DNA of 64,000 bases. Source: Tolypothrix carrinoi HA7290-LM1. GTDB lineage: Bacteria > Cyanobacteriota > Cyanobacteriia > Cyanobacteriales > Nostocaceae. The notes under the pieces are model-generated. The model was not told where the DNA came from and ran no database searches. It worked only from the letters and a program-made list of their open reading frames with translations. Positions 1 through 64,000 of the stretch are shown piece by piece (position 1 is the stretch's first letter; every line of letters starts with the position of its first letter). The stretch is from assembly GCA_019358935.1 (NCBI GenBank), contig JAHHIK010000003.1:64001-128000 (forward strand). The letters are read 5' to 3'. The translations under genes were made by a program, and so were the position numbers.

Positions 1-1111
1 AATTGATGCCTCAAACTCAGTCACCGGAGCGCCGTATGCTCTGGCTCTCAGCCCAAATGGTCGCACCGCTTTCGTCGTTGAAACTCAAGGAGCCATGCCA
101 GTCGGAGCAACCCGCAGAGAACAACTTCCACCCGGAAATCAACTGGTTGCGATCAATCTATCAAATCCCCGTCGTCCAGCCGTTCGTAGTCGAATGGCAG
201 TTGCCCCTAAACCTGAAACCGTCCACGTTCACCCAAACGAAGATTTACTGGCAATTTCGACGCAGACTCCAGACAAAGAAATTATCCTGATTCCAGTTCA
301 AGATGGTCAAATTGGTCAACCGATAGAATTTTCACTACAGCAATTAGGAATTCAACCTAACCCAGAGCAATTTCAAAATGGATTGTATGTCAGTCAGGTT
401 CAGTGGCATCCAACTGGGCGCTACCTTGCTATGAATCTGGATTACCGAGATGAAATTGCATTTTACGAAGTGCAGCGCAACCCGAAAGGTAATCTGCAAC
501 TGATTCGGTGGGGTAGCCCCGTGAAAGTGGGTAAAGATCCGTTCACGGGGCAGTTCACCCCAGATGGGCGCTTTTACCTCACTAGCAATTGGGGGCGCAA
601 TTTTGGCGCACAAGTTAAAACCTTAGAACAACGCATACCCGAAACGCGAGGAACCGTCTCGGTGATTCAACTTGCAGAATTAAATACCCCTGCATCCCAG
701 GTTCAGCATCGTGTCGTTTCAACTGCGATCGCCGATCTTTCACCCGAAAGTTTAGCGATCAGTCCAGATGGCTCAAAAGTGGTCACGGTGAATATGCGCG
801 GGACTGCCTTTGCCACGAATTCACCTCGATTTACACGCCAAGCGACACTGAGTTTGATGACGCTTGATCGCACCTCTGGTCGTTTAACTAAAATCAATGA
901 TTATCCGTTTGAAGGTATCTTACCAGAGAGCGCAGCCTTTGATGCTAGTGGCAATGCGCTAGCAGTTGTCGTATATGACTACTTCACCCCAAAACCCGAA
1001 GGTGGAATCGAGTTTTGGCGAGTCCTCCAAAAGCCAAGACCTGAGCTACAACGTACAGGGTATGTGGTCGATGTCGGTCGCGGTGTGCATCAAGTGTTAG
1101 TCGCTCAATGA
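1..1111 (+). CDS. Beta-propeller (lactonase/YVTN-like) protein, 5' end outside the window
   Basis: Frame is open from base 2 (IDASNSVTGAPYALALSPNGRTAFVVE...) and joins the 95..1111 ORF. Repeated blade motifs: ALSPNG, WHPTGR, FTPDGR, ISPDGS, FDASGN. Confidence 0.7.
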   Translation, partial: IDASNSVTGAPYALALSPNGRTAFVVETQGAMPVGATRREQLPPGNQLVAINLSNPRRPAVRSRMAVAPKPETVHVHPNEDLLAISTQTPDKEIILIPVQDGQIGQPIEFSLQQLGIQPNPEQFQNGLYVSQVQWHPTGRYLAMNLDYRDEIAFYEVQRNPKGNLQLIRWGSPVKVGKDPFTGQFTPDGRFYLTSNWGRNFGAQVKTLEQRIPETRGTVSVIQLAELNTPASQVQHRVVSTAIADLSPESLAISPDGSKVVTVNMRGTAFATNSPRFTRQATLSLMTLDRTSGRLTKINDYPFEGILPESAAFDASGNALAVVVYDYFTPKPEGGIEFWRVLQKPRPELQRTGYVVDVGRGVHQVLVAQ

Positions 1112-1345
1112 GTCAAGATGAACCATTAACATTGTTTTGAGTACCTTGAGAAATTCATGCATGGTGGGTGAAGATTCAGTCTGTCGCCATGCTAGAGCCA
1201 GTTTTAGCGTTGGAAAATTTCCGCTTAACGGTCGGTAAACCAATCCTTTCGCACTCAGGTTTTGCATATCAGAAAGCACAAACGTAATGCCAATCCCAGC
1301 TGCTGCTAACCCTAAGCGCGTTTGGGCAAGTTCAGCTTCCTGCAC
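1097..1345 (-). pseudogene. C-terminal fragment of a LysR-family regulator substrate-binding domain
   Basis: VQEA...LGLAAAGIGITFV...GLVYRPL...LALAWR...SP matches a LysR C-terminus. No HTH-encoding sequence upstream. Confidence 0.75.
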
Positions 1346-1397
1346 CCTTTATCTTCTAAGCTTTTTAGGCTATTTCGTCGCCCTAGGTCCGATGTTG

Positions 1398-1546
1398 GAC
1401 AAAAATGGACAGCCTTCTCCTTCTCCTGTCGGAGACGCTTCTCTTCGAGAGGCACGCGGCTACGCGAACAAAGACGCGAAGCGCGAACATCCGCTCATTG
1501 TCGTGGGGGATCGAGGATCTAGTAAACAAGGCTGTCCATTTTTGTC
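1398..1546. mobile_element. MITE-like element with 19-bp perfect terminal inverted repeats
   Basis: gacaaaaatggacagcctt (1398-1416) and its exact reverse complement aaggctgtccatttttgtc (1528-1546). The interior holds gctacgcgaac-type short dispersed repeats. Confidence 0.6.
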
Positions 1547-1624
1547 TACTTTTTGTGAAACCCCGTCAGAGTAAGGGCTTTAGCCCTTTTATTGAGCGGT
1601 TTACCGCTCACTACGAATTCAATT

Positions 1625-3031
1625 TTACGAACACTGTTTTTCTTGCGTTTTCACTTTCTCTAATTTCTTAGGTGGTAAGCCGATTTTTGCCTTATTATAA
1701 AGCCGTTCAAATTCTCGCATATAATGAGCCGCAACTACAGGATTTTCAATGACTAAAAGTGTTTCGTCATTACCATTATTTGCCGCTTCCGACCAATTGT
1801 GAGAACCTGTAATTACGATTTGTCCATCTATCACAGCAAATTTATGATGCAATAAATCACCTTTGGGTAATAAAGGTACACCAACTGTGGTAATGGGATT
1901 TTGCCAAGGATGGTTATTCAGTTCATATTTACATTTGTTCCTGAAAGCAATACCCATCATATCTAATGCTTCACTATATGAACGATAAGCGAATTGAGGT
2001 TCAATCAAAGCGCGAATTTTCACACTTTCTTGATGACGATTTTCTAAGATATTAGCAAGATGCTGTTCGGAAAATACAAACAATGCCATATCTACGTTAT
2101 TTGTAGCGGAATTTAAAGTTTTGCCGATTAAACCGTTACTGCTTTTACTCCAAGGTTGAGTTGGGGAAGTTGGTGAAAACTGCACGGTAATTTTGCTTGC
2201 ACCTAAGCTGATTTTTTCAGGTAAACGCAATGGTTTTTTCAAGCCAAATTTACTATCTGATTTTCCCGCTTGTCCATCGCCCCACATGATGTTAAACTCT
2301 TTGGTGAATAAAGCAGCTAATTCTGGGCTATCTATATTCAATAAATTATTGGCGTTACCTAAAGTGTTAAAATTAGAATAATCTCCATGAATGTCACTCA
2401 AGGTAAAATTAGCCGAAGTAACAATTACAATGCGATTATCGACAATCACAAATTTATGATGCATCAAATCGCTACCTCGTGAATTATCTGCTATATCATC
2501 AACTATAGGGACTTTCGCATTGCGTAAAATCGCCAAAGCATCTCTTTGCTTGATTTCCTCTGAACTAAGTTGATTATCTTTATTAATGTCTACAAATTGC
2601 CGAAATTCTTGATATCTTTCCTTTTCTCTCTTCTCTAGCTTACCAACTTCTGCCGTAGTGAAACTACTCCAAGCACGACTATAGGTATTTTCCAAAATTA
2701 ATCTCACCTTAACCCCAGCTTTTTGTCTATCAACCAACGCTTGTGCAACTTTGGGTAGACGCAATTCTTGTACTGCTACATCTACTGTTGATTTAGCTTG
2801 GTAAATTGCATCAACAATCTGTTTTTCTAAATCATCCCCAAGGCGGGTTTGCTGTCGGTAAGGTTCTTTATATTCTGAAGACTCGGAATGGTTAAAGTAA
2901 ACTTTGACTAATAAATCTTGCGGTAGCGGTTGAAGACGTTTACTGTCAGACTGGACTCGCTGACAACCTGCGAGGGTAAGTACCAGTAAAAAGATAAAAT
3001 AAAAATACCTTTGGAAAGAAAAAATTTGCAC
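1625..3031 (-). CDS. Phospholipase D-family lipoprotein nuclease (cyanobacterial ComA-like), apparently lacking the C-terminal HhH domain
   Basis: Lipobox LAGC. Two HKD motifs (MHHKFVIVD...TSANFT; LHHKFAVID...GSHNWS). Confidence 0.8.
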   Translation of the reverse strand: MQIFSFQRYFYFIFLLVLTLAGCQRVQSDSKRLQPLPQDLLVKVYFNHSESSEYKEPYRQQTRLGDDLEKQIVDAIYQAKSTVDVAVQELRLPKVAQALVDRQKAGVKVRLILENTYSRAWSSFTTAEVGKLEKREKERYQEFRQFVDINKDNQLSSEEIKQRDALAILRNAKVPIVDDIADNSRGSDLMHHKFVIVDNRIVIVTSANFTLSDIHGDYSNFNTLGNANNLLNIDSPELAALFTKEFNIMWGDGQAGKSDSKFGLKKPLRLPEKISLGASKITVQFSPTSPTQPWSKSSNGLIGKTLNSATNNVDMALFVFSEQHLANILENRHQESVKIRALIEPQFAYRSYSEALDMMGIAFRNKCKYELNNHPWQNPITTVGVPLLPKGDLLHHKFAVIDGQIVITGSHNWSEAANNGNDETLLVIENPVVAAHYMREFERLYNKAKIGLPPKKLEKVKTQEKQCS

Positions 3032-3146
3032 CTTAGTCTGCTAATCGTTGGGTGAACAAATTTATAATTCCCAAATAAGAAAGTTTTTCAACGCAGAATT
3101 AGCCAAATGTCAAAAGTTGCCAGCGTGTGTTTTCCCGAAATATAAT

Positions 3147-4334
3147 ATGCAAATTTATTTAGATTACAGTGCGACTACTCCCACTCGCTCTGAAGCGATC
3201 GCCACAATGCAAGCAATCCTCACTCAACAGTGGGGCAATCCTTCCAGCTTACACGAGTGGGGACAACGAGCAGCAACAGTTGTCGAACAAGCGAGAATGC
3301 AGGTTGCCGGATTAATTAACGCAGTCGATCCGCAATCGATTATCTTTACCTCTGGGGGCACCGAAGCTGATAATCTGGCAATTATGGGTATCGCCCGTTT
3401 GTACGCGGTTCCCCAACATATGATAATATCCAGTGTGGAACATTCTGCAATTTCTGAACCTGCGCGATTATTGGAAATGTGGGGTTGGCAAATAACCCGC
3501 TTGCCGGTGGATGCGAAAGGTACAGTAAATCCTGTAGATTTAGAAGCAGCGTTGCAACCTAACACCGTGCTGATTTCCGTGATTTACGGTCAAAGTGAAG
3601 TTGGGACAGTCCAACCAATTGCCGAATTAGGAAATATTGCGCGATCGCACAACATCATATTCCACACAGATGCTGTGCAAGTTGCCGGACGCTTGCCAAT
3701 AAACGTACAATCCTTGCCTGTAGATTTACTGAGTCTTTCCAGCCATAAAATCTATGGATGCCTAGGTGCAGGAGCGCTGTACGTCCGTCCTGGCGTGGAT
3801 TTAGCGCCTTTGTTGAGTGGTGGAGGGCAAGAAATGCGACTGCGTTCAGGTACGCAAGCAGTGCCAAATATTGCCGGATTTGGTGTAGCAGCGGAATTAG
3901 CAGCGCAAGAAATAGTAACCGAAACACCGCGTTTAATTAAATTACGCGATCGCTTGTTTTCCCAATTAGCCGATATTCCTGGTTTAATACCTACAGGTGA
4001 TATGATTTACCGCTTACCTCATCATGTCAGTTTCTGTCTGCAACAAGCCGATGGGGAAAAACTCAGCGGTAAAACTTTAGTAAGACAGATGAATTTAGCT
4101 GGCATTGGTATTAGTGCAGGTGCTGCTTGTAATAGTGGTAAACTTAGTCCAAGTCCGATATTGTTAGCGATGGGTTATTCAGAAAAAGCTGCATTAGGAG
4201 CAATTCGCATGAGTTTAGGACGCGAAACCACTTCCGCTGATGTAGATTGGGTAGCGATGGTGTTTAAGCAGATTTTGGAAAGGCTGACAAGCGAATCATT
4301 AAAGCAACAGCTCCTTCAAATTCGAGTAAAGTAA
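3147..4334 (+). CDS. Cysteine desulfurase (NifS/IscS family)
   Basis: IYLDYSATT, GNPSS, FTSGGTEADN, SSHKIYG (PLP lysine), SAGAAC (catalytic Cys). Start placed at ATG 3147. Confidence 0.93.
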   Translation: MQIYLDYSATTPTRSEAIATMQAILTQQWGNPSSLHEWGQRAATVVEQARMQVAGLINAVDPQSIIFTSGGTEADNLAIMGIARLYAVPQHMIISSVEHSAISEPARLLEMWGWQITRLPVDAKGTVNPVDLEAALQPNTVLISVIYGQSEVGTVQPIAELGNIARSHNIIFHTDAVQVAGRLPINVQSLPVDLLSLSSHKIYGCLGAGALYVRPGVDLAPLLSGGGQEMRLRSGTQAVPNIAGFGVAAELAAQEIVTETPRLIKLRDRLFSQLADIPGLIPTGDMIYRLPHHVSFCLQQADGEKLSGKTLVRQMNLAGIGISAGAACNSGKLSPSPILLAMGYSEKAALGAIRMSLGRETTSADVDWVAMVFKQILERLTSESLKQQLLQIRVK

Positions 4335-4338
4335 TAGG

Positions 4339-5427
4339 ATGAATTCGCTAGGTGTTCCGATGATTGAGGAGAACGAGCTTCTGAAGGATATAGGTTCTGT
4401 TAAGGATTACCTCACTTCATCAAACAGCACACCACTGTTCTTACAGGCTGACAGTTATGCCCTACTAAAGTTATTTCCTGCTGATTGTATCGATTGTGTA
4501 ATCACATCTCCTCCCTATTGGGGACAAAGAGCTTACATTAATGGAGGAACTGGTCTTGAGGACAAGTGGGAAGATTATATCAATAACTTGCTTGGAATCT
4601 TCTGTGAAGTAAAGCGAATTCTTAAACCCAGTGGCTCTTTTTGGCTAAATATCGGAGATACGTATCAGCGTAAATCTCTGATTGGTATACCGTGGCGAGT
4701 TGCACTAGCAATGAGCGATAAACAAGGTTGGATTCTTCGCAACAGCGTCATTTGGAATAAAGTAAAAGGCGCACCTGATAATGCAAAAGACAAACTCCGA
4801 AATGTGTATGAACCTGTTTTCCATTTTGTAAAGACAGACCACTATTTTTACGATGTTGATGCAATTCGCTCGAAGCCGAGACAAGCTAAGGTTGTCAATG
4901 GTTCCGTAATTTCTGCAACAGGCGTTTCTGGTGTACGATATCGTCGCCAAATTGAATTATCTACAGCGCTTAATGATTTTGAACGTACAAATGCCCTAAA
5001 AGCTCTTGATGAAATATTACAGGAAGTGCGACTAGGTAAATTATCTGACTTTCGCATGATTATTCGCGGTCAGCAACGAACTACGCACTCCGATTCAGCA
5101 AAGGTTTCTGGGCGAGCGCGTGAACTTGCTGAACGCGGCTTCTATTTTCTCAAATATCACCCAAATGGTAGTAAACCTAGCGATGTCTGGGATATTTTGC
5201 CAGAAGATACTCAAAAACGGAAACTTCATTTTGCACCCTACCCTGAAGATATTTGTAAACTTCCGATTCTTGCTACCTGTCCACAATCCGGTGTTGTACT
5301 AGACCCATTTACAGGAACAGGCACAACGAATTTGGTTGCATTTCAACTGGGACGAAGCTCGATTGGAATTGATATTTCAGCCGAATACATTACTGCTGCT
5401 CATGAAAGGTGTGGACTACTATCATGA
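4339..5427 (+). CDS. Site-specific DNA methyltransferase, beta class, probably N4-cytosine
   Basis: N-terminal TSPPY catalytic motif and C-terminal DPFTGTGTT SAM-binding motif. HFAPYP motif present. Confidence 0.9.
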   Translation: MNSLGVPMIEENELLKDIGSVKDYLTSSNSTPLFLQADSYALLKLFPADCIDCVITSPPYWGQRAYINGGTGLEDKWEDYINNLLGIFCEVKRILKPSGSFWLNIGDTYQRKSLIGIPWRVALAMSDKQGWILRNSVIWNKVKGAPDNAKDKLRNVYEPVFHFVKTDHYFYDVDAIRSKPRQAKVVNGSVISATGVSGVRYRRQIELSTALNDFERTNALKALDEILQEVRLGKLSDFRMIIRGQQRTTHSDSAKVSGRARELAERGFYFLKYHPNGSKPSDVWDILPEDTQKRKLHFAPYPEDICKLPILATCPQSGVVLDPFTGTGTTNLVAFQLGRSSIGIDISAEYITAAHERCGLLS

Positions 5428-6311
5428 CTAAAGTTGTCGAATTGTACGGGAATCCTACAAACCAATCACTTATCTGGAGTGATATTGCCTCTAGTCAAAA
5501 CTGTCCTTTCCTATCTCGCAAATGTCTCAAGAATAGGAAAAGTGAGCCTGATCTTACTATCGGCTCATGCACAGTTTCTTACGGTAGAGAAGCCCGGAAT
5601 ATTATTATCTGCCCGTTTCGACTTCTTGAGCGTAGTCAAATCTTTACAGATTGTATTCATTTATTGACACTTCATGAGCCTGGTAACGAACTTCGGATTG
5701 TTCCTGAAATTGCAGTACCAGGAGGCAGCATAGATTACTGTCTTGCTTCTGTACGTTCAGGAAAAGTCATCGATTTTATTGGCATTGAATTGCAAACTCT
5801 TGATACTACTGGCACAGTCTGGCCAGAACGACAACGTTTTCTCCAGCTTCATGGTGTTTCAGTCAGAGATGTGGATGTCGCATCGGAGAAAGGTTTTGGT
5901 ATGAACTGGAAAATGACTGCAAAGACAATCTTGATGCAACTCCATCACAAAATTCACACGTTTGAATATCTCAGCAAACATCTTGTTTTGGTAGTTCAAG
6001 ATTGCCTTATTGATTACATGCAACGAGAATTTTCCTTTAAACATATTCAAGATGCTCGTCTTGGAAATCCTATGCATTTTCACTCCTACGAGTTGCTTGC
6101 CGAAGCTTCAGGTTATCGTATTCAACTTACAAAGCGTTGGAGTACAGATGCGAATGGAATTGCACAGTGTCTTGGTTTACAAACCAGCGCAAGACTGGAA
6201 CTAAAAGTAATGTTAAGGCAAATTGAGGAGAAATTACAACAAAGCAGCTTGTTGTCTGTTGGACAGCCATTACCCGTTTCCACACACGAAGATGTTACTG
6301 ATGACAGCTAA
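5424..6311 (+). CDS. Type II restriction endonuclease, NotI family
   Basis: Cys cluster CPF..C.K...G.C...CPFR, then ID...IELQTLDTTG catalytic-type motif and GMNWK. Overlaps the methylase stop codon (ATGA). Confidence 0.8.
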   Translation: MTKVVELYGNPTNQSLIWSDIASSQNCPFLSRKCLKNRKSEPDLTIGSCTVSYGREARNIIICPFRLLERSQIFTDCIHLLTLHEPGNELRIVPEIAVPGGSIDYCLASVRSGKVIDFIGIELQTLDTTGTVWPERQRFLQLHGVSVRDVDVASEKGFGMNWKMTAKTILMQLHHKIHTFEYLSKHLVLVVQDCLIDYMQREFSFKHIQDARLGNPMHFHSYELLAEASGYRIQLTKRWSTDANGIAQCLGLQTSARLELKVMLRQIEEKLQQSSLLSVGQPLPVSTHEDVTDDS

Positions 6312-6450
6312 TAATATTTATTTTGCAAGCGATCGCTGCCTCAAAAATAGCAACAAAATGCAGAAATATAGAACCGAAAATCTAAAATAGTAATTACGGC
6401 ACAAATACGCCTTACAGTTTAATAGAATCTCAAATCTAAAATCGTTTAAA

Positions 6451-7179
6451 ATGGCTGAACTTCCTAATACCTTAGAAGACGCGATCGCTCAAGCACAAGT
6501 CGCTACCCAAGCAGCGCTAGCGGATGGTTATACTCGTCTCCAAGTTGAGTTAGTCTTCCCAGAACTCAAACATATGTCAGTCGCGGAGCAATTTCTACCA
6601 GCTTTTCAAGCATATGATTCTCGTCTGAAAATATTCTTTACAGATGCGGGTGCTGCGGCTCTTGCCCGTCGCGACTGGGCAGATGTACCATTTAAAATTG
6701 AAGATATTGGCAGCGGTAGGGTTGCTTCTCTAGAATCAAAAATTCAGCCAGAAGACGAAATTTTCTTATTTGTCGCTCCTACTTCTGTAGAAGTGCCACA
6801 GCTGGAAAAACTATGTGAATATATAGGCGATCGCCCTTTTGTCCTTTTAAATCCTCGCTTAGATGATGCTGGGATTGTGGGTATTGGTTATACAGCAAGA
6901 CAAGTCCGCGATCGCTTCATTAGCACCCTTGAATCATGTTACTACCTGCGTCCTGTAGATAATGAAACAGGTGTATTTCGCTGCTACCCTCGACAGTGGG
7001 AAGTCTGGGTACAAAAAAGCGGTAATTACGAAAAAATAGCCGATTTACCCAAAAAACCAGCCGGTGACGAGGTGGATCTGATTCTAACAAAAGGTTCGCT
7101 TTCCTCAAATGGTACACGCACGAAAAAGCCCGGTGTATTCAAGAGTTTGCAACGTTTCCTCAAGGCATTAAGTAGTTAG
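6451..7179 (+). CDS. DUF1995 family protein
   Basis: LPNTLEDAIAQA..ATQAALADG..RLQVEL, FTDAGAAALARRDW, LNPRL.D, RCYP..W. Confidence 0.85.
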   Translation: MAELPNTLEDAIAQAQVATQAALADGYTRLQVELVFPELKHMSVAEQFLPAFQAYDSRLKIFFTDAGAAALARRDWADVPFKIEDIGSGRVASLESKIQPEDEIFLFVAPTSVEVPQLEKLCEYIGDRPFVLLNPRLDDAGIVGIGYTARQVRDRFISTLESCYYLRPVDNETGVFRCYPRQWEVWVQKSGNYEKIADLPKKPAGDEVDLILTKGSLSSNGTRTKKPGVFKSLQRFLKALSS

Positions 7180-7227
7180 GAGTTTTAAGTAATATCTGGC
7201 ATCGAATTTTATTAACAGGAAATACTG

Positions 7228-7413
7228 ATGGAACGCTCAAAAATAGTGGCAATTATTACAGGTGCAATTTCGATAATTTTAGCGATCGCCTACCTAATTC
7301 TTGTTCAATTGCTAGACTTTCGAGGTGAGATGAAACCTGCCCCCATTAGCCAACTTAACCAATCAGCAGTCATTACTTATCATCATCCAGCTGATGACAA
7401 GGAGATAAACTAG
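7228..7413 (+). CDS. Small conserved cyanobacterial single-TM protein
   Basis: 61 aa with one hydrophobic helix followed by LLDFRGEMKPAP. AGGA RBS upstream. Confidence 0.7.
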   Translation: MERSKIVAIITGAISIILAIAYLILVQLLDFRGEMKPAPISQLNQSAVITYHHPADDKEIN

Positions 7414-7510
7414 TATTTTTCACTTTCCTTTGAATTGCGTCGTGATTTGAAAATTCTTCAAGGATAAAGGCTGCCTAAGCAGCCCATCAACTGGACTTGA
7501 GACTACTTAT

Positions 7511-8962
7511 TTAAGCGCGAGAAGTGTAAGTATCAACACTATTGATTTCAAATTCACACGCTCTAGAAACTACTTCTGGAGGTAATTCATCAAAACTGAC
7601 TAATGGTAAATAAGAAGGGTTTGCCATTAGTTCTTTTGCCAATAAAAATCCAGTAATAGTCCAGGTTTGAAATTTCCTGGCTTGCTTACCCATCAGTCGC
7701 CCTTTTTTACCATCATAATATTCGGGCCATTCATCATCACTCAAACGTGCTTCGGCAATTTCAATCGCCATTTGTGCCAGATTTGTTCTGTTAGTTTTTA
7801 CCGCTGCTGCTGCCAACATCCACATTAAAACGGGCCAGCTGCCACCATTATGATAAGACCAGGGAATATTTTTCGGGTCACATCCAGTTACAGTTCTGTA
7901 TTCATCATTTTCCAAAGCGGGGAAACAGATTTTCATCGGCATATCTCCCACTAAATCGTCCCATCGTTTCTCGATGAGATTCATAATTGCTTGCGATTGC
8001 TCAACGCTTGCCAGATCGGAAACGATCGCCATCAAGTTTCCGACTGAAAAGAAGCGAGTATCTAGCTGCGAGGGTCCAACATTACCTGCTAGATAACCAC
8101 CTTTTTTTGGCAACCATTTATCTAATTCATAATAGGGAAGAGAATCTGCATATACATTGAAAAGATTAACCGCTGTTTTGCCATATTCTTCACCTTTGAA
8201 GCGATAAATTGCATTTAGGCGATTGATATCTATCCAATAATGCTGACGAATATGAGCGCATAATAGAGGTAAGCGGTTATCAATTGCTTCGACAATATCT
8301 TGATTGCCTTTACAAATTAGTAACTCGCGAGCAGCACGCAATGCAGCATAAAATAGAGTTTGAATTTCTAAAGGATGCCCGTAGATACCTAGACGACGGT
8401 CAATCATACAAGCACCATCTGGAACTAACAGCGTTGGATACATATCAAAGCGAGTCGCCAAGCAAAGTTCCATAATTAACCTGATACCTTTTTGGAATTC
8501 AGGTTGATAAGCTAGAGAAAAATCTTTGGTAGAGATGACATAAGCACGCAATAAAATCATCCACCACAGACAAGAATCAACAGGTGTTACTCTAGCGATC
8601 GCGTGTTCGCCGAAATCAGCTTCTAAAAATTCTTCTCCTTTGTGAGATACAACTTTGAAGCTAGCTGGAATCAAACCTCTACCTGGCTTATAAGCATCTA
8701 ATTCTCTTTCTTTCGGCTGTAACTTTAAGGTTTCTTCGAGAAAATTACGCACAATCTCCGCTCTGCCTTTAATCAGAAAAAGTAACGCAGAAGAAACAAA
8801 ATCTCGAATAAAGCACTGGTCATAATTGAGCGCTTCTACTGATACATCATAGGCAGCTACAGTGCCCACGGGACGTCCTTGATAGTAAAGAATCGATTTC
8901 TCTAGTGCTTCCCATGCCTCTTGGTCTACACTTTTAATTGTTACTAATTCGTTTAGTTGCAT
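7511..8962 (-). CDS. invB: Alkaline/neutral invertase (GH100), InvB-type
   Basis: [56 protein letters not shown]. The InvB assignment rests on the 483-aa length and recalled sequence pattern. Confidence 0.9.
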
Positions 8963-9989
8963 CGCTCTTTATATCTCCGTTTAGATTTTGTACTTATATT
9001 GTGTCTTGTGGTAGATGTGCCCTGATTATTATTTTTGCTATTCCGATCATAACAAAGACAATTTTTTGAGCAGCAATACAATCAGCTAATAATTTATCCA
9101 GAAATAGCAGATAAAGCTGCTCAATAAGCAGCTTTTCTAAAATTTGGGGTTATTTTGATAAATTGTATTTATACTGAATTAAATCATTTATTTTTTCATG
9201 TAAGTAGTATTAACATAATCGTTTCTAAAAGTGCAGTCAAATATACTTTTCAATGAGGAATTTTTCTGTTTCACATTCGGAATAATTACTTGAAAAACAG
9301 AACTATACCTCATGCGCTGTTTCGGCTTCACATTAAATTAAAGCTGAAACAGCGTATTTACTGAAATTTGATTTAGCTTTTTACACTAGAAATTAAATTA
9401 TTCCCCTATTAGTTAATAATTTATAACGAATTTTCAGAAGATGCAATATAGTTTTAAAATTTTCGTCATCATTTTTTCATAAAAGCTGAATATTTTAACA
9501 TACATATCTTTTCGTTCACATGTGTTCTTATCCAGTTAAAAAGCCAGAGTGCAGCTAGAGAAAGGCATACAGCCTTTACATGATAAAAATGAAAACTTGC
9601 ACGCAGACAAAATGAAAAAAGATGGAGACAAGATAAAGTTATTTTTGAAACAACAATAAAATTTCTACTCCTTAAACTTAAGTAATATTATCGATGCGGT
9701 CAGAGGATTCAAGACTTTTTTCTACTGAAGTTACTCAAAGAGCGATAGCATTCGATACATAATAAGAAAAGCAAATTACTCAGTTATTTACAGACTAAGA
9801 AAGCGAAAATATATAATGTACGTAATTCATAACAAGACTTGTTGCTTGCTTCGACAATAAAACAAGCGTTTGCTACTCTCTCCACGGAAACAGCAATACG
9901 AACTATCGCATAAAGTATGTTTGTTGGATAGTTCTTTTTCTTATGCTGTTAAGATTTAAAATTTATCGTTTGAAATTAACTGTTATTTT

Positions 9990-10003
9990 GTAACTCTTGT
10001 TAC
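9990..10003. promoter_or_regulatory. Putative NtcA-binding site
   Basis: GTAACTCTTGTTAC fits GTA-N8-TAC with extra palindromic symmetry and T-rich flank, in the invB divergent intergenic region. Confidence 0.5.
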
Positions 10004-10077
10004 TGACGTACAAGTAAATATAATATACCCATTTGCAGGAGCCAACGGGTACGGATCGGCAAGAATTTGTAAAATCT

Positions 10078-10105
10078 TCCGGATGAATCTTAAAGTTAGT
10101 GTAAA
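10078..10105 (+). promoter_or_regulatory. Putative DIF1-type (heterocyst differentiation) promoter
   Basis: TCCGGA (10078-10083), then 17 nt, then GTAAA (10101-10105), upstream of the 10395 ORF. Confidence 0.4.
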
Positions 10106-10394
10106 CTACAATTTTAATCAGGTTGCGTCCAGAAGCTAATGCACTACCAACTGAAGGAGCGTAGAAGCTCTGCTTCTTGTCAAAAGACATCGCCCAACTT
10201 TGGCGGTTGGCATGAGTAAATTTGCTTACGCACGTTTTTGTAAAAGCGATCGCTCCGACATAGCAATCTTTATATTGGCTCAGAAGTAATCTAACTTAAT
10301 TAATATGTAGTAATTATACTTGATATTATACAGGGCGTAATTATATGAATAATCTACAGAAAGTTAATTAATCAAGTTTAGCCAGGAAAAATTT

Positions 10395-11480
10395 ATGTTA
10401 AAAACCTCTCAACCTGTGAAAACTCCCACGGTTGACCGTTTGCTCAATCTTTGGGCACAGCGCTACACAGTTGATTTATCGTCTCTATCTTTAGAAAACG
10501 GAGCATCCGCTGATTCGTTGCTTAAAGCCTCATCACCAGAGGGTCGAGCCGCAACCGCCACCAAGTTAAAGGATAATGTATTAGATATCAACTGCAACAT
10601 GGCATGGATACAAACAAAAACCCTTTACTCTTATATTCCTAACATTTTAGATTTGAACGAGGCAAGGCGCATAACTCAATTTGCCTTTAGGGTGTATAGA
10701 AAACTACTAGAAATTTATAAAAAACAGTCAATAAATACTGCCTCTGTGTCGGCTGAAAGTAAAGATAATTCCCTTAGTATATGGGGTATACCAGCAGTCG
10801 AAGAACTAGCATACGCTTTAGAACCAATATTAATGGTGTTTCAAGAACAACACATTGCATCTAAGGATTGGCGTGCCCTTGGTTTTTTGACAACGCAGTT
10901 GAATTTTAGCAATAGTTTAATTCTGAAAAAACTTACACCATCTGAAAAAATATTGCTTGCTTCTTACTTAAACTTTGTCGAAGAGCAAGTTGCGATGCCG
11001 TGGCAGCGAGTCTGCAATCAAAGTGCTAAATATAAATTCAATTCGCCTGAATTTATTATTGTAGAGCAAATGTTACCAGTTGCTAGGGATATTGCTCAAA
11101 GTGTTTATAATCAACTTGTAGAATTATTGCCCAATCATCGTAGCCGTCGAGGAACATTAAGTGATTCTGGTGTAACACACTCTTGCCTTCGTGACTTAAA
11201 TATGTTTCAGGCTTATTTATGGCTGTGTTTTTTAGAGAAGAGTATGGCATCATTTGAAGAAGAATTGCTGCCTTTATGTGAGATGGTTGTGGAGGGAGTG
11301 GAAATTAAATGGGAAATGACAGAAAAATGGTGTCAAGTATTAGGGGATGAAATTATTAGGCGTGTGAATCCAGAACAAAAAGCTTTGTTGCTGCCTTATA
11401 CTGAGCGAATGCAGGAGATATTTTTGCAAAAGCGATCGCGTTTGGGTTTTCGAGAGGAATCTGTTGGTAGTGGTGTTTGA
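10395..11480 (+). CDS. Conserved hypothetical alpha-helical protein
   Basis: 361-aa ORF with AGGA RBS. No recognisable catalytic motif. Contains a C-terminal SCLRDLNMFQAYL segment. Confidence 0.7.
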   Translation: MLKTSQPVKTPTVDRLLNLWAQRYTVDLSSLSLENGASADSLLKASSPEGRAATATKLKDNVLDINCNMAWIQTKTLYSYIPNILDLNEARRITQFAFRVYRKLLEIYKKQSINTASVSAESKDNSLSIWGIPAVEELAYALEPILMVFQEQHIASKDWRALGFLTTQLNFSNSLILKKLTPSEKILLASYLNFVEEQVAMPWQRVCNQSAKYKFNSPEFIIVEQMLPVARDIAQSVYNQLVELLPNHRSRRGTLSDSGVTHSCLRDLNMFQAYLWLCFLEKSMASFEEELLPLCEMVVEGVEIKWEMTEKWCQVLGDEIIRRVNPEQKALLLPYTERMQEIFLQKRSRLGFREESVGSGV

Positions 11481-11486
11481 TTAAAT

Positions 11487-11513
11487 CTCACGCAAAGGCG
11501 CAGAGGCGCAAAG
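11487..11513 (+). repeat. Solo copy of the CTCACGCAAAGG(CGCAAAGG)n repeat
   Basis: ctcacgcaaaggcgcagaggcgcaaag, near-identical to 16879-16905 and to the reverse complement of 17366-17392. Confidence 0.85.
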
Positions 11514-11532
11514 GAAGAGGAAAAATAGTGAA

Positions 11533-11561
11533 AGCCCCACGGTGAGTTCACTGAGGGGCTA
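11533..11561. terminator. Hairpin between convergent genes, probable terminator
   Basis: agcccc-acggtgagttcactga-ggggct stem with A/T flanks. Confidence 0.5.
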
Positions 11562-11587
11562 TTTACGATAATTGAAGATTTTGTATG

Positions 11588-11962
11588 TTATTTGAAGCTA
11601 CGCGCACCTTTGCCGCGATTGCAGTTGAAACACAGCGTTTGCAAGTTGCTAATGTGGTTAGTGCCTCCTTGAGAAAACGGTTTTTTATGATCGACCTCTA
11701 GGGTGACTTCTGGGGGAGTTTTACCACAAGAAACACATTTATGATTGTCTCTTTGGAGAACTGTAAAACGAACTGATAGGGGAATGTAACGCGATCGCTT
11801 ATTTGCTTGTTGCTTTGGCTGAGATTGAGATTTGGTAACAGGATATTTTTTCGCTTTTGCCTTCTTTACTTTCTCAGGCTTTGGCTCATTTACCAAAATT
11901 GCAAAATCCCGAATCATCCCTCGCACAAGTTTTTGCAGTGGATTTGGTAGCTTTTTCGGCAT
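11588..11962 (-). CDS. HNH endonuclease
   Basis: RFTVLQRD..KCVSCG...LEVDHKKP...GGTN..SNLQTLC..CN..KG. Confidence 0.9.
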   Translation of the reverse strand: MPKKLPNPLQKLVRGMIRDFAILVNEPKPEKVKKAKAKKYPVTKSQSQPKQQANKRSRYIPLSVRFTVLQRDNHKCVSCGKTPPEVTLEVDHKKPFSQGGTNHISNLQTLCFNCNRGKGARSFK

Positions 11963-11969
11963 TTACAGT

Positions 11970-12194
11970 TCAGTCAAAAAAGACTTTCTTAACTCCGAAA
12001 GCTGCGAGTCCAGCTGCTGCTACAACTCCTGCTGCTGGTAGTGCAACAACCGTTGTTGTTGTAAATCCTAAAACACCTAAAATTCCAGGAGCGGTAGAAG
12101 TAACTGTGGCTACTGTAATTGAGCCTAGACTAGCAGCTGCTGATGAAGCAGTTACAATAGCACCTACAGTCTTACTATCATCAGAATTTATCAT
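11970..12194 (-). CDS. Small Gly/Ala/Thr-rich hydrophobic protein
   Basis: 74 aa, ends AAGVVAAAGLAAFGVKKVFFD. 7-bp gap to the HNH gene. Confidence 0.65.
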   Translation of the reverse strand: MINSDDSKTVGAIVTASSAAASLGSITVATVTSTAPGILGVLGFTTTTVVALPAAGVVAAAGLAAFGVKKVFFD

Positions 12195-12220
12195 TTATTT
12201 GCCTTTTAGTATTTTTCAGA

Positions 12221-12430
12221 TTAGTTAAAAAGTTTCTTCAATCCATAAGCTGCTAGTCCAACTACCGCACCAGCAGCTACAACCGGAGCAGCACCAATGG
12301 CTACAGCAGTTCCTCCTACTGCTAAACCCATACCCCCAACTGTTGCAGCAACGCCTGCACCTGCTGCTGCTCCACCTGCTGCAAATGCCGCAGCTTCTTT
12401 AGCATCATCTTCTTTACGTTTTTTAGCCAT
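12221..12430 (-). CDS. Small glycine-zipper-like protein
   Basis: 69 aa with a basic N-terminus and G/A-xxx-G/A repeats, ends AAGAVVGLAAYGLKKLFN. AAGGTGG RBS upstream. Confidence 0.7.
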   Translation of the reverse strand: MAKKRKEDDAKEAAAFAAGGAAAGAGVAATVGGMGLAVGGTAVAIGAAPVVAAGAVVGLAAYGLKKLFN

Positions 12431-12689
12431 TATTTTTCCACCTTAATTTACGTGACTTCTAAAAAAGTAACATAAGGTTTTTTCTAACTACATTTGTGGT
12501 TTTACTTAAATGTTGAATTAACTTTTTGCCAAGCAGAAAAAAGCCAATATCCTTAAATACACCAGCTTATTTATAAAGAATTTAAACTATCATCACAATT
12601 CTTCAGTTGTGAAACCGATCGCTTCACACAACTGACACATTCTCCTCTTCTCTCTCTGCGCTCTCTGCGACTCTGCGGTTCGTTTCCTC

Positions 12690-12829
12690 CAAAACCCACA
12701 AAGCCAATGCTTCAACCCTGGCAACCGCTTCTTCTTTTGTCTGCCCATAAGCTAGTACACCAGGAAAATTAATCACCTCAGCTTATTGCGTCCATCCTCT
12801 TCTTGTTCAATTTCTATTGTGAAGTTCAT
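12690..12829 (-). pseudogene. hicB: Frameshifted HicB-family antitoxin
   Basis: MNFTIEIEQEEDGR, frameshift near 12783, then AEVINFPGVLAYGQTKEEAVARVEALAL. The 3' end runs into an aaccgcagagtcgcagagagcgcagag repeat. Confidence 0.75.
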
Positions 12830-13013
12830 AACCTCTGAAGGTATTGTAATATATGTAATTTTAGAGCAGCTGAGAAAGAAGTGCGATCGCTTTCTTACAT
12901 TTGTAGAGATTTGAAAAATGAACCGCCAAGATTGATTGTAGGCTCAATTTCATTTGGTTCAACTTAATCTACCATGACTTATTAAGTAAGTTTGGTAAAT
13001 TTTGCTCTTTGTT

Positions 13014-13646
13014 TTATTTTGAATTCCAATCTACTTCTCCAGGTTGCCTTGGTACATTATTCCAGTGTTGCCTTCCTTCTGCTGCTGTATGACAACCTGA
13101 ACCAAATTTGTCATGATTTAAGCCTAAAAAAACACATTTATCTTTATAACAACCAATTGCACCTGCAATGTGTTTCTCGTATAAGAGGTTATACCTGTGA
13201 CCTCTGCTATCCATCCAATTATCTACAGCATATGTCATTGGTTTCAACTTAATCCTAGTAAATATATTCTCTGAATATTTTTCATAGCCAAGAAGATTTT
13301 CAGCTAAATATTCTTCTTTGTTGAATCCATACTGATATTTCATCTTGTCTGAACAATTTCCCGTATGGGGATTTGTGTGGTTATAGTACTTGTATTGACT
13401 CATATCCTTGGCTCTAGCAACGGCTAGTTCAAACGCCTTTATATCAAAACTAATTGGTTTCTTTTTATATTGATTTATTAGCTCATTTACATAATGAATT
13501 GCGGCTTGAGAATCTTCTAGCGAATTTTTATAGTTATACAAAGTTTGATGTGGATTAAGTGCTGATGTCAAAGCTAACAATACTAAAAGAACATACCTCC
13601 ACCAGGTATTATTTTTGATAAATTTTATTCTTTTTCTACGTGCCAT
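13014..13646 (-). CDS. CAP (SCP) domain protein with N-terminal membrane anchor or signal
   Basis: RAKDM...YYNHTNP, AENL, WMDSRGHRYNLL. Confidence 0.8.
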   Translation of the reverse strand: MARRKRIKFIKNNTWWRYVLLVLLALTSALNPHQTLYNYKNSLEDSQAAIHYVNELINQYKKKPISFDIKAFELAVARAKDMSQYKYYNHTNPHTGNCSDKMKYQYGFNKEEYLAENLLGYEKYSENIFTRIKLKPMTYAVDNWMDSRGHRYNLLYEKHIAGAIGCYKDKCVFLGLNHDKFGSGCHTAAEGRQHWNNVPRQPGEVDWNSK

Positions 13647-13737
13647 AAGCTTTTACTTAAGAAATTGTATATCTTATAGGTCACTCTATTGAGTATCTTT
13701 AATAAGAGTGCTTTTAATTTAAAACAAAAACTTTTCA

Positions 13738-14937
13738 ATGACTTCAGTAGATTTTCCCAAACACAAAAAAGCCAAGGCTCTCAAAGCCTCTAGCCGACGC
13801 CCTGCTAAAGAACTTTGTAGCGAGTGCGGACTGTGCGATACATATTACATTCACTATGTCAAGGAAGCCTGCGCTTTTATAAATCAGCAAATAGGCGAAC
13901 TTGAAGAAGAAACACACGATCGCTCTCGCAATCTCGACAACCCCGATGAACTATACTTTGGTGTTCATCAACACATGATAGCGGCACGCAAACAGCAGCC
14001 CATCGCCGGCGCACAATGGACGGGTATTGTTAGCAGCATTGCCATTGAAATGCTGAATCGCGGCATAGTTGAAGGCGTTGTTTGCGTACAAAACACCAAA
14101 GAAGACCGCTTTCAACCGATGCCAATCATCGCCCGTACCGCAGAAGAAATACTAGCAGCGCGAGTAAATAAACCAACACTATCACCTAACCTTTCCGTCT
14201 TGGAACAGATAGAAAAATCGGGGATGAAGCGACTATTAGTAATTGGGGTTGGTTGCCAAATTCAAGCATTACGAGCCGTAGAAAAACAACTTGGGTTAGA
14301 AAAGCTGTATGTTTTAGGTACGCCATGTGTAGATAACGTTAACCGTGCCGGACTGCAAAAATTCTTAGAAACCACCAGCCGATCGCCTGATACTGTAGTA
14401 CACTACGAATTCATGCAAGACTTCCGAGTTCACTTCAAACATGAGGATGGCTCAACAGAAACCGTGCCTTTCTTTGGCTTAAAAACCAACAAACTCAAAG
14501 ATGTTTTTGCCCCTTCTTGCATGAGTTGCTTTGATTACGTCAATTCTCTGGCAGATTTGGTAGTCGGTTATATGGGCGCACCCTTCGGCTGGCAGTGGAT
14601 TGTAGTCAGAAATAATACAGGTAAAGAAATGCTGGATTTAGTGAAAGACCAGCTAGAAACCCAGCCGGTGATGTCGCAGGGAAACCGGAAAGAAGCCGTA
14701 CAACAAAGCATTCCCGCTTACGATAAAGGCGTTACCCTGCCCATGTGGGCGGCAAAACTGATGGGAGTCGTGATTGAAAAAATCGGTCCCAAAGGATTGG
14801 AATATGCGCGTTTTTCGATTGATTCTCATTTTACTCGTAATTATTTATACGTGAAGCGGAATCATCCAGAGAAGTTAGATGCACATGTTCCGGAGTTTGC
14901 CAAGCGTATTGTCGGGCAGTATAAATTGCCAGAATAA
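13738..14937 (+). CDS. bciB: 3,8-divinyl chlorophyllide 8-vinyl reductase (FrhB-like)
   Basis: PAKELCSECGLCD, GAQWTGIV, GVGCQ, GTPCVDN, SCMSCFDY.N.LADLVVGYMG. Confidence 0.9.
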   Translation: MTSVDFPKHKKAKALKASSRRPAKELCSECGLCDTYYIHYVKEACAFINQQIGELEEETHDRSRNLDNPDELYFGVHQHMIAARKQQPIAGAQWTGIVSSIAIEMLNRGIVEGVVCVQNTKEDRFQPMPIIARTAEEILAARVNKPTLSPNLSVLEQIEKSGMKRLLVIGVGCQIQALRAVEKQLGLEKLYVLGTPCVDNVNRAGLQKFLETTSRSPDTVVHYEFMQDFRVHFKHEDGSTETVPFFGLKTNKLKDVFAPSCMSCFDYVNSLADLVVGYMGAPFGWQWIVVRNNTGKEMLDLVKDQLETQPVMSQGNRKEAVQQSIPAYDKGVTLPMWAAKLMGVVIEKIGPKGLEYARFSIDSHFTRNYLYVKRNHPEKLDAHVPEFAKRIVGQYKLPE

Positions 14938-15230
14938 TACTTGTTTGCTGCGAGTAAATTAGAGACGCTTTTCAGTTATTTGTTGGGACACGATAATATC
15001 GTGTTCCTATTTTTTATCTGAAGAAATGAGAATTTTTATCAATATAAAATTTAGTTAGCATTACAGATATTTTCAGCTAAATAGATTATGCACTCAGAGC
15101 ATAGCAATGCTATGCGCCTACTAGAACAGATGTAATTAAAATTGCAGGGAAACTGCTGTATTTTAAAGAAATAATCAAACTAATACTTAAAAATAAATAA
15201 AAGTTTAAATTAAATTTTATAATATTGCTT

Positions 15231-15272
15231 CTTAAAACATAGTTAACACCGAGATTAACTGAGCTTAACTTT
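15231..15272 (+). promoter_or_regulatory. Putative Pho box (SphR-type TTAA repeats)
   Basis: cTTAAaac, gTTAAcac, aTTAActg and cTTAActt at 10-12 bp spacing upstream of phoX. The AT-rich context weakens the call. Confidence 0.45.
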
Positions 15273-15495
15273 AAAAGTATATTCTTTGGTTGCATTAACT
15301 TAGTTGAGTAGTTGTGGTAACAAAAAATTTTTAGGCAAAAAATTGAGAAATATTATGTGTTTTAACCATGCTCAAGAGTCAGCTTCGGCGTGAAAAAGCC
15401 AGAAATATTTCTCTTGTATAAATTTATAACACAGCCTAAATATTGCACAACATCTACTAATTTTTACAGACAAATAAAAGAATTATCAGTAAACT

Positions 15496-16857
15496 ATGGC
15501 TTTCTCACGAAGACAATTTTTTACTATTGCAGGTGCAACTGCTGCAACTCTTGTTGTTGGAGATACTTTAAAAGCTGTTTATGCTAAAGCCGCTCAAGGA
15601 AAATCGCTCACAGGTTCAGGCTATGGTTCGCTCAACCCAGATCCTGATGGCTTGTTAGACTTACCAGACGGATTTAAATACCGAGCATTTTCGCGGACAG
15701 GCGATATCATGGCTGATGGTAATCCCGTGCCTGGTGGTCATGATGGGATGGCTACTTTCGCTGGACCAAATCGCTCGGTTATCTTAGTTCGCAACCACGA
15801 ACTTAGCCCAAATTCCTTAACGCAAGTCATTGGACAAAAGTATGACGAGCTTTGTAAAGGTGGCACAAGTACATTAATCGTTAGCCCAAAGCGTGAACTG
15901 ATTAGAGATTACGCTTCACTAGCGGGAACTTACCGTAACTGTGCTGGTGGTCTAACTCCTTGGGGGTCATGGATTAGTTGTGAAGAAAACACCTCCACTC
16001 CAGAGACAACACCAGAGACGATAGAACAGCCAGCAAATTCTGGTATCTTCGTACCCAATCCGAACAGAGTTTCTAAGCGCCACGGTTATAACTTTGAAGT
16101 TCCAGCGCTTCGCAAACCTAAAAAGGGTACTGTTGACCCTGTACCATTAATAGAAATGGGTCGGTTCAACCACGAAGCCGTTGCCATCGACCCCAGAACA
16201 GGAATTGTCTATGAGACAGAAGACTCCGGAGATAGCCTGTTCTATCGCTTCATCCCCAATAAACCAGGCAAGTTAGAGGCAGGTGGTATCCTTGAGGCTC
16301 TCAAAATTAAGGATATGCCTCAAGTCATAACCAAGACTAATTTCCCTGTAAATGAACCAAAAGAAGTAGAGTGGGTTCGCATTGAAGATTACGATCCCCA
16401 AAAAGACACAGTGCGTAAAGAAGGCTTTGAGAAAGGAGCCGCACAATTTGCTCGCGGTGAAGGAATATGGTATGGCAACGGAGAGTTTTACTTTTGTTGT
16501 ACAAGTGGGGGTGCTAACAGTGGGGGTCAGGTTTGGCGTTACATTCCTGGCAGAAATGCCAGAGAGGGTGGCACTATTGAACTATTTGTCGAGCCAAACG
16601 ATAAAACCATACTAGATATGCCTGATAACATAGTCGTGGCTCCCTTTGGCGACCTCTTTCTTTGTGAAGATGGCAGCGACGAGCAGTTCGTTGTCGGGGT
16701 TACTCCTGGTGGGGAACTGTACCAGTTTGCTCGTAACGCTCTTAACGATAACGAGTTCGCTGGTGCTTGCTTCTCTCCAGATGGTCAGACGTTGTTCGTG
16801 AATATTCAAACCCCCGGAATCACTTTTGCTATTTGGGGACCTTGGAATAAGGCTTAG
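15496..16857 (+). CDS. phoX: PhoX-family alkaline phosphatase (DUF839), Tat-exported
   Basis: Tat signal SRRQFF. LVRNHE, NCAGGLTPWGSWISCEE, GRFNHEA, PDNI, EFAGACFSPDG.TLFVNIQ.PG. Confidence 0.88.
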   Translation: MAFSRRQFFTIAGATAATLVVGDTLKAVYAKAAQGKSLTGSGYGSLNPDPDGLLDLPDGFKYRAFSRTGDIMADGNPVPGGHDGMATFAGPNRSVILVRNHELSPNSLTQVIGQKYDELCKGGTSTLIVSPKRELIRDYASLAGTYRNCAGGLTPWGSWISCEENTSTPETTPETIEQPANSGIFVPNPNRVSKRHGYNFEVPALRKPKKGTVDPVPLIEMGRFNHEAVAIDPRTGIVYETEDSGDSLFYRFIPNKPGKLEAGGILEALKIKDMPQVITKTNFPVNEPKEVEWVRIEDYDPQKDTVRKEGFEKGAAQFARGEGIWYGNGEFYFCCTSGGANSGGQVWRYIPGRNAREGGTIELFVEPNDKTILDMPDNIVVAPFGDLFLCEDGSDEQFVVGVTPGGELYQFARNALNDNEFAGACFSPDGQTLFVNIQTPGITFAIWGPWNKA

Positions 16858-16878
16858 TATTTAGCAGGTAAAAAATAC

Positions 16879-17392
16879 CTCACGCAAAGGCGCAAAGACG
16901 CAAAGGAAGAAACTCTTTGCGACGGCAGTCGCTACAACGGGGGGAAAATACGCAACGCGCTGCCTCGACTTTGCGTGAGATTCTTATAAACCATTCACAA
17001 CCCGCGGGATACCGTCTTTGATAAGGAAAGCTCCGAAGTTGATGAGTAAACCAAGCCGCTTATTTGCAACGCGAAGGTAGGTTAGCAGTTGCTTCTTATG
17101 TACCGGATGAACTGCTTCCACAGATTTGAGTTCGACAATTACCTTATTTTCAACAATCAAGTCAGCCCGGAAGCCTACCTCCAGATGTACACCTTCATAA
17201 ACGACGGGTATGGGTTGGTCAGCTTCTATCCGCAATCCTCTATTACGTAACTCGTATTCCAAAACCGCCTGATATACCGATTCCAGCAACCCAGGTCCCA
17301 GAGTCGTGTGAATCTTGTACGCAGCATCAACAATTTCTTTCGCAACCTCATTTTCATTCATCTTTCTTTGCGCCTTTGCGCCTTTGCGTGAG
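16879..17392. mobile_element. GxxExxY gene module bounded by 27-bp inverted repeats
   Basis: 16879-16905 matches the reverse complement of 17366-17392 at 26/27 positions. A further partial copy lies at 16968-16980, interrupted by a different small repeat (16921-16966). Confidence 0.6.
16984..17361 (-). CDS. GxxExxY protein (PD-(D/E)XK-like fold)
   Basis: LGPGLLESVY, RADLIVE..VIVELKSV, QLLTYL, GLLINFG. Start placed at ATG 17361. Confidence 0.92.
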   Translation of the reverse strand: MNENEVAKEIVDAAYKIHTTLGPGLLESVYQAVLEYELRNRGLRIEADQPIPVVYEGVHLEVGFRADLIVENKVIVELKSVEAVHPVHKKQLLTYLRVANKRLGLLINFGAFLIKDGIPRVVNGL

Positions 17393-18628
17393 CTTTTCTT
17401 CAGCTTCTCCCACCGCATCGATCGCCGCTTCTAACGCGATCGCCACATGCGTCCAATGAGTTCCACCTTGGCAATAAACTACATACGGCTCCCGCAAAGG
17501 ACCATCGGCGGAAAACTCCGAAGTACTACCCTCAATAAACGTTCCCCCAGCCATCACTACCTGGCTTGAGTACCCAGGCATTTCATCGGGAACGGGGTCG
17601 AGGTAGGAACCGATGGGAGAATGCTGTTGTATCGCTTTACAAAAGGCAATCAGCTTTTTCGCGGAACCGAGTTTAATTGATTGAATCACATCGCGGCGGG
17701 GCGCAAAAGGTGCGGGATTCACCGGATAACCGAGTTTATCAAACACATAACCCGTGAGATGAGTGCCTTTCATCGCCTCTCCTACCATTTGTGGAGCGAG
17801 AAATAAGCCTTGGAAGAGAATGCGATTTTGGTCGAATGTCGCACCACCATAACTACCAATTCCCGGTGCGGTAAGGCGACATGCGGCTGCTTCTACTAAG
17901 TCGGCGCGACCGGCGACGTATCCGCCAGCGTTGACAATTGTCCCACCAGGATTTTTAATTAATGACCCCGCCATCAAATCAGCACCTACGGCGGTGGGTT
18001 CTTTGGTTTCGATAAATTCGCCGTAGCAGTTATCGACAAAACAAATAGTGTTGGGATTTTGCTGTTTGACTATGTGGATAATTTTTTCAATCTCAGCAAT
18101 TGATAAACTTGGACGCCACGAATAGCCACAAGAACGTTGAATTAATACTAAACGAGTATTATCTTTTACACCTTGACTTAACACTTGCCAATCGATTGTT
18201 CCTTCAGAGGTTAGATTTAATTGTCGGTAAGTTATGCCAAAATCAAGAAGTGAACCTTGATTTTCACCCCGTAAACCAATGACTTCTTCGAGAGTATCGT
18301 AGGGTGCCCCCACTACAGAAAGCATTTCATCCCCCGGACGGAGGACACCATATAAAGCACAAGCGATCGCATGGGTTCCGGATACAAACTGCACCCGCAC
18401 CACCGCCGCTTCAGCACCCATTACATCGGCAAAAACTTTATCTAAAGTTTCTCGTCCTAAATCATCATGACCATAACCACTTACACCAGCAAAATGGTGT
18501 GCCCCTACACGGCGATCGCGAAATGCATCCAGCACTCGTTTCAGATTATGCTTGACCTGAGCGTCAATTCCAGAAAAAATCTGTAATAGTGCCTGTTCTG
18601 CTTCTTGCAGCACCTCAAAGCTGTTCAT
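17354..18628 (-). CDS. Methionine gamma-lyase / aluminium-resistance family PLP enzyme
   Basis: GYGHDDLGRE, VSGTHAI, QRSCGYSWR, FVDNCYGEF, GSLIKNPGG, MAGGTFIEGSTSE.SADGP. Confidence 0.9.
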   Translation of the reverse strand: MNSFEVLQEAEQALLQIFSGIDAQVKHNLKRVLDAFRDRRVGAHHFAGVSGYGHDDLGRETLDKVFADVMGAEAAVVRVQFVSGTHAIACALYGVLRPGDEMLSVVGAPYDTLEEVIGLRGENQGSLLDFGITYRQLNLTSEGTIDWQVLSQGVKDNTRLVLIQRSCGYSWRPSLSIAEIEKIIHIVKQQNPNTICFVDNCYGEFIETKEPTAVGADLMAGSLIKNPGGTIVNAGGYVAGRADLVEAAACRLTAPGIGSYGGATFDQNRILFQGLFLAPQMVGEAMKGTHLTGYVFDKLGYPVNPAPFAPRRDVIQSIKLGSAKKLIAFCKAIQQHSPIGSYLDPVPDEMPGYSSQVVMAGGTFIEGSTSEFSADGPLREPYVVYCQGGTHWTHVAIALEAAIDAVGEAEEKLTQRRKGAKKDE

Positions 18629-18717
18629 CTGTTCCTCTTAAAAAAAAATACACATGCGGATCGATCGGATCTCGCGGTTCCTAACGTTCATTCATTTCCT
18701 ACTCAGGTGATTACTGC

Positions 18718-19533
18718 ATGACAATTGCTGCCTCAACTAAACCTCAAATCAACTGGGTAAACACCCTCTTTTTCCTTGCTCTGCACATCGGAGCTTTATT
18801 TGCACTGCTTCCTAGTAACTTTAGCTGGAAAGCTGTTGGCGTCGCTTTATTTCTTTACTGGGTGACTGGTGGCTTAGGTATTACTCTAGGATTTCACCGT
18901 CTTGTGACTCACCGCAGTTTTCAAACTCCCAAATGGCTAGAATATCTTCTCGTATTTTGCGGGACACTCGCCTGTCAAGGTGGACCCATCGAGTGGATCG
19001 GTACACACAGGATACACCATTTGCACTCTGACCAAAAAGCCGATCCGCATGATTCCAACGAAGGCTTTTGGTGGAGTCACATGGGTTGGCTAATTTATCA
19101 CTCCCCTGCTCATGCGGAAGCTCATCGCTTTACTAAAGACCTCAACGACGACCCAGTTTATCAGTTTTTACAAAAATATTTTATTGTCATCCAATTTGCT
19201 TTGGGTGGACTGCTTTTGTGGCTTGGTGGTTGGTCGTTTGTCGTTTGGGGAGTTTTTGCTCGCATTGTCTGGGTTTACCACTGCACTTGGTTGGTAAACA
19301 GCGCTACGCACAAATTTGGCTATCGCACTCACGATAGTGGCGATCGCTCAACTAATTGCTGGTGGGTAGCTGTTTTAGTATTTGGCGAAGGTTGGCACAA
19401 TAACCACCACGCTTATCAATACTCGGCTCGTCACGGGCTGGAATGGTGGGAAATCGATTTAACATGGATGACAATTCAACTGCTGCAAGCACTCGGTCTG
19501 GCTACGAATGTAAAGCTGGCACCAGGAAAGTAG
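18718..19533 (+). CDS. desC: Delta-9 acyl-lipid desaturase
   Basis: His boxes HRLVTH, HRIHH and HNNHH; GEGWHNNHH motif. Confidence 0.93.
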   Translation: MTIAASTKPQINWVNTLFFLALHIGALFALLPSNFSWKAVGVALFLYWVTGGLGITLGFHRLVTHRSFQTPKWLEYLLVFCGTLACQGGPIEWIGTHRIHHLHSDQKADPHDSNEGFWWSHMGWLIYHSPAHAEAHRFTKDLNDDPVYQFLQKYFIVIQFALGGLLLWLGGWSFVVWGVFARIVWVYHCTWLVNSATHKFGYRTHDSGDRSTNCWWVAVLVFGEGWHNNHHAYQYSARHGLEWWEIDLTWMTIQLLQALGLATNVKLAPGK

Positions 19534-19539
19534 CAAGTA

Positions 19540-19606
19540 CGTCAAGAGTCAAAAGTCAATAGTCAATAAACTCTTGACTTTTGACACTTGACTAATGACT
19601 AATAAT
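19540..19606. repeat. STRR-type heptamer repeats in inverted arrangement
   Basis: (agtcaaN)n followed by (ttgacNN)n and tgactaa units between desC and desA. Confidence 0.7.
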
Positions 19607-19800
19607 AAAAGACTTTCACCAATATTGATTCGTAAATCCCGAAAAAGCGGACAAAAGCGATTTACTGGTGCGCTATGCTCAGTTAGGTTGCTATAATCCA
19701 AAGCGCTAAGGTAATGTTACGAAATGCAATCAGTCTGTAGAGAGGCGAAAACTCGCGTCTTTAGTTCGGTAGTGTGAGGTTTGTTGTCTATCAGGTATTC

Positions 19801-20853
19801 ATGACTACATCAACAATCAGCGGCAAACAAGAAGCTTGTGACTTAGGTAATTCCGACCTGAGGCTTAAAGATATTATCAAAACCCTGCCACGAGAATGTT
19901 TTGTGCAGGATCGCCGCAAAGCTTGGACAACAGCAATAATCAGTGTCTTGATGGTTGGCTTGGGCTACTTAAGCCTGATATTCTCTCCTTGGTTTCTCTT
20001 ACCCGTAGCGTGGATTTTCACAGGAACCGCGTTGACGGGTTTTTTTGTGATCGGGCATGATTGTGGTCATCGTTCATTTGCCAAACGTCGTTGGGTAAAT
20101 GATGTGGTAGGGCATTTATTTATGATGCCGTTGATTTACCCGTTCCACAGTTGGCGGATTAAGCATAATTATCATCACACTCATACCAATAAGCTAGACG
20201 AAGACAACGCTTGGCATCCCATCAGACCAGAAGTATTTGAAGGTTGGGATAAAACCCGACAGTCTGCTTTTGAGGTATTCATCACTAAACGCCTGTGGTG
20301 GGTAGGTTCAGTTGGACATTGGGCGGTTGTACACTTTGATTGGCGAAAGTTCCAAACTAAAGAGCAATCAAGTGTTAAACTTTCTGTGGCTGTAGTGTTG
20401 CTTTTTGCTGCGATCGCTTTCCCAACTCTCATCGCTACAACTGGTATTTGGGGTTTTGTCAAATTTTGGCTGATACCCTGGCTGGTCTACCATTTCTGGA
20501 TGAGTACCTTTACTATTGTTCACCATACCGCTTCAGATGTTCCTTTCGTGGAAGCTTCTAAGTGGAATGCTGGAATAGCACAGCTATTTGGCTCAATTCA
20601 CTGCGATTACCCACGCTGGGTAGAATTCCTTTGCCACGATATTAATGTTCACGTCCCCCATCACATTTCTACTGCTATTCCCTCTTATAATTTGCGGATG
20701 GCGTATCGCAGTATCCAAGAAAATTGGGGCACGTATCTACATGATGAATGTCGGTTTTCTTGGTCTTTAATGAAGCAAATTACAGACCAATGTCAACTGT
20801 ATAGAACCGATAGTGGCTATCAGTCTTTTAACGACTATTACGCAGGACGATAA
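19801..20853 (+). CDS. desA: Delta-12 acyl-lipid desaturase
   Basis: GHDCGH, HNYHH, HVPHH boxes. Position between desC and desB. Confidence 0.93.
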   Translation: MTTSTISGKQEACDLGNSDLRLKDIIKTLPRECFVQDRRKAWTTAIISVLMVGLGYLSLIFSPWFLLPVAWIFTGTALTGFFVIGHDCGHRSFAKRRWVNDVVGHLFMMPLIYPFHSWRIKHNYHHTHTNKLDEDNAWHPIRPEVFEGWDKTRQSAFEVFITKRLWWVGSVGHWAVVHFDWRKFQTKEQSSVKLSVAVVLLFAAIAFPTLIATTGIWGFVKFWLIPWLVYHFWMSTFTIVHHTASDVPFVEASKWNAGIAQLFGSIHCDYPRWVEFLCHDINVHVPHHISTAIPSYNLRMAYRSIQENWGTYLHDECRFSWSLMKQITDQCQLYRTDSGYQSFNDYYAGR

Positions 20854-21089
20854 AAAAGCTTGAAGTGTCAAGTATAAAGTGTGAAATAAGTTTAGATTTT
20901 CATGCTTTATCCTTCATGCTTTCAAATAGATTCTGGCAATCATTCATACACGCAAAGTGTTAGAGACATTGCCAGATAGATTCATCCTGCAAACAAACAA
21001 AAACTGAAACATACCTCAAACAATGCGTTCCGGAGGTTAAATTTCATGCGTTCAAAAAATGTCCGATTCATTGACTACAACAAAATCAA

Positions 21090-22151
21090 GTGCAATTAGA
21101 TACAGTTAAATTAGATAATCCTCAGAACTCGAATGAGGATACAACCAACCTGCCCTTCACCCTTGGTGATTTGAAAGCTGCAATACCCGCTGAATGTTTT
21201 CAGCCTAATGTGGGCAAATCACTTTATTATTTTTTTCAAGACATCTTGATTATTGGTCTGCTTTATGCAGTCGCTCATTACCTGGACTCTTGGTATTTCT
21301 TTCCGATTTTCTGGGTAATGCAAGGAACGATGTTTTGGGCTTTATTTGTAGTTGGACATGACTGCGGACACCAATCTTTTTCTAAAAAGAAATGGTTGAA
21401 TGATTTGATTGGTCATCTTTCGCACACACCGATACTCGTTCCTTATCATGGTTGGCGAATTAGCCATAGAACTCACCACTTAAATACTGCCAGTCTGGAA
21501 AATGATGAAAGCTGGTATCCTGTGAGTGAGTCAGAGTACAAAGCGATGCCTTGGGATGAAAAAATAGGTCGATATTATGTGTTTTTATTGGCTTATCCGG
21601 TGTATTTATTTATGCGGAGTCCTAATAAAGAGGGTTCCCACTTTCACCCCAACAGCCCGCTTTTTAAACCTTCAGAAAAATGGGATGTCATCACCAGCAG
21701 TATCTGGTTAATTTGCATGGTGAGTTTACTAGCTTTAGGAACTTACCAATGGGGTTGGATGTGGTTGTTGAAATACTATGCTGTACCCTATCTTGTGTTT
21801 ATCATGTGGCTCGACTTGGTGACATTTTTGCACCACACCGAAGCAGATATTCCCTGGTATCGTGGCGAAAATTGGACTTTTTTGAAAGGTGCTATTTCTA
21901 CCATTGACCGCGATTATGGTTTTATTAACCATATCCATCATGATATCGGTACTCATGTAGCTCACCACATTTTCTTGAATATGCCTCACTACAATTTGAA
22001 AAAGGCTACTGAGGCTATTAAACCAATTTTGGGTGACTACTATCGCAAATCTGAAGAGCCAATTTGGAAATCAGTTTGGCGTTCATCTCTTAGTTGTCAT
22101 TTTGTCCCGGATACTGGAGATAAGGTTTACTATACTTCTAACAATAAGTAA
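21090..22151 (+). CDS. desB: Omega-3 (delta-15) acyl-lipid desaturase
   Basis: GTMFWALFVVGHDCGH, GWRISHRTHH, HDIGTHVAHH. Confidence 0.93.
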   Translation: MQLDTVKLDNPQNSNEDTTNLPFTLGDLKAAIPAECFQPNVGKSLYYFFQDILIIGLLYAVAHYLDSWYFFPIFWVMQGTMFWALFVVGHDCGHQSFSKKKWLNDLIGHLSHTPILVPYHGWRISHRTHHLNTASLENDESWYPVSESEYKAMPWDEKIGRYYVFLLAYPVYLFMRSPNKEGSHFHPNSPLFKPSEKWDVITSSIWLICMVSLLALGTYQWGWMWLLKYYAVPYLVFIMWLDLVTFLHHTEADIPWYRGENWTFLKGAISTIDRDYGFINHIHHDIGTHVAHHIFLNMPHYNLKKATEAIKPILGDYYRKSEEPIWKSVWRSSLSCHFVPDTGDKVYYTSNNK

Positions 22152-22179
22152 ATTACCCCTCAGACTAAAAATCTGGGGC

Positions 22180-22289
22180 TATACAGCAGAATTCAGAATT
22201 CAGGAGCCAGAATTCAGAAGGAAAACAGGCTTTATACTTGGCTTTGAGACTAAGGTTGTCTACTTCATCAACTTAAAATCCGTTGTATA
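22180..22289. mobile_element. TA-flanked MITE-like element
   Basis: Imperfect terminal inverted repeats tatacagcagaattcag...ttaaaatccgttgtata, with internal cagaatt heptamers. Confidence 0.5.
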
Positions 22290-22426
22290 AACGTTCGCGT
22301 AGCGTCCCGCAGGGAAGTTTGCCTACGCGGACTTTTTTTATCAGGAATTTTGCAAAAATTATATGATTTTGAATTTTATGAATAAGGTTAAGATGACTGT
22401 ATTGTGAACTATATGTGAAAAATTGT

Positions 22427-22981
22427 ATGACTCTCACTATTGAAGATGTAGAAAGACTACAACAAAAGCTACAAGAGGATGAACAGGACTACCAAATAGA
22501 ACTGCAAGAAGGAAATCTTCTAGTTATGGGACCATCAGACATCGAATCTAGTGAAATCGGCGCTCAGTTAATATTTTTACTAAAACTATGGGTTAATCCT
22601 CGTAAAATTGGGCGGATATTTGACTCAAGTGGTGGGTTTATTATGCCAAATACTGATTTACGCGCTCCCGATGTGTCTTTTGTGGCGGCGGAAAGACTAA
22701 AACGCACTGTTAGAGATTTTGGTCAGTTAGTACCTGATTTGGTTGTAGAGATAAAATCGAAAACAGATAGAATTTCTAAATTAGAAGATAAAGTCAAGTT
22801 ATTTTTGGAATTAGGCGCGAGGATAGGAATATTAATTAATCCAGATGAGTTAACTGTAAGTGTTTATCGTCCTAATGGTGATATTGAAGTTTTGACGGGG
22901 AATGATAAGTTAACTATTGCTGAGTTATTTCCTGGCTGGGAAGTTGCGATTTCTGAATTATGGCCACCTGTGTTTGAGTGA
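22427..22981 (+). CDS. Uma2 family endonuclease
   Basis: EL.EG.L.VMGP, SSGGF.MPN.D.RAPDVSF, PDLVVEIKS.TD, LG...G.LINP. Confidence 0.92.
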   Translation: MTLTIEDVERLQQKLQEDEQDYQIELQEGNLLVMGPSDIESSEIGAQLIFLLKLWVNPRKIGRIFDSSGGFIMPNTDLRAPDVSFVAAERLKRTVRDFGQLVPDLVVEIKSKTDRISKLEDKVKLFLELGARIGILINPDELTVSVYRPNGDIEVLTGNDKLTIAELFPGWEVAISELWPPVFE

Positions 22982-23090
22982 TTTTAGATGTTGCTATTGG
23001 CTAAAATAACCTTGGTAAAGTAGGGTGCGTTATATTTTGTTAACGCACCTTAGTTTTAACTTTTATTATCTAGATTTACATCTAACGTAT

Positions 23091-23864
23091 ATGAAATTAA
23101 TTATCAATCAATCTTCACTCTCGAAAGTTAAGCCAGAATATCAAAAACTGCTTAACGACTTGCGAGAAAAAGTAGAAAATCGCTTTGGGGTTGACTTGTG
23201 TGCTTATTATCTTTTGGGTAGTGTTGGACGTGGAGAAGACCGTCCAGGAATTTCAGACATGGATACAGTAGTTATTCTGCGACGTGGTATCACTGATGAC
23301 GATGAAGCATGGGAAAAAGAAATCAAAGACGAATTTGAGCCACAATATCCTAAACTTGAGCGTCTTGACATCAGTTCTATGGAAGAAAAAGAATTTGATG
23401 ACCCAAAAGCAGAACGATTGAGATTTATTTTCAAAACGGATAGTGTGTTGATTTGCGGTCAAGATATTACAGCCAAATTTTCATCATATCCGCCGGGGTT
23501 GGAATTAGCAAAACTTTTGAATAGTAATTACTACAAAGCATTAGAGGAGATACAGAAAGATATTATAGAACCAGATGAAGATGACCGAAATAATCCTAAA
23601 TATGTAATGGAATACGTGCGGTGGTTATCAAAAAAAGTGTTGCGTTTGTGTTTGGGTATTGTCATGGTAGATGAGCCATTCTACACTAGAAATATGCAGG
23701 AAATGACGCAAAAGTTTTCTGAATATTATCCGTTTTACCAACCGCAAGCAGAAACAGCTTTACGTCAATATGTGGAACCAACTAATAATGTAGCCGAAGC
23801 ACTTGATTTTATTAACGAAATGAGGGCAACTATATATAAGCTGGCGGATGAAAAGTTAGGATAA
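23091..23864 (+). CDS. Nucleotidyltransferase-domain protein (Pol beta superfamily)
   Basis: YLLGSVGRGE....SDMD motif, followed by a helical C-terminal region. Confidence 0.7.
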   Translation: MKLIINQSSLSKVKPEYQKLLNDLREKVENRFGVDLCAYYLLGSVGRGEDRPGISDMDTVVILRRGITDDDEAWEKEIKDEFEPQYPKLERLDISSMEEKEFDDPKAERLRFIFKTDSVLICGQDITAKFSSYPPGLELAKLLNSNYYKALEEIQKDIIEPDEDDRNNPKYVMEYVRWLSKKVLRLCLGIVMVDEPFYTRNMQEMTQKFSEYYPFYQPQAETALRQYVEPTNNVAEALDFINEMRATIYKLADEKLG

Positions 23865-23872
23865 AACTGATA

Positions 23873-24337
23873 TTAAACAAGCTTTTTCTCAAAGAAAAGA
23901 CTCAACCCTTCTGGTTTATAGTCTCCAAATGCAGGAATTCTGTAAAAGCCAAGCTTTTCATACAATCCAATAGCTTCTAGTTGATAGATACCTGTTTCTA
24001 TACGCAGTGTGTAAATATTCGCTTGCTTTGCGGATAGTTCTATCTGATTAAGGATTTTCTTACCAATTCCTTTACCGCGAAAGGCTGGTTTAATATACAT
24101 CCGTTTTACTTCAGCATAAAGGGGTGCAAATAACTTTAAAGCGCCACAGCCAACTGGCTCATCGTCTAGTTTAGCAAGAAAAACGGTAACAGATTTATTA
24201 AGCAAAGCCGGAATATCAAGACCGTGCCTACTCTCAGGAGGATAAAGAGCCGCCAAATGATTGTCAAGTTCCGCAATCAATTCTTGAATAGCAGAAGAAG
24301 TCGGATTTTCTGGATAAATTAGCAATTTTGGACTCAT
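23873..24337 (-). CDS. GNAT family N-acetyltransferase
   Basis: VGCGAL, AEVKRMY..PAFRGKGIG, ETG..Q.EAIGLYEKLGF. Confidence 0.92.
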   Translation of the reverse strand: MSPKLLIYPENPTSSAIQELIAELDNHLAALYPPESRHGLDIPALLNKSVTVFLAKLDDEPVGCGALKLFAPLYAEVKRMYIKPAFRGKGIGKKILNQIELSAKQANIYTLRIETGIYQLEAIGLYEKLGFYRIPAFGDYKPEGLSLFFEKKLV

Positions 24338-24393
24338 AACTAAATAATTCCGCAAAGATACGAAACCCAACCTACAATTATTCTTAACTCCTC

Positions 24394-24423
24394 GTACAGA
24401 CGTTCGGTGTGGAACGTCTCTAC
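24394..24423. repeat. REP-like palindrome GTAGAGACGTTC-N-GAACGTCTCTAC family
   Basis: Differs from 28501-28530 by one base. A degenerate copy lies near 32548-32571. Confidence 0.8.
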
Positions 24424-24437
24424 CTAATTCCTAACTT

Positions 24438-25703
24438 TTAAAACCGTCCATTTCCCTGCACAATATGTTTAACCGTCGTCAAAGTTTCTAAACTAATCAA
24501 ACCGCGTCGATGACCTTTTTGATTAGACATTCCTAAAAATACTGAGTCTCCCCGCGAGGGGTTGCGAGAAAAGCGGGGGGAAGCGTTGATGTAGGTAGAA
24601 GCGCTGTTGACTCCTAAGGCAAATTGCCGACTTTCCTGATAAGATTCGGTGACAATGCAATCGGCATGACCGCTGCTGTATTGATTAATCCAGGCGATCG
24701 CTACTTCTAAACTATCCACCAGTTTAAATGCCACTGTCTTAGTTAAATAAGCACTTCCCCACTCAGTATCTTTAACTAGCTGCAATTGCGGAAAGGCTTC
24801 TATTAATTCGGCATCTGCTTTAATTTCAAAGCCTTTTTCTTTCAAGCTGTTCCACAAAACCGCTAAAGATGACGGTAAAGCTTGGCGATGAATTAATACC
24901 TTTTCTATGGCGTTTACTGGGTCTGGTTCGCTTTGATAGCTGTCTAAAATCACTCCACGCACCATTTCCAAACTGCCATTCAGCGACCAGTAAAGGTAAC
25001 AGTTGCCCATTCCTGATTTTAACACAGGAACGGTTGACTGTCGCACTACTTGTTGTACTAAGCTAGAACGTCCGTAGGGAATGACTAAATTTAGGTATTG
25101 GTCTAGGGTGACTAAATCCCGAATTGAAGCCCCATGTTCGGCGCTGACTAATTCTAAACAGCCTGATGGTAAATTAACTTCGGCGATCGCACTTTGCAAG
25201 GCATTAGCGATCGCCGCGTTAGAATGACTAGCTTCAGCACCACCTTTGAGAATGATACTGTTGCCGGTTTTGATGCATAAACCCGCTGCGATCGCTCCTA
25301 AATCGGGAAATGCCTCATAAATAAATGCAATCACTCCCAAAGGCATTAACTGCGAGTAAGTTTGCGAGTCTTCTAGCTGATAGTCGGCGTTTCTCACCCG
25401 TCGCAGCGGATCTGGTAATTCCCCCAACCTTTGCAAAATCTCCACTGTGGTTTCTAAGCGTTGTGGAGTTAGCTTTAGCCAGTCCAAAATCAAGTCTGGC
25501 ACCGCCATTTCCCGACTTGCTTCTAGATCCAACGTATTTGCCTCTAGAATGTCATCAAACGAGCGGTTGAGTGCCTCTGCCATCGCCAACACAGCACGAC
25601 TGCGATCGGCTCCTCTGGTGATGCCTAATTTGAGGGAAGCTAGATAAGCGCGAAAAGCGCTTTTCATGGGTTCGGGGCGATCGTCAAAAACTTCAACTGT
25701 CAT
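24438..25703 (-). CDS. Gamma-glutamyl phosphate reductase (ProA)-like paralogue
   Basis: PLGVIAFIYE, KTGN..ILKGG.EA..SN, LVIPYG, INQYSSGHADCI, NASPRF. The catalytic Cys motif is altered (EPDPVNAIE). Confidence 0.85.
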   Translation of the reverse strand: MTVEVFDDRPEPMKSAFRAYLASLKLGITRGADRSRAVLAMAEALNRSFDDILEANTLDLEASREMAVPDLILDWLKLTPQRLETTVEILQRLGELPDPLRRVRNADYQLEDSQTYSQLMPLGVIAFIYEAFPDLGAIAAGLCIKTGNSIILKGGAEASHSNAAIANALQSAIAEVNLPSGCLELVSAEHGASIRDLVTLDQYLNLVIPYGRSSLVQQVVRQSTVPVLKSGMGNCYLYWSLNGSLEMVRGVILDSYQSEPDPVNAIEKVLIHRQALPSSLAVLWNSLKEKGFEIKADAELIEAFPQLQLVKDTEWGSAYLTKTVAFKLVDSLEVAIAWINQYSSGHADCIVTESYQESRQFALGVNSASTYINASPRFSRNPSRGDSVFLGMSNQKGHRRGLISLETLTTVKHIVQGNGRF

Positions 25704-25707
25704 TGAG

Positions 25708-26115
25708 TTAACGTCTGTAGGTTAGCCAGACCATCAGTGCGGGTAAGATAGCCAAAAGCACCGCGACCATTGCCCAAACAATAATGCTGGAACCATTTGC
25801 TAATCGCAGTGCTAATGGCAGCCATATAATCACTAGCACGAAAATGATACTCAGCGCTATGGGCAGATAACTTTCTCCAAACCGAGGATGCACAACATGC
25901 CAACTAGAACCTGTCCAGCGCCAAGCTCGCTTGTAGGGATAGGTGGTGGAAAGTTGCTCTAGCACAATACCATTATCTTGCACTACAAAGATTTGCTGAC
26001 AGCGATCGCAACCAAAGGCATCTGTCAGCGTAATCGGAATTAAGCGTCCCCGACGACGACAGGGACACGGATATTCATTGTTAAAATCTATTTTTTCGGC
26101 TTTTTGGGATTGCAC
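25708..26115 (-). CDS. Conserved hypothetical protein with Zn-ribbon and two C-terminal TM helices
   Basis: YPCPC...FGCDRC followed by two hydrophobic segments. Probable GTG start near 26115; ORF extends to 26184. Confidence 0.7.
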   Translation of the reverse strand: MQSQKAEKIDFNNEYPCPCRRRGRLIPITLTDAFGCDRCQQIFVVQDNGIVLEQLSTTYPYKRAWRWTGSSWHVVHPRFGESYLPIALSIIFVLVIIWLPLALRLANGSSIIVWAMVAVLLAILPALMVWLTYRR

Positions 26116-26944
26116 AACCGACTTAATAACTTGAGCGTGTTTATCAAAATATACGAGAATAACTTTCTTTATGGCAAATGCCATAGGGGGTAGCTATTTT
26201 CGTAACAACTTTTTATATCAATAGCGTAGGTAGAGAAAACTTGCCACAATTTATCTTAATTGATTTGCCTATTTACACAAGTCGGACATCTGACCGGAGG
26301 ATATCTGGCAGTAAATTTTAAGAAATTCTTTCATTTGTGGCTTTCAAAGTAATGCACGTTGCCTTTTTGGGACATTTATTGTATGGGGATATCTGGTCTT
26401 GTAATGCGATCGCCAAAACTTTGTTCAAGCAACTCAATTGTGGTAGGTGTGAGCAATGTGCTGTGAATAATCCCTATTGCTTTACCGGGATTTTCTCTTT
26501 TATCAGTCAGTTGGTGTTAATGATTGCCCTCAGATATCTTTTACCTAATTTTATTCTCAAAAGGCGATTTGCACTTTCTAAGAATTTAATTTAACTTTCG
26601 TTACCTTTAATTAAGTCTAGTACACCCTATACAAAACATGTTATCTATAATATGACTCTTGGGCAAGAGCTATCCGCTAAACAGTCAAACCCAGATACGC
26701 AGGCTAAAGTTATCTCCGTCAGTGCAGATATGGATAACGTCGCAGACATCAAAAAAATCGCCATAAGACCTGACACAAGCGAGCAGCGCTATTCGGTATA
26801 AATAGTCCAGATAAGACAATATTAAGAATAAGAGACTGGGGAATAATCTTCAACGCATCCCCAATCTCCTATTACCATACCAATCATTAATCACACTAAA
26901 CACGAACCATAAACCCCATTTAGGGGTAAGCAGGAGCAAAAGCC

Positions 26945-27895
<951 letters not shown>

Positions 27896-28500
27896 TCAAA
27901 GCGATTAGTTACAGCAAAACTTTAACAAAAGCATTGCTATCCATCCATCAACAAAACCTCAATTGGTTAATAGTCCAAATGTTTAGAGTGGTATTATTAA
28001 TTCAGATAAATTACGGAAAATATTTCCTTAACTTTTTCCATAACCAAGCGAATTACATTCCACTCTAAATGTTTGCTACCACGTCCCCAACGCAGGCTGC
28101 AAGTTGATACGATAGACGTACTAAGTCGCGCAAAATACAGCGTGCAACACTCGTTACAAAACGCGATCGCATCAGTACTTTATCGGCGTTGATTGTACAA
28201 AAGCTTTGTTGGACAAGGCTTTTAGCTTAAGAATGCCAACAAGTGCATTCCACATATTGTCTAGAAGCCTGACTCGTACTCAATCTATATAACGCTTGAT
28301 TCTCGACTTCACCTTCAGCCGGAATCAAAGCGCCTTCATCTCTCCATTACAAAGAGTTGTCATGTATTTAACTGTATTTGCCAATACAAAAGGATTAATC
28401 TAAATTGCTTTCATTTGGGTTAAGTTGAGTCACACACTGCGTTTGACTGTATCGCAGCCTGCAAATTCTTACTCAAATAACCTTAATTTCATTAACCCTT

Positions 28501-28635
28501 GTAGAGACGTTCGGTGTGGAACGTCTCTACAATATGTGTGATTTCCCAAACATGATGTAATAAACAAACGGAGTGGAAAACAATTATGCGTTGCCCGAAG
28601 TACGAGTGTAGGGACAATTCATGAATTGTCCCTAC
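28501..28635. repeat. Two GTAG-type REP-like palindromes
   Basis: gtagagacgttcggtgtggaacgtctctac (28501-28530) and gtagggacaattcatgaattgtccctac (28608-28635). Confidence 0.85.
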
Positions 28636-28661
28636 GAATTTACCAAACATGATATAATATG

Positions 28662-30407
28662 TCATTCCAATTTTGTCTTGAAAACTTCAGACACATTCTG
28701 CAACAATATCTCGCGCACCGAATCCAAATTATTTGGTTTTGATGACTCAGTTAAAGTTCTTGTTTTCAACTGATTTGAATCAGAATTTTCGCTCTTTAAA
28801 GCTTCGGCTAATTGCTGATAAAGTTCCGGGTTTGTCGCCAAATAAAAAGCTAGTTCTTGTCCCACCTCTTTTAATCGCTGTGGTAATTCACTTTCTGTTG
28901 TTTGCAACAGTTCAGCAAGACTTGCTTGCAGTTTCTTGTTATCTTCAACCACTTGCATAAAATTAGTTTCTTCTTGACTGTCAAATACTTGCTCCTCAAA
29001 CAGATGAGCGAAAGTATCGAGTTTTCCGCTGTCTATAGCCGGATGTTGTTCTAAAGCTTGTGCTGGTGCAATTATTGAGCGAGTAGCATTATCAGGTAAT
29101 GGTGCTGCAAGGACTTTCTCTGCATTGACAATTCCTGCACCAAATTTATTCGGTTTCCATGTAGGAAATTCCTCACAACTATCACGCAAAATTTGATTAA
29201 AGATAAAAGGAATCTTTTCAGCTCCATAGCGTTGGATGAGTTGATCTCGTCCATGATATGACAACCATAAAGCCGCTATACCCGCGACTTGGGGAGTACA
29301 TAAAGAAGTGCCGGTACCTGGTTCAACATCATATTCAATTTCACCGTTTTTCTTTTTAGTTTTTGCACACCAAACTTTATCACAAGGCGCCGTGACATCA
29401 ACTTGCTGTCCCCTTGCTGAACCCTTCCATATTTCACGTTGTGCATCACAACCAGTAACAGCAATTACTTCCTCATAAGCAGCGGGCCAAACTACGTAAG
29501 GAACAAAGTTACCAGCAGCTGCTACTATAATTAAGCCTCGTTTTTGAGCATAAGTTATCGCACTTCGCAGCCGTTTGTTAAACAAACCACTACCCAAGCT
29601 AATTGAGAGGACATGAGCGCCATTATCTGCTGCATATTCGATCGCTTTAGCTAGATTAAGTACACTCAGTAGTATAACTGAGTAACAGACTCGCAACGGT
29701 ATTATTTTTGCGCCCGGAGCTACTCCCGTCATTCCTTTTCCGCTTGGGTAATTGCGTTGTGCTCCTCTTGGACTACTCATCAAACTAGATGTGTATGTGC
29801 CGTGACTTGGAGCGGGTAACAATACCCCTGAAGGTGCTTCGAGTTCGTCTTTAGCGTCTTGATCGTTCTTGAGAAAATCGTAGCCTTTTTTTATAAGTAT
29901 ATTAGTAATAATTTCCGGATGTTCGGTATAACCTGTATCCGGTAGCCCGATAATAATTCCGTGCCCTGGTGGTCGATTCGGGTCAGGGAAAAAGCGTGAC
30001 CATGCCTCAAATACGCGCATCTGTTTGAGACTCCACTCGACATCAGTGTTAAGATTATCTATTGAGCGTTCCATGACAACTTCAGGCTCAAGATTGAAGT
30101 CTTGGCGATCGCTTAAAGGAACTGCAAACAGTGGCTGTGCATCCACAACTCCTGGTTGAGAACGCAGATTATAAGACTTATCCCAAGCATCTTTGACTGA
30201 CAAAACTTCTTTGTTAAGAGTGACTTCAAACTCAGTCGAATTATCACCAATTTGCTTTACATTCCAATCTAAACCAAATGCTTCGGTGACGATTTCCTGG
30301 ACTCTCTGCTTTTGTCCCGGCATTGCCATCTCTATAAAAAATCCTTCAAACTTAGGACTTAAGTTATTTGGATTGTGAAGGCGATCGCTAATATCCATAA
30401 AATTCAC
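28662..30407 (-). CDS. S8 (subtilase) serine peptidase
   Basis: Catalytic triad motifs PDTG, SHGT and GTSLCTPQVAG; oxyanion AAAGN. No obvious signal peptide. Confidence 0.9.
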   Translation of the reverse strand: MNFMDISDRLHNPNNLSPKFEGFFIEMAMPGQKQRVQEIVTEAFGLDWNVKQIGDNSTEFEVTLNKEVLSVKDAWDKSYNLRSQPGVVDAQPLFAVPLSDRQDFNLEPEVVMERSIDNLNTDVEWSLKQMRVFEAWSRFFPDPNRPPGHGIIIGLPDTGYTEHPEIITNILIKKGYDFLKNDQDAKDELEAPSGVLLPAPSHGTYTSSLMSSPRGAQRNYPSGKGMTGVAPGAKIIPLRVCYSVILLSVLNLAKAIEYAADNGAHVLSISLGSGLFNKRLRSAITYAQKRGLIIVAAAGNFVPYVVWPAAYEEVIAVTGCDAQREIWKGSARGQQVDVTAPCDKVWCAKTKKKNGEIEYDVEPGTGTSLCTPQVAGIAALWLSYHGRDQLIQRYGAEKIPFIFNQILRDSCEEFPTWKPNKFGAGIVNAEKVLAAPLPDNATRSIIAPAQALEQHPAIDSGKLDTFAHLFEEQVFDSQEETNFMQVVEDNKKLQASLAELLQTTESELPQRLKEVGQELAFYLATNPELYQQLAEALKSENSDSNQLKTRTLTESSKPNNLDSVREILLQNVSEVFKTKLE

Positions 30408-30851
30408 CTCTAGTAAAATAGCAGATACAAGACTTACGTAACTGTTGCAGCACCCACGAGTTGAAAAAAGACTGGAGAAGTCAGTAGTTCATCTAAGCGT
30501 GAGATAACCGCCTATTACATGCTAAAAACATCTGCATTCTAACCGTTTTTAGGTTCTGATTTGACAAATTACTACGTATATTTACATTTTGCAAAGTATG
30601 TGCATTTAGAAAAAATTAACTTTTACACTGCATAATCTTGCATAATTTATATTGCTAAAAAAATGTTATAAATCGCTCATCCGTTAACTTAACAATCGGC
30701 ATTCTACTGAATGCGCTGATAATATTTTTGAGAATGCAAATACAACCCATCAACTGCTAGAAATATTAATTATTTTTAAAGGTTAATAATTAAATCAAAG
30801 TTTGTTGTTAATATTTATGAGTAACATTTTCCTTTATTAGGGTAATAAAAG

Positions 30852-31061
30852 ATGAAAATTAGCGCACGCAATGCTATCAAAGCTACTGTGAAAAAAATTG
30901 AACCAGGCTCTATTAACACTGAAGTAGTATTAGAAATAGCACCTGGAGTAGAAATAACAGCAATAATTACAAAACATTCAGCAGAGACCCTAGGACTTGC
31001 AGAAGGCAAAGAAGCTTATGCAGTAATTAAATCAACCGATGTAATGGTAGCTGTAGAATAG
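30852..31061 (+). CDS. mop: Molybdenum-pterin-binding protein (single TOBE/molbindin)
   Basis: MKISARN...ITAIITK.S...LGL.EG.EAYAVIKSTDV. Confidence 0.92.
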   Translation: MKISARNAIKATVKKIEPGSINTEVVLEIAPGVEITAIITKHSAETLGLAEGKEAYAVIKSTDVMVAVE

Positions 31062-31091
31062 ATATTTAGCGACTAGATCAACAAACGATTT

Positions 31092-31124
31092 AGAAACCCG
31101 ACTTCTTAAATAAGTCGGGTTTCT
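31092..31124. terminator. Strong hairpin between convergent mop and regulator genes
   Basis: agaaacccgactt-cttaaat-aagtcgggtttct, a 13-bp perfect stem. Confidence 0.65.
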
Positions 31125-31219
31125 GGGCATGGTTGTCACTTTGAGAAAATACAAAATTAAATTTTGCTGCCAATATTTCAATTCTTAATTATTAGAAACT
31201 CAAAGAAATTAACTCAGCT

Positions 31220-31660
31220 TCAGTCCTTAGCGATCGCAATATCGCTGGACTTAATCAGCGCATATGCTTCTGTTCCCTCATATAGTTCTAAATCATCTGC
31301 TGATGCTGTGGTAATAACCGATGTTAACTCAACGTCGTGAATTACCTTTATCGTCACTTGACTGTTAACTTCTCCGCGAATAACTTCTTTTACCACACCT
31401 TTAAGAATATTGCGAGAGCTAACTTTTAAAGGTTTCTTTTGAGTACTAATTTCTCTTTTGGGAGTATCAGCATCTTTCTTCTTTGTTTGCTTGGTTGGTA
31501 GTGGTGCTGACGGTGGAGAGGAAAGCGCATTTAAACCCCGCACTAGTTCTCGCAAAATCTCCGTTTTAGTGCGCTGAGACTGCTGACAGAACTCTTCGAG
31601 AATTTTCCGTTCCTCGTCAGATGTTTGAAAAGTGATCCATCCTTGTTCTTTTCTTGGCAT
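31220..31660 (-). CDS. Ribbon-helix-helix plus TOBE molybdate-responsive regulator (cyanobacterial ModE-like)
   Basis: N-terminal WITFQTS.EE..ILE.FC....RTKTEILRELVR (RHH) and C-terminal VSSRN...LTSVIT...AYALIKS (TOBE). Confidence 0.85.
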   Translation of the reverse strand: MPRKEQGWITFQTSDEERKILEEFCQQSQRTKTEILRELVRGLNALSSPPSAPLPTKQTKKKDADTPKREISTQKKPLKVSSRNILKGVVKEVIRGEVNSQVTIKVIHDVELTSVITTASADDLELYEGTEAYALIKSSDIAIAKD

Positions 31661-31664
31661 AGTT

Positions 31665-31713
31665 TTACCAAATTTATTGGTAATTTATCAGTTGTGCTGG
31701 TAAGATACTACCA
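31665..31713. promoter_or_regulatory. Paired TACCA/TGGTA palindromes, candidate operators
   Basis: ttaccaa-attta-ttggtaa (31665-31683) and tggta-agatac-tacca (31698-31713) in the divergent regulator/modA promoter. Confidence 0.55.
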
Positions 31714-31751
31714 AGCGTTAATTTTACGCAAAAAGTTTCTTTAATTACAAT

Positions 31752-32146
31752 TTGACCATAAAAAGCAGACGATTTCTGGCTTTGATTAGCATAATGCTGG
31801 CAATTAACTTGCCGCTGCTAACTCCATCTTCTGTACTAGCACAATTTAACAGCACCTTGCTGGTATCAGTCACAGCGAGTTTAAAAGACGTGATGGAAGA
31901 AATTAAGCTGCTTTACCAACAAGCTAAACCCCATGTCAACATTAACTATAATTTTGGGGCTTGGGCGTGCTTTGTTGCAACAGATTCAGCAGGGGGTGCC
32001 AGCGGATGTCTTCATCTGGGAAGCGTCGAAGCAGGTGGATACTTCCAAGCAAGCAGGAAAGCTAGTTCTGTGGTACTCGCAGCATTTTAGCAAAAAACGG
32101 TCTAGTCTTGATAGTGCCAAAGAAAGTTGGCGGTATAACGATTTGA
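31752..32146 (+). pseudogene. modA: Molybdate-binding protein ModA, frameshifted and truncated
   Basis: Signal peptide, LLVSVTASLKDVMEEI...NINYNFGA, frameshift, ALLQQIQQGVPADVFI, frameshift, GTRSILAKNGLVLIVPK, then the gene ends. Confidence 0.85.
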
Positions 32147-32154
32147 TTTGATTG

Positions 32155-32316
32155 CTAGCTTCTGTCTGCTTCCCAGAATAATAATAAACCACCGATAAAA
32201 ACCACAAGGAAAGCGACTGGAAATATATTTCCATTTACTATTGCTGAACTAAATACGGCTGCTATTAAACTGATGCCAAACACGATAATTACCAAACCTA
32301 AAGATTTTCTTACCAT
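32155..32316 (-). CDS. 53-aa two-TM membrane protein, below the ORF-track cutoff
   Basis: Hand translation: MVRKSLGLVIIVFGISLIAAVFSSAIVNGNIFPVAFLVVFIGGLLLFWEADRS*. AAGGG upstream. Confidence 0.55.
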   Translation of the reverse strand: MVRKSLGLVIIVFGISLIAAVFSSAIVNGNIFPVAFLVVFIGGLLLFWEADRS

Positions 32317-32375
32317 AGATTTCAAACACCCTTGAAATATTTATGCAAGTTTTAGCTTTTCAGAAGCTAGCGATA

Positions 32376-32483
32376 TATAGCGGTTCTGGTGTTGGATGCA
32401 ATACACAACGATACGCACTCTTGGACAATTCATCAATTGTCCCTACGATCCGAATATATTTGACGCAAGTGAGAACCGCTATA
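32376..32483. mobile_element. MITE-like element carrying a degenerate REP-like palindrome
   Basis: 12-bp perfect TIR tatagcggttct...agaaccgctata with internal ggacaattcatcaattgtccctac. Confidence 0.65.
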
Positions 32484-32771
32484 ATTAAACCTTCATATTC
32501 AGCGTAAACATTATCAAATTGAAATGCTAACATCTAAGCAACCGTCTTAGAGACGTTTTGTCGGAACGTCTTGACAATATGTGTGATTTGCAGGACATGA
32601 GATAATTTTAAAAATACCTGAAATCAGATATAGAACTTTGTATAATTAATGTCTTTATGACAAAAAGTCTTCTATAAATTACCAGAGTTTTTAGCTTTCA
32701 CTATCAGGCAAAAGATTTCTGGCATAAATCTCGATAATTATTATTTAAAACCACAGATGCACACAGATAAT

Positions 32772-34343
32772 TCACTCTGTTTTTACCTGTCTTTCTAGAA
32801 ACCACGCTAACGCCGCTAATCCTAATAATAATGGTGTCAACCAATCACCCCAACGTACATAAAAAGTTTGCGTTTGTCGGCGATAAATTGTTTCGACGTG
32901 AGTTTCGTAGGTATTGTGTCCAGATATCCACAAAGTTCTGCCGTGAGGATTAATAAAAGCTGAATATCCCGTATTCGTCGCTCGCACTCCCCATCTATCA
33001 GTTTCAATTGCCCGCATGATATCTTGGGCATGGTGTTGAGCGGGCATGGCAGCGCTGTAATGGGCATCGTTAGAAGGGCTAAGTATAAATTGTCCACCTG
33101 CGGCAGCTTGACGGCGGAATTGTTCGGAAAAAGCAGATTCGTAACAGATTCCGACAATAGCACGACCAAAAGGTGTGTTAAATACTTGATTTGGTGAGCC
33201 GGGAACTTGGTGTTCGTCTAAAGGTGACAAACGCTGAATAATACCGCCTAAAATTTCCTCAAAGGGAACATACTCGCCAATAGGAACTAACTTTGCTTTG
33301 TCGTAACGGCTGAAAATTTCTCCGTTACCAGTAAAGGTAAATAAGCTATTTGTATAACTGCGTCCCCGTTCTCCAAAAGCACCAATCCAAGCAACTATGC
33401 CTTTTTCTCGTATTGCTGAAAGAAGGGAAGTTTCCTTTAAGTCACGCTGGAAAAAAGGTAAGGCTCCTTCTGGGGTTAAAACTGCATTTATACCTTGATT
33501 TGCTAATGTTAAATATCCAGTGGTGTAACCTTCAATAGCGCGACGAAAACCTTCAGGATAAAGTTTGATTTCGTTGGGGACATTGCCTTGAATAATTCCC
33601 ACTTTTAAAGCGGTTTCTGGTGGTTGCGCGAGGGGACGGCTGTATAAACTAAAGCCGATGAGATGGATAATAAGGCAAAAGGCAAAAGGCAAAAGGTAAA
33701 AGTAAAAATTCTTTCTTCTACCTTCTACCTTTTTACTTTTTCCTTGTATCCAAGCTTCTGCAAGCAAGCCATTCACGGCGACAATTGAGAAAGTCACCGC
33801 ACTTGAACCTGAAAGTTGACCTAAATGTAAAATTACGAGATTATGCGGGCTTTGAGTGTAAGAAAGAGAACTCCAATATAAAGCGCCATTACTCCAAAGT
33901 GATTCTAAGCCGCACCAAAGGGCTGTACCAATGAGAACGCGAGTAAATTTATTTTGGCTGGAAATCGTTCTCATAGCGATCGCCCAAATAGCGACTAATG
34001 CGGCGCCCCACAAAGTAATGAATGTCCAACAAAATAAGGCTATTCCCAAACTCGCCAACCAAGGAACGCCCATCCAAGTCATCGGATGAATTCCAGTAAT
34101 CCAGGATAGGGCAAGACCGTGATAACCTATACCCCAAGCGAGGGCGAGGAGGAGGGGGGGAGGGGAAGATGAGGTTTTTGGCTGTGCAGAATTGACAATT
34201 AATACCCACAGGGGGGCAAGGGCAATCCAAGCTAAGAACCATACGTTAAATGGGGCAACGGTAAGCCCCATCAAAATACCGCTAATTAAAGCAGCCATGA
34301 GTTTTGAGTTATGAGTTTTGAATTGGAAATTTTTTAAACTCAT
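32772..34343 (-). CDS. lnt: Apolipoprotein N-acyltransferase
   Basis: IQGNVP, TPEGA, YDKAKLVPIGEY, ICYESAF, SNDA, RAIE...RATNTGYS. Alternative start at 34298. Confidence 0.93.
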   Translation of the reverse strand: MSLKNFQFKTHNSKLMAALISGILMGLTVAPFNVWFLAWIALAPLWVLIVNSAQPKTSSSPPPLLLALAWGIGYHGLALSWITGIHPMTWMGVPWLASLGIALFCWTFITLWGAALVAIWAIAMRTISSQNKFTRVLIGTALWCGLESLWSNGALYWSSLSYTQSPHNLVILHLGQLSGSSAVTFSIVAVNGLLAEAWIQGKSKKVEGRRKNFYFYLLPFAFCLIIHLIGFSLYSRPLAQPPETALKVGIIQGNVPNEIKLYPEGFRRAIEGYTTGYLTLANQGINAVLTPEGALPFFQRDLKETSLLSAIREKGIVAWIGAFGERGRSYTNSLFTFTGNGEIFSRYDKAKLVPIGEYVPFEEILGGIIQRLSPLDEHQVPGSPNQVFNTPFGRAIVGICYESAFSEQFRRQAAAGGQFILSPSNDAHYSAAMPAQHHAQDIMRAIETDRWGVRATNTGYSAFINPHGRTLWISGHNTYETHVETIYRRQTQTFYVRWGDWLTPLLLGLAALAWFLERQVKTE

Positions 34344-34395
34344 AACTCTTAACTCCTAACTCCTAACTCCTAACTCCGCTCTTCCTAACTCCTAA
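34299..34395. repeat. STRR-type heptamer arrays (TGAGTTN and CTCCTAA) in inverted arrangement
   Basis: tgagttt tgagtta tgagttt followed by (aactcct)n at the gyrA-lnt junction. Confidence 0.75.
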
Positions 34396-37011
34396 CTATT
34401 CCACCTCTGCTACATCAACAGTATCGGGTGCAACATCACCACTATCGGGGGGAACGATCGCTACTCCGGTAATTGCGTCCTCTTCGTCTAAACGCTGCAC
34501 TCGCACTCCAGTGGCAGATCGCGATTGGACAGAAATGGCATTTGTCGCTTGTCGGATAATAATACCGCGATTAGTAACCATCATGATTTCATCGTCGCTG
34601 TTGACGATGTGCAAAGCCGCCAATTTGTCTTTGGTTTTCCGGTTTTTGAACTTGGTTGCCATTAAACCTTGACCGGCACGATTTTGCAAGCGGAATTGAG
34701 CAACTGGGACGCGCTTGCCATATCCCCCCATTGTAATGACCAACACCCAAGGACCAATACTGCCGTTAGCGGGAATTTCTTGTGATTCTTCTTCAGCGAT
34801 GATTTCTTCTGTTTCGATATCCTCGTTCAGGTCAACTTCTGTCTCTGTAACCGTATCCAAGGTGTCAAGAATTGCGGCTGGTAAAATTGCCATACCCACC
34901 AGTTCATCGCCTTTCTTTAGCTTCATGGCTTTGACTCCACGAGTTGCCCTACCTAGAGGACGCAATTGCTCTTGGCTACAGCGAAAGTGAATTGCCATAC
35001 CGAGACGAGAACCAATGATGATGCTGTCTTCTACTCTAGCGCGTCCTACCCAGCGGAGTTGGTCGCCTTCTTCGAGAGATATGGCTATTAAGCCGTTGGC
35101 ACGAATGTTGCTAAATGCTTCCAATGCGGTTTTCTTGATGTTGCCGCCTTTGGTGAGCATTACCAGGTATTCGTCGCTGCTAAACTCGGAAACGGGGACG
35201 ATAGAAGTGATTTTTTCCTCTTTGGGAATCGGCAGCATTTGCACGATTGGTGTACCGCGACTTGTACGGGAACTGACGGGAATTTGATATGCTTTGACGC
35301 AGTAAACAACTCCGCGATCGCTAAAAAATAAAACACTGTCGTGATCGCAGCAACTCAAGAAATGCTCAACGGTGTCATCATCTTTCACTTTGGCGGCAGC
35401 TTTACCTCTGGTTGCACGATTTTGCGCTTCAAAGGTATTCACTGGCATTCGTTTGATGTAACCTTGTTTAGTAATCAAAATAATCGCTTTTTCATTGGCG
35501 ATCAAATCAAGGTCATCTAATTCGCCTTCACCTAATGAAATTACCGTGCGGCGCGGTGTGGCATGAGTTGCTTTTATTTGGGTGATTTCGGTTTCAATGA
35601 TTTCTAAAATCCGTTCCCGCCGTGCCAATATATCTTGCAAGTCGGCAATTTGATTTTGTAAATCTTCGTGTTCCAGGCGAATTTTATCTGCTTCTAGTGC
35701 TGTTAAACGTCGCAGTTGCATTTGCAAAATTGCGTCCGCTTGCACTTCTGAAAGTCCGTAAGTTGTGATTAACTCACCTTTTGCTGTGGGCGCATCCGGT
35801 GCATGACGAATTAAGTTAATAATTGCGTCTAAATGTGATAGGGCAATTAATAACCCTTGTAACAGATGATCGCGTTCTTCAGCTTTCCGCAGTTCGTACT
35901 GTGTGCGTCTGGTAATCGCTTCGATGCGAAAATCTAAAAAGACGCTTAAGAACTGTTTGAGGGTCAGAACTTGGGGTTCGGAATTTACCAACGCCAACAT
36001 ATTCGCGCCAAAGTTGGCTTGCAAAGGCGTTTGTTTGTAGAGATTGTTTAAGACGACGCGGGGATAAGCATCGCGTTTGAGTTCAATGACGATTCGCATT
36101 CCATCGCGATCGCTTTCATCCCGAATATCTGCAATTCCCTCTAAGCGCTTTTCGTTCACCATTTCGGCGATTCTTTCAATTAACGCCGCTTTGTTGGTTT
36201 GGTAGGGCAGTTCGGTGATGATAATCGCTTCTCTATCCGGGCGTCCGCGCTGTTCTACGGTTTCAATTGTAGCTACGCCCCGCATGGTTATCGAACCGCG
36301 TCCGGTGGTGTAAGCTTCTTTAATTGCTGCTGTTCCCAGAATCTGCGCTCCCGTAGGAAAGTCGGGACCGTGGATATATTGCATTAACTGGATATCAGTG
36401 ATTTCCGGGTTGTGGATTAAAGCTACAAAACCATCAATCAATTCGCCCAAGTTGTGGGGAGGGATGTTAGTTGCCATCCCTACGGCAATCCCAGAGGAAC
36501 CGTTGAGTAGTAATTGGGGAATACGTGACGGTAGGACTGTCGGTTCTTGTTGGGAACCGTCGAAGTTATCGATAAAGTCTACGGTTTCCGATTCGATGTC
36601 TTGGAGTAGGGCAGCGCTGGTTAAAGCTTGCAAGCGACATTCAGTGTAACGCATTGCCGCTGGTGGGTCGTTGTCTACTGAACCGAAGTTACCATGCCCG
36701 TTGACCAGAGGCGATCGCATCGAAAAATCTTGCGCCATCCGCACCAAAGCATCATACACTGCCGTGTCGCCGTGGGGGTGATATTTACCCAACACTTCCC
36801 CGACTACACGGGCGCATTTTTTAAAAGGACGGTCTGCGGTTAACCCCAACTCATGCATGGCATAGAGGATGCGGCGATGCACAGGTTTCAGACCATCCCT
36901 GGCATCTGGCAATGCCCTACCTACAATTACGCTCATCGCGTATTCCAGATAAGACCGGGACATTTCGTTCCGCAGATCGGTGGGGATTATCCTATCCTGG
37001 GAATAAGTCAT
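34396..37011 (-). CDS. gyrA: DNA gyrase subunit A
   Basis: [43 protein letters not shown] (catalytic Tyr), C-terminal pinwheel repeats. Confidence 0.97.
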
Positions 37012-37162
37012 ATAACCTTAAAAAACTCCAAAAGTGGCAGATTTTCGCTTTGTTAATTCAGTAAACGCCGAATTATTCTAAATTTGTCTTGAATAATGGC
37101 AATTATTTGTTAAAATTCTAGCACATTTTGCCTTCGTTTGCCGGGATTAGGGACTCTTTACT

Positions 37163-37305
37163 GGGGAGACAAGGAGACAAGGGGACAGGGAGACAAGGGG
37201 ACAAGGGGGCAGGGGGCAGGGGGCAGGGGGCAGGGGGCAGGGGGCAGGGGGAGTTTGCCTCTTCGTCTCCCTTGTCTCCCTTGTCCCCCCCTCCCCTCTC
37301 CCCCT
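37163..37305. repeat. GC-rich heptamer/octamer tandem repeats forming an inverted pair
   Basis: ggagacaa/ggggacaa units and about six GGGGGCA-like units, followed by complementary cttgtctcc units. Confidence 0.85.
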
Positions 37306-38599
37306 AATCTTCTTGACGGGATTCGGAGGATTTGAGTTGAGATGCAATCAAGGGAACTTTAGGGGCAAGAAAAAATCCCATCAAACTGGCAAAGAGAATC
37401 GGTGTCATGGGACTGAAGTTAGTTAATTTTGACAGCAGCAAAGTTGTACTTACAGGTGTGCGCGTCACTGCTGCATTGATAGCAGCCATTGTACAAATCA
37501 TTGCCAGCGCCGGATTAATTCCTGGAATTAAAATTGCGATCGCTTTGCCGATACAAGCACCAGTAAAGAATAAAGGTATGATAAATCCACCACGCCACCC
37601 ACCTGTAACGGTAAGGCTAATCGCAGCCATTTTACCCAAAGCAAGAGTTAAGAGGAAAACAGCATCAAAGTTAGTATTAACGACAGATTCTAACTCTTCA
37701 TGCCCAAAATAACGAGTTAGCGGCAATATTGCGGCTAAACAGCCTAATGCGAATCCTGCTAGTGTTGTGCGTAAATAAATTGGTCCGGGAATCTGGGTGT
37801 ATAGGCGATCGCAAAAGCGAAAAATGCCGATGAAAATCCATCCTGCTACTGCCCCAATCATCCCAAACAAAATAGCGAAAGCAAAATCATCAATGTTTTC
37901 TAGCTGGTAGTTGGGGAAATGCCAAGTTGGGGCAATTCCCAAGTGTGTAATTGCCGCAAACACCACATAACTAGCACAACTCGAAACAATCGCTGGCATC
38001 AGCGCTTCGTAGTACTCGACAATATGCTGATGGTGTAAAATCTCTAAGGCGAACATCGCACCACCAAGAGGTGCGCCAAATAAGGCAGTAAAACCCGCAG
38101 CCATTGCTGCTAAACTCATAGTTCTGAGGTCTTCACCTTGAAGTTGCCAGCGATCGGCAATCCAAGTACCAAAAGAACCTGTAACCTGTACCAGTGGTGC
38201 TTCAGGTCCTGCACTGCCGCCTGCCGCTATACTCACTAAAGAAGCCAGAATCATTGAAGGATTTTTGCGAGCATCCAGCCGTCCGCCGCGAAAATGGATA
38301 TTATCGACAATTACGGCGATTTCACCAGGATTTCCGAGAAAATGAATCACCAGCCCGATAACTAAACCAGCAGAAGGCATTATTATCAACAAACTCAGAC
38401 CGTTAAATCGTTGCAGTTGGTGAGTAATTAGTTCTAGAACATTCCAGTAGAAAGCAGCAAATAAACCACAAACAGTCCCCACAACTGCCCAACGTAAAAC
38501 CCACCGCGAAATCATCAGCGGATTACGTCTTAGCAGTCCAAAAAGCTGAGAAAGTGTCCAACGTTGAATTTGATCGGAATTGTTACGCTTTGGTAGCAC
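37304..38599 (-). CDS. ClC-family chloride channel protein
   Basis: GGSAGPEAP, AAGFTALFGAPLGGAMFALE, GWRGGFIIPLF. Confidence 0.88.
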   Translation of the reverse strand: MLPKRNNSDQIQRWTLSQLFGLLRRNPLMISRWVLRWAVVGTVCGLFAAFYWNVLELITHQLQRFNGLSLLIIMPSAGLVIGLVIHFLGNPGEIAVIVDNIHFRGGRLDARKNPSMILASLVSIAAGGSAGPEAPLVQVTGSFGTWIADRWQLQGEDLRTMSLAAMAAGFTALFGAPLGGAMFALEILHHQHIVEYYEALMPAIVSSCASYVVFAAITHLGIAPTWHFPNYQLENIDDFAFAILFGMIGAVAGWIFIGIFRFCDRLYTQIPGPIYLRTTLAGFALGCLAAILPLTRYFGHEELESVVNTNFDAVFLLTLALGKMAAISLTVTGGWRGGFIIPLFFTGACIGKAIAILIPGINPALAMICTMAAINAAVTRTPVSTTLLLSKLTNFSPMTPILFASLMGFFLAPKVPLIASQLKSSESRQED

Positions 38600-38842
38600 T
38601 GCTGATTTCCTATCTAATCGATAAAATGTAATATAAGATACCGAATTGTTCTGCTTTTTATGTTTTATACCATTTCCTTTGGTGTATTATCTTCCAGCTA
38701 AAGGAGGGTTGACTGAATAATTATTAATTCATAATTCATAATTAAAAAATGGGTACAAGCCCCACTAAATTTTTGATGAGCGTGGTCTTCACTATAAGTG
38801 GAGAGTAACTGCGATCCACTGATTGTAATTATGAATTATTAA

Positions 38843-38938
38843 TAGGACTTACGCACCCACTAAAGTCTTGTAGGGGCAATTCATGAATTGCCCCTACATA
38901 AATTCAATGGTGACGACGACATGAGTGCGTAAGTTTTA
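38843..38938. mobile_element. TA-flanked MITE-like element carrying a perfect 28-bp REP-like palindrome
   Basis: TIR taggacttacgcac...gtgcgtaagtttta with internal gtaggggcaattcatgaattgcccctac (38870-38897). Confidence 0.65.
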
Positions 38939-39072
38939 ATTAATTATTAGTTATGAATTATTTTGATTTTCTGTGCCTTATCCGGTCATCTTGGTAATTT
39001 AAGCCCCAAGATAGTGTGTGTCTCATCGCAGCAGAGTTTAAGCTGAGGCGTAAGTTCTATAGGGCAAAAATT

Positions 39073-39285
39073 ATGACTGAGGAAAAACATATTAATCAAG
39101 CTGAAAAGATGAATCCAGAGGAGGATGCGCCAGAATTAAGTCCAGAGGTGTTGGACACGATCAAACATCCGCCCAATATTGAAGATGTGTTACGGGAACT
39201 ACCACCAGAAGAACTTCGAGGTATGCCCGGTGTAGTACCGGAAATGCTTGATGAACCAAACGATGAAATGAGTGGTATGAGTTAA
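39073..39285 (+). CDS. Small acidic hypothetical protein (70 aa)
   Basis: ATG at 39073 preceded by AGGG; E/D/P-rich. Confidence 0.55.
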   Translation: MTEEKHINQAEKMNPEEDAPELSPEVLDTIKHPPNIEDVLRELPPEELRGMPGVVPEMLDEPNDEMSGMS

Positions 39286-39515
39286 CAATAGTACAATTCG
39301 TCAACAAAAACGCCCGCAGGCGCGAGATTCCTGGGGCTACCATAACAAAGCCTGCGCTCGTCTGGCTGTGAGTTTTTCAGCCTGCGCTCGTCTGGCTTTG
39401 TCCGTGTAGCGATACCCTTACAGGGTATTGCTGCAACATCAAAATACTCTATACAAACCTTTTATTAAAGATACAATTGAAACCGCTGTATCCTGCTGCC
39501 CACTTTGCTGACGCT

Positions 39516-40433
39516 ATGTTCCCAGTTATCTATAGTAGCGAGTTTTTGGAACACAAAACTGGATATCTCCATCCAGAGAAGCCAGAAAGGTTAACAGCGA
39601 TCGCTTCCGCTATCAAAGCAGCTGCGTTTGCAGAACAAATTGAATGGCGATCGCCTACACCAGCATCTCAAGCGCTTGATTTGATGTCTGTTCTACAACA
39701 AGCACACACTCCGCGCTACATTCAAAAAGTCCAACAAATCGCTGAAGAAGGCGGTGGTTATTTGGATGGAGATACGCCAATTTCCCCGCGCAGCTATGAT
39801 GTAGCGTTATTGGCAGCGAGTGCTTGGGTGGATGGAATTAATGCTGTGCTAGCAAATCAAAATCCCGCTTTTGTGCTAGCGCGTCCACCGGGACACCACG
39901 CCGAAAGTGATGCGGGGATGGGGTTTTGCTTATTTTCTAATGCAGCGATCGCCGCTTTTTACGCTTTACAACAACCGGAAATTCAACGTGTCGCCATTCT
40001 GGATTGGGATGTGCATCATGGTAATGGTACACAGGCGATCGTTGAAACAAGCAAGCAGATTGCTTTCTGTTCGCTACATCAATACCCCTGCTATCCCGGT
40101 ACTGGCAGAGCCACAGAACGCGGTTTTCATGATAACGTCTTAAACTTACCCGTTCCTCCGGGTAGCGATTTGGCAGTATATCAGCCACTATTTGAAAAAA
40201 AGATAATTCCTTTTTTATCCAACTTTCAGCCAGATTTACTGATTGTCAGTGCTGGTTATGATGGTAACGCTGACGATCCTTTAGCAATGATTAATTTACA
40301 ACCAAAAGATTATGGTTTGTTTACCGATTATTGTTTAGGATTAACTCGAAAAATTCTTTTTGGCTTAGAAGGTGGCTATGATTTTAAAACACTATCTCAA
40401 TCAGTAGTCGCCACAATAGAACGTTGTTTATAA
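39516..40433 (+). CDS. Histone deacetylase family protein
   Basis: HPEKPERL, RPPGHHA, MGFCLFSN, DWDVHHGNGTQ, SAGYD...DPL, LEGGY. Confidence 0.93.
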   Translation: MFPVIYSSEFLEHKTGYLHPEKPERLTAIASAIKAAAFAEQIEWRSPTPASQALDLMSVLQQAHTPRYIQKVQQIAEEGGGYLDGDTPISPRSYDVALLAASAWVDGINAVLANQNPAFVLARPPGHHAESDAGMGFCLFSNAAIAAFYALQQPEIQRVAILDWDVHHGNGTQAIVETSKQIAFCSLHQYPCYPGTGRATERGFHDNVLNLPVPPGSDLAVYQPLFEKKIIPFLSNFQPDLLIVSAGYDGNADDPLAMINLQPKDYGLFTDYCLGLTRKILFGLEGGYDFKTLSQSVVATIERCL

Positions 40434-40470
40434 CCGTAGTAAGCGTTTCAACGCTTATTTTGGGCACTTA

Positions 40471-40673
40471 CAGCAATTTTCATGTATTTAGACCACACTC
40501 TTGTTTCTTTATTTCTTCCTTTGCGCCTTTGCGCGGCAGTCGCTACAACGGGGGGAACCCCAACGCCAGGTGCTTCAAGCCGGGAAACCCGTCCAACGCA
40601 CTGGCTCCGCAACGCGCTGCCTTGCCTTTGCGTGAGATAAAAACAATGTGGTTTATTTACCTGAAAATAGCTG
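40471..40673. mobile_element. MITE with TA target duplication and nested small repeats
   Basis: Imperfect 27-bp TIR cagcaattttcatgtatttagaccaca...tgtggtttatttacctgaaaatagctg, with TA at 40469-70 and 40674-75. Removing it restores gggcacttaagtgcccactac, which is intact near 40735-40756. Confidence 0.85.
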
Positions 40674-40768
40674 TAAGTGCCCACTACAATAGAACGTTTT
40701 TTATTACCGTAGTAAGCGTTTTAACGCTTATTAAGGGCACTTAAGTGCCCACTACAAATACTTTCGCG

Positions 40769-42082
40769 TCAGCGATCTACAAAGCTAGATTCATTAACAG
40801 GAACATTGCCAAGTTTTGACTCGCCCAAATAGTTATAAACCGCTCTTGACACTTGACGAATAAAGCTTACAGCTCGGTCATCGTAATTAGGTCTGCGTAC
40901 CAAAATACCCGCTAAATAGCTTTTACCGTTTGGCATTTGAATTATGCCAGCATCGCCCAATATAAATCTGAGTGTACCAGTTTTGTGAGAAATTATAGCT
41001 TTCTTATCTATACCAGCGGGAAGTAAAGACCTATTGCGAGTCCCGCGCATAATGGCTAAAACTTGATTGCGACTTTTTGGTGATAGCAAACGATTGTTAG
41101 TAAGTAACGCTGACAGTCTTACCAAATCTTTAGGGCTAGTTGTATTCGTACCACCGACATCAGGAAGATTATTACGAATTACTGTATTTTGCAATCCCCA
41201 ATTACGAAAGCGTTGATTTAGTTTAGTTTCTCCGCCCAAACGGTCGATAATCATATTCGTCGCCGTATTGTCGCTAATAACTATCATATTAGTTAGAGTT
41301 TGCAAAACGCTGAATTTTGTGTTTACAGGCTTGTATTGCATTGTTCCAGATTCACCTGCAATTAAACCACGGCGCATCACCAGTTTTTCATCGAGTTTAA
41401 TTCTACCCGCATCTATTTCTTCAAACAAAGCTACTAAAACCGGAAATTTGATTGTACTAGCTGCTGAAAATATCTTTTCGCCATTAATATCTACATAATT
41501 ACCTGTTTGTAAATCTAAGAAAAACATTCCCGGATTTAAAGAGCGATAACGATTCATTAATGCTTTGATTTGGGAATTTAAAACTGGTATTTCTTGACCT
41601 AAATTCACAACTCCCGCAAATAATGAAGCATCAGTTGGGGCGATCGCAATATCTTGGCGGTTTTCACCAGCCGAAAATGAGACATCATTTGGCTGACGGT
41701 TAATTGATGAAAAATTCACCACCCAATGCGATCGCGAATCGCCTTTAATTGAAAGACCTTGAGGAGAAATATTGTAACCAGGTGCTAATTCAATTACTAA
41801 TCGAGTGCTTTGTTCATCAGGTTGTCCAATGCGAATTTCTTTAATAGCTTTGCCAAAGCTTTTTCGCATCGTTGTAGTGTCAATAGTCGTTCCAGGTAAG
41901 TCGATTACTAATCGTTTAGGGTTATCAAGTAAAAAAGCTTTAGGCTGTATACCAGAATCGGTGGTGATATGTAACTGATTTTGAGCTTGGTCAAAATACC
42001 AAGATTCTAATTTAGCTGCATTTGCTTGCTCAGACATTAACACTAAACTAGCCAAGCTTGCCAAAAATAAGCGACATTTCAT
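40769..42082 (-). CDS. AMIN-domain serine hydrolase (class A beta-lactamase-like PBP)
   Basis: Signal peptide, NPKRLVIDLPG (AMIN), AASTIK, ISDNTATN, HKTG. Confidence 0.9.
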   Translation of the reverse strand: MKCRLFLASLASLVLMSEQANAAKLESWYFDQAQNQLHITTDSGIQPKAFLLDNPKRLVIDLPGTTIDTTTMRKSFGKAIKEIRIGQPDEQSTRLVIELAPGYNISPQGLSIKGDSRSHWVVNFSSINRQPNDVSFSAGENRQDIAIAPTDASLFAGVVNLGQEIPVLNSQIKALMNRYRSLNPGMFFLDLQTGNYVDINGEKIFSAASTIKFPVLVALFEEIDAGRIKLDEKLVMRRGLIAGESGTMQYKPVNTKFSVLQTLTNMIVISDNTATNMIIDRLGGETKLNQRFRNWGLQNTVIRNNLPDVGGTNTTSPKDLVRLSALLTNNRLLSPKSRNQVLAIMRGTRNRSLLPAGIDKKAIISHKTGTLRFILGDAGIIQMPNGKSYLAGILVRRPNYDDRAVSFIRQVSRAVYNYLGESKLGNVPVNESSFVDR

Positions 42083-42339
42083 GTGCGTGTTTAAAATGTA
42101 TTTACATTTACTTAAACTTTATTTACCAGAAATTTGCTTTGTATCAGGAAAATAAAATGTCAAAAAAATCAATAAACATTTAATAATTAAAATATACAAA
42201 TACAAAAAATTGTGCCATTGCCATTGGCAAAAGCAACTAAAATCATTTAATAACTAAAAGGGTGGAAAACACCCACCACCTAGACGAAGAGATGATAATT
42301 GATGTTTCCACCCTGCCGATAAATTTTGGTCAGCGTTTT

Positions 42340-43698
42340 TCAAGTTAAAACATAAGGCGTTGCAATCATCTGCATTCCTGCTGGTGCGGCTAAAGTCAAA
42401 CCACGACGCACAGGACGCACAGGACGCTTATTTACTGTTGATAGTTGAAACTGAGAAAGAATTGTTGCCAATACCAGTTTCATTTCATACTGAGCAAAAG
42501 CCATACCAATACAGCGACGATTACCACCACCAAAGGGTAAATACTCGTATTGAGAAAATTGTCTTTCTAAAAAGCGTTCTGGTTTGAATTGCTTCGGTTG
42601 TGGGTAGACTTGTTCGCGGTGGTGCGCTAAATAGATACTGGGAACTACTATAGTTTTTGCTGGTAGATGATAGCCCATAATTTTAATTGGCGATTTGACT
42701 ACCCGAATAAAACCATTCATTGCGATCGGATAAATTCGCAGTGTTTCTTGGCATACTGCATTTAAATAAGGCAGTTTAGCAATAATACTCGGATCTGGGT
42801 TGTTACCAAAAAAAGCGAGTTCTTTTAGTAGTTTGTCGCGCACTTCCGGTAAATAATCAATCCAGTAAAAAGCCCAAGTCAATGCAGAAGCCGTAGTTTC
42901 ATGTCCCGCAACCAGCAGCGTCATTAACTCATCGCGTAACTCTTGATTTGACATCGGCTGTCCGTCATCATAACGAGCAGACATCATCAAACTGAGGATA
43001 TCTTGGCGATTTTGGTTAGATTCAGTTCTTCGTTCTTCAATTAAAGCATAAATAAGCTTATCAATTCGTTCCATCAAGCGCAACACTCGACCCCACGGAC
43101 TCCATGTGCCAAAATCTTTTTGGATGAACCGAAAAAAGAAGGCAGCGGACATAAATGGGGAACCCATAATATCTAGGACAGATGTGAGATGTTGGCGAAG
43201 TTCTTGAAAACGCTGTCCTTCATTTAAGCCAAAAACAACTCGTAAAATGACGCGCATGGTGATTTCTTGCATCGACGAACGAATATTAAAAGACTTGTTA
43301 ATTTTCCATTCGTCGCTTACTTGCTGGGTGATTTGGCGAATAGTTTCACCATAAGCCCGCATTCTATCACCATGAAAGGGAGGGGTTAATAGTTGGCGTT
43401 GGCGGTGGTGGCGATCGCCATCCAGTAAAATCAAAGAATTATCCCCTAGCAAAAATCGTAAACCTCGATTTCCCCTTCCACTTTCAAAATGCACAGAATC
43501 AGCAGCAAAAATCTCTTGTAGTGCTTGCGGATGACTAAAGTAGACAATAACAGAATCGCTCGTATTGGAAAGAGTGAACGTGTCACCATAAGAAGACGCA
43601 AAATTATCAGCGTATTCCAACGGCTGAAAAATAAATTTCATCCGCCGCAGAAATGTCGGCATTTTTGGTCCATCAGGTAGATTTACGTTTGCGGTCAT
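42340..43698 (-). CDS. Cytochrome P450 (CYP110-like)
   Basis: AGHETT, ETLR, F.PERF, PFGGGNRRCIG. Confidence 0.93.
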   Translation of the reverse strand: MTANVNLPDGPKMPTFLRRMKFIFQPLEYADNFASSYGDTFTLSNTSDSVIVYFSHPQALQEIFAADSVHFESGRGNRGLRFLLGDNSLILLDGDRHHRQRQLLTPPFHGDRMRAYGETIRQITQQVSDEWKINKSFNIRSSMQEITMRVILRVVFGLNEGQRFQELRQHLTSVLDIMGSPFMSAAFFFRFIQKDFGTWSPWGRVLRLMERIDKLIYALIEERRTESNQNRQDILSLMMSARYDDGQPMSNQELRDELMTLLVAGHETTASALTWAFYWIDYLPEVRDKLLKELAFFGNNPDPSIIAKLPYLNAVCQETLRIYPIAMNGFIRVVKSPIKIMGYHLPAKTIVVPSIYLAHHREQVYPQPKQFKPERFLERQFSQYEYLPFGGGNRRCIGMAFAQYEMKLVLATILSQFQLSTVNKRPVRPVRRGLTLAAPAGMQMIATPYVLT

Positions 43699-43737
43699 AT
43701 CTGCTTCTCAAATTGATGGCTTCTCGATTCTATCTTT

Positions 43738-43952
43738 TGGGGACTGGGGACTGGGGACTAGGGACTGGGGAAAAGGGAAAAGGGAAAAGGGGAAAGGGTT
43801 TTTGAAGAGGGGGAAAGGAGAAAGGGAAAAGAATTATTACCAATGCCCCATGACGGCAGATGCTTCAAGCCGGGGAACCCGTCCAACGCACTGCCTCCCC
43901 AATGCCCCATGCCCAATGCCCCATTCCCAATGCCCCATTCCCAATTACCAAT
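43738..43952. repeat. STRR1-type and related heptamer arrays with an inserted small dispersed repeat
   Basis: (ggggact)n, (gggaaaa)n and (ccaatgc/cccattc)n. Insert acggcagatgcttcaagcc...caacgcactgcctcc at 43853-43898 is near-identical to 40563-40608. Confidence 0.85.
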
Positions 43953-44011
43953 GCTTTTATGTCACATAAAGATGTATAGTCTTGTAAGGTAGCGTCAGTA
44001 GCAAAAACTAA

Positions 44012-44662
44012 GTGGCAAAAATCATCGCTATCCTCAATGGCAAAGGTGGCGTGGGTAAAACCACTACCGCCGTCAATCTGGCTGCAACATTTGCTCAACA
44101 GAAAAAGGTTCTTCTCATTGATGCAGATATTCAAGGTTCTGCTAGTTGGTGGTATAGCCGCAGTCAGAATGGTATGGGGTTCGACCTATCCCAAGAGACA
44201 GATCCTCAACTTTTAGGTAATTTAGGAAAGATAACAGGTTACGATTTAGTAATGGTAGATACGCCCCCGGCGCTGCGGTCTGAAGCTTTAGCGGCGGTAT
44301 TGGCGATCGCAAACTATTTAGTTTTGCCTACACCCCCAGCACCAATGGATTTAGCTGTCCTAATTGACACAATTCAAAAAGCCGTCACTCCCTTGGGAAC
44401 ACCCCATCGAGTGTTGCTAACCAAAGTGGATACACGGAGTTTGGCAGAAGCACAGGAAGCTAAAAATACCTTGGTACAGTTAGGAATACCTGCTTGCAAT
44501 AACTTTATTCGTGCTTACAAAGCACACGAACGAGCAGCGCTGGATGGTATGGCGATTACTCAATGGCGAGGAAATAATGCACGCGAAGCGGAGTCAGACT
44601 ACCGCCGCGTAGCTGATGAATTAAAGCGTGATTGGAGGAAATTATGGTTAAGAGACGTGTAG
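44012..44662 (+). CDS. ParA family ATPase (short type)
   Basis: [26 protein letters not shown]. Confidence 0.9.
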
Positions 44663-45384
44663 CCGACGTGCTACAAGAACAAACACAAAAATTTACACCA
44701 GAAAAAAGCGAATCTGCAATCGAAGTTCCTGCTGAGACAATTGTAGAACATGCCGAATCATCTGAAGAATTGTTAACAGATACACCTGAGCAAACTCCGG
44801 CTAGACGCACTCCAACCAAGGCTGATTTAGAAGCAATGGTCAAAGAGTTGCAAGAAAAAGACGAACGATCGCAAAAGAGAGAAAAACAATTACAGCAAGA
44901 AAATAGTGATTTGCAGTCAGCTTTGTCTAAAGAACAATCGCTTTTGTCAGAACAAAAAACATTAGTAGAACGATTGACAAAAGAGCTTTACGATGCTAAG
45001 AAAGCTGCACTACAACTTGCAGAAGCTAATTCCCAACTTATAGAAGAAAGCAATCTTCTCAAAAAAGAAAAGGAAAAGGAAAAAGAAAGCATTGTTGTCA
45101 AACAAGAAAAGGAAATTATCCCAGCTAGCAGCTACAGAAAATCATATCAGTCATCAGAAAAGGCACCGCAACACCAACCTGAGCAAAATCAATTTAAACC
45201 AGCCGCTAGCTACTACAAAAAATCATATTACTCATCCCAAAAGCCACCACAACCACAACCGGAACATAAAGAATTTAAACCAGCCGATAGTTACAAAAAA
45301 TCACACCGCTCATCGGTAGATTTAGCGCAAAATCAACCGGATGAAGGTGAGGATAATTCTTCTCAAATGTGGTTACTTGATTAA
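44644..45384 (+). CDS. Coiled-coil hypothetical protein, probable ParA partner
   Basis: Overlaps the parA 3' end. Basic N-terminus (KRRVADVL), long heptad region, three PA.SY.KS repeats. Confidence 0.7.
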
Positions 45385-45587
45385 ATGATTTCAAGAAAGC
45401 GCATATGACTGCTTTAGTAGCTCAAGCCTTTTTGGGATGCGGCTATAAAGGTTTATACTTGTGAGTCAGTGTTTTTGCGATAGTAAGGAATAGTTGATAA
45501 TAGCGATCGCCACATTTCTAGCTAGTTAATAAAAAGTAAATGGTGCTTGCAGGGAAAAAACTGAAAGTTAATATTTACTGATTGAGA

Positions 45588-46393
45588 CTAGCGTAAACTC
45601 GCCTCTACAAATGCCACATAAGGACAACTCGAATAACGAGGTGTACAAGTTGCTTTTATGCCAACGCTGCGAGCATTCTCAACATTAATGTTTAAAACTT
45701 GCTTTGCCGCTATTGTCAAATCCTTTGTAGCTACTACTTTGTTGTCAACACTTACGTCAAATACTATCTTATCATCTTGACGAGCATAATCATGTTTGCC
45801 ATTTATTCCAACAACTAAATTCAATTGTCGAAACTTAGAATTAAGAGCGCATGACACTCCAGCAGGTTTATCCTTGGAAATATAAGGATAGGGATTACCA
45901 TTTTCACTAAACAAATAAGCGATTTCCGGCAAAGCTTCCCCTCCGATAGCAATGTTTTTTGGTTCACGCTGCTTTACTAAAGATTGTTCAACCCCAGGAG
46001 TAGAACTAAGACATTCCGTATCTAAAAGAGAAACGGCAGTCCCAGATAAGGGGGGAGTAGGAGTTTCGGCAACTGTGGGAGTGGGTGAAGCAGTAGGAGT
46101 TTCGGCAACCGTTGGTGTGGGTGAAGCAGTAGGAGTTTCGGCAACGGTGGGTGTGGGTGAAGCAGTAGGGGATGCGGCAACTGTGGGAGTGGGTGAGGCA
46201 GTATTGTTGTCACCGATTAGATTATTTTGTTTGAGAATTACCGCAGTAATTACCGATGCACTATTGCAGTAGCAATTATAATCCCGGTAATCAAGGAAAT
46301 AAAAACCATTGGATTTTTATTTTGTTTATTCTCATTTTCTCCTGATGATATTTGAGTAGGTTTTGGCGAATTCCTTGAATCTTTCGGACTCAT
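45588..46393 (-). pseudogene. Membrane-anchored Pro/Thr-repeat protein with a C-terminal NPCBM/NEW2-like domain, one frameshift
   Basis: AAGGAG RBS and ATG at 46393. The TM helix is broken by a 1-nt loss near 46260. The downstream frame stays open through the (ETPTASPTPTVA)n repeats to the stop at 45588. Confidence 0.7.
46057..46202. repeat. 36-bp coding tandem repeat, about 4 copies
   Basis: Unit gtaggagtttcggcaactgtgggagtgggtgaagca with variants. Confidence 0.9.
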
Positions 46394-46447
46394 CTGTTTA
46401 ACTCCTTTAACTGATAATTAAAGTGTAAAAGTCGTAAATATTGAATG

Positions 46448-47608
46448 TTACAGATTACAAGTCTCGACACGCGAGAATAAAAAAACTCCAGTCCAGCACC
46501 ACACCCAACCAAACGGTCGGGAAAAGTCGTGAAGCAAACACAAGGGAACAGCACCCTCCCCAGTTCCCATCCCTGCAAGTAACTCGAATTTCGGCGATGA
46601 TATACCAACTAACCGCGCAGGGAGATGACCTTGGGGGGCATTCAGGGAGAAAGTCAGGTCTGAATATTCCAGCCAATCATAGTCATATGGCAGCCACTTG
46701 CTTTTCACACGCCAACCCACGCGATCGCCTAAAAGACACTCTGTCGCTTTATCCACTTTGCCGCCAACTTCCTGCCATATGCGCTGCTGCACGCTAAAGC
46801 CGAAGTGTCCATTGCTGTACTTTACCCACAGAGCATCGATGGTGCCTAAGTCTTGACAAGAAAACTTTTCCATGTCTTCATTTCTCAGCCAGCCTTGTTC
46901 TTCTCGGTTGGCTACCTTGAGAATCAGATCCGCAGTTTCTTTGTCGGCTTGTTTCCATTTCCCCCCTGCCAATAAATCCCGCAACCGCGTGTAGTCTACT
47001 TTCGGCTCAGTTGTATTTGAGTGTTCTGTCCTCAACTCGTTTTTTGTCAGAAGTTTAGGAGTCAGATTCTCTGAAATACCTTCCAACCGAATTGCAGAGC
47101 AGCCAAATTCGTAAGAAAACTCAACAGAGCGTCCAGCTCCTAGCGCATCGTAAAAAGCTACAGTAAATGCAATTGCGGCTCGATCGCCAATTTCCTGACT
47201 CATGCCAATCACATAGTTAACATGTCGAGCGATCGCTTTAGCTTGAATCTCTGAGTAGCAGGCATTAAGAACTACACATTCCACCTGCTTGAACAACTCG
47301 AACAGTCCCGCTAATCCTTCTGCATCGACAAACTTGACTTGTCCTTTTTCATCCTCAAATTCCAATCCTCCATCCCCTGCTCCATGTCCAGAAAAATGGA
47401 CAATCTGCGGTTCGACATCCAACATAGCTCGTCGAAAGTCTATCGGACGCACTGCCCACCTTGACTTTATGACAAATTGATCGCGTTTCTGCGCCCGCTG
47501 CAACCCTAACTCAATCTCACGCACCTCTTCATCCAAACGTAGTCGTGACGTACCTTTGGGATTCGCTGCCAGAATCAAGATTTTCTTAACCAAAGTGTTG
47601 CTGTTCAT
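46448..47608 (-). CDS. CHAT-like domain plus GUN4 domain protein
   Basis: KILILAANPK...LRLDEEVREI, IVHFSGHG, VVLNACYS, then VDYTRLRDLLA.GKWK.AD.ET, DL.TID.LW..YS.G.FGFSVQ, AP.GHLP. Confidence 0.88.
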   Translation of the reverse strand: MNSNTLVKKILILAANPKGTSRLRLDEEVREIELGLQRAQKRDQFVIKSRWAVRPIDFRRAMLDVEPQIVHFSGHGAGDGGLEFEDEKGQVKFVDAEGLAGLFELFKQVECVVLNACYSEIQAKAIARHVNYVIGMSQEIGDRAAIAFTVAFYDALGAGRSVEFSYEFGCSAIRLEGISENLTPKLLTKNELRTEHSNTTEPKVDYTRLRDLLAGGKWKQADKETADLILKVANREEQGWLRNEDMEKFSCQDLGTIDALWVKYSNGHFGFSVQQRIWQEVGGKVDKATECLLGDRVGWRVKSKWLPYDYDWLEYSDLTFSLNAPQGHLPARLVGISSPKFELLAGMGTGEGAVPLCLLHDFSRPFGWVWCWTGVFLFSRVETCNL

Positions 47609-47740
47609 TCAAAAGTTTGGGACAGGAATGATTGCACGCTCATGTAGCTTTTTCAACCAGCAATCAACTAAATCCGGAAGGAGGGCAAAAAATTTTACTC
47701 TTTTAGGAATGATGGCACTTAAGGGTATCAGCAATAGCTG

Positions 47741-48643
47741 TTAGACTAATTGCAAGACATCCTGAAACTCTAAAATATGTTGTGCCGTAATTTGCGGCTG
47801 TTCTAAGTGAGGAACATGACCGCAATCTTTAATCCAGATAAGTTTACTATGTGGAATTGCCCTCTTAAATCTCTTAGCATCCTCGATACCCAAAATCTTG
47901 TCAGAATCGCCCCACAAAATCAGCGTAGGTTGGACAATTTCTGATAGTTTCTTAAATCTAAAACCACCGTAACCACCACTTTTAGTAAAAGCAATCAAAG
48001 CTAATTCCCAACTAGGCATTTCTAAATGTAAAGCTGCACAAATTTGAGCATCACTTGAAGCGAGGCTTTTGTTTTTGTAAGCAGCGCGAGAAATACTTTG
48101 GCGTATCTTTGGGTTACGTAAAAACTGAGTCGCCAAATAATCCAGCGGGGGAAACATCAACTTACTTAACGGTGAACTACCCCCTAAACCAGCACTATCA
48201 ATTAACACTAGCTTTTGTACCACTTCCGGGTAAGTCAGAGTGAAATCAATCGCTGCTGCACCCCCCATCGAAGCACCCACCAAAATTACAGGTTGATTAA
48301 TCAGAGTTTTCCAGAAACAATAAAGATGAGTTTTAATTGCAGTAGGACTAAACTGTATTCCCGAAACTCTATCTGTAAACCCAAAACCCAACAAATCTAC
48401 TGCCCAAGTATCATTATTTTCTGCTAATAATGGCAAAAGGCGACGAAATTCTAACAAAGAACTATCAAAGCCGTGAATTAAGAAAATCGGCGTTCCACCA
48501 CTTCCCTTATGTACATAACTTGTAGTAATAGATTGAGTACTCAGGGGAGTACTTATCGCTATCTGCTCAATACTTTGAGCCAGTGCGATCGCACTTGCTT
48601 CTCTTAATTGCCCAACTGCCGCAGGAAGAAAACTAGCAAACAT
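47741..48643 (-). CDS. Alpha/beta fold hydrolase
   Basis: IHGFDSS, DLLGFG, GASMGG, WG.SD, CGHVPHLE. Confidence 0.92.
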   Translation of the reverse strand: MFASFLPAAVGQLREASAIALAQSIEQIAISTPLSTQSITTSYVHKGSGGTPIFLIHGFDSSLLEFRRLLPLLAENNDTWAVDLLGFGFTDRVSGIQFSPTAIKTHLYCFWKTLINQPVILVGASMGGAAAIDFTLTYPEVVQKLVLIDSAGLGGSSPLSKLMFPPLDYLATQFLRNPKIRQSISRAAYKNKSLASSDAQICAALHLEMPSWELALIAFTKSGGYGGFRFKKLSEIVQPTLILWGDSDKILGIEDAKRFKRAIPHSKLIWIKDCGHVPHLEQPQITAQHILEFQDVLQLV

Positions 48644-48834
48644 AAATTTTAACTTACCTTGTATAACTAAAGATAGCAATTCTATCCCTAAAAAAAACTA
48701 TATCGTCAATGGATTTTATAACAATTTAAAATAGCTTCTGAAATTAGCTACCTCTCTTTCTCTCTTCCTCTGTGTTCTCTGTGCCTCTGCGGTTCGTTTA
48801 AAAAAATATCACAACTCATCTACTACTACTATAT

Positions 48835-49659
48835 ATGAATCAATGGATACTCACCGCCAATCAAGCCAAACAATTAATATCCCAAAGCGCAACAATTCTT
48901 GACACCCGCAACAAATTAGCATGGTTTCTGGGACATATACCAGACGCTATTCACGTCACCTGGCAAGAATTTTCGCAACCAGAAAAACCTTACCAAGGCA
49001 ACCTCCTAAAAGACGAAAAACTTCTTCAACAAAAACTGTGTAAATTAGGCATTTCCAACTCAAAACCAGTAATTGTAATTGGCAATCCCGCTCATAACTT
49101 TGGTGAAGAAGGACGCATTGTTTGGATGTTACGCACCTTAGGACATAACAGCGCAGCTTTCGTTGATGGCGGATATAATGCACTTGTAAAAGCAGGTATT
49201 CAAACTACCTTTGCAGCAAATCAACCTCAAAAAATCGGAGATTTTGTAGTCAACCGCACCGCATTATGGGAAATTCAGCGCGATGAACTTAAAGCAAATC
49301 TTGCAGAAAATAAGTTAATAATAATTGATACTCGCGAAAAGCGAGAATATAATGGGGCAACTCCTTACGGTGAAAAGCGCAAAGGACATATCCCTGGTGC
49401 AGTGCATTTCTACTTCAAAGATTTAATAGATAATAAAGGTAACTTACTTCCAACTGAAGAAATTATCACAAAACTAGCAAGATTAGGAATTCAATTAGAT
49501 ACTCCCATTGCTACTTATTGTACAGGTGGTATTCGTTCGGCTTTTTTTGTCAGCGTTATGGCAAATTTAGGCTTGACTAATGTGAAAAACTATGCAGGCT
49601 CAATGTGGGAATGGTCAGCCGAAAGTGCAAATAGCTATCCACTACAAGAAAATTTGTAG
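48835..49659 (+). CDS. Two-domain rhodanese sulfurtransferase
   Basis: GHIPDA/GHIPGA, DGG, YCTGGIRS, YAGSMWEWS. Confidence 0.9.
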   Translation: MNQWILTANQAKQLISQSATILDTRNKLAWFLGHIPDAIHVTWQEFSQPEKPYQGNLLKDEKLLQQKLCKLGISNSKPVIVIGNPAHNFGEEGRIVWMLRTLGHNSAAFVDGGYNALVKAGIQTTFAANQPQKIGDFVVNRTALWEIQRDELKANLAENKLIIIDTREKREYNGATPYGEKRKGHIPGAVHFYFKDLIDNKGNLLPTEEIITKLARLGIQLDTPIATYCTGGIRSAFFVSVMANLGLTNVKNYAGSMWEWSAESANSYPLQENL

Positions 49660-49661
49660 TA

Positions 49662-49777
49662 ATACTATTTCTGTATGAAGATGCGCCTAATTAGCCCACG
49701 CAGGTGGGCTTTGTTTGTGTAGCCCCAGGCTTATAGCCTGAGGGCGAATAAAGCGCAACCTCACATAGAATTGGTAT
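49662..49777. mobile_element. MITE-like element
   Basis: Imperfect TIR atactatttctgtatgaagatgcgc...gcgcaacctcacatagaattggtat, with internal agcccacgcaggtgggct hairpin. Confidence 0.55.
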
Positions 49778-49791
49778 AAGCTTTTTTAGCG

Positions 49792-50532
49792 CTAAAGCGC
49801 TGATTTGATTGCCTTACCAATATACATTAAAGAAGTATTGTTAGTAATTTTGGCTTGAAATCCTCCAGTCTTTTTATAGTGGATGTAGGCAAGGATGTTA
49901 TCGAATAAATCTTCACCAAATAAGTCAAATCCGTTAACTTCTATGCTGGCAAAGCCATGATTATGCAGTAAATTAGTCAGTTCTTCTGGCTTAATAAACT
50001 TTTTCCAATCGTGAATACCGACGGGAATCTCGCGCAAAATATTTTCTAAAAGCCAAATCATGACAAATTGAGATTTTATAGTTCTATTGATAGTGTCAAA
50101 TAAAAATAATCCGTTAGGTTTTAATACTCTAGAAATTTCGGAAATTGTTTTTCTTAAATCGGCAACATGTTCTAAGACATCTACACATACAACAATATCA
50201 AAAGAGTTTGCCTGATAAGGCAGATTTTCCGCAAATGCTTGTTGATATTCAATCGGTAATTTGCTGATTGCTGCATGTTCTTGAGCTTGTTTAATACATT
50301 TTGCTGATTGATCTACCCCAAAGGCGATCGCTCCCCTTCTTGCCATAAATTCGCAAGAAAAACCGCCGCCACAGCCAACGTCTAATACTCGCAATCCCTG
50401 CCAAGAAGGTACGTACCGATCAAAAAAATCAAATCGGGGTTGATTTAAGTAATAGAGAGCGTAGATTTTAGCATCTTCCTGCCACCAAATATCTGCACTC
50501 AAGTCATAAAATTGCAAGTCATTTTTTTTCAT
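49792..50532 (-). CDS. UbiG-like SAM-dependent O-methyltransferase
   Basis: WW...N..R, VLDVGCGGG, DVLEHV.D, DTINRT, G.HDW.KFIKPEEL. Confidence 0.85.
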   Translation of the reverse strand: MKKNDLQFYDLSADIWWQEDAKIYALYYLNQPRFDFFDRYVPSWQGLRVLDVGCGGGFSCEFMARRGAIAFGVDQSAKCIKQAQEHAAISKLPIEYQQAFAENLPYQANSFDIVVCVDVLEHVADLRKTISEISRVLKPNGLFLFDTINRTIKSQFVMIWLLENILREIPVGIHDWKKFIKPEELTNLLHNHGFASIEVNGFDLFGEDLFDNILAYIHYKKTGGFQAKITNNTSLMYIGKAIKSAL

Positions 50533-50645
50533 TCTTAAACAAACTCGGCGAATTATAAAATGCTTAGGCATTACCATTTAATCGTAATGGCGTGGCAACA
50601 TCGTACAATTGATAACACCCATCCCTTGACTTAGGAGTTGATGCC

Positions 50646-50957
50646 ATGCCGATGGCGGTTGGAGTAATTGAAACTTTAGGTTTTCCAGCTGTGTTAGCAG
50701 CAGCAGATGCAATGGTGAAAGCTGCCGGCGTAACACTGGTATACTACGGTCAAGCGGAAAGCGCTCGCTTCGTAGTCGCAGTCAGGGGACACGTAGCTGA
50801 GGTGAAAACAGCGGTTGCAGCCGGAATCGCTGCCGGAGAGGAAGCTTACGGTGGTCAGGTAATCACCCACTACATCGTTCCCAACCCTCCGGAGAACGTG
50901 GAAAGCATTTTGCCCATCCACTTCACCGAAAAATCAGAACCATACCGTATCTTCTAA
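50646..50957 (+). CDS. ccmK3: Carboxysome shell protein CcmK3
   Basis: BMC domain [27 protein letters not shown]; first gene of a satellite pair. Confidence 0.88.
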   Translation: MPMAVGVIETLGFPAVLAAADAMVKAAGVTLVYYGQAESARFVVAVRGHVAEVKTAVAAGIAAGEEAYGGQVITHYIVPNPPENVESILPIHFTEKSEPYRIF

Positions 50958-51042
50958 CCAAGTTCGCCATCAAAATCGGTAGCGAACATTCGTACAATTA
51001 TTGAGTAGCGCCACATACGTTTACTTATACAGGAGATCAATT

Positions 51043-51396
51043 ATGTCATCATCACAGGCAGTTGGAGCATTGGAAACTAAAGGTTTTCCCGCTGTGCTAG
51101 CAGCAGCAGATGCAATGGTAAAAGCTGGTCGAGTCACCCTCGTCGGTTATATCAGAGTTGGTAGCGCTCGCTTTACAGTCAATATTCGCGGAGATGTTTC
51201 AGAAGTAAAAGCCGCTATGGCTGCTGGTGTTGATGCGGTCGAAAATGTTCATGGTGGTACTTTGGAATCTTGGGTAATTATTCCTCGTCCCCATGAAAAC
51301 GTTGAAGCCGTTTTGCCCATAGGCTACACAGATCAAGTCCAAGAGTATCGCGAATCTGTCGAAAACCCGATTGTTAGGTCTTCTAACGGTAGATAG
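51043..51396 (+). CDS. ccmK4: Carboxysome shell protein CcmK4
   Basis: [39 protein letters not shown] upstream. Confidence 0.9.
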
Positions 51397-51403
51397 AGTT
51401 ATT

Positions 51404-51536
51404 TGTTAGTTGATAGTTGTTAATTGTTAGTTGTTAGTTGGAGCGTTGATAGTTGATAGTTGGTTATTTTACTAACTGACGACCAATTACCAATTACCAA
51501 TTACCAATTACCAATTACCAATTACCAATTACCAAT
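51404..51536. repeat. STRR-type heptamer arrays
   Basis: (tgttagt/tgatagt)n, then (ACCAATT) x about 8 immediately before the next ATG. Confidence 0.9.
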
Positions 51537-51538
51537 CT

Positions 51539-52270
51539 ATGTCCCGCGTCTCGATTATCATCCCCACTTTAAATGAGGCAAAGTGTCTGGGACGCACCTT
51601 GCGTCATCTGAGTTTACTCACACCCCCAGCTTGGGAGGTGCTGGTTGTGGATGGCGGTAGTTCTGACGAAACGATCGCCATCGCGCAAACAGCAGGTGTA
51701 CAAGTAATTTCTGCCAAACAATGCGGACGCGCTGCCCAATCAAATCAAGGTGCAGAAGTCGCAACCGGAGAAATCCTCTGCTTTCTCCACGCAGATACTT
51801 TGGTAAGCGACGACTTGGTAACAGTTATTGAGCAGACACTAGCAGACAAAACTGTTGTTGCTGGCGGTTTTATTTCCCTGATGGCAGGTGAAAAAACAAC
51901 GCGCTGGGGAGTTTCACTGCACAACTGGCTGAAAACTTATTATGCACCGTTGCTTTTTCGCCCACATTTGTTTTTTCAAGGACTGCGCTTATTGTTTGGC
52001 GATCAAGTAATTTTCGCACGCCGCGCTGATTTCTGGGAATGTGGCGGTTTTGACAGCAACCTCCCAATTATGGAAGAAGCCGACTTGTGCATAAAAATAG
52101 TACGACGGGGAAAAATTCGCTTGGTGAATCGCATCGTCCAAAGTAGCGATCGCCGTGTCGCAAAATGGGGCTTCTTCAAAGCCACCGCAATATATCTTTA
52201 CATCGGCTTTCTTTGGGGTGTTGGTGTGTCCCCACAATACCTGAAGCAATTTTATAAAGACATTCGCTGA
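51539..52270 (+). CDS. GT2 glycosyltransferase, TIGR04283-like
   Basis: SIIIPTLNE, VDGGS.D.T, GRAAQ.N.GA, FLHADT, FGDQ..F, IMEE.DL, SS.RR. Confidence 0.85.
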   Translation: MSRVSIIIPTLNEAKCLGRTLRHLSLLTPPAWEVLVVDGGSSDETIAIAQTAGVQVISAKQCGRAAQSNQGAEVATGEILCFLHADTLVSDDLVTVIEQTLADKTVVAGGFISLMAGEKTTRWGVSLHNWLKTYYAPLLFRPHLFFQGLRLLFGDQVIFARRADFWECGGFDSNLPIMEEADLCIKIVRRGKIRLVNRIVQSSDRRVAKWGFFKATAIYLYIGFLWGVGVSPQYLKQFYKDIR

Positions 52271-52370
52271 AAATATTTAGCCCCTCGTGTCCTGATTGTA
52301 GTCAGCGCAGAGAGCGCGAAAATATCAAAATATACAGGATGCCAAAAGACTCGAAAAAGCCTATTCCTTC

Positions 52371-52398
52371 GTAGAGACAATTCATGAATTGTCTCTAC
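52371..52398. repeat. Perfect 28-bp REP-like palindrome
   Basis: gtagagacaattcatgaattgtctctac. Confidence 0.9.
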
Positions 52399-52548
52399 AA
52401 TCGATGATTTTGCGCTCATTCCTAATATAAACAGAAATTGTTGCCTGGAGAACCTTTATTAACTCAAGAAGTCTATTGAAAAAAATCGCCACCCCGTCGT
52501 GGCGGTTTATCAAAAATGGGAATTGAAAACATCAGGAGTTAAGCTTAT

Positions 52549-52779
52549 TTTAATTTTGAAATCATCGGGGACATTACCAATATTGAAATAATTGCAGTTG
52601 GTAATTCTATTCGTGAACTCGAACGCTTGCGGAAAACATATGGTTCCGGACGTTGGCGGAAACTCAAGGGAATTGCAACCATTAGCTTAAACGACGGAAC
52701 AATTTGTGAAGCTGAGTTACACTGGTATGAAGCGCATGGCATTGGTAAGAAAGAAATAAAAATTAAACGCTTTTTATAG
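52549..52779 (+). pseudogene. Small basic protein with no canonical start codon, first gene of a two-gene pair
   Basis: Hand translation: FNFEIIGDITNIEIIAVGNSIRELERLRKTYGSGRWRKLKGIATISLNDGTICEAELHWYEAHGIGKKEIKIKRFL*. AGGAG at 52534-38, in-frame TAA at 52540, no ATG/GTG/TTG. Confidence 0.7.
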
Positions 52780-52787
52780 GAGTACTT

Positions 52788-53021
52788 ATGCAGTTAGCGA
52801 ATACAGAAACTAAATTTGTTGTTTGTATTAGCAACAAAGATTACCCAGCTTCTTTAGAAATCAGAAAAATTTACCAGATTGTTCCTGATTATTATGCCGC
52901 TCAACATCAAATGATTCGGGTGATTGACGAATCAGGCGAAGATTATTTATACCCAAGTAGTTACTTTATATCTATTAAGTTACCCAAGGCGCTTGAAGAA
53001 GCCTTATCCGTAGCTAGTTAA
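52788..53021 (+). CDS. Small conserved hypothetical protein, second gene of the pair
   Basis: FVVCI.N.DYPASLE.RKIY...RVIDESGEDYLYP. Its AGGAG RBS overlaps the upstream stop. Confidence 0.75.
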   Translation: MQLANTETKFVVCISNKDYPASLEIRKIYQIVPDYYAAQHQMIRVIDESGEDYLYPSSYFISIKLPKALEEALSVAS

Positions 53022-53590
53022 GTTTTAAAATATATTTTTTAATAAACTCTAGAACCTTGAACTTAGGTGCAATAAACTTAAAAGTTTTCGCGATCGCGTG
53101 GTGGCACATTTAACGTCACAAAAAAGCTCCTAGGAAACTCCAGAAACTTATCTAGTTCAAACAGCGTCTAAATTGACATCAATCATATTGGCACTTATAA
53201 AGCTGCTTTTCATTCGTCAGCTTTGCCCAAAAAGCGTTAGCCGCCGAGGGCACTTTTTCGCTCCGCACCGAGAAAGCGGCTCTTCTTCTTTATTCGCTGT
53301 ATGCTTATATAGTTTTGATAAATCGCTTTTCTCTCTAGAAAACATATAACTTTACAAAACTTAAAAATTCTCACCAAGTGAGGAAAATAGCTAAAAGACA
53401 TTGATTTCCGGCGATAGCAAACAAAAAGCAAAAACAGCAATCCGGAAAATACTGCATAACTTGAGTGATTCCAGACCTAAATAACAGAGGAAGTCGAAAT
53501 GGCAACTTCGAGTAAATAATCACGCTCGATGTCCACCAAAGACATCATTCAATCAGGGGCAACTGCCAGTTAAAAATTTGAGTGGAATAA

Positions 53591-54778
53591 ATGGGGGTTG
53601 TGATGCAAACTTTAAAACAGGGTTTCGAGGAGCGCAATCTCGCTATGGCTTCAGAAGCAGAAAAACTGACGCTATATTGGCGGCAACGTTTGGCAGCAGA
53701 GTGTCCAGAACAAAGCGAAGCAAACAGAGAAAGTATTATTTTTTGGCTTTTGGGAAGTAACTCAAAACGCTTTGACTTACTTAATCCGAAAGAGTTAGAT
53801 ATCGCCAAACAAGCGATGGAATATCGCTATCGGATTTTATGCCAGCGCTACCTAGGAATGGCAAGAGAGCGTGCTTATCGCAATTTAATCACTCGGTTGG
53901 GGAGTTTAGCGACATTACGCAATAAAATCCAAACTTGGATTTCTCTGAGTCGCGATCGCCAACGCAGCGTCGTGGACGTATTGCAAGAAGTACTCCAAGA
54001 ATTACTGCAAAGCGATAACTACATGCAACAGCAAATGGCTTGCATCGCCGAGTTTACAACGGATTCCAGATTACAGAATTCTTTGCTGTTTGCCAGCATG
54101 GAAGAATATTGCCTGCGACCAGTACGCAATCAACCGTTATTAGCTTACCGTTTCGTAAATTACTTGCGTCGTACCCAGCGTGGTGGTTTAACCCAAGTGC
54201 CCGGTAGCGATTTAATTAGACTAGTTTCCGAAGAAATTCTTACAGACGACAACGACAACCGCGTTAACTTAGCCGATAATCAGGCGATCGCCGAATATCT
54301 TGAAGCACAACAACTAGAAGAACAGCAAGTACTGCGTCACGCAGTCAAGCAAGAATTTGAAACTTATCTCCAAGAAAATCTAGGGCAAGACGCAGTGCAG
54401 TGGTTGCGACTGTATCTGCAAGGCAAATCCCAAGACGAAATTGCCAAAAAAATGAGTAAGCCAATTAAGGAAATTTACCGTTTGCGCGAGAAAATTAGCT
54501 ACCATGCCGTGCGTGTCTTTGCTGTCAAAGGCAAACCGGAACTAGTAGATAACTGGCTAGAAATTTCCCTAGACGAACACAATTTGGGATTAACACCGCA
54601 GCAATGGCAGCAATTACAGTCAAAATTGACTTTAATTGAGCGGCAGCTATTGTCTCTTAGAAAAGCAGGCAAATCCATTGAAGAAATCGCTAAACAGTTA
54701 AAACTCAAAACCCATCAGGTAATGGGCGAATGGAGTAAAATCTATCTCGCGGCTCAAAATTTAAGAACTCAGGAGTAA
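53591..54778 (+). CDS. HetZ-related protein with C-terminal sigma-like HTH motifs
   Basis: LSRDRQR.V.DVLQEV, FASMEEY..RP, RLYLQG.SQDEIA....P....YRLREK..YH. Confidence 0.75.
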   Translation: MGVVMQTLKQGFEERNLAMASEAEKLTLYWRQRLAAECPEQSEANRESIIFWLLGSNSKRFDLLNPKELDIAKQAMEYRYRILCQRYLGMARERAYRNLITRLGSLATLRNKIQTWISLSRDRQRSVVDVLQEVLQELLQSDNYMQQQMACIAEFTTDSRLQNSLLFASMEEYCLRPVRNQPLLAYRFVNYLRRTQRGGLTQVPGSDLIRLVSEEILTDDNDNRVNLADNQAIAEYLEAQQLEEQQVLRHAVKQEFETYLQENLGQDAVQWLRLYLQGKSQDEIAKKMSKPIKEIYRLREKISYHAVRVFAVKGKPELVDNWLEISLDEHNLGLTPQQWQQLQSKLTLIERQLLSLRKAGKSIEEIAKQLKLKTHQVMGEWSKIYLAAQNLRTQE

Positions 54779-55005
54779 CCAAATATTCGCGCTTTGAGGA
54801 CACCTTGCGTCCCACACACAAAACACGACGACGACTATCAATTTTGGACGTTGGATTTGGGATTCACCCCAATCCACAATCCCAAATAAACTTTCTATAT
54901 ATTTGTAGTTAATTCAACTTTTATCACCGGAAAAAGTAAGTTTATTTACTACCAAATAATTTAGAGGCAGAATACGATATAAGGAAACATCAAGCAATCA
55001 AACCT

Positions 55006-56202
55006 ATGTTGTCTTCACAGGGCAAACCAAGTGATACCGAAGCAATTGGTAATCAACTGTTAACCGATACTCCAAGCGAGTCGCTGCGCGAACGCCAGCA
55101 AATATTTGAGCTAATAGAGCGTATCTTGTCCTTTGAAGCTTGCTTATATCATCAAATTTTGCCATATACCATAGAAGATAACAAATTGTTACTGGGCATG
55201 GTTAATCTAGAAGATACTGCGGCGCTAGATTACGTTGGTAACATTTTGTATTATATTAACTGCACAATGGTGACAGTAGCGATCGCCCCCGACACCCACC
55301 GCAACATACTCTCAGCCTACCTCAACTACAAAAATACATCCCAGCCAGCAGCCAACCTTGCTCAAGAACATAGCGCAGCTACCATTGCCGATTCGCTTGC
55401 GTCAAAGCCAGAGACATCTATTGTAGCCCAGACAAAACCCGACGAAAATTCTTGCCAACAAGCAGATTCTCCTGCTCTGCCAGACGCTGATAACTTTTCT
55501 AAAGCGACCATCCTTTTTACCAGCGCAGACAAAAAGACACAGGAAAATACTTACTTAGAGCGATCGCCAGAGAGTTTACCTGTATTACTCATACCAGTTC
55601 CCGATCTATTACTGCCTGTTGAACAGCTAGCAACACTACAACCCAAGAAATTACTAGCAGAATTACTAGGTCGAGTTCTAGCCGGGGGAATTGGTCGTTT
55701 GTATTTGGAAAGACAACCTTACGAAGGCAGGATACTCTGGAGTGATAATGGAGTCTTGCAATCCGTCTTAGAAAAACTTCCTCTCTCCGTTTTCCAGGGA
55801 GTACTTAATGAATTGAAGCGACTAACAAACCTGCCTGTAACTACATTTGCAGAAGCAAAACAGGTAGAGAAAGAATGCTTGTATCAAGAAAACCGTTTGT
55901 TATTACGCTTGCGAGTGATGCCGGGAATGTACGGCGAAGAAGCGACACTACAAGTACTGCGGGGAGCTGCCTTAAAATTCCATCAACAACAACAGTTAGC
56001 ACGTCTTAGCCGCGATGCTATAGGAATTTCCCAACAACTCAGTCACAAATTGCACGAACTGCAACAACGGCTAGTCTTGAATCGCAACATCAACCCCGGA
56101 CAATTGAAAGCTTTTACAGCACTGAATAAACTGTTGGATGATTTAGACAATCAAATCAAAATACTCACAGATGCCTCAGAGCCACCGATAAACAACAAAT
56201 AA
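55006..56202 (+). CDS. PilB/GspE N-terminal-domain protein lacking the ATPase module
   Basis: ILSFEACLYHQILP...LLLGMV (MshEN-like), GIGRLYLE, LRLRVMPGMYGEEATLQVL. No Walker A motif. Confidence 0.65.
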   Translation: MLSSQGKPSDTEAIGNQLLTDTPSESLRERQQIFELIERILSFEACLYHQILPYTIEDNKLLLGMVNLEDTAALDYVGNILYYINCTMVTVAIAPDTHRNILSAYLNYKNTSQPAANLAQEHSAATIADSLASKPETSIVAQTKPDENSCQQADSPALPDADNFSKATILFTSADKKTQENTYLERSPESLPVLLIPVPDLLLPVEQLATLQPKKLLAELLGRVLAGGIGRLYLERQPYEGRILWSDNGVLQSVLEKLPLSVFQGVLNELKRLTNLPVTTFAEAKQVEKECLYQENRLLLRLRVMPGMYGEEATLQVLRGAALKFHQQQQLARLSRDAIGISQQLSHKLHELQQRLVLNRNINPGQLKAFTALNKLLDDLDNQIKILTDASEPPINNK

Positions 56203-56399
56203 AAATCTGTCAGTAAAACCGCTGATTCCGCTGTGATAGTTATTGTGTTGTAATGGAACCCTAGACCGATCGACCGAAGAGGTTGCGGTTGAATATCAAG
56301 AAAATTTTGATACCGTATTCTACTAAAGATTACGGTTTTTAAAACGTATAGTAACAAATCTAATTTTCTGCTCTTAAATCCATTTTTTGCAGATATTTC

Positions 56400-57083
56400 A
56401 TGCAGACTGAGATTTTTAGTGAAACTTTCCCCCTAATGAGTACAGCCAATCCACAAACTTTAGAATGGCTGCTCAACGTTGCAATTGACCACGAATACCC
56501 AGCGGGACGAGCCGTTTTAATGGAAGATGCTTGGGGAAACGCGGTTTACTTCGTGGTTTCTGGTTGGGTCAAAGTGCGACGCACGCGCAGCGAAGATTCT
56601 GTTGCTTTGGCAATTTTAGGACGGGGTGATTTTTTTGGCGAAATGGCAATTTTGGATGAGTCTCCCCGCTCAACCGATGTGGTTGCTCTTTCCCCTGTGA
56701 AATTACTGAGTATCTCCAGAGAGCGCTTTATTCAAATATTGTTTAAAGACCCGCAGTTGCATCATAGAATGCTGCAATTGATGGTGCGACGATTGCGGCA
56801 AGTTAATTTACGTTTGCAAATGCGGTCTTCACCACCAGCAGTTAAACTCGCTCAAACTCTAGTTAGTTTGGGCGAAAGTTACGGTCAGGAATCAGAAAAA
56901 GGAAAGGAAATTTTTAATATTCCTTACAAAGATTTAGCAGAAGTTACAGAAATTGGTGTCGAAGAAACCACCAAAATCATGGAAAAGCTTGATGAAAAAG
57001 GTTGGATCAAAATTGACAACGCTAATCAGGTAGTTTATCTCGTTAACTTCAAACAATTGATAAATTTGGCTGGCAAAGTTTAA
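56400..57083 (+). CDS. Crp/Fnr family transcriptional regulator
   Basis: YFVVSGWVKV, GDFFGEMAILD..PRS, C-terminal HTH (KDLAEVTEIGVEETTKIM). Confidence 0.9.
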   Translation: MQTEIFSETFPLMSTANPQTLEWLLNVAIDHEYPAGRAVLMEDAWGNAVYFVVSGWVKVRRTRSEDSVALAILGRGDFFGEMAILDESPRSTDVVALSPVKLLSISRERFIQILFKDPQLHHRMLQLMVRRLRQVNLRLQMRSSPPAVKLAQTLVSLGESYGQESEKGKEIFNIPYKDLAEVTEIGVEETTKIMEKLDEKGWIKIDNANQVVYLVNFKQLINLAGKV

Positions 57084-57189
57084 TTACTTAGGGAGCATCC
57101 CAATTCGGTTAAAAGCCTACAGGCGCTTAAGCCTGAGGCGTTGCGCGTACTAAGCCTAACGGAGCGCAGGCTTGAAGTTTTTAGCGCTA

Positions 57190-57270
57190 GTAGGGTGTGT
57201 TAAGACCGATGTCCGTAACGCACCGTCTTAGAACTAGATTGCGGTGCGTTACTTGGCGATCGCACCCTAC
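57190..57270. repeat. Inverted REP doublet (REPIN-like)
   Basis: gtagggtg...gtaacgcaccg / cggtgcgttac...caccctac. A related half-copy lies near 23020-23049. Confidence 0.7.
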
Positions 57271-57373
57271 GCTCAGAAAGTGAGTAGTTATGAGTTCTGA
57301 GTTATGAATTATGAGTTATAAGTTAAATTTAACCCTAAATTCCTCGCTCTTACCTCTTAACTTTTAACTACAG

Positions 57374-59146
57374 ATGACTGAAGCAACAGCACCTCGCACC
57401 GACACCCGCATCAAAGAAGCCGTGCCGACAATTGATTATCAGGTGGCAATGCCTCAACCAGAAACACATTTGTTTGAGGTGACTTTGCATTTAGCAAATT
57501 ACCCATTGCCGATTTTGGATTTAAAACTACCTGTGTGGACTCCAGGTTCTTACTTAGTGCGGGAATACGCCAAACAGTTACAGGATTTTGCCGCTTTTTC
57601 GGACGCGGAACCTTTACCTTGGCGGAAAATTAGTAAAAATCACTGGCAAGTAGAAACAAACAAGGTTTCAAAATTAACCGTGAGTTACCGCATTTTTGCG
57701 AATGAGCTATCAGTGCGGACAAATCACTTAGATGCAACTCACGGCTATTTTAACGGTGCAGCCCTATTTTTTAGAATCCCCGGTTGGGAAAAGCAATTAA
57801 TTCGCGTTTCTATCGTACCACCACGCCCAGAATGGCAGGTAACTACGGCATTACCCGCAGATGAACAAGCCAATACTTTTCTAGCTGACGATTTTGATAC
57901 GCTTGTAGACAACCCCTTTGAAATTGGTTGCCATCAGTTATATCACTTTGAGGTATTGGGAAAACCGCACGAACTGGCAATTTGGGGACAAGGTAATTTG
58001 CAACCACAACGGATGATTTCTGATATCACGAAAATTATCCAAGTCGAAGCGCAAATGTTTGGCGGTTTGCCTTATGAAAGATATCTGTTTATACTACATT
58101 TATTTTCTCAAGCTTACGGTGGTTTGGAGCATAAAAACTGTTGCTCGTTAATTTACCAGCGCTTTGGATTTCGCGTTCAAGATAAATACGATCGCTTTAT
58201 GCAATTGGTAGCACACGAGTTTTTTCACTTGTGGAATGTCAAGCGCATTCGCCCGAAAGCACTGGAAGTTTTTGATTACGACCAGGAAAATTATACACCG
58301 TCTTTATGGTTTTCTGAAGGAACGACGAGTTACTATGATTTGCTGATTCCTTTGCGGGCAGGCATTTACGATGCTCAAACATTTTTAAGCAACTTGAGTA
58401 AGGAAATTACTAAGTATGAAAAGACACCTGGACGCCAAGTGCAACCGCTCTCTGAGTCGAGTTTTGATGCTTGGATTAAACTTTATCGTCAGGATGCCAA
58501 TAGCGGCAATTCTCAAATTTCCTACTATTTAAAAGGGGAAATGGTATCTCTGTTGCTAGATTTGCTGATTCGTTCCCAGCATAACAATCAACGCTCTTTT
58601 GATGATGTCATGCTGAAAATGTGGCAGCAATTTGGCTTCGATGAAATCGGCTTTACTCCCGAACAGTTGCAGTCAGTAATTGAGTCTGTAGCAGAAATGG
58701 ATTTATCTAACTTCTTTAAGCGCTACATTGATGATACTGAAGATTTGCCTTTCAACGAGTATTTGCAACCTTTTGGCTTGGAGTTAATTGCAGAAAACGA
58801 AGAAGAACCTTATTTGGGTGTGAAAGCAAGTGCTGAAAACGGAAAAGAGATAATTAAGTTTGTCGAAGCAAATTCACCTGCACAAATAGCGGGAATCGAT
58901 GCAGGTGATGAGTTGTTGGCAATTGATAAAATGAAGGTGACAGCAAGTGGGTTAAGCGATCGCTTAAAAGATTATCAACCCAACGACACCATCCAAGTTA
59001 CAGTTTTCCATCAAGATGAACTTCGCACCTACCCTGTAACCTTGACTTCACCACGTCCCACACGGTATCAAGTGAAACCTGTTGCCAATCCTTCGCCAAT
59101 GCAACAAGAAAACTTAACAGGGTGGTTAGGCGCGTCAATTTTATAA
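57374..59146 (+). CDS. M61 family metallopeptidase with C-terminal PDZ domain
   Basis: PVWTPGSY, GGLEH, HEFFHLWNVKR, LWFSEG.TSYY, SYY.KG, SPA..AG...GDELLAI. Confidence 0.93.
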   Translation: MTEATAPRTDTRIKEAVPTIDYQVAMPQPETHLFEVTLHLANYPLPILDLKLPVWTPGSYLVREYAKQLQDFAAFSDAEPLPWRKISKNHWQVETNKVSKLTVSYRIFANELSVRTNHLDATHGYFNGAALFFRIPGWEKQLIRVSIVPPRPEWQVTTALPADEQANTFLADDFDTLVDNPFEIGCHQLYHFEVLGKPHELAIWGQGNLQPQRMISDITKIIQVEAQMFGGLPYERYLFILHLFSQAYGGLEHKNCCSLIYQRFGFRVQDKYDRFMQLVAHEFFHLWNVKRIRPKALEVFDYDQENYTPSLWFSEGTTSYYDLLIPLRAGIYDAQTFLSNLSKEITKYEKTPGRQVQPLSESSFDAWIKLYRQDANSGNSQISYYLKGEMVSLLLDLLIRSQHNNQRSFDDVMLKMWQQFGFDEIGFTPEQLQSVIESVAEMDLSNFFKRYIDDTEDLPFNEYLQPFGLELIAENEEEPYLGVKASAENGKEIIKFVEANSPAQIAGIDAGDELLAIDKMKVTASGLSDRLKDYQPNDTIQVTVFHQDELRTYPVTLTSPRPTRYQVKPVANPSPMQQENLTGWLGASIL

Positions 59147-59266
59147 AGTATAAGGTATAAGGTATAAGGCAAAAGTAAAAAGAATTAAACAATTTCTTTT
59201 GCCTTCTTACAAAGCTTTGATCGGAGGAAACCTCCGCTCAAACTTTGCGCTTTTAACTTTTACCTT

Positions 59267-59998
59267 TTAACTTTTCAAAACTCCTGGTTCTCGTTGCATG
59301 GGTAAAACATCTAAAATATCGGTTTGGGAACAATATTTCAGGTCTTCATAACAATTAAGACGTAACAATCGCTGACCGTGACTGCAAGCGTGAAAAAGTC
59401 CTAATAAGTTATCTTGCCATTGAGAATAAAGAGCGATCGCACTAACTACTTCATCATTACCAGCTAATTCCTCTACAGGCAAGTTGGTTTCTTGTACAAC
59501 ACTGTGAGCGATCGCCCCCGCACAAGCTGTATCCTCTAAAGAAAAACTGCCTTCCCAACCTGAACCAACAATCCAAACTGTTTCTGGTTGCTTTTCTATG
59601 AGATATCGCACCACCGCAGCCCGATTGATAAAAGCTGCGGCTATGACAGTTGCAGCATCTTGGACTCGTTGTAAGGCGCGAGTGCCATTCGTGGTACTAA
59701 TAAATAAGCGTCGCCCATGCACTAATTCTGGTGTACAGTCGAGAGGTGAGTTACCCAGTTCAAAACCAGGAACTTTCCCACCACCGCGTTCTCCAGCTCG
59801 CAACCGTTTTTCGGGGAGCCAAGAAGAGCTAACATGCATAAGTTTTTCTAAATCGCTGAAGACTTGGATAGCTTCGCCTCCAGCTGCCAATACAGTCGCC
59901 ATTGTGCTGGTTGCTCGCAAAACATCAACTGCGATCGCGCAGTCTGGCACTTTATCCGCTGGAGTCAATTCCGGAGTGTGGTAAACGAATAGCTTCAC
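59267..59998 (-). CDS. comB: 2-phosphosulfolactate phosphatase family protein
   Basis: [31 protein letters not shown]. Confidence 0.9.
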
Positions 59999-60305
59999 GT
60001 ACTGGATACACCTAGTCCTATACTACTGCCGCAAATAATATTTTACCCAGATGCTGTCACTAAACAATAGCTTCGTGCTAGTGGGTTCTTGATGTCTCAA
60101 CCCAGAGTAAACTCTATGCATGAATCAAAGAAGATTGAAATCTTGCCCGTCTTCAATGGGCAATTTCTCCTATTTGAACGCAGAAAAAGCAAATCAACGT
60201 GTAATCTGAAAAGAAGGACAGACTTTATAAATGTACCACTAACAATCCCAGGAATAGCTCTGCACTTCACGCTCCCACTCCCCCCATCCCCAATCGAAAA
60301 TCAAC

Positions 60306-60725
60306 ATGGCACCTTTACCTGAATACCGCCCCAAACAACTGTCTTTAGGTCCTCTAGAAGCAGAAATTTTGCATATCATCTGGGAACTGAGTTCAGTTAC
60401 AGTTAAAGATGTACACGATCGCATTCTTACTGACCCCAACCGCGAATTAGCTTATACTTCCGTGACAACCGTATTGCGTCGCCTTACCGATAAAGGTTGG
60501 CTAACCTGCGACAAAAGAGGACGAGCATTTTATTGGCGTCCGTTGATTACCAAACAGCAAGCTGAGGTAATTAAAGCACACGAGCAGTTACAGCGATTTC
60601 TCGCGGTGGGTAATCCCGATGTAATTGCTGCTTTTGCAGATAGTTTAGATGAAGCTGCGAGCGAACAAATACAAGCGATCGCCAAACGCATTCAAGCTGC
60701 ACGCCAAGCCAGGGAGGAACAATAA
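60306..60725 (+). CDS. BlaI/MecI/CopY family transcriptional regulator
   Basis: LGPLEAEIL..IW, V.DVH, LAYTSVTTVL.RL..KG.L. Confidence 0.9.
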   Translation: MAPLPEYRPKQLSLGPLEAEILHIIWELSSVTVKDVHDRILTDPNRELAYTSVTTVLRRLTDKGWLTCDKRGRAFYWRPLITKQQAEVIKAHEQLQRFLAVGNPDVIAAFADSLDEAASEQIQAIAKRIQAARQAREEQ

Positions 60726-61555
60726 TGCATTTGATCATGATTTTGACTGCTTTAACAGTCGCTTGGTGCTTAAGATCCTCTCAAACTAACTTTCAAGGTA
60801 GTTGGAGTGTCCGCTGGCGGCGATCGCTATTTTTATTTCTCTTTCCGCCCTTGTTAATTTTTATGACAGCGATCGCCGTTTTGTGCATGGGACCCCAAGG
60901 CAATATGGGCGGCATGTACACCGGCTGGTTTAGCTATGTCTTAACGTTAATTTCTCTTGCGATATTTGACATTTTGTGCATTAAACTTGCCTTCGGTGGT
61001 TGGCAATCTGTGAAATCTGTCCGCAACTGTCCTTTAGTTAATCTTGAGGGTAAACAAGTTAGGTTACTCAACACCGAAGCGCTGTTTGCCGGTCAAATCG
61101 GTTTTTGGCGATCGGAATTAGTAATTAGCCAAGGACTACTGGAAACTCTTTCACCAAAGCATTTAGAAAGTGTCTTCGCACACGAGCAAGGGCATTACCA
61201 TTACAAAGATACATTCTGGTTTTTTTGGCTGGGTTGGGTGCGTTGCTGCACCGCTTGGTTGCCAAATACAGATGCTTTGTGGCAAGAACTGTTAATTTTG
61301 CGCGAATTACGTGCGGATGCTTACGCTGCATCGCGAGTAGACCCGTTATTGTTAGCAGAATCGCTGTTGTTGGTAGTGAGTACAACTCCTATATCCTCAG
61401 AAATTTTCTGTGCAGCATTAGGATGCGATCGCTTAGAACAAAGAATAGAAGCTTTGTTAGCACAACCAGAACCGACTCCAAAACTTAACTTCCAATTTTG
61501 GAATGGCTTTTTGTTGGCATTTTTGCCTTTAGTGACTGTGATATTTCACAACTAA
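60725..61555 (+). CDS. M56 family membrane metallopeptidase (BlaR1-like)
   Basis: TM segments, HEQGH (HExxH), ELRAD. Translationally coupled to the repressor gene. Confidence 0.88.
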   Translation: MHLIMILTALTVAWCLRSSQTNFQGSWSVRWRRSLFLFLFPPLLIFMTAIAVLCMGPQGNMGGMYTGWFSYVLTLISLAIFDILCIKLAFGGWQSVKSVRNCPLVNLEGKQVRLLNTEALFAGQIGFWRSELVISQGLLETLSPKHLESVFAHEQGHYHYKDTFWFFWLGWVRCCTAWLPNTDALWQELLILRELRADAYAASRVDPLLLAESLLLVVSTTPISSEIFCAALGCDRLEQRIEALLAQPEPTPKLNFQFWNGFLLAFLPLVTVIFHN

Positions 61556-61656
61556 ATTGCTAACTAACGTAGCGATCGCGCACCTGACAATAATAAAAGC
61601 TTGATGTGCGATCGCTTTCACTTTTTTTAGCATTAAGCAAAAGAATAAGCGATCGC

Positions 61657-61880
61657 CTGGTAAGTCAACGATTACAAACGCGATTATCGGACAGGAGATT
61701 TTGCCAAGTCGTAACGCTGCGATGACGACGCTTCCCACTGAAATTATTTTTGATGCTGGTTTGATTTCGCCAGTTTTATATCTGAGTTCAGAAATTTTGG
61801 CAGTTTTTCATCACACACTGTCATCTTTGCGCGATCAAATTGATGATATGGGGATTGAACAAGCAAAGCAAAAGCTGTGA
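61657..61880 (+). pseudogene. Fragment of a bacterial dynamin-like GTPase (CrfC/YjdA-like G1-G2 region)
   Basis: Hand translation from 61659: GKSTITNAIIGQEILPSRNAAMTTLPTEI...KQKL*. No start codon; begins right after a HIP1 site. Confidence 0.7.
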
Positions 61881-61921
61881 GGTGAGGGAAAGCCACTTTG
61901 TCATGGATTTACTAAACTCCA

Positions 61922-62620
61922 TTATGGGAATTTAATCGGTTCCTGAAAACAGGAAGTGCTTTGAGCATTAACTTTTTTGGCATACCAGGTACAGGTAAAA
62001 GTATAACGGCTGAAGCTATTGCTCATGAACTTGGTGTGTCAATTATTAAAGCCAACTATGGCGAACTTGAATCTTCTTTAGTAGGAGGAACATCTGATAA
62101 CTTAGCTTCAGTTTTCAAAAAAGCAGAAGAGACAAACAGCTTACTATTCTTTGACGAGGCTGATGCTGTCCTTGGTAAAAGAATCTCCAACCCATCACTA
62201 GCAGCCGATCATGGTGTGAACTCAGCAAAGAGTACTTTACTTACTCACTTAGATAAGTTCAACGGGATTATTGTGTTTGCCACAAATCTTTTTGATAACT
62301 ATGATGAGGCTTTTTTGAGAAGAATTCTTTTCCATGTAGAGTTCTTAGCCCCAGATTTAGAAATGACAGAACAACTATGGAGATTTCACTTATCTGAAAA
62401 CGCACCCAAAGAAGTAAGTTATGAGGATTTGGCAAATATTAGTGATGGTCTTTGTGGTGGCGACATCAGAAATATCACTATTAAGTTAGGTTTGACGTTG
62501 CTAACCGAAAAGGTACAGAGCATTAATGAGTCTTTGGTCAAAGAAGAAATTGAGCGGTACAAAGAAGTAAAACAAAGACACAAGAAAACACCGATTTTAG
62601 TTGAAAATATTGCCAATTGA
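61922..62620 (+). pseudogene. AAA+ ATPase, probably 5'-truncated
   Basis: GIPGTGKS, LFFDEAD, FATN, FLRRI, GGDIRN. The frame extends up through LWEFNRFLKTG to an in-frame TAA, leaving no N-terminal domain. Confidence 0.7.
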
Positions 62621-62651
62621 TCTGATAAAAACATTACGAAGGAGAAAGTTT

Positions 62652-62993
62652 ATGGAATTTTGGGTAATAGCTAGTTTTTTAGTTGGAGTTGCTGTTGGTC
62701 ATTATTTTTGGAAGCAAATAAAGGCATGGGCAACTCAAGTACTAGCCCCTATCCTTGATAGTATCGACAAAGTAGTTGAAGTTACGTCAGATGCTTTTGT
62801 TTATCTGATAAAATAAACAACTGGTCATGTTGTTAAAAGAATGGAGATTGGGGTTCAAAATGTTTTGACAGATGAGAAAAGAATTGAATACAAAGAAGAA
62901 AAGGTTCCTCCTACAGAAATACCTGGTGAAATTAACTCTCAACTTCAGGAAAGAGCAAGATTGAAACTTTTGGAAATGGCACAGCAAACTTAA
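62652..62993 (+). pseudogene. Membrane-anchored small protein with an internal nonsense codon
   Basis: AGGAG RBS and ATG at 62652. In-frame TAA at 62814-16, after which the frame continues for 58 codons (TTGHVVKR...EIPGEINSQLQERARLKLLEMAQQT*). Confidence 0.7.
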
Positions 62994-63006
62994 GAGATAA
63001 TTTGTC

Positions 63007-63507
63007 ATGGATGAACAAAAGAGCCTTCAAGATACTAAACAAGAGAGCCTTCAAGATACTAAACAAGAGAGCCTTCAAGATACTAAACAAGAGAGCCTTC
63101 AAGATACTAAACAAGAGAGCCTTCAAGATAAGTTTGATAAGATATACAACAAAATCACAAACTTACCTAAGCAACTTGCAGACGCAGTTGAGGAAGGGTT
63201 GAAAGAAGGATTGAGACAACCTTCTAACTTAATTTGTGTTCAAGAAGGAGTGTTGGATTTTGAGCGAATTAACGAAGATGTGACACGGATACAAGAAGAT
63301 TTGAAAGCTAGAGGCGAAGTTCTTGGCAGCCATCTCATCTTGGATGATAAACAAGACTTCATGGAAATTCGGACTTACATTCAGAGAAATGATGAAATTT
63401 TTGTGATCAAAGTTCCTGCTGAAGTGAAACAAGTAACTAATATTCCCTCTGATGTATTGAATGAACTACAACAGGAAGGGCGTATTGAACTAAGTCTAAA
63501 ACTTTAG
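63007..63507 (+). CDS. Hypothetical acidic protein with an N-terminal octapeptide repeat
   Basis: 166-aa ORF with (SLQDTKQE) repeats; C-terminus NIPSDVLNELQQEGRIELSL. Confidence 0.65.
   Translation: MDEQKSLQDTKQESLQDTKQESLQDTKQESLQDTKQESLQDKFDKIYNKITNLPKQLADAVEEGLKEGLRQPSNLICVQEGVLDFERINEDVTRIQEDLKARGEVLGSHLILDDKQDFMEIRTYIQRNDEIFVIKVPAEVKQVTNIPSDVLNELQQEGRIELSLKL
63020..63130 (+). repeat. 24-bp perfect coding tandem repeat, about 4.5 copies
   Basis: Unit agagccttcaagatactaaacaag. Confidence 0.95.
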
Positions 63508-63524
63508 CAAGCAGTAGAAAATCA

Positions 63525-63558
63525 AAACCACTGGTGTAAAACTGGTGGTTTCTTTTTG
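63525..63558 (+). terminator. Probable intrinsic terminator
   Basis: aaaccactggt-gtaaa-actggtggttt (with G-U pairs) followed by cttttt. Confidence 0.55.
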
Positions 63559-63678
63559 AATTTAACTTGACAATTACTATTTGCAATTAAAATCTCGAAA
63601 ACGGGGTCTGCGTTAAAATTGGGACATTTTATCCCTTAAGCTTTTTTAGTTCTCATAAATCCCTAAATTACTGCTGTT

Positions 63679-64000
63679 TTGTCATCCTATCATTCTTTCC
63701 CTCATGCAGTGCAGCGCCTCAATCAACTTTGGGATCAACTAGCTGAAGCAGAAATTTTACGCCCTAACGCAGGTGCAGTTCTCCGCACACTCAGTTATAC
63801 TGCTCAGACTTTTGTGCCAACACTGCGGGAATGGATGCTCGATTTTTTGCTGAAAGAACGGTTATTAAAAGACTCGACTGCCATCTTTGACCCTGCTCCC
63901 ATTGAACAGCTGTTGCGCCAAGCAGTCAACCCAGCCGAACTGCGACGCGGAATTGAGCTATGGGTTACAGTCTTTCCTTCGTTGAAAATTCCTGGTTTAG
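63679..64000 (+). CDS. Hypothetical protein, runs off the window
   Basis: 107 open codons from TTG 63679 (MSSYHSFPHAVQRLNQLWDQLAEAEILRP...) to the window end. Confidence 0.6.
   Translation, partial: MSSYHSFPHAVQRLNQLWDQLAEAEILRPNAGAVLRTLSYTAQTFVPTLREWMLDFLLKERLLKDSTAIFDPAPIEQLLRQAVNPAELRRGIELWVTVFPSLKIPGL

What the first reader, a model, noticed from the sequence alone, without database searches (positions are those of the whole stretch)
16879..17392. GxxExxY nuclease-like gene bracketed by inverted repeats that also occur as solo elements: candidate RAYT/REP-like mobile system
Seen: the 125-aa gene lies between CTCACGCAAAGGCGCAAAG(A/G)CGCAAAG inverted repeats (26/27 match). One ends 4 nt before the ATG, and a third partial copy lies just after the stop. 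The upstream repeat supplies the last codons of the neighbouring lyase gene (LTQRRKGAK), consistent with insertion at its 3' end. Gene-less copies occur at 11487-11513 and 40518-40637 (interrupted). Similar 8-9-nt-period variants occur at 12652-12682, 32749-32768 and 48768-48795. Known: GxxExxY proteins are PD-(D/E)XK-like with no established function, and RAYT transposases propagate REPs in a comparable layout. Inference: GxxExxY is the autonomous mobiliser of this repeat family.
Basis: partly seen in the sequence, partly recalled or inferred. Interest (0 to 1): 0.8.

Follow-up and report, generated by a model that had tools for sequence, protein, structure and literature searches.

The report
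Nuclease gene with its own repeats
A small nuclease-type gene of unknown function sits between mirror-image copies of a short repeat that is also scattered through the genome; each branch of this gene family has its own matching repeat across many bacterial groups, so the protein likely recognises, cuts and thereby maintains these repeats, a partnership not found in the papers searched.

Summary
The 125-aa GxxExxY (PD-(D/E)XK) gene lies between head-out 27-nt arms made of a head plus three CGCAAAG units. The genome holds 177 three-unit arms against 0-2 in shuffles. Its three GxxExxY paralogs are each framed by their own arm type. Arms flank 73 of 76 homolog loci from many phyla (21 of 1850 control windows). 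Arm type follows protein clade, and residue 8 tracks one base of the unit. Arm numbers are higher where the cognate gene is intact, but type-D arms show no such dependence, and 13 of 196 gene-less cyanobacteria keep 8 or more arms. Shown here: at the lyase locus the cassette flips and swaps variant independently of the host tree. Best reading: an Ssn/RAYT-like site-specific nuclease whose cuts are repaired by host recombination (untested). The scan noted this pairing before on other DNA (79 notes); I found it in no paper searched.

The parts
16984..17361 (-). GxxExxY / PDDEXK_3 gene, 125 aa, clade A1 (Lys8); predicted catalytic E27, D67, E77-x-K79, Q91xxxY95
   Evidence: dN/dS 0.03-0.17 among 6 congeners
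17366..17392 (-). Upstream arm L (head CTCA plus three CGCAAAG units), ending 4 nt before the ATG
16969..16979 (-). Head and first unit of the downstream left arm L'
16922..16967 (.). Separate 46-nt insert inside L' (ends uncertain by 1-2 nt); relatives of it also sit in other repeats; SDR5-like by recall only
   Evidence: 27 near-full copies in the genome, 6 in arms; G010 carries it in the upstream arm instead
16915..16921 (-). Last unit of L'
16879..16905 (+). Right arm R, inverted partner of L (26/27) and of L'
   Evidence: region 16875-16985 folds with z -6.1
17354..18628 (-). Neighbour: methionine-gamma-lyase-family gene; reads through arm L in this lineage
15496..16857 (+). Neighbour: phoX (the usual neighbour in Nostocales is an FrhB-family gene)
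11487..11513 (+). Solo type-A arm, single; also present in congener G001
40518..40637 (-). Solo type-A arm split by two nested copies of the insert element
12652..12682 (-). Solo type-B arm (cognate of the C47 paralog)
48768..48795 (-). Solo type-B arm; present or decayed in 4 of 5 congeners
32749..32768 (+). Two-unit type-D arm (10-nt period); no cognate gene found in this genome

Best explanation
The GxxExxY gene is framed by its own type of dispersed repeat, and its protein is likely a sequence-specific endonuclease that binds these three-unit arms and would cut DNA at or beside them, leaving host repair and recombination to copy, rewrite, pair up and flip the arms and to swap the gene cassette between lineages at the same site. 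Shown: layout, specificity, clade-to-repeat matching, an intact catalytic motif under purifying selection, flips, and allele swaps at one locus. Inferred: direct recognition of the unit by the N-terminal helix (residues 7-8), cutting (nicking or single-strand cleavage, by analogy with Ssn), and that cutting drives the spread and upkeep of the arms. The protein is predicted not to join DNA itself, so this would be a homing-like or conversion-like process rather than RAYT-type transposition.
For: Specificity: of 4 same-type head-out arm pairs 200-1200 nt apart in G000, 3 enclose the 3 paralogs, each with its own type; 0 of 7 Y1-transposase and 0 of 7 four-helix-bundle genes have an arm within 300 nt. 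Generality: arms at 73 of 76 loci on one side and 64 of 76 on both, controls 21 of 1850; in a second phylum sample 27 and 21 of 30, controls 13 of 353. Arm type follows protein clade across host phyla. Gly8 goes with G at unit base 5 in about 6 of 7 independent pairs, none opposite, and genome-wide (median G-type fraction 0.71, n=8, against 0.27, n=13). Type-A arms: median 74 in 18 confamilial genomes with an intact A gene, 7 in 13 without. Genus g37: all 5 with the gene exceed all 3 without, for type A and type E. D67, E77 and N108 in 165 of 165 proteins, K79 in 164, Q91 and Y95 in 162. On the tree of the adjacent lyase gene (51 loci) the cassette variant changes 15 times (shuffle mean 15.2) and orientation 8 times (8.5); hosts of variant A2 are rejected as a clade, p-AU 4.6e-5. 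Orthologous solo arms differ in all units at once between congeners. The spacer base between units matches between the two arms no better than between random arms (0.43 vs 0.43; 0.60 vs 0.49), as expected for motif reading rather than stem pairing.
Against: No activity was tested. Arms persist without the gene: 13 of 196 gene-less cyanobacterial genomes have 8 or more, up to 173, and no full-length gene was found in 5 of them on a looser search. Type-D arms are as many without as with the D gene in genus g37 (17-47 vs 23 and 53). Exceptions to the residue rule: G135 (Lys8) has 0.64 G-type arms, above its Gly8 congener G177 at 0.53; type E is reversed in genus g40. 41 of 79 gene-positive genomes in the second phylum have fewer than 8 arms of the one pattern used. 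The residue-8 column was chosen after seeing the data, so p about 0.03 is optimistic. Four-helix-bundle genes show the same gene-plus-own-repeat layout and are not known nucleases (recalled), so the layout alone does not need cutting. Flips and swaps could arise from host recombination between arms without the protein. No pre-insertion allele of a solo arm was found.
Confidence: 0.52

Rival explanations
1. Host-kept Ssn-like filter: the protein recognises and cuts arm-bearing single-stranded DNA to tune natural transformation or recombination; arms are its sites but spread by other means.
For: Same layout as NTS-ssnA-NTS (PMC11893778, Results and Discussion read). Purifying selection; chromosomal, 8 of 72,556 plasmids and 0 of 50,697 phages; arms persist after gene loss.
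Against: Arm number and the arm variant follow the resident enzyme, which fits upkeep by the enzyme. The gene is often lost or broken. Single arms fold weakly (z -1.5, -1.8), unlike the NTS hairpin.
Confidence: 0.2
2. True RAYT-like transposase: the protein itself excises and inserts arms or doublets, and its own cassette.
For: Layout; REPIN-like doublets at fixed spacing in G282; cassette in many unrelated operons in other phyla; an internally deleted gene with both arms kept (L251); decline after gene loss as described for REPINs (10.1101/2021.07.10.451892, passages).
Against: Only PF13366 matches: no HUH, catalytic-tyrosine or DDE domain. PD-(D/E)XK enzymes are hydrolytic (established knowledge). 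No target duplication seen. 65 of 81 type-A and 114 of 120 type-B arms in G000 are single.
Confidence: 0.13
3. RNA-level or binding-only role: arms pair in the transcript to loop out the gene, or act as terminators or protein-binding sites, with no DNA cutting.
For: L and R could form a 26-27 bp stem around the gene; the downstream doublet folds at z -6.1 between convergent genes; many arms start close behind a stop codon (21 of 40 within 30 nt); fold hits include RNA endonucleases at low scores.
Against: Spacer bases are not matched between arms; no strand preference relative to transcription (27 vs 20 for A, 39 vs 36 for B); most arms are single; gene orientation between arms varies (55 head-out, 12 head-in of 90); no Rfam match in 10000-20000.
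Confidence: 0.09
4. Passenger: the gene merely lands in repeat-rich permissive sites.
For: The same sites hold unrelated repeat families in other lineages.
Against: Paralog-specific arm types in one genome, clade matching across phyla, residue-base tracking, other small genes carry other repeats.
Confidence: 0.04

Closest known systems
Ssn nucleases with NTS/SRM repeats (GIY-YIG, cd10448; PMC11893778)
   Same: Small single-domain nuclease gene flanked by repeats that are also dispersed through the genome; variant pairs of enzyme and repeat.
   Different: PD-(D/E)XK fold instead of GIY-YIG; repeat is a head plus three direct 7-nt units with a free spacer base, mostly single, not a hairpin; activity untested here.
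REPIN-RAYT systems (HUH/Y1; 10.1101/2021.07.10.451892, PMC3733652)
   Same: One gene per repeat type, chromosomal, rare on plasmids, repeat numbers lower after gene loss (types A and E), doublets in some genomes.
   Different: No HUH/Y1 domain; no GTAG-tagged palindrome; cassette variant does not follow the host tree at the lyase locus, whereas RAYT phylogeny is described as congruent with the host.
Homing endonucleases (free-standing; recalled)
   Same: Nuclease gene that stays at one site and is exchanged between lineages with short flanks.
   Different: Its presumed site flanks the gene and occurs tens to hundreds of times in the host's own genome; no intron or intein; cleavage of an empty allele not shown.
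Cas4 / AdnA / lambda-exonuclease / MGME1-type PD-(D/E)XK domains
   Same: D...ExK core plus QxxxY motif (motif name recalled); best Foldseek rows (E 6e-3 to 8e-3) and VIA Z 7.8, rmsd 4.5, 101 aligned for SSO0001.
   Different: Minimal 125-aa domain, no Fe-S cysteines; fold matches are weak and show no function.
Nostocaceae SDR and STRR repeats (Elhai et al. 2008, PMC2527708)
   Same: Short dispersed repeats of Nostocales; the nested 46-nt insert resembles SDR5 by recall.
   Different: Paper not held; seen only as cited in PMC5861425. Whether the arms are listed there could not be checked. The arms also occur outside cyanobacteria.

Membership tests
GxxExxY (TIGR04256) / PDDEXK_3 (PF13366) | Score above curated cut-off | tested here: met
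   147 bits vs 35; 141 vs 22
PD-(D/E)XK nucleases | Catalytic D...E-x-K residues conserved | tested here: met
   D67 165/165, E77 165/165, K79 164/165
PD-(D/E)XK nucleases | Fold matches solved members | tested here: inconclusive
   Model pLDDT 95.4; no Foldseek match at E<=0.001; top VIA Z 8.3, rmsd 3.2, 99 aligned (3ijm), most rows are PD-(D/E)XK proteins
REPIN-RAYT | HUH/Y1 tyrosine transposase domain | tested here: not met
   Only PF13366 hits; 0 of 7 Y1 genes lie near arms
REPIN-RAYT | Gene flanked by cognate repeats that are also dispersed | tested here: met
REPIN-RAYT | Repeats are inverted doublets of palindromic REPs | tested here: not met
   65 of 81 A arms single in G000, single arm z -1.5 and -1.8; doublets do occur in G282
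REPIN-RAYT | Vertical inheritance, gene tree congruent with host | tested here: not met
   Variant and orientation distributed like shuffles on the lyase tree; one neighbour gene used as host proxy
REPIN-RAYT | Repeats decay after gene loss | tested here: inconclusive
   Yes for types A and E, no for type D
Ssn / SRM | GIY-YIG (cd10448) domain | tested here: not met
Ssn / SRM | Site-specific cleavage of single-stranded DNA at the repeat | not testable with these tools
   needs purified protein
IS / MITE | Terminal inverted repeats | tested here: met
   55 of 90 clade-A loci head-out inverted; other orientations common
IS / MITE | Target-site duplication | tested here: inconclusive
   None seen at 5 in-frame sites or window sites, but no clean pre-insertion allele was available
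Homing endonuclease | Cuts the gene-less allele of its own site | not testable with these tools
   allele swaps at one locus shown; cleavage not

The most novel reading that the evidence does not exclude
GxxExxY proteins are a third, fold-independent class of repeat-breeding enzymes beside RAYT and Ssn: minimal PD-(D/E)XK nucleases with a readable residue-to-base code that seed and rewrite their own triple-heptamer repeats throughout the chromosome and home into the resident copy of their cassette, with no transposase chemistry.
Probability: 0.35. Interest if true: 0.87.

Novelty: new variant of a known kind. Interest (0 to 1): 0.72.

Why it matters
PDDEXK_3/GxxExxY is listed as function unknown (PMC3424549, table row) yet is very common: 7,653 clusters at 50% identity with E<=1e-10, 55 of 251 cyanobacterial and 79 of 141 genomes in a second phylum sample. 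The finding names a substrate for each clade, so the function becomes directly testable with short oligonucleotides. It would explain a family of dispersed repeats that alter spacers and even loops of essential proteins, and would offer a natural set of 125-aa nucleases with different specificities.

Tried and rejected
Lyase read-through as an insertion scar: rejected. G003 as a pre-insertion site: not accepted, it keeps L'-R. Search for clean empty-versus-filled pairs of solo arms in 5 congeners (output partly cut) and at 5 in-frame sites: arms were shared, decayed or replaced by other repeats, so insertion boundaries could not be read; loci for 6 more in-frame sites were fetched but not compared. 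Contigs of 4 sequencing runs: no excision or inversion joint at this locus; the arm-to-arm joints are most simply doublets from elsewhere; contigs drop rare variants and no usable RNA run was laid, so expression is untested. Rfam: no match in 10000-20000. ESM Atlas returned only PF13366 clusters. Foldseek gave nothing at E<=0.001. Type-B counts per genome were not run. Literature: 'GxxExxY' gave 3 papers, 2 listed, one occurrence each, not read; PDDEXK_3/PF13366/TIGR04256 gave 3, one passage read; repeat-plus-nuclease phrase searches gave nothing relevant; SDR/STRR searches did not return the Elhai 2008 paper, which is not held. Subscription journals and supplements were not covered.

Full report
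Observation. The coordinates are right. The gene 16984-17361 (-) is a GxxExxY/PDDEXK_3 member between a methionine-gamma-lyase-family gene and phoX. Its layout is L-gene-L'-R: an upstream arm, and downstream a doublet whose left arm carries a separate 46-nt insert. An arm is an A/T-rich lead, a head (CTCA), three CGCAAAG units one base apart, and a purine-rich tail. The host is a cyanobacterium; the closest named homologs are from Nostocales.

The repeat in this genome. Three-unit arms number 177 against 0 and 2 in shuffles. By type there are 81 A, 120 B, 59 C (loose pattern) and 5 D. Most are single: 65 of 81 A and 114 of 120 B. The genome has three GxxExxY paralogs, framed by A, B and C arms respectively. 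Only 4 same-type head-out pairs lie 200-1200 nt apart and 3 of them enclose these genes; the fourth encloses no long reading frame. None of 7 Y1-transposase genes or 7 four-helix-bundle genes has an arm within 300 nt.

Other genomes. Of 80 homolog loci, 4 were dropped for lack of an anchor; 73 of 76 have a two-unit arm on one side and 64 on both, against 21 of 1850 control windows. They span Cyanobacteriota, Acidobacteriota, Planctomycetota, Bacteroidota, Verrucomicrobiota and others, and are not independent of each other. In a sample centred on a Bacteroidetes genome, 27 and 21 of 30 loci did so, against 13 of 353 controls. On a tree of 165 proteins (quick search, 122 columns, many forks open) arm type follows protein clade rather than host; more distant clades have CRCNGAT, CAGGATT or TATGATT units. 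Outside cyanobacteria the neighbours are varied housekeeping genes, sometimes the two halves of an operon (58 of 156 neighbour clusters annotated).

Gene and repeat number. In 251 cyanobacterial genomes, 49 of 55 with the gene have 8 or more generic arms, against 13 of 196 without (threshold chosen after seeing the data; 107 genomes are one family). Four of the six exceptions carry other arm types. In the second sample the figures are 38 of 79 and 4 of 62. For type A within the host's family, 18 genomes with an intact A gene have a median of 74 arms (minimum 33) and 13 without have 7 (maximum 41); two with broken A genes (56, 71) were set aside. In genus g37 all five gene-bearers exceed all three others for A (75-121 vs 21-41) and for E (164-625 vs 75-134). 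Against: type D shows no dependence, E is reversed in genus g40, type-C counts are low even with the gene (0-30), and five arm-rich genomes, one a single contig, gave no full-length gene.

Recognition. The column best matching unit base 5 is residue 8: Gly in 20 of 22 clade-A loci with G, and in 0 of 68 with A (printed there as position 9). On the tree about 6 of 7 independent pairs go the same way and none opposite (post hoc; only 2 pairs within clade A). Genome-wide, the G-type share of A arms has median 0.71 with a Gly8 enzyme (n=8) and 0.27 otherwise (n=13), with overlap. The spacer base is not matched between the two arms of a locus (35 pairs), single arms fold weakly and arms show no strand preference. 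I infer that the motif is read as DNA sequence. An earlier scan note (e1-1175331) reported a residue-base link on other DNA; I tested it here.

Protein. The model is confident (pLDDT 95.4). Fold matches are weak but led by Cas4, AdnA and other PD-(D/E)XK proteins. D67, E77, K79, Q91 and Y95 are nearly invariant in 165 sequences (E27 and Y30 are partly fixed by my anchor), and dN/dS among six congeners is 0.03-0.17. The gene is on 8 of 72,556 plasmids and 0 of 50,697 phages.

Dynamics at this locus. 47 clade-A loci, all cyanobacterial, neighbour the lyase, 9 of them flipped (two loci appear twice). Among relatives the site holds the cassette, a gene-less doublet (G003, G021, G036), other repeat families, or nothing. 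G001, G003 and G005 have a stop codon before the arm, so the read-through is secondary. On the tree of the lyase 3' half (51 loci, 50 different) the A1/A2 variant changes 15 times and orientation 8 times, as often as in shuffles (15.2 and 8.5), and A2 hosts are rejected as a clade, while the cyanobacterial A2 proteins group together on the protein tree. In some sister pairs the flanks agree up to the arm heads; in others 10-40 nt of flank differ too. So the cassette is repeatedly flipped and replaced in place. One neighbour gene is the only host proxy, and 13 of 47 forks are open.

Solo arms. Arms sit in frame in variable loops of large conserved proteins (names IleRS, CobN, chelatase H, PutA and SMC are from recall). 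At the IleRS-like site five congeners have a doublet, others a single or decayed arm, and two relatives an unrelated palindrome. At other sites all units differ together between congeners. I saw no target duplication. This looks like conversion and replacement rather than clean insertion; the direction of change could not be fixed.

Mechanism. I commit to a site-specific nuclease whose cuts are resolved by host recombination (0.52). Recognition of the arms is the best-supported inferred step; cutting, strand preference and causation of spread are untested. Rivals: an Ssn-like host filter (0.20), a true transposase (0.13), an RNA or binding-only role (0.09), passenger (0.04). A caution is that four-helix-bundle genes show the same layout with 7-9-nt tandem repeats.

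Comparison and novelty. It works like Ssn/NTS (PMC11893778: abstract, introduction, first results, discussion and passages read) and like REPIN-RAYT (10.1101/2021.07.10.451892 and PMC3733652: passages), but fails the defining domain test for both. PMC3424549 lists the family as unknown (one table row). I found no paper on the pairing in searches; the library lacks most subscription journals and Elhai 2008. The scan holds 79 earlier notes on this pairing in at least 78 other genomes, none for this genome, and none matching my query on allele swaps and inversion; these are unchecked notes, not support. Verdict: real, a new variant of a known kind, interest 0.72.

Noticed in passing
G000 C54:2180-2506, C16:86169-86474, C26:23393-23713, C16:69200-69520, C61:23767-24087, C25:11186-11503, C74:28559-28909: All 7 four-helix-bundle genes (TIGR02436) have tandem 7-9-nt repeat arrays beside them, 6 of 7 on both sides, mostly a different unit per gene; similar arrays occur without a gene in the window (43885-43966, 51469-51536, 37164-37211). 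A parallel gene-plus-own-repeat system may underlie the STRR repeats.
   Followed up: partly
window 16922-16967, 40534-40615, 43853-43905: A 45-50-nt element inserts into arms, tandem arrays and itself (27 near-full copies); other inserts of about 20-30 nt sit in arms of relatives (L171, L177, L250). SDR5-like and SDR-like by recall only.
   Followed up: partly
L256-L296, L327-L331 (in-frame loops): Permissive protein loops are occupied by different repeat families in different lineages: arms, CCCCTC-type palindromes or CCCCACT arrays at the same codon position.
   Followed up: partly
L251 (G057:C1:1782500-1784500): Clade-C gene with an internal deletion that keeps both arms, a MITE-like derivative.
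   Followed up: partly
L059:2936-3322; P0001, P0002, P0008: Tandem GxxExxY genes separated by an arm doublet and two-domain GxxExxY proteins.
   Followed up: no
window 28607-28635, 32418-32446, 38869-38897, 52370-52398; 24381-24423, 28488-28530: GTAG-tagged palindromes of two kinds, likely cyanobacterial REP families of the sort in PMC3733652; not compared.
   Followed up: no
window 11588-11962 (-): 124-aa HNH protein with a sub-threshold IscB match (E 3.2e-15, 56 bits vs cut-off 175), next to the solo arm at 11487 and a small palindrome; this stretch is not matched in 4 of 5 congeners.
   Followed up: no
window 40413-40743: The split arm at 40518 lies inside a 45-nt inverted pair (40461-40505, 40639-40683), itself between two 58-nt direct repeats; G003 and G006 lack the whole block.
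   Followed up: partly
window 18718-22151: Three adjacent fatty-acid desaturase genes; ordinary.
   Followed up: no
window 63014-63133 and 46056-46235: Tandem arrays of 24 nt and 36 nt, probably coding repeats.
   Followed up: no
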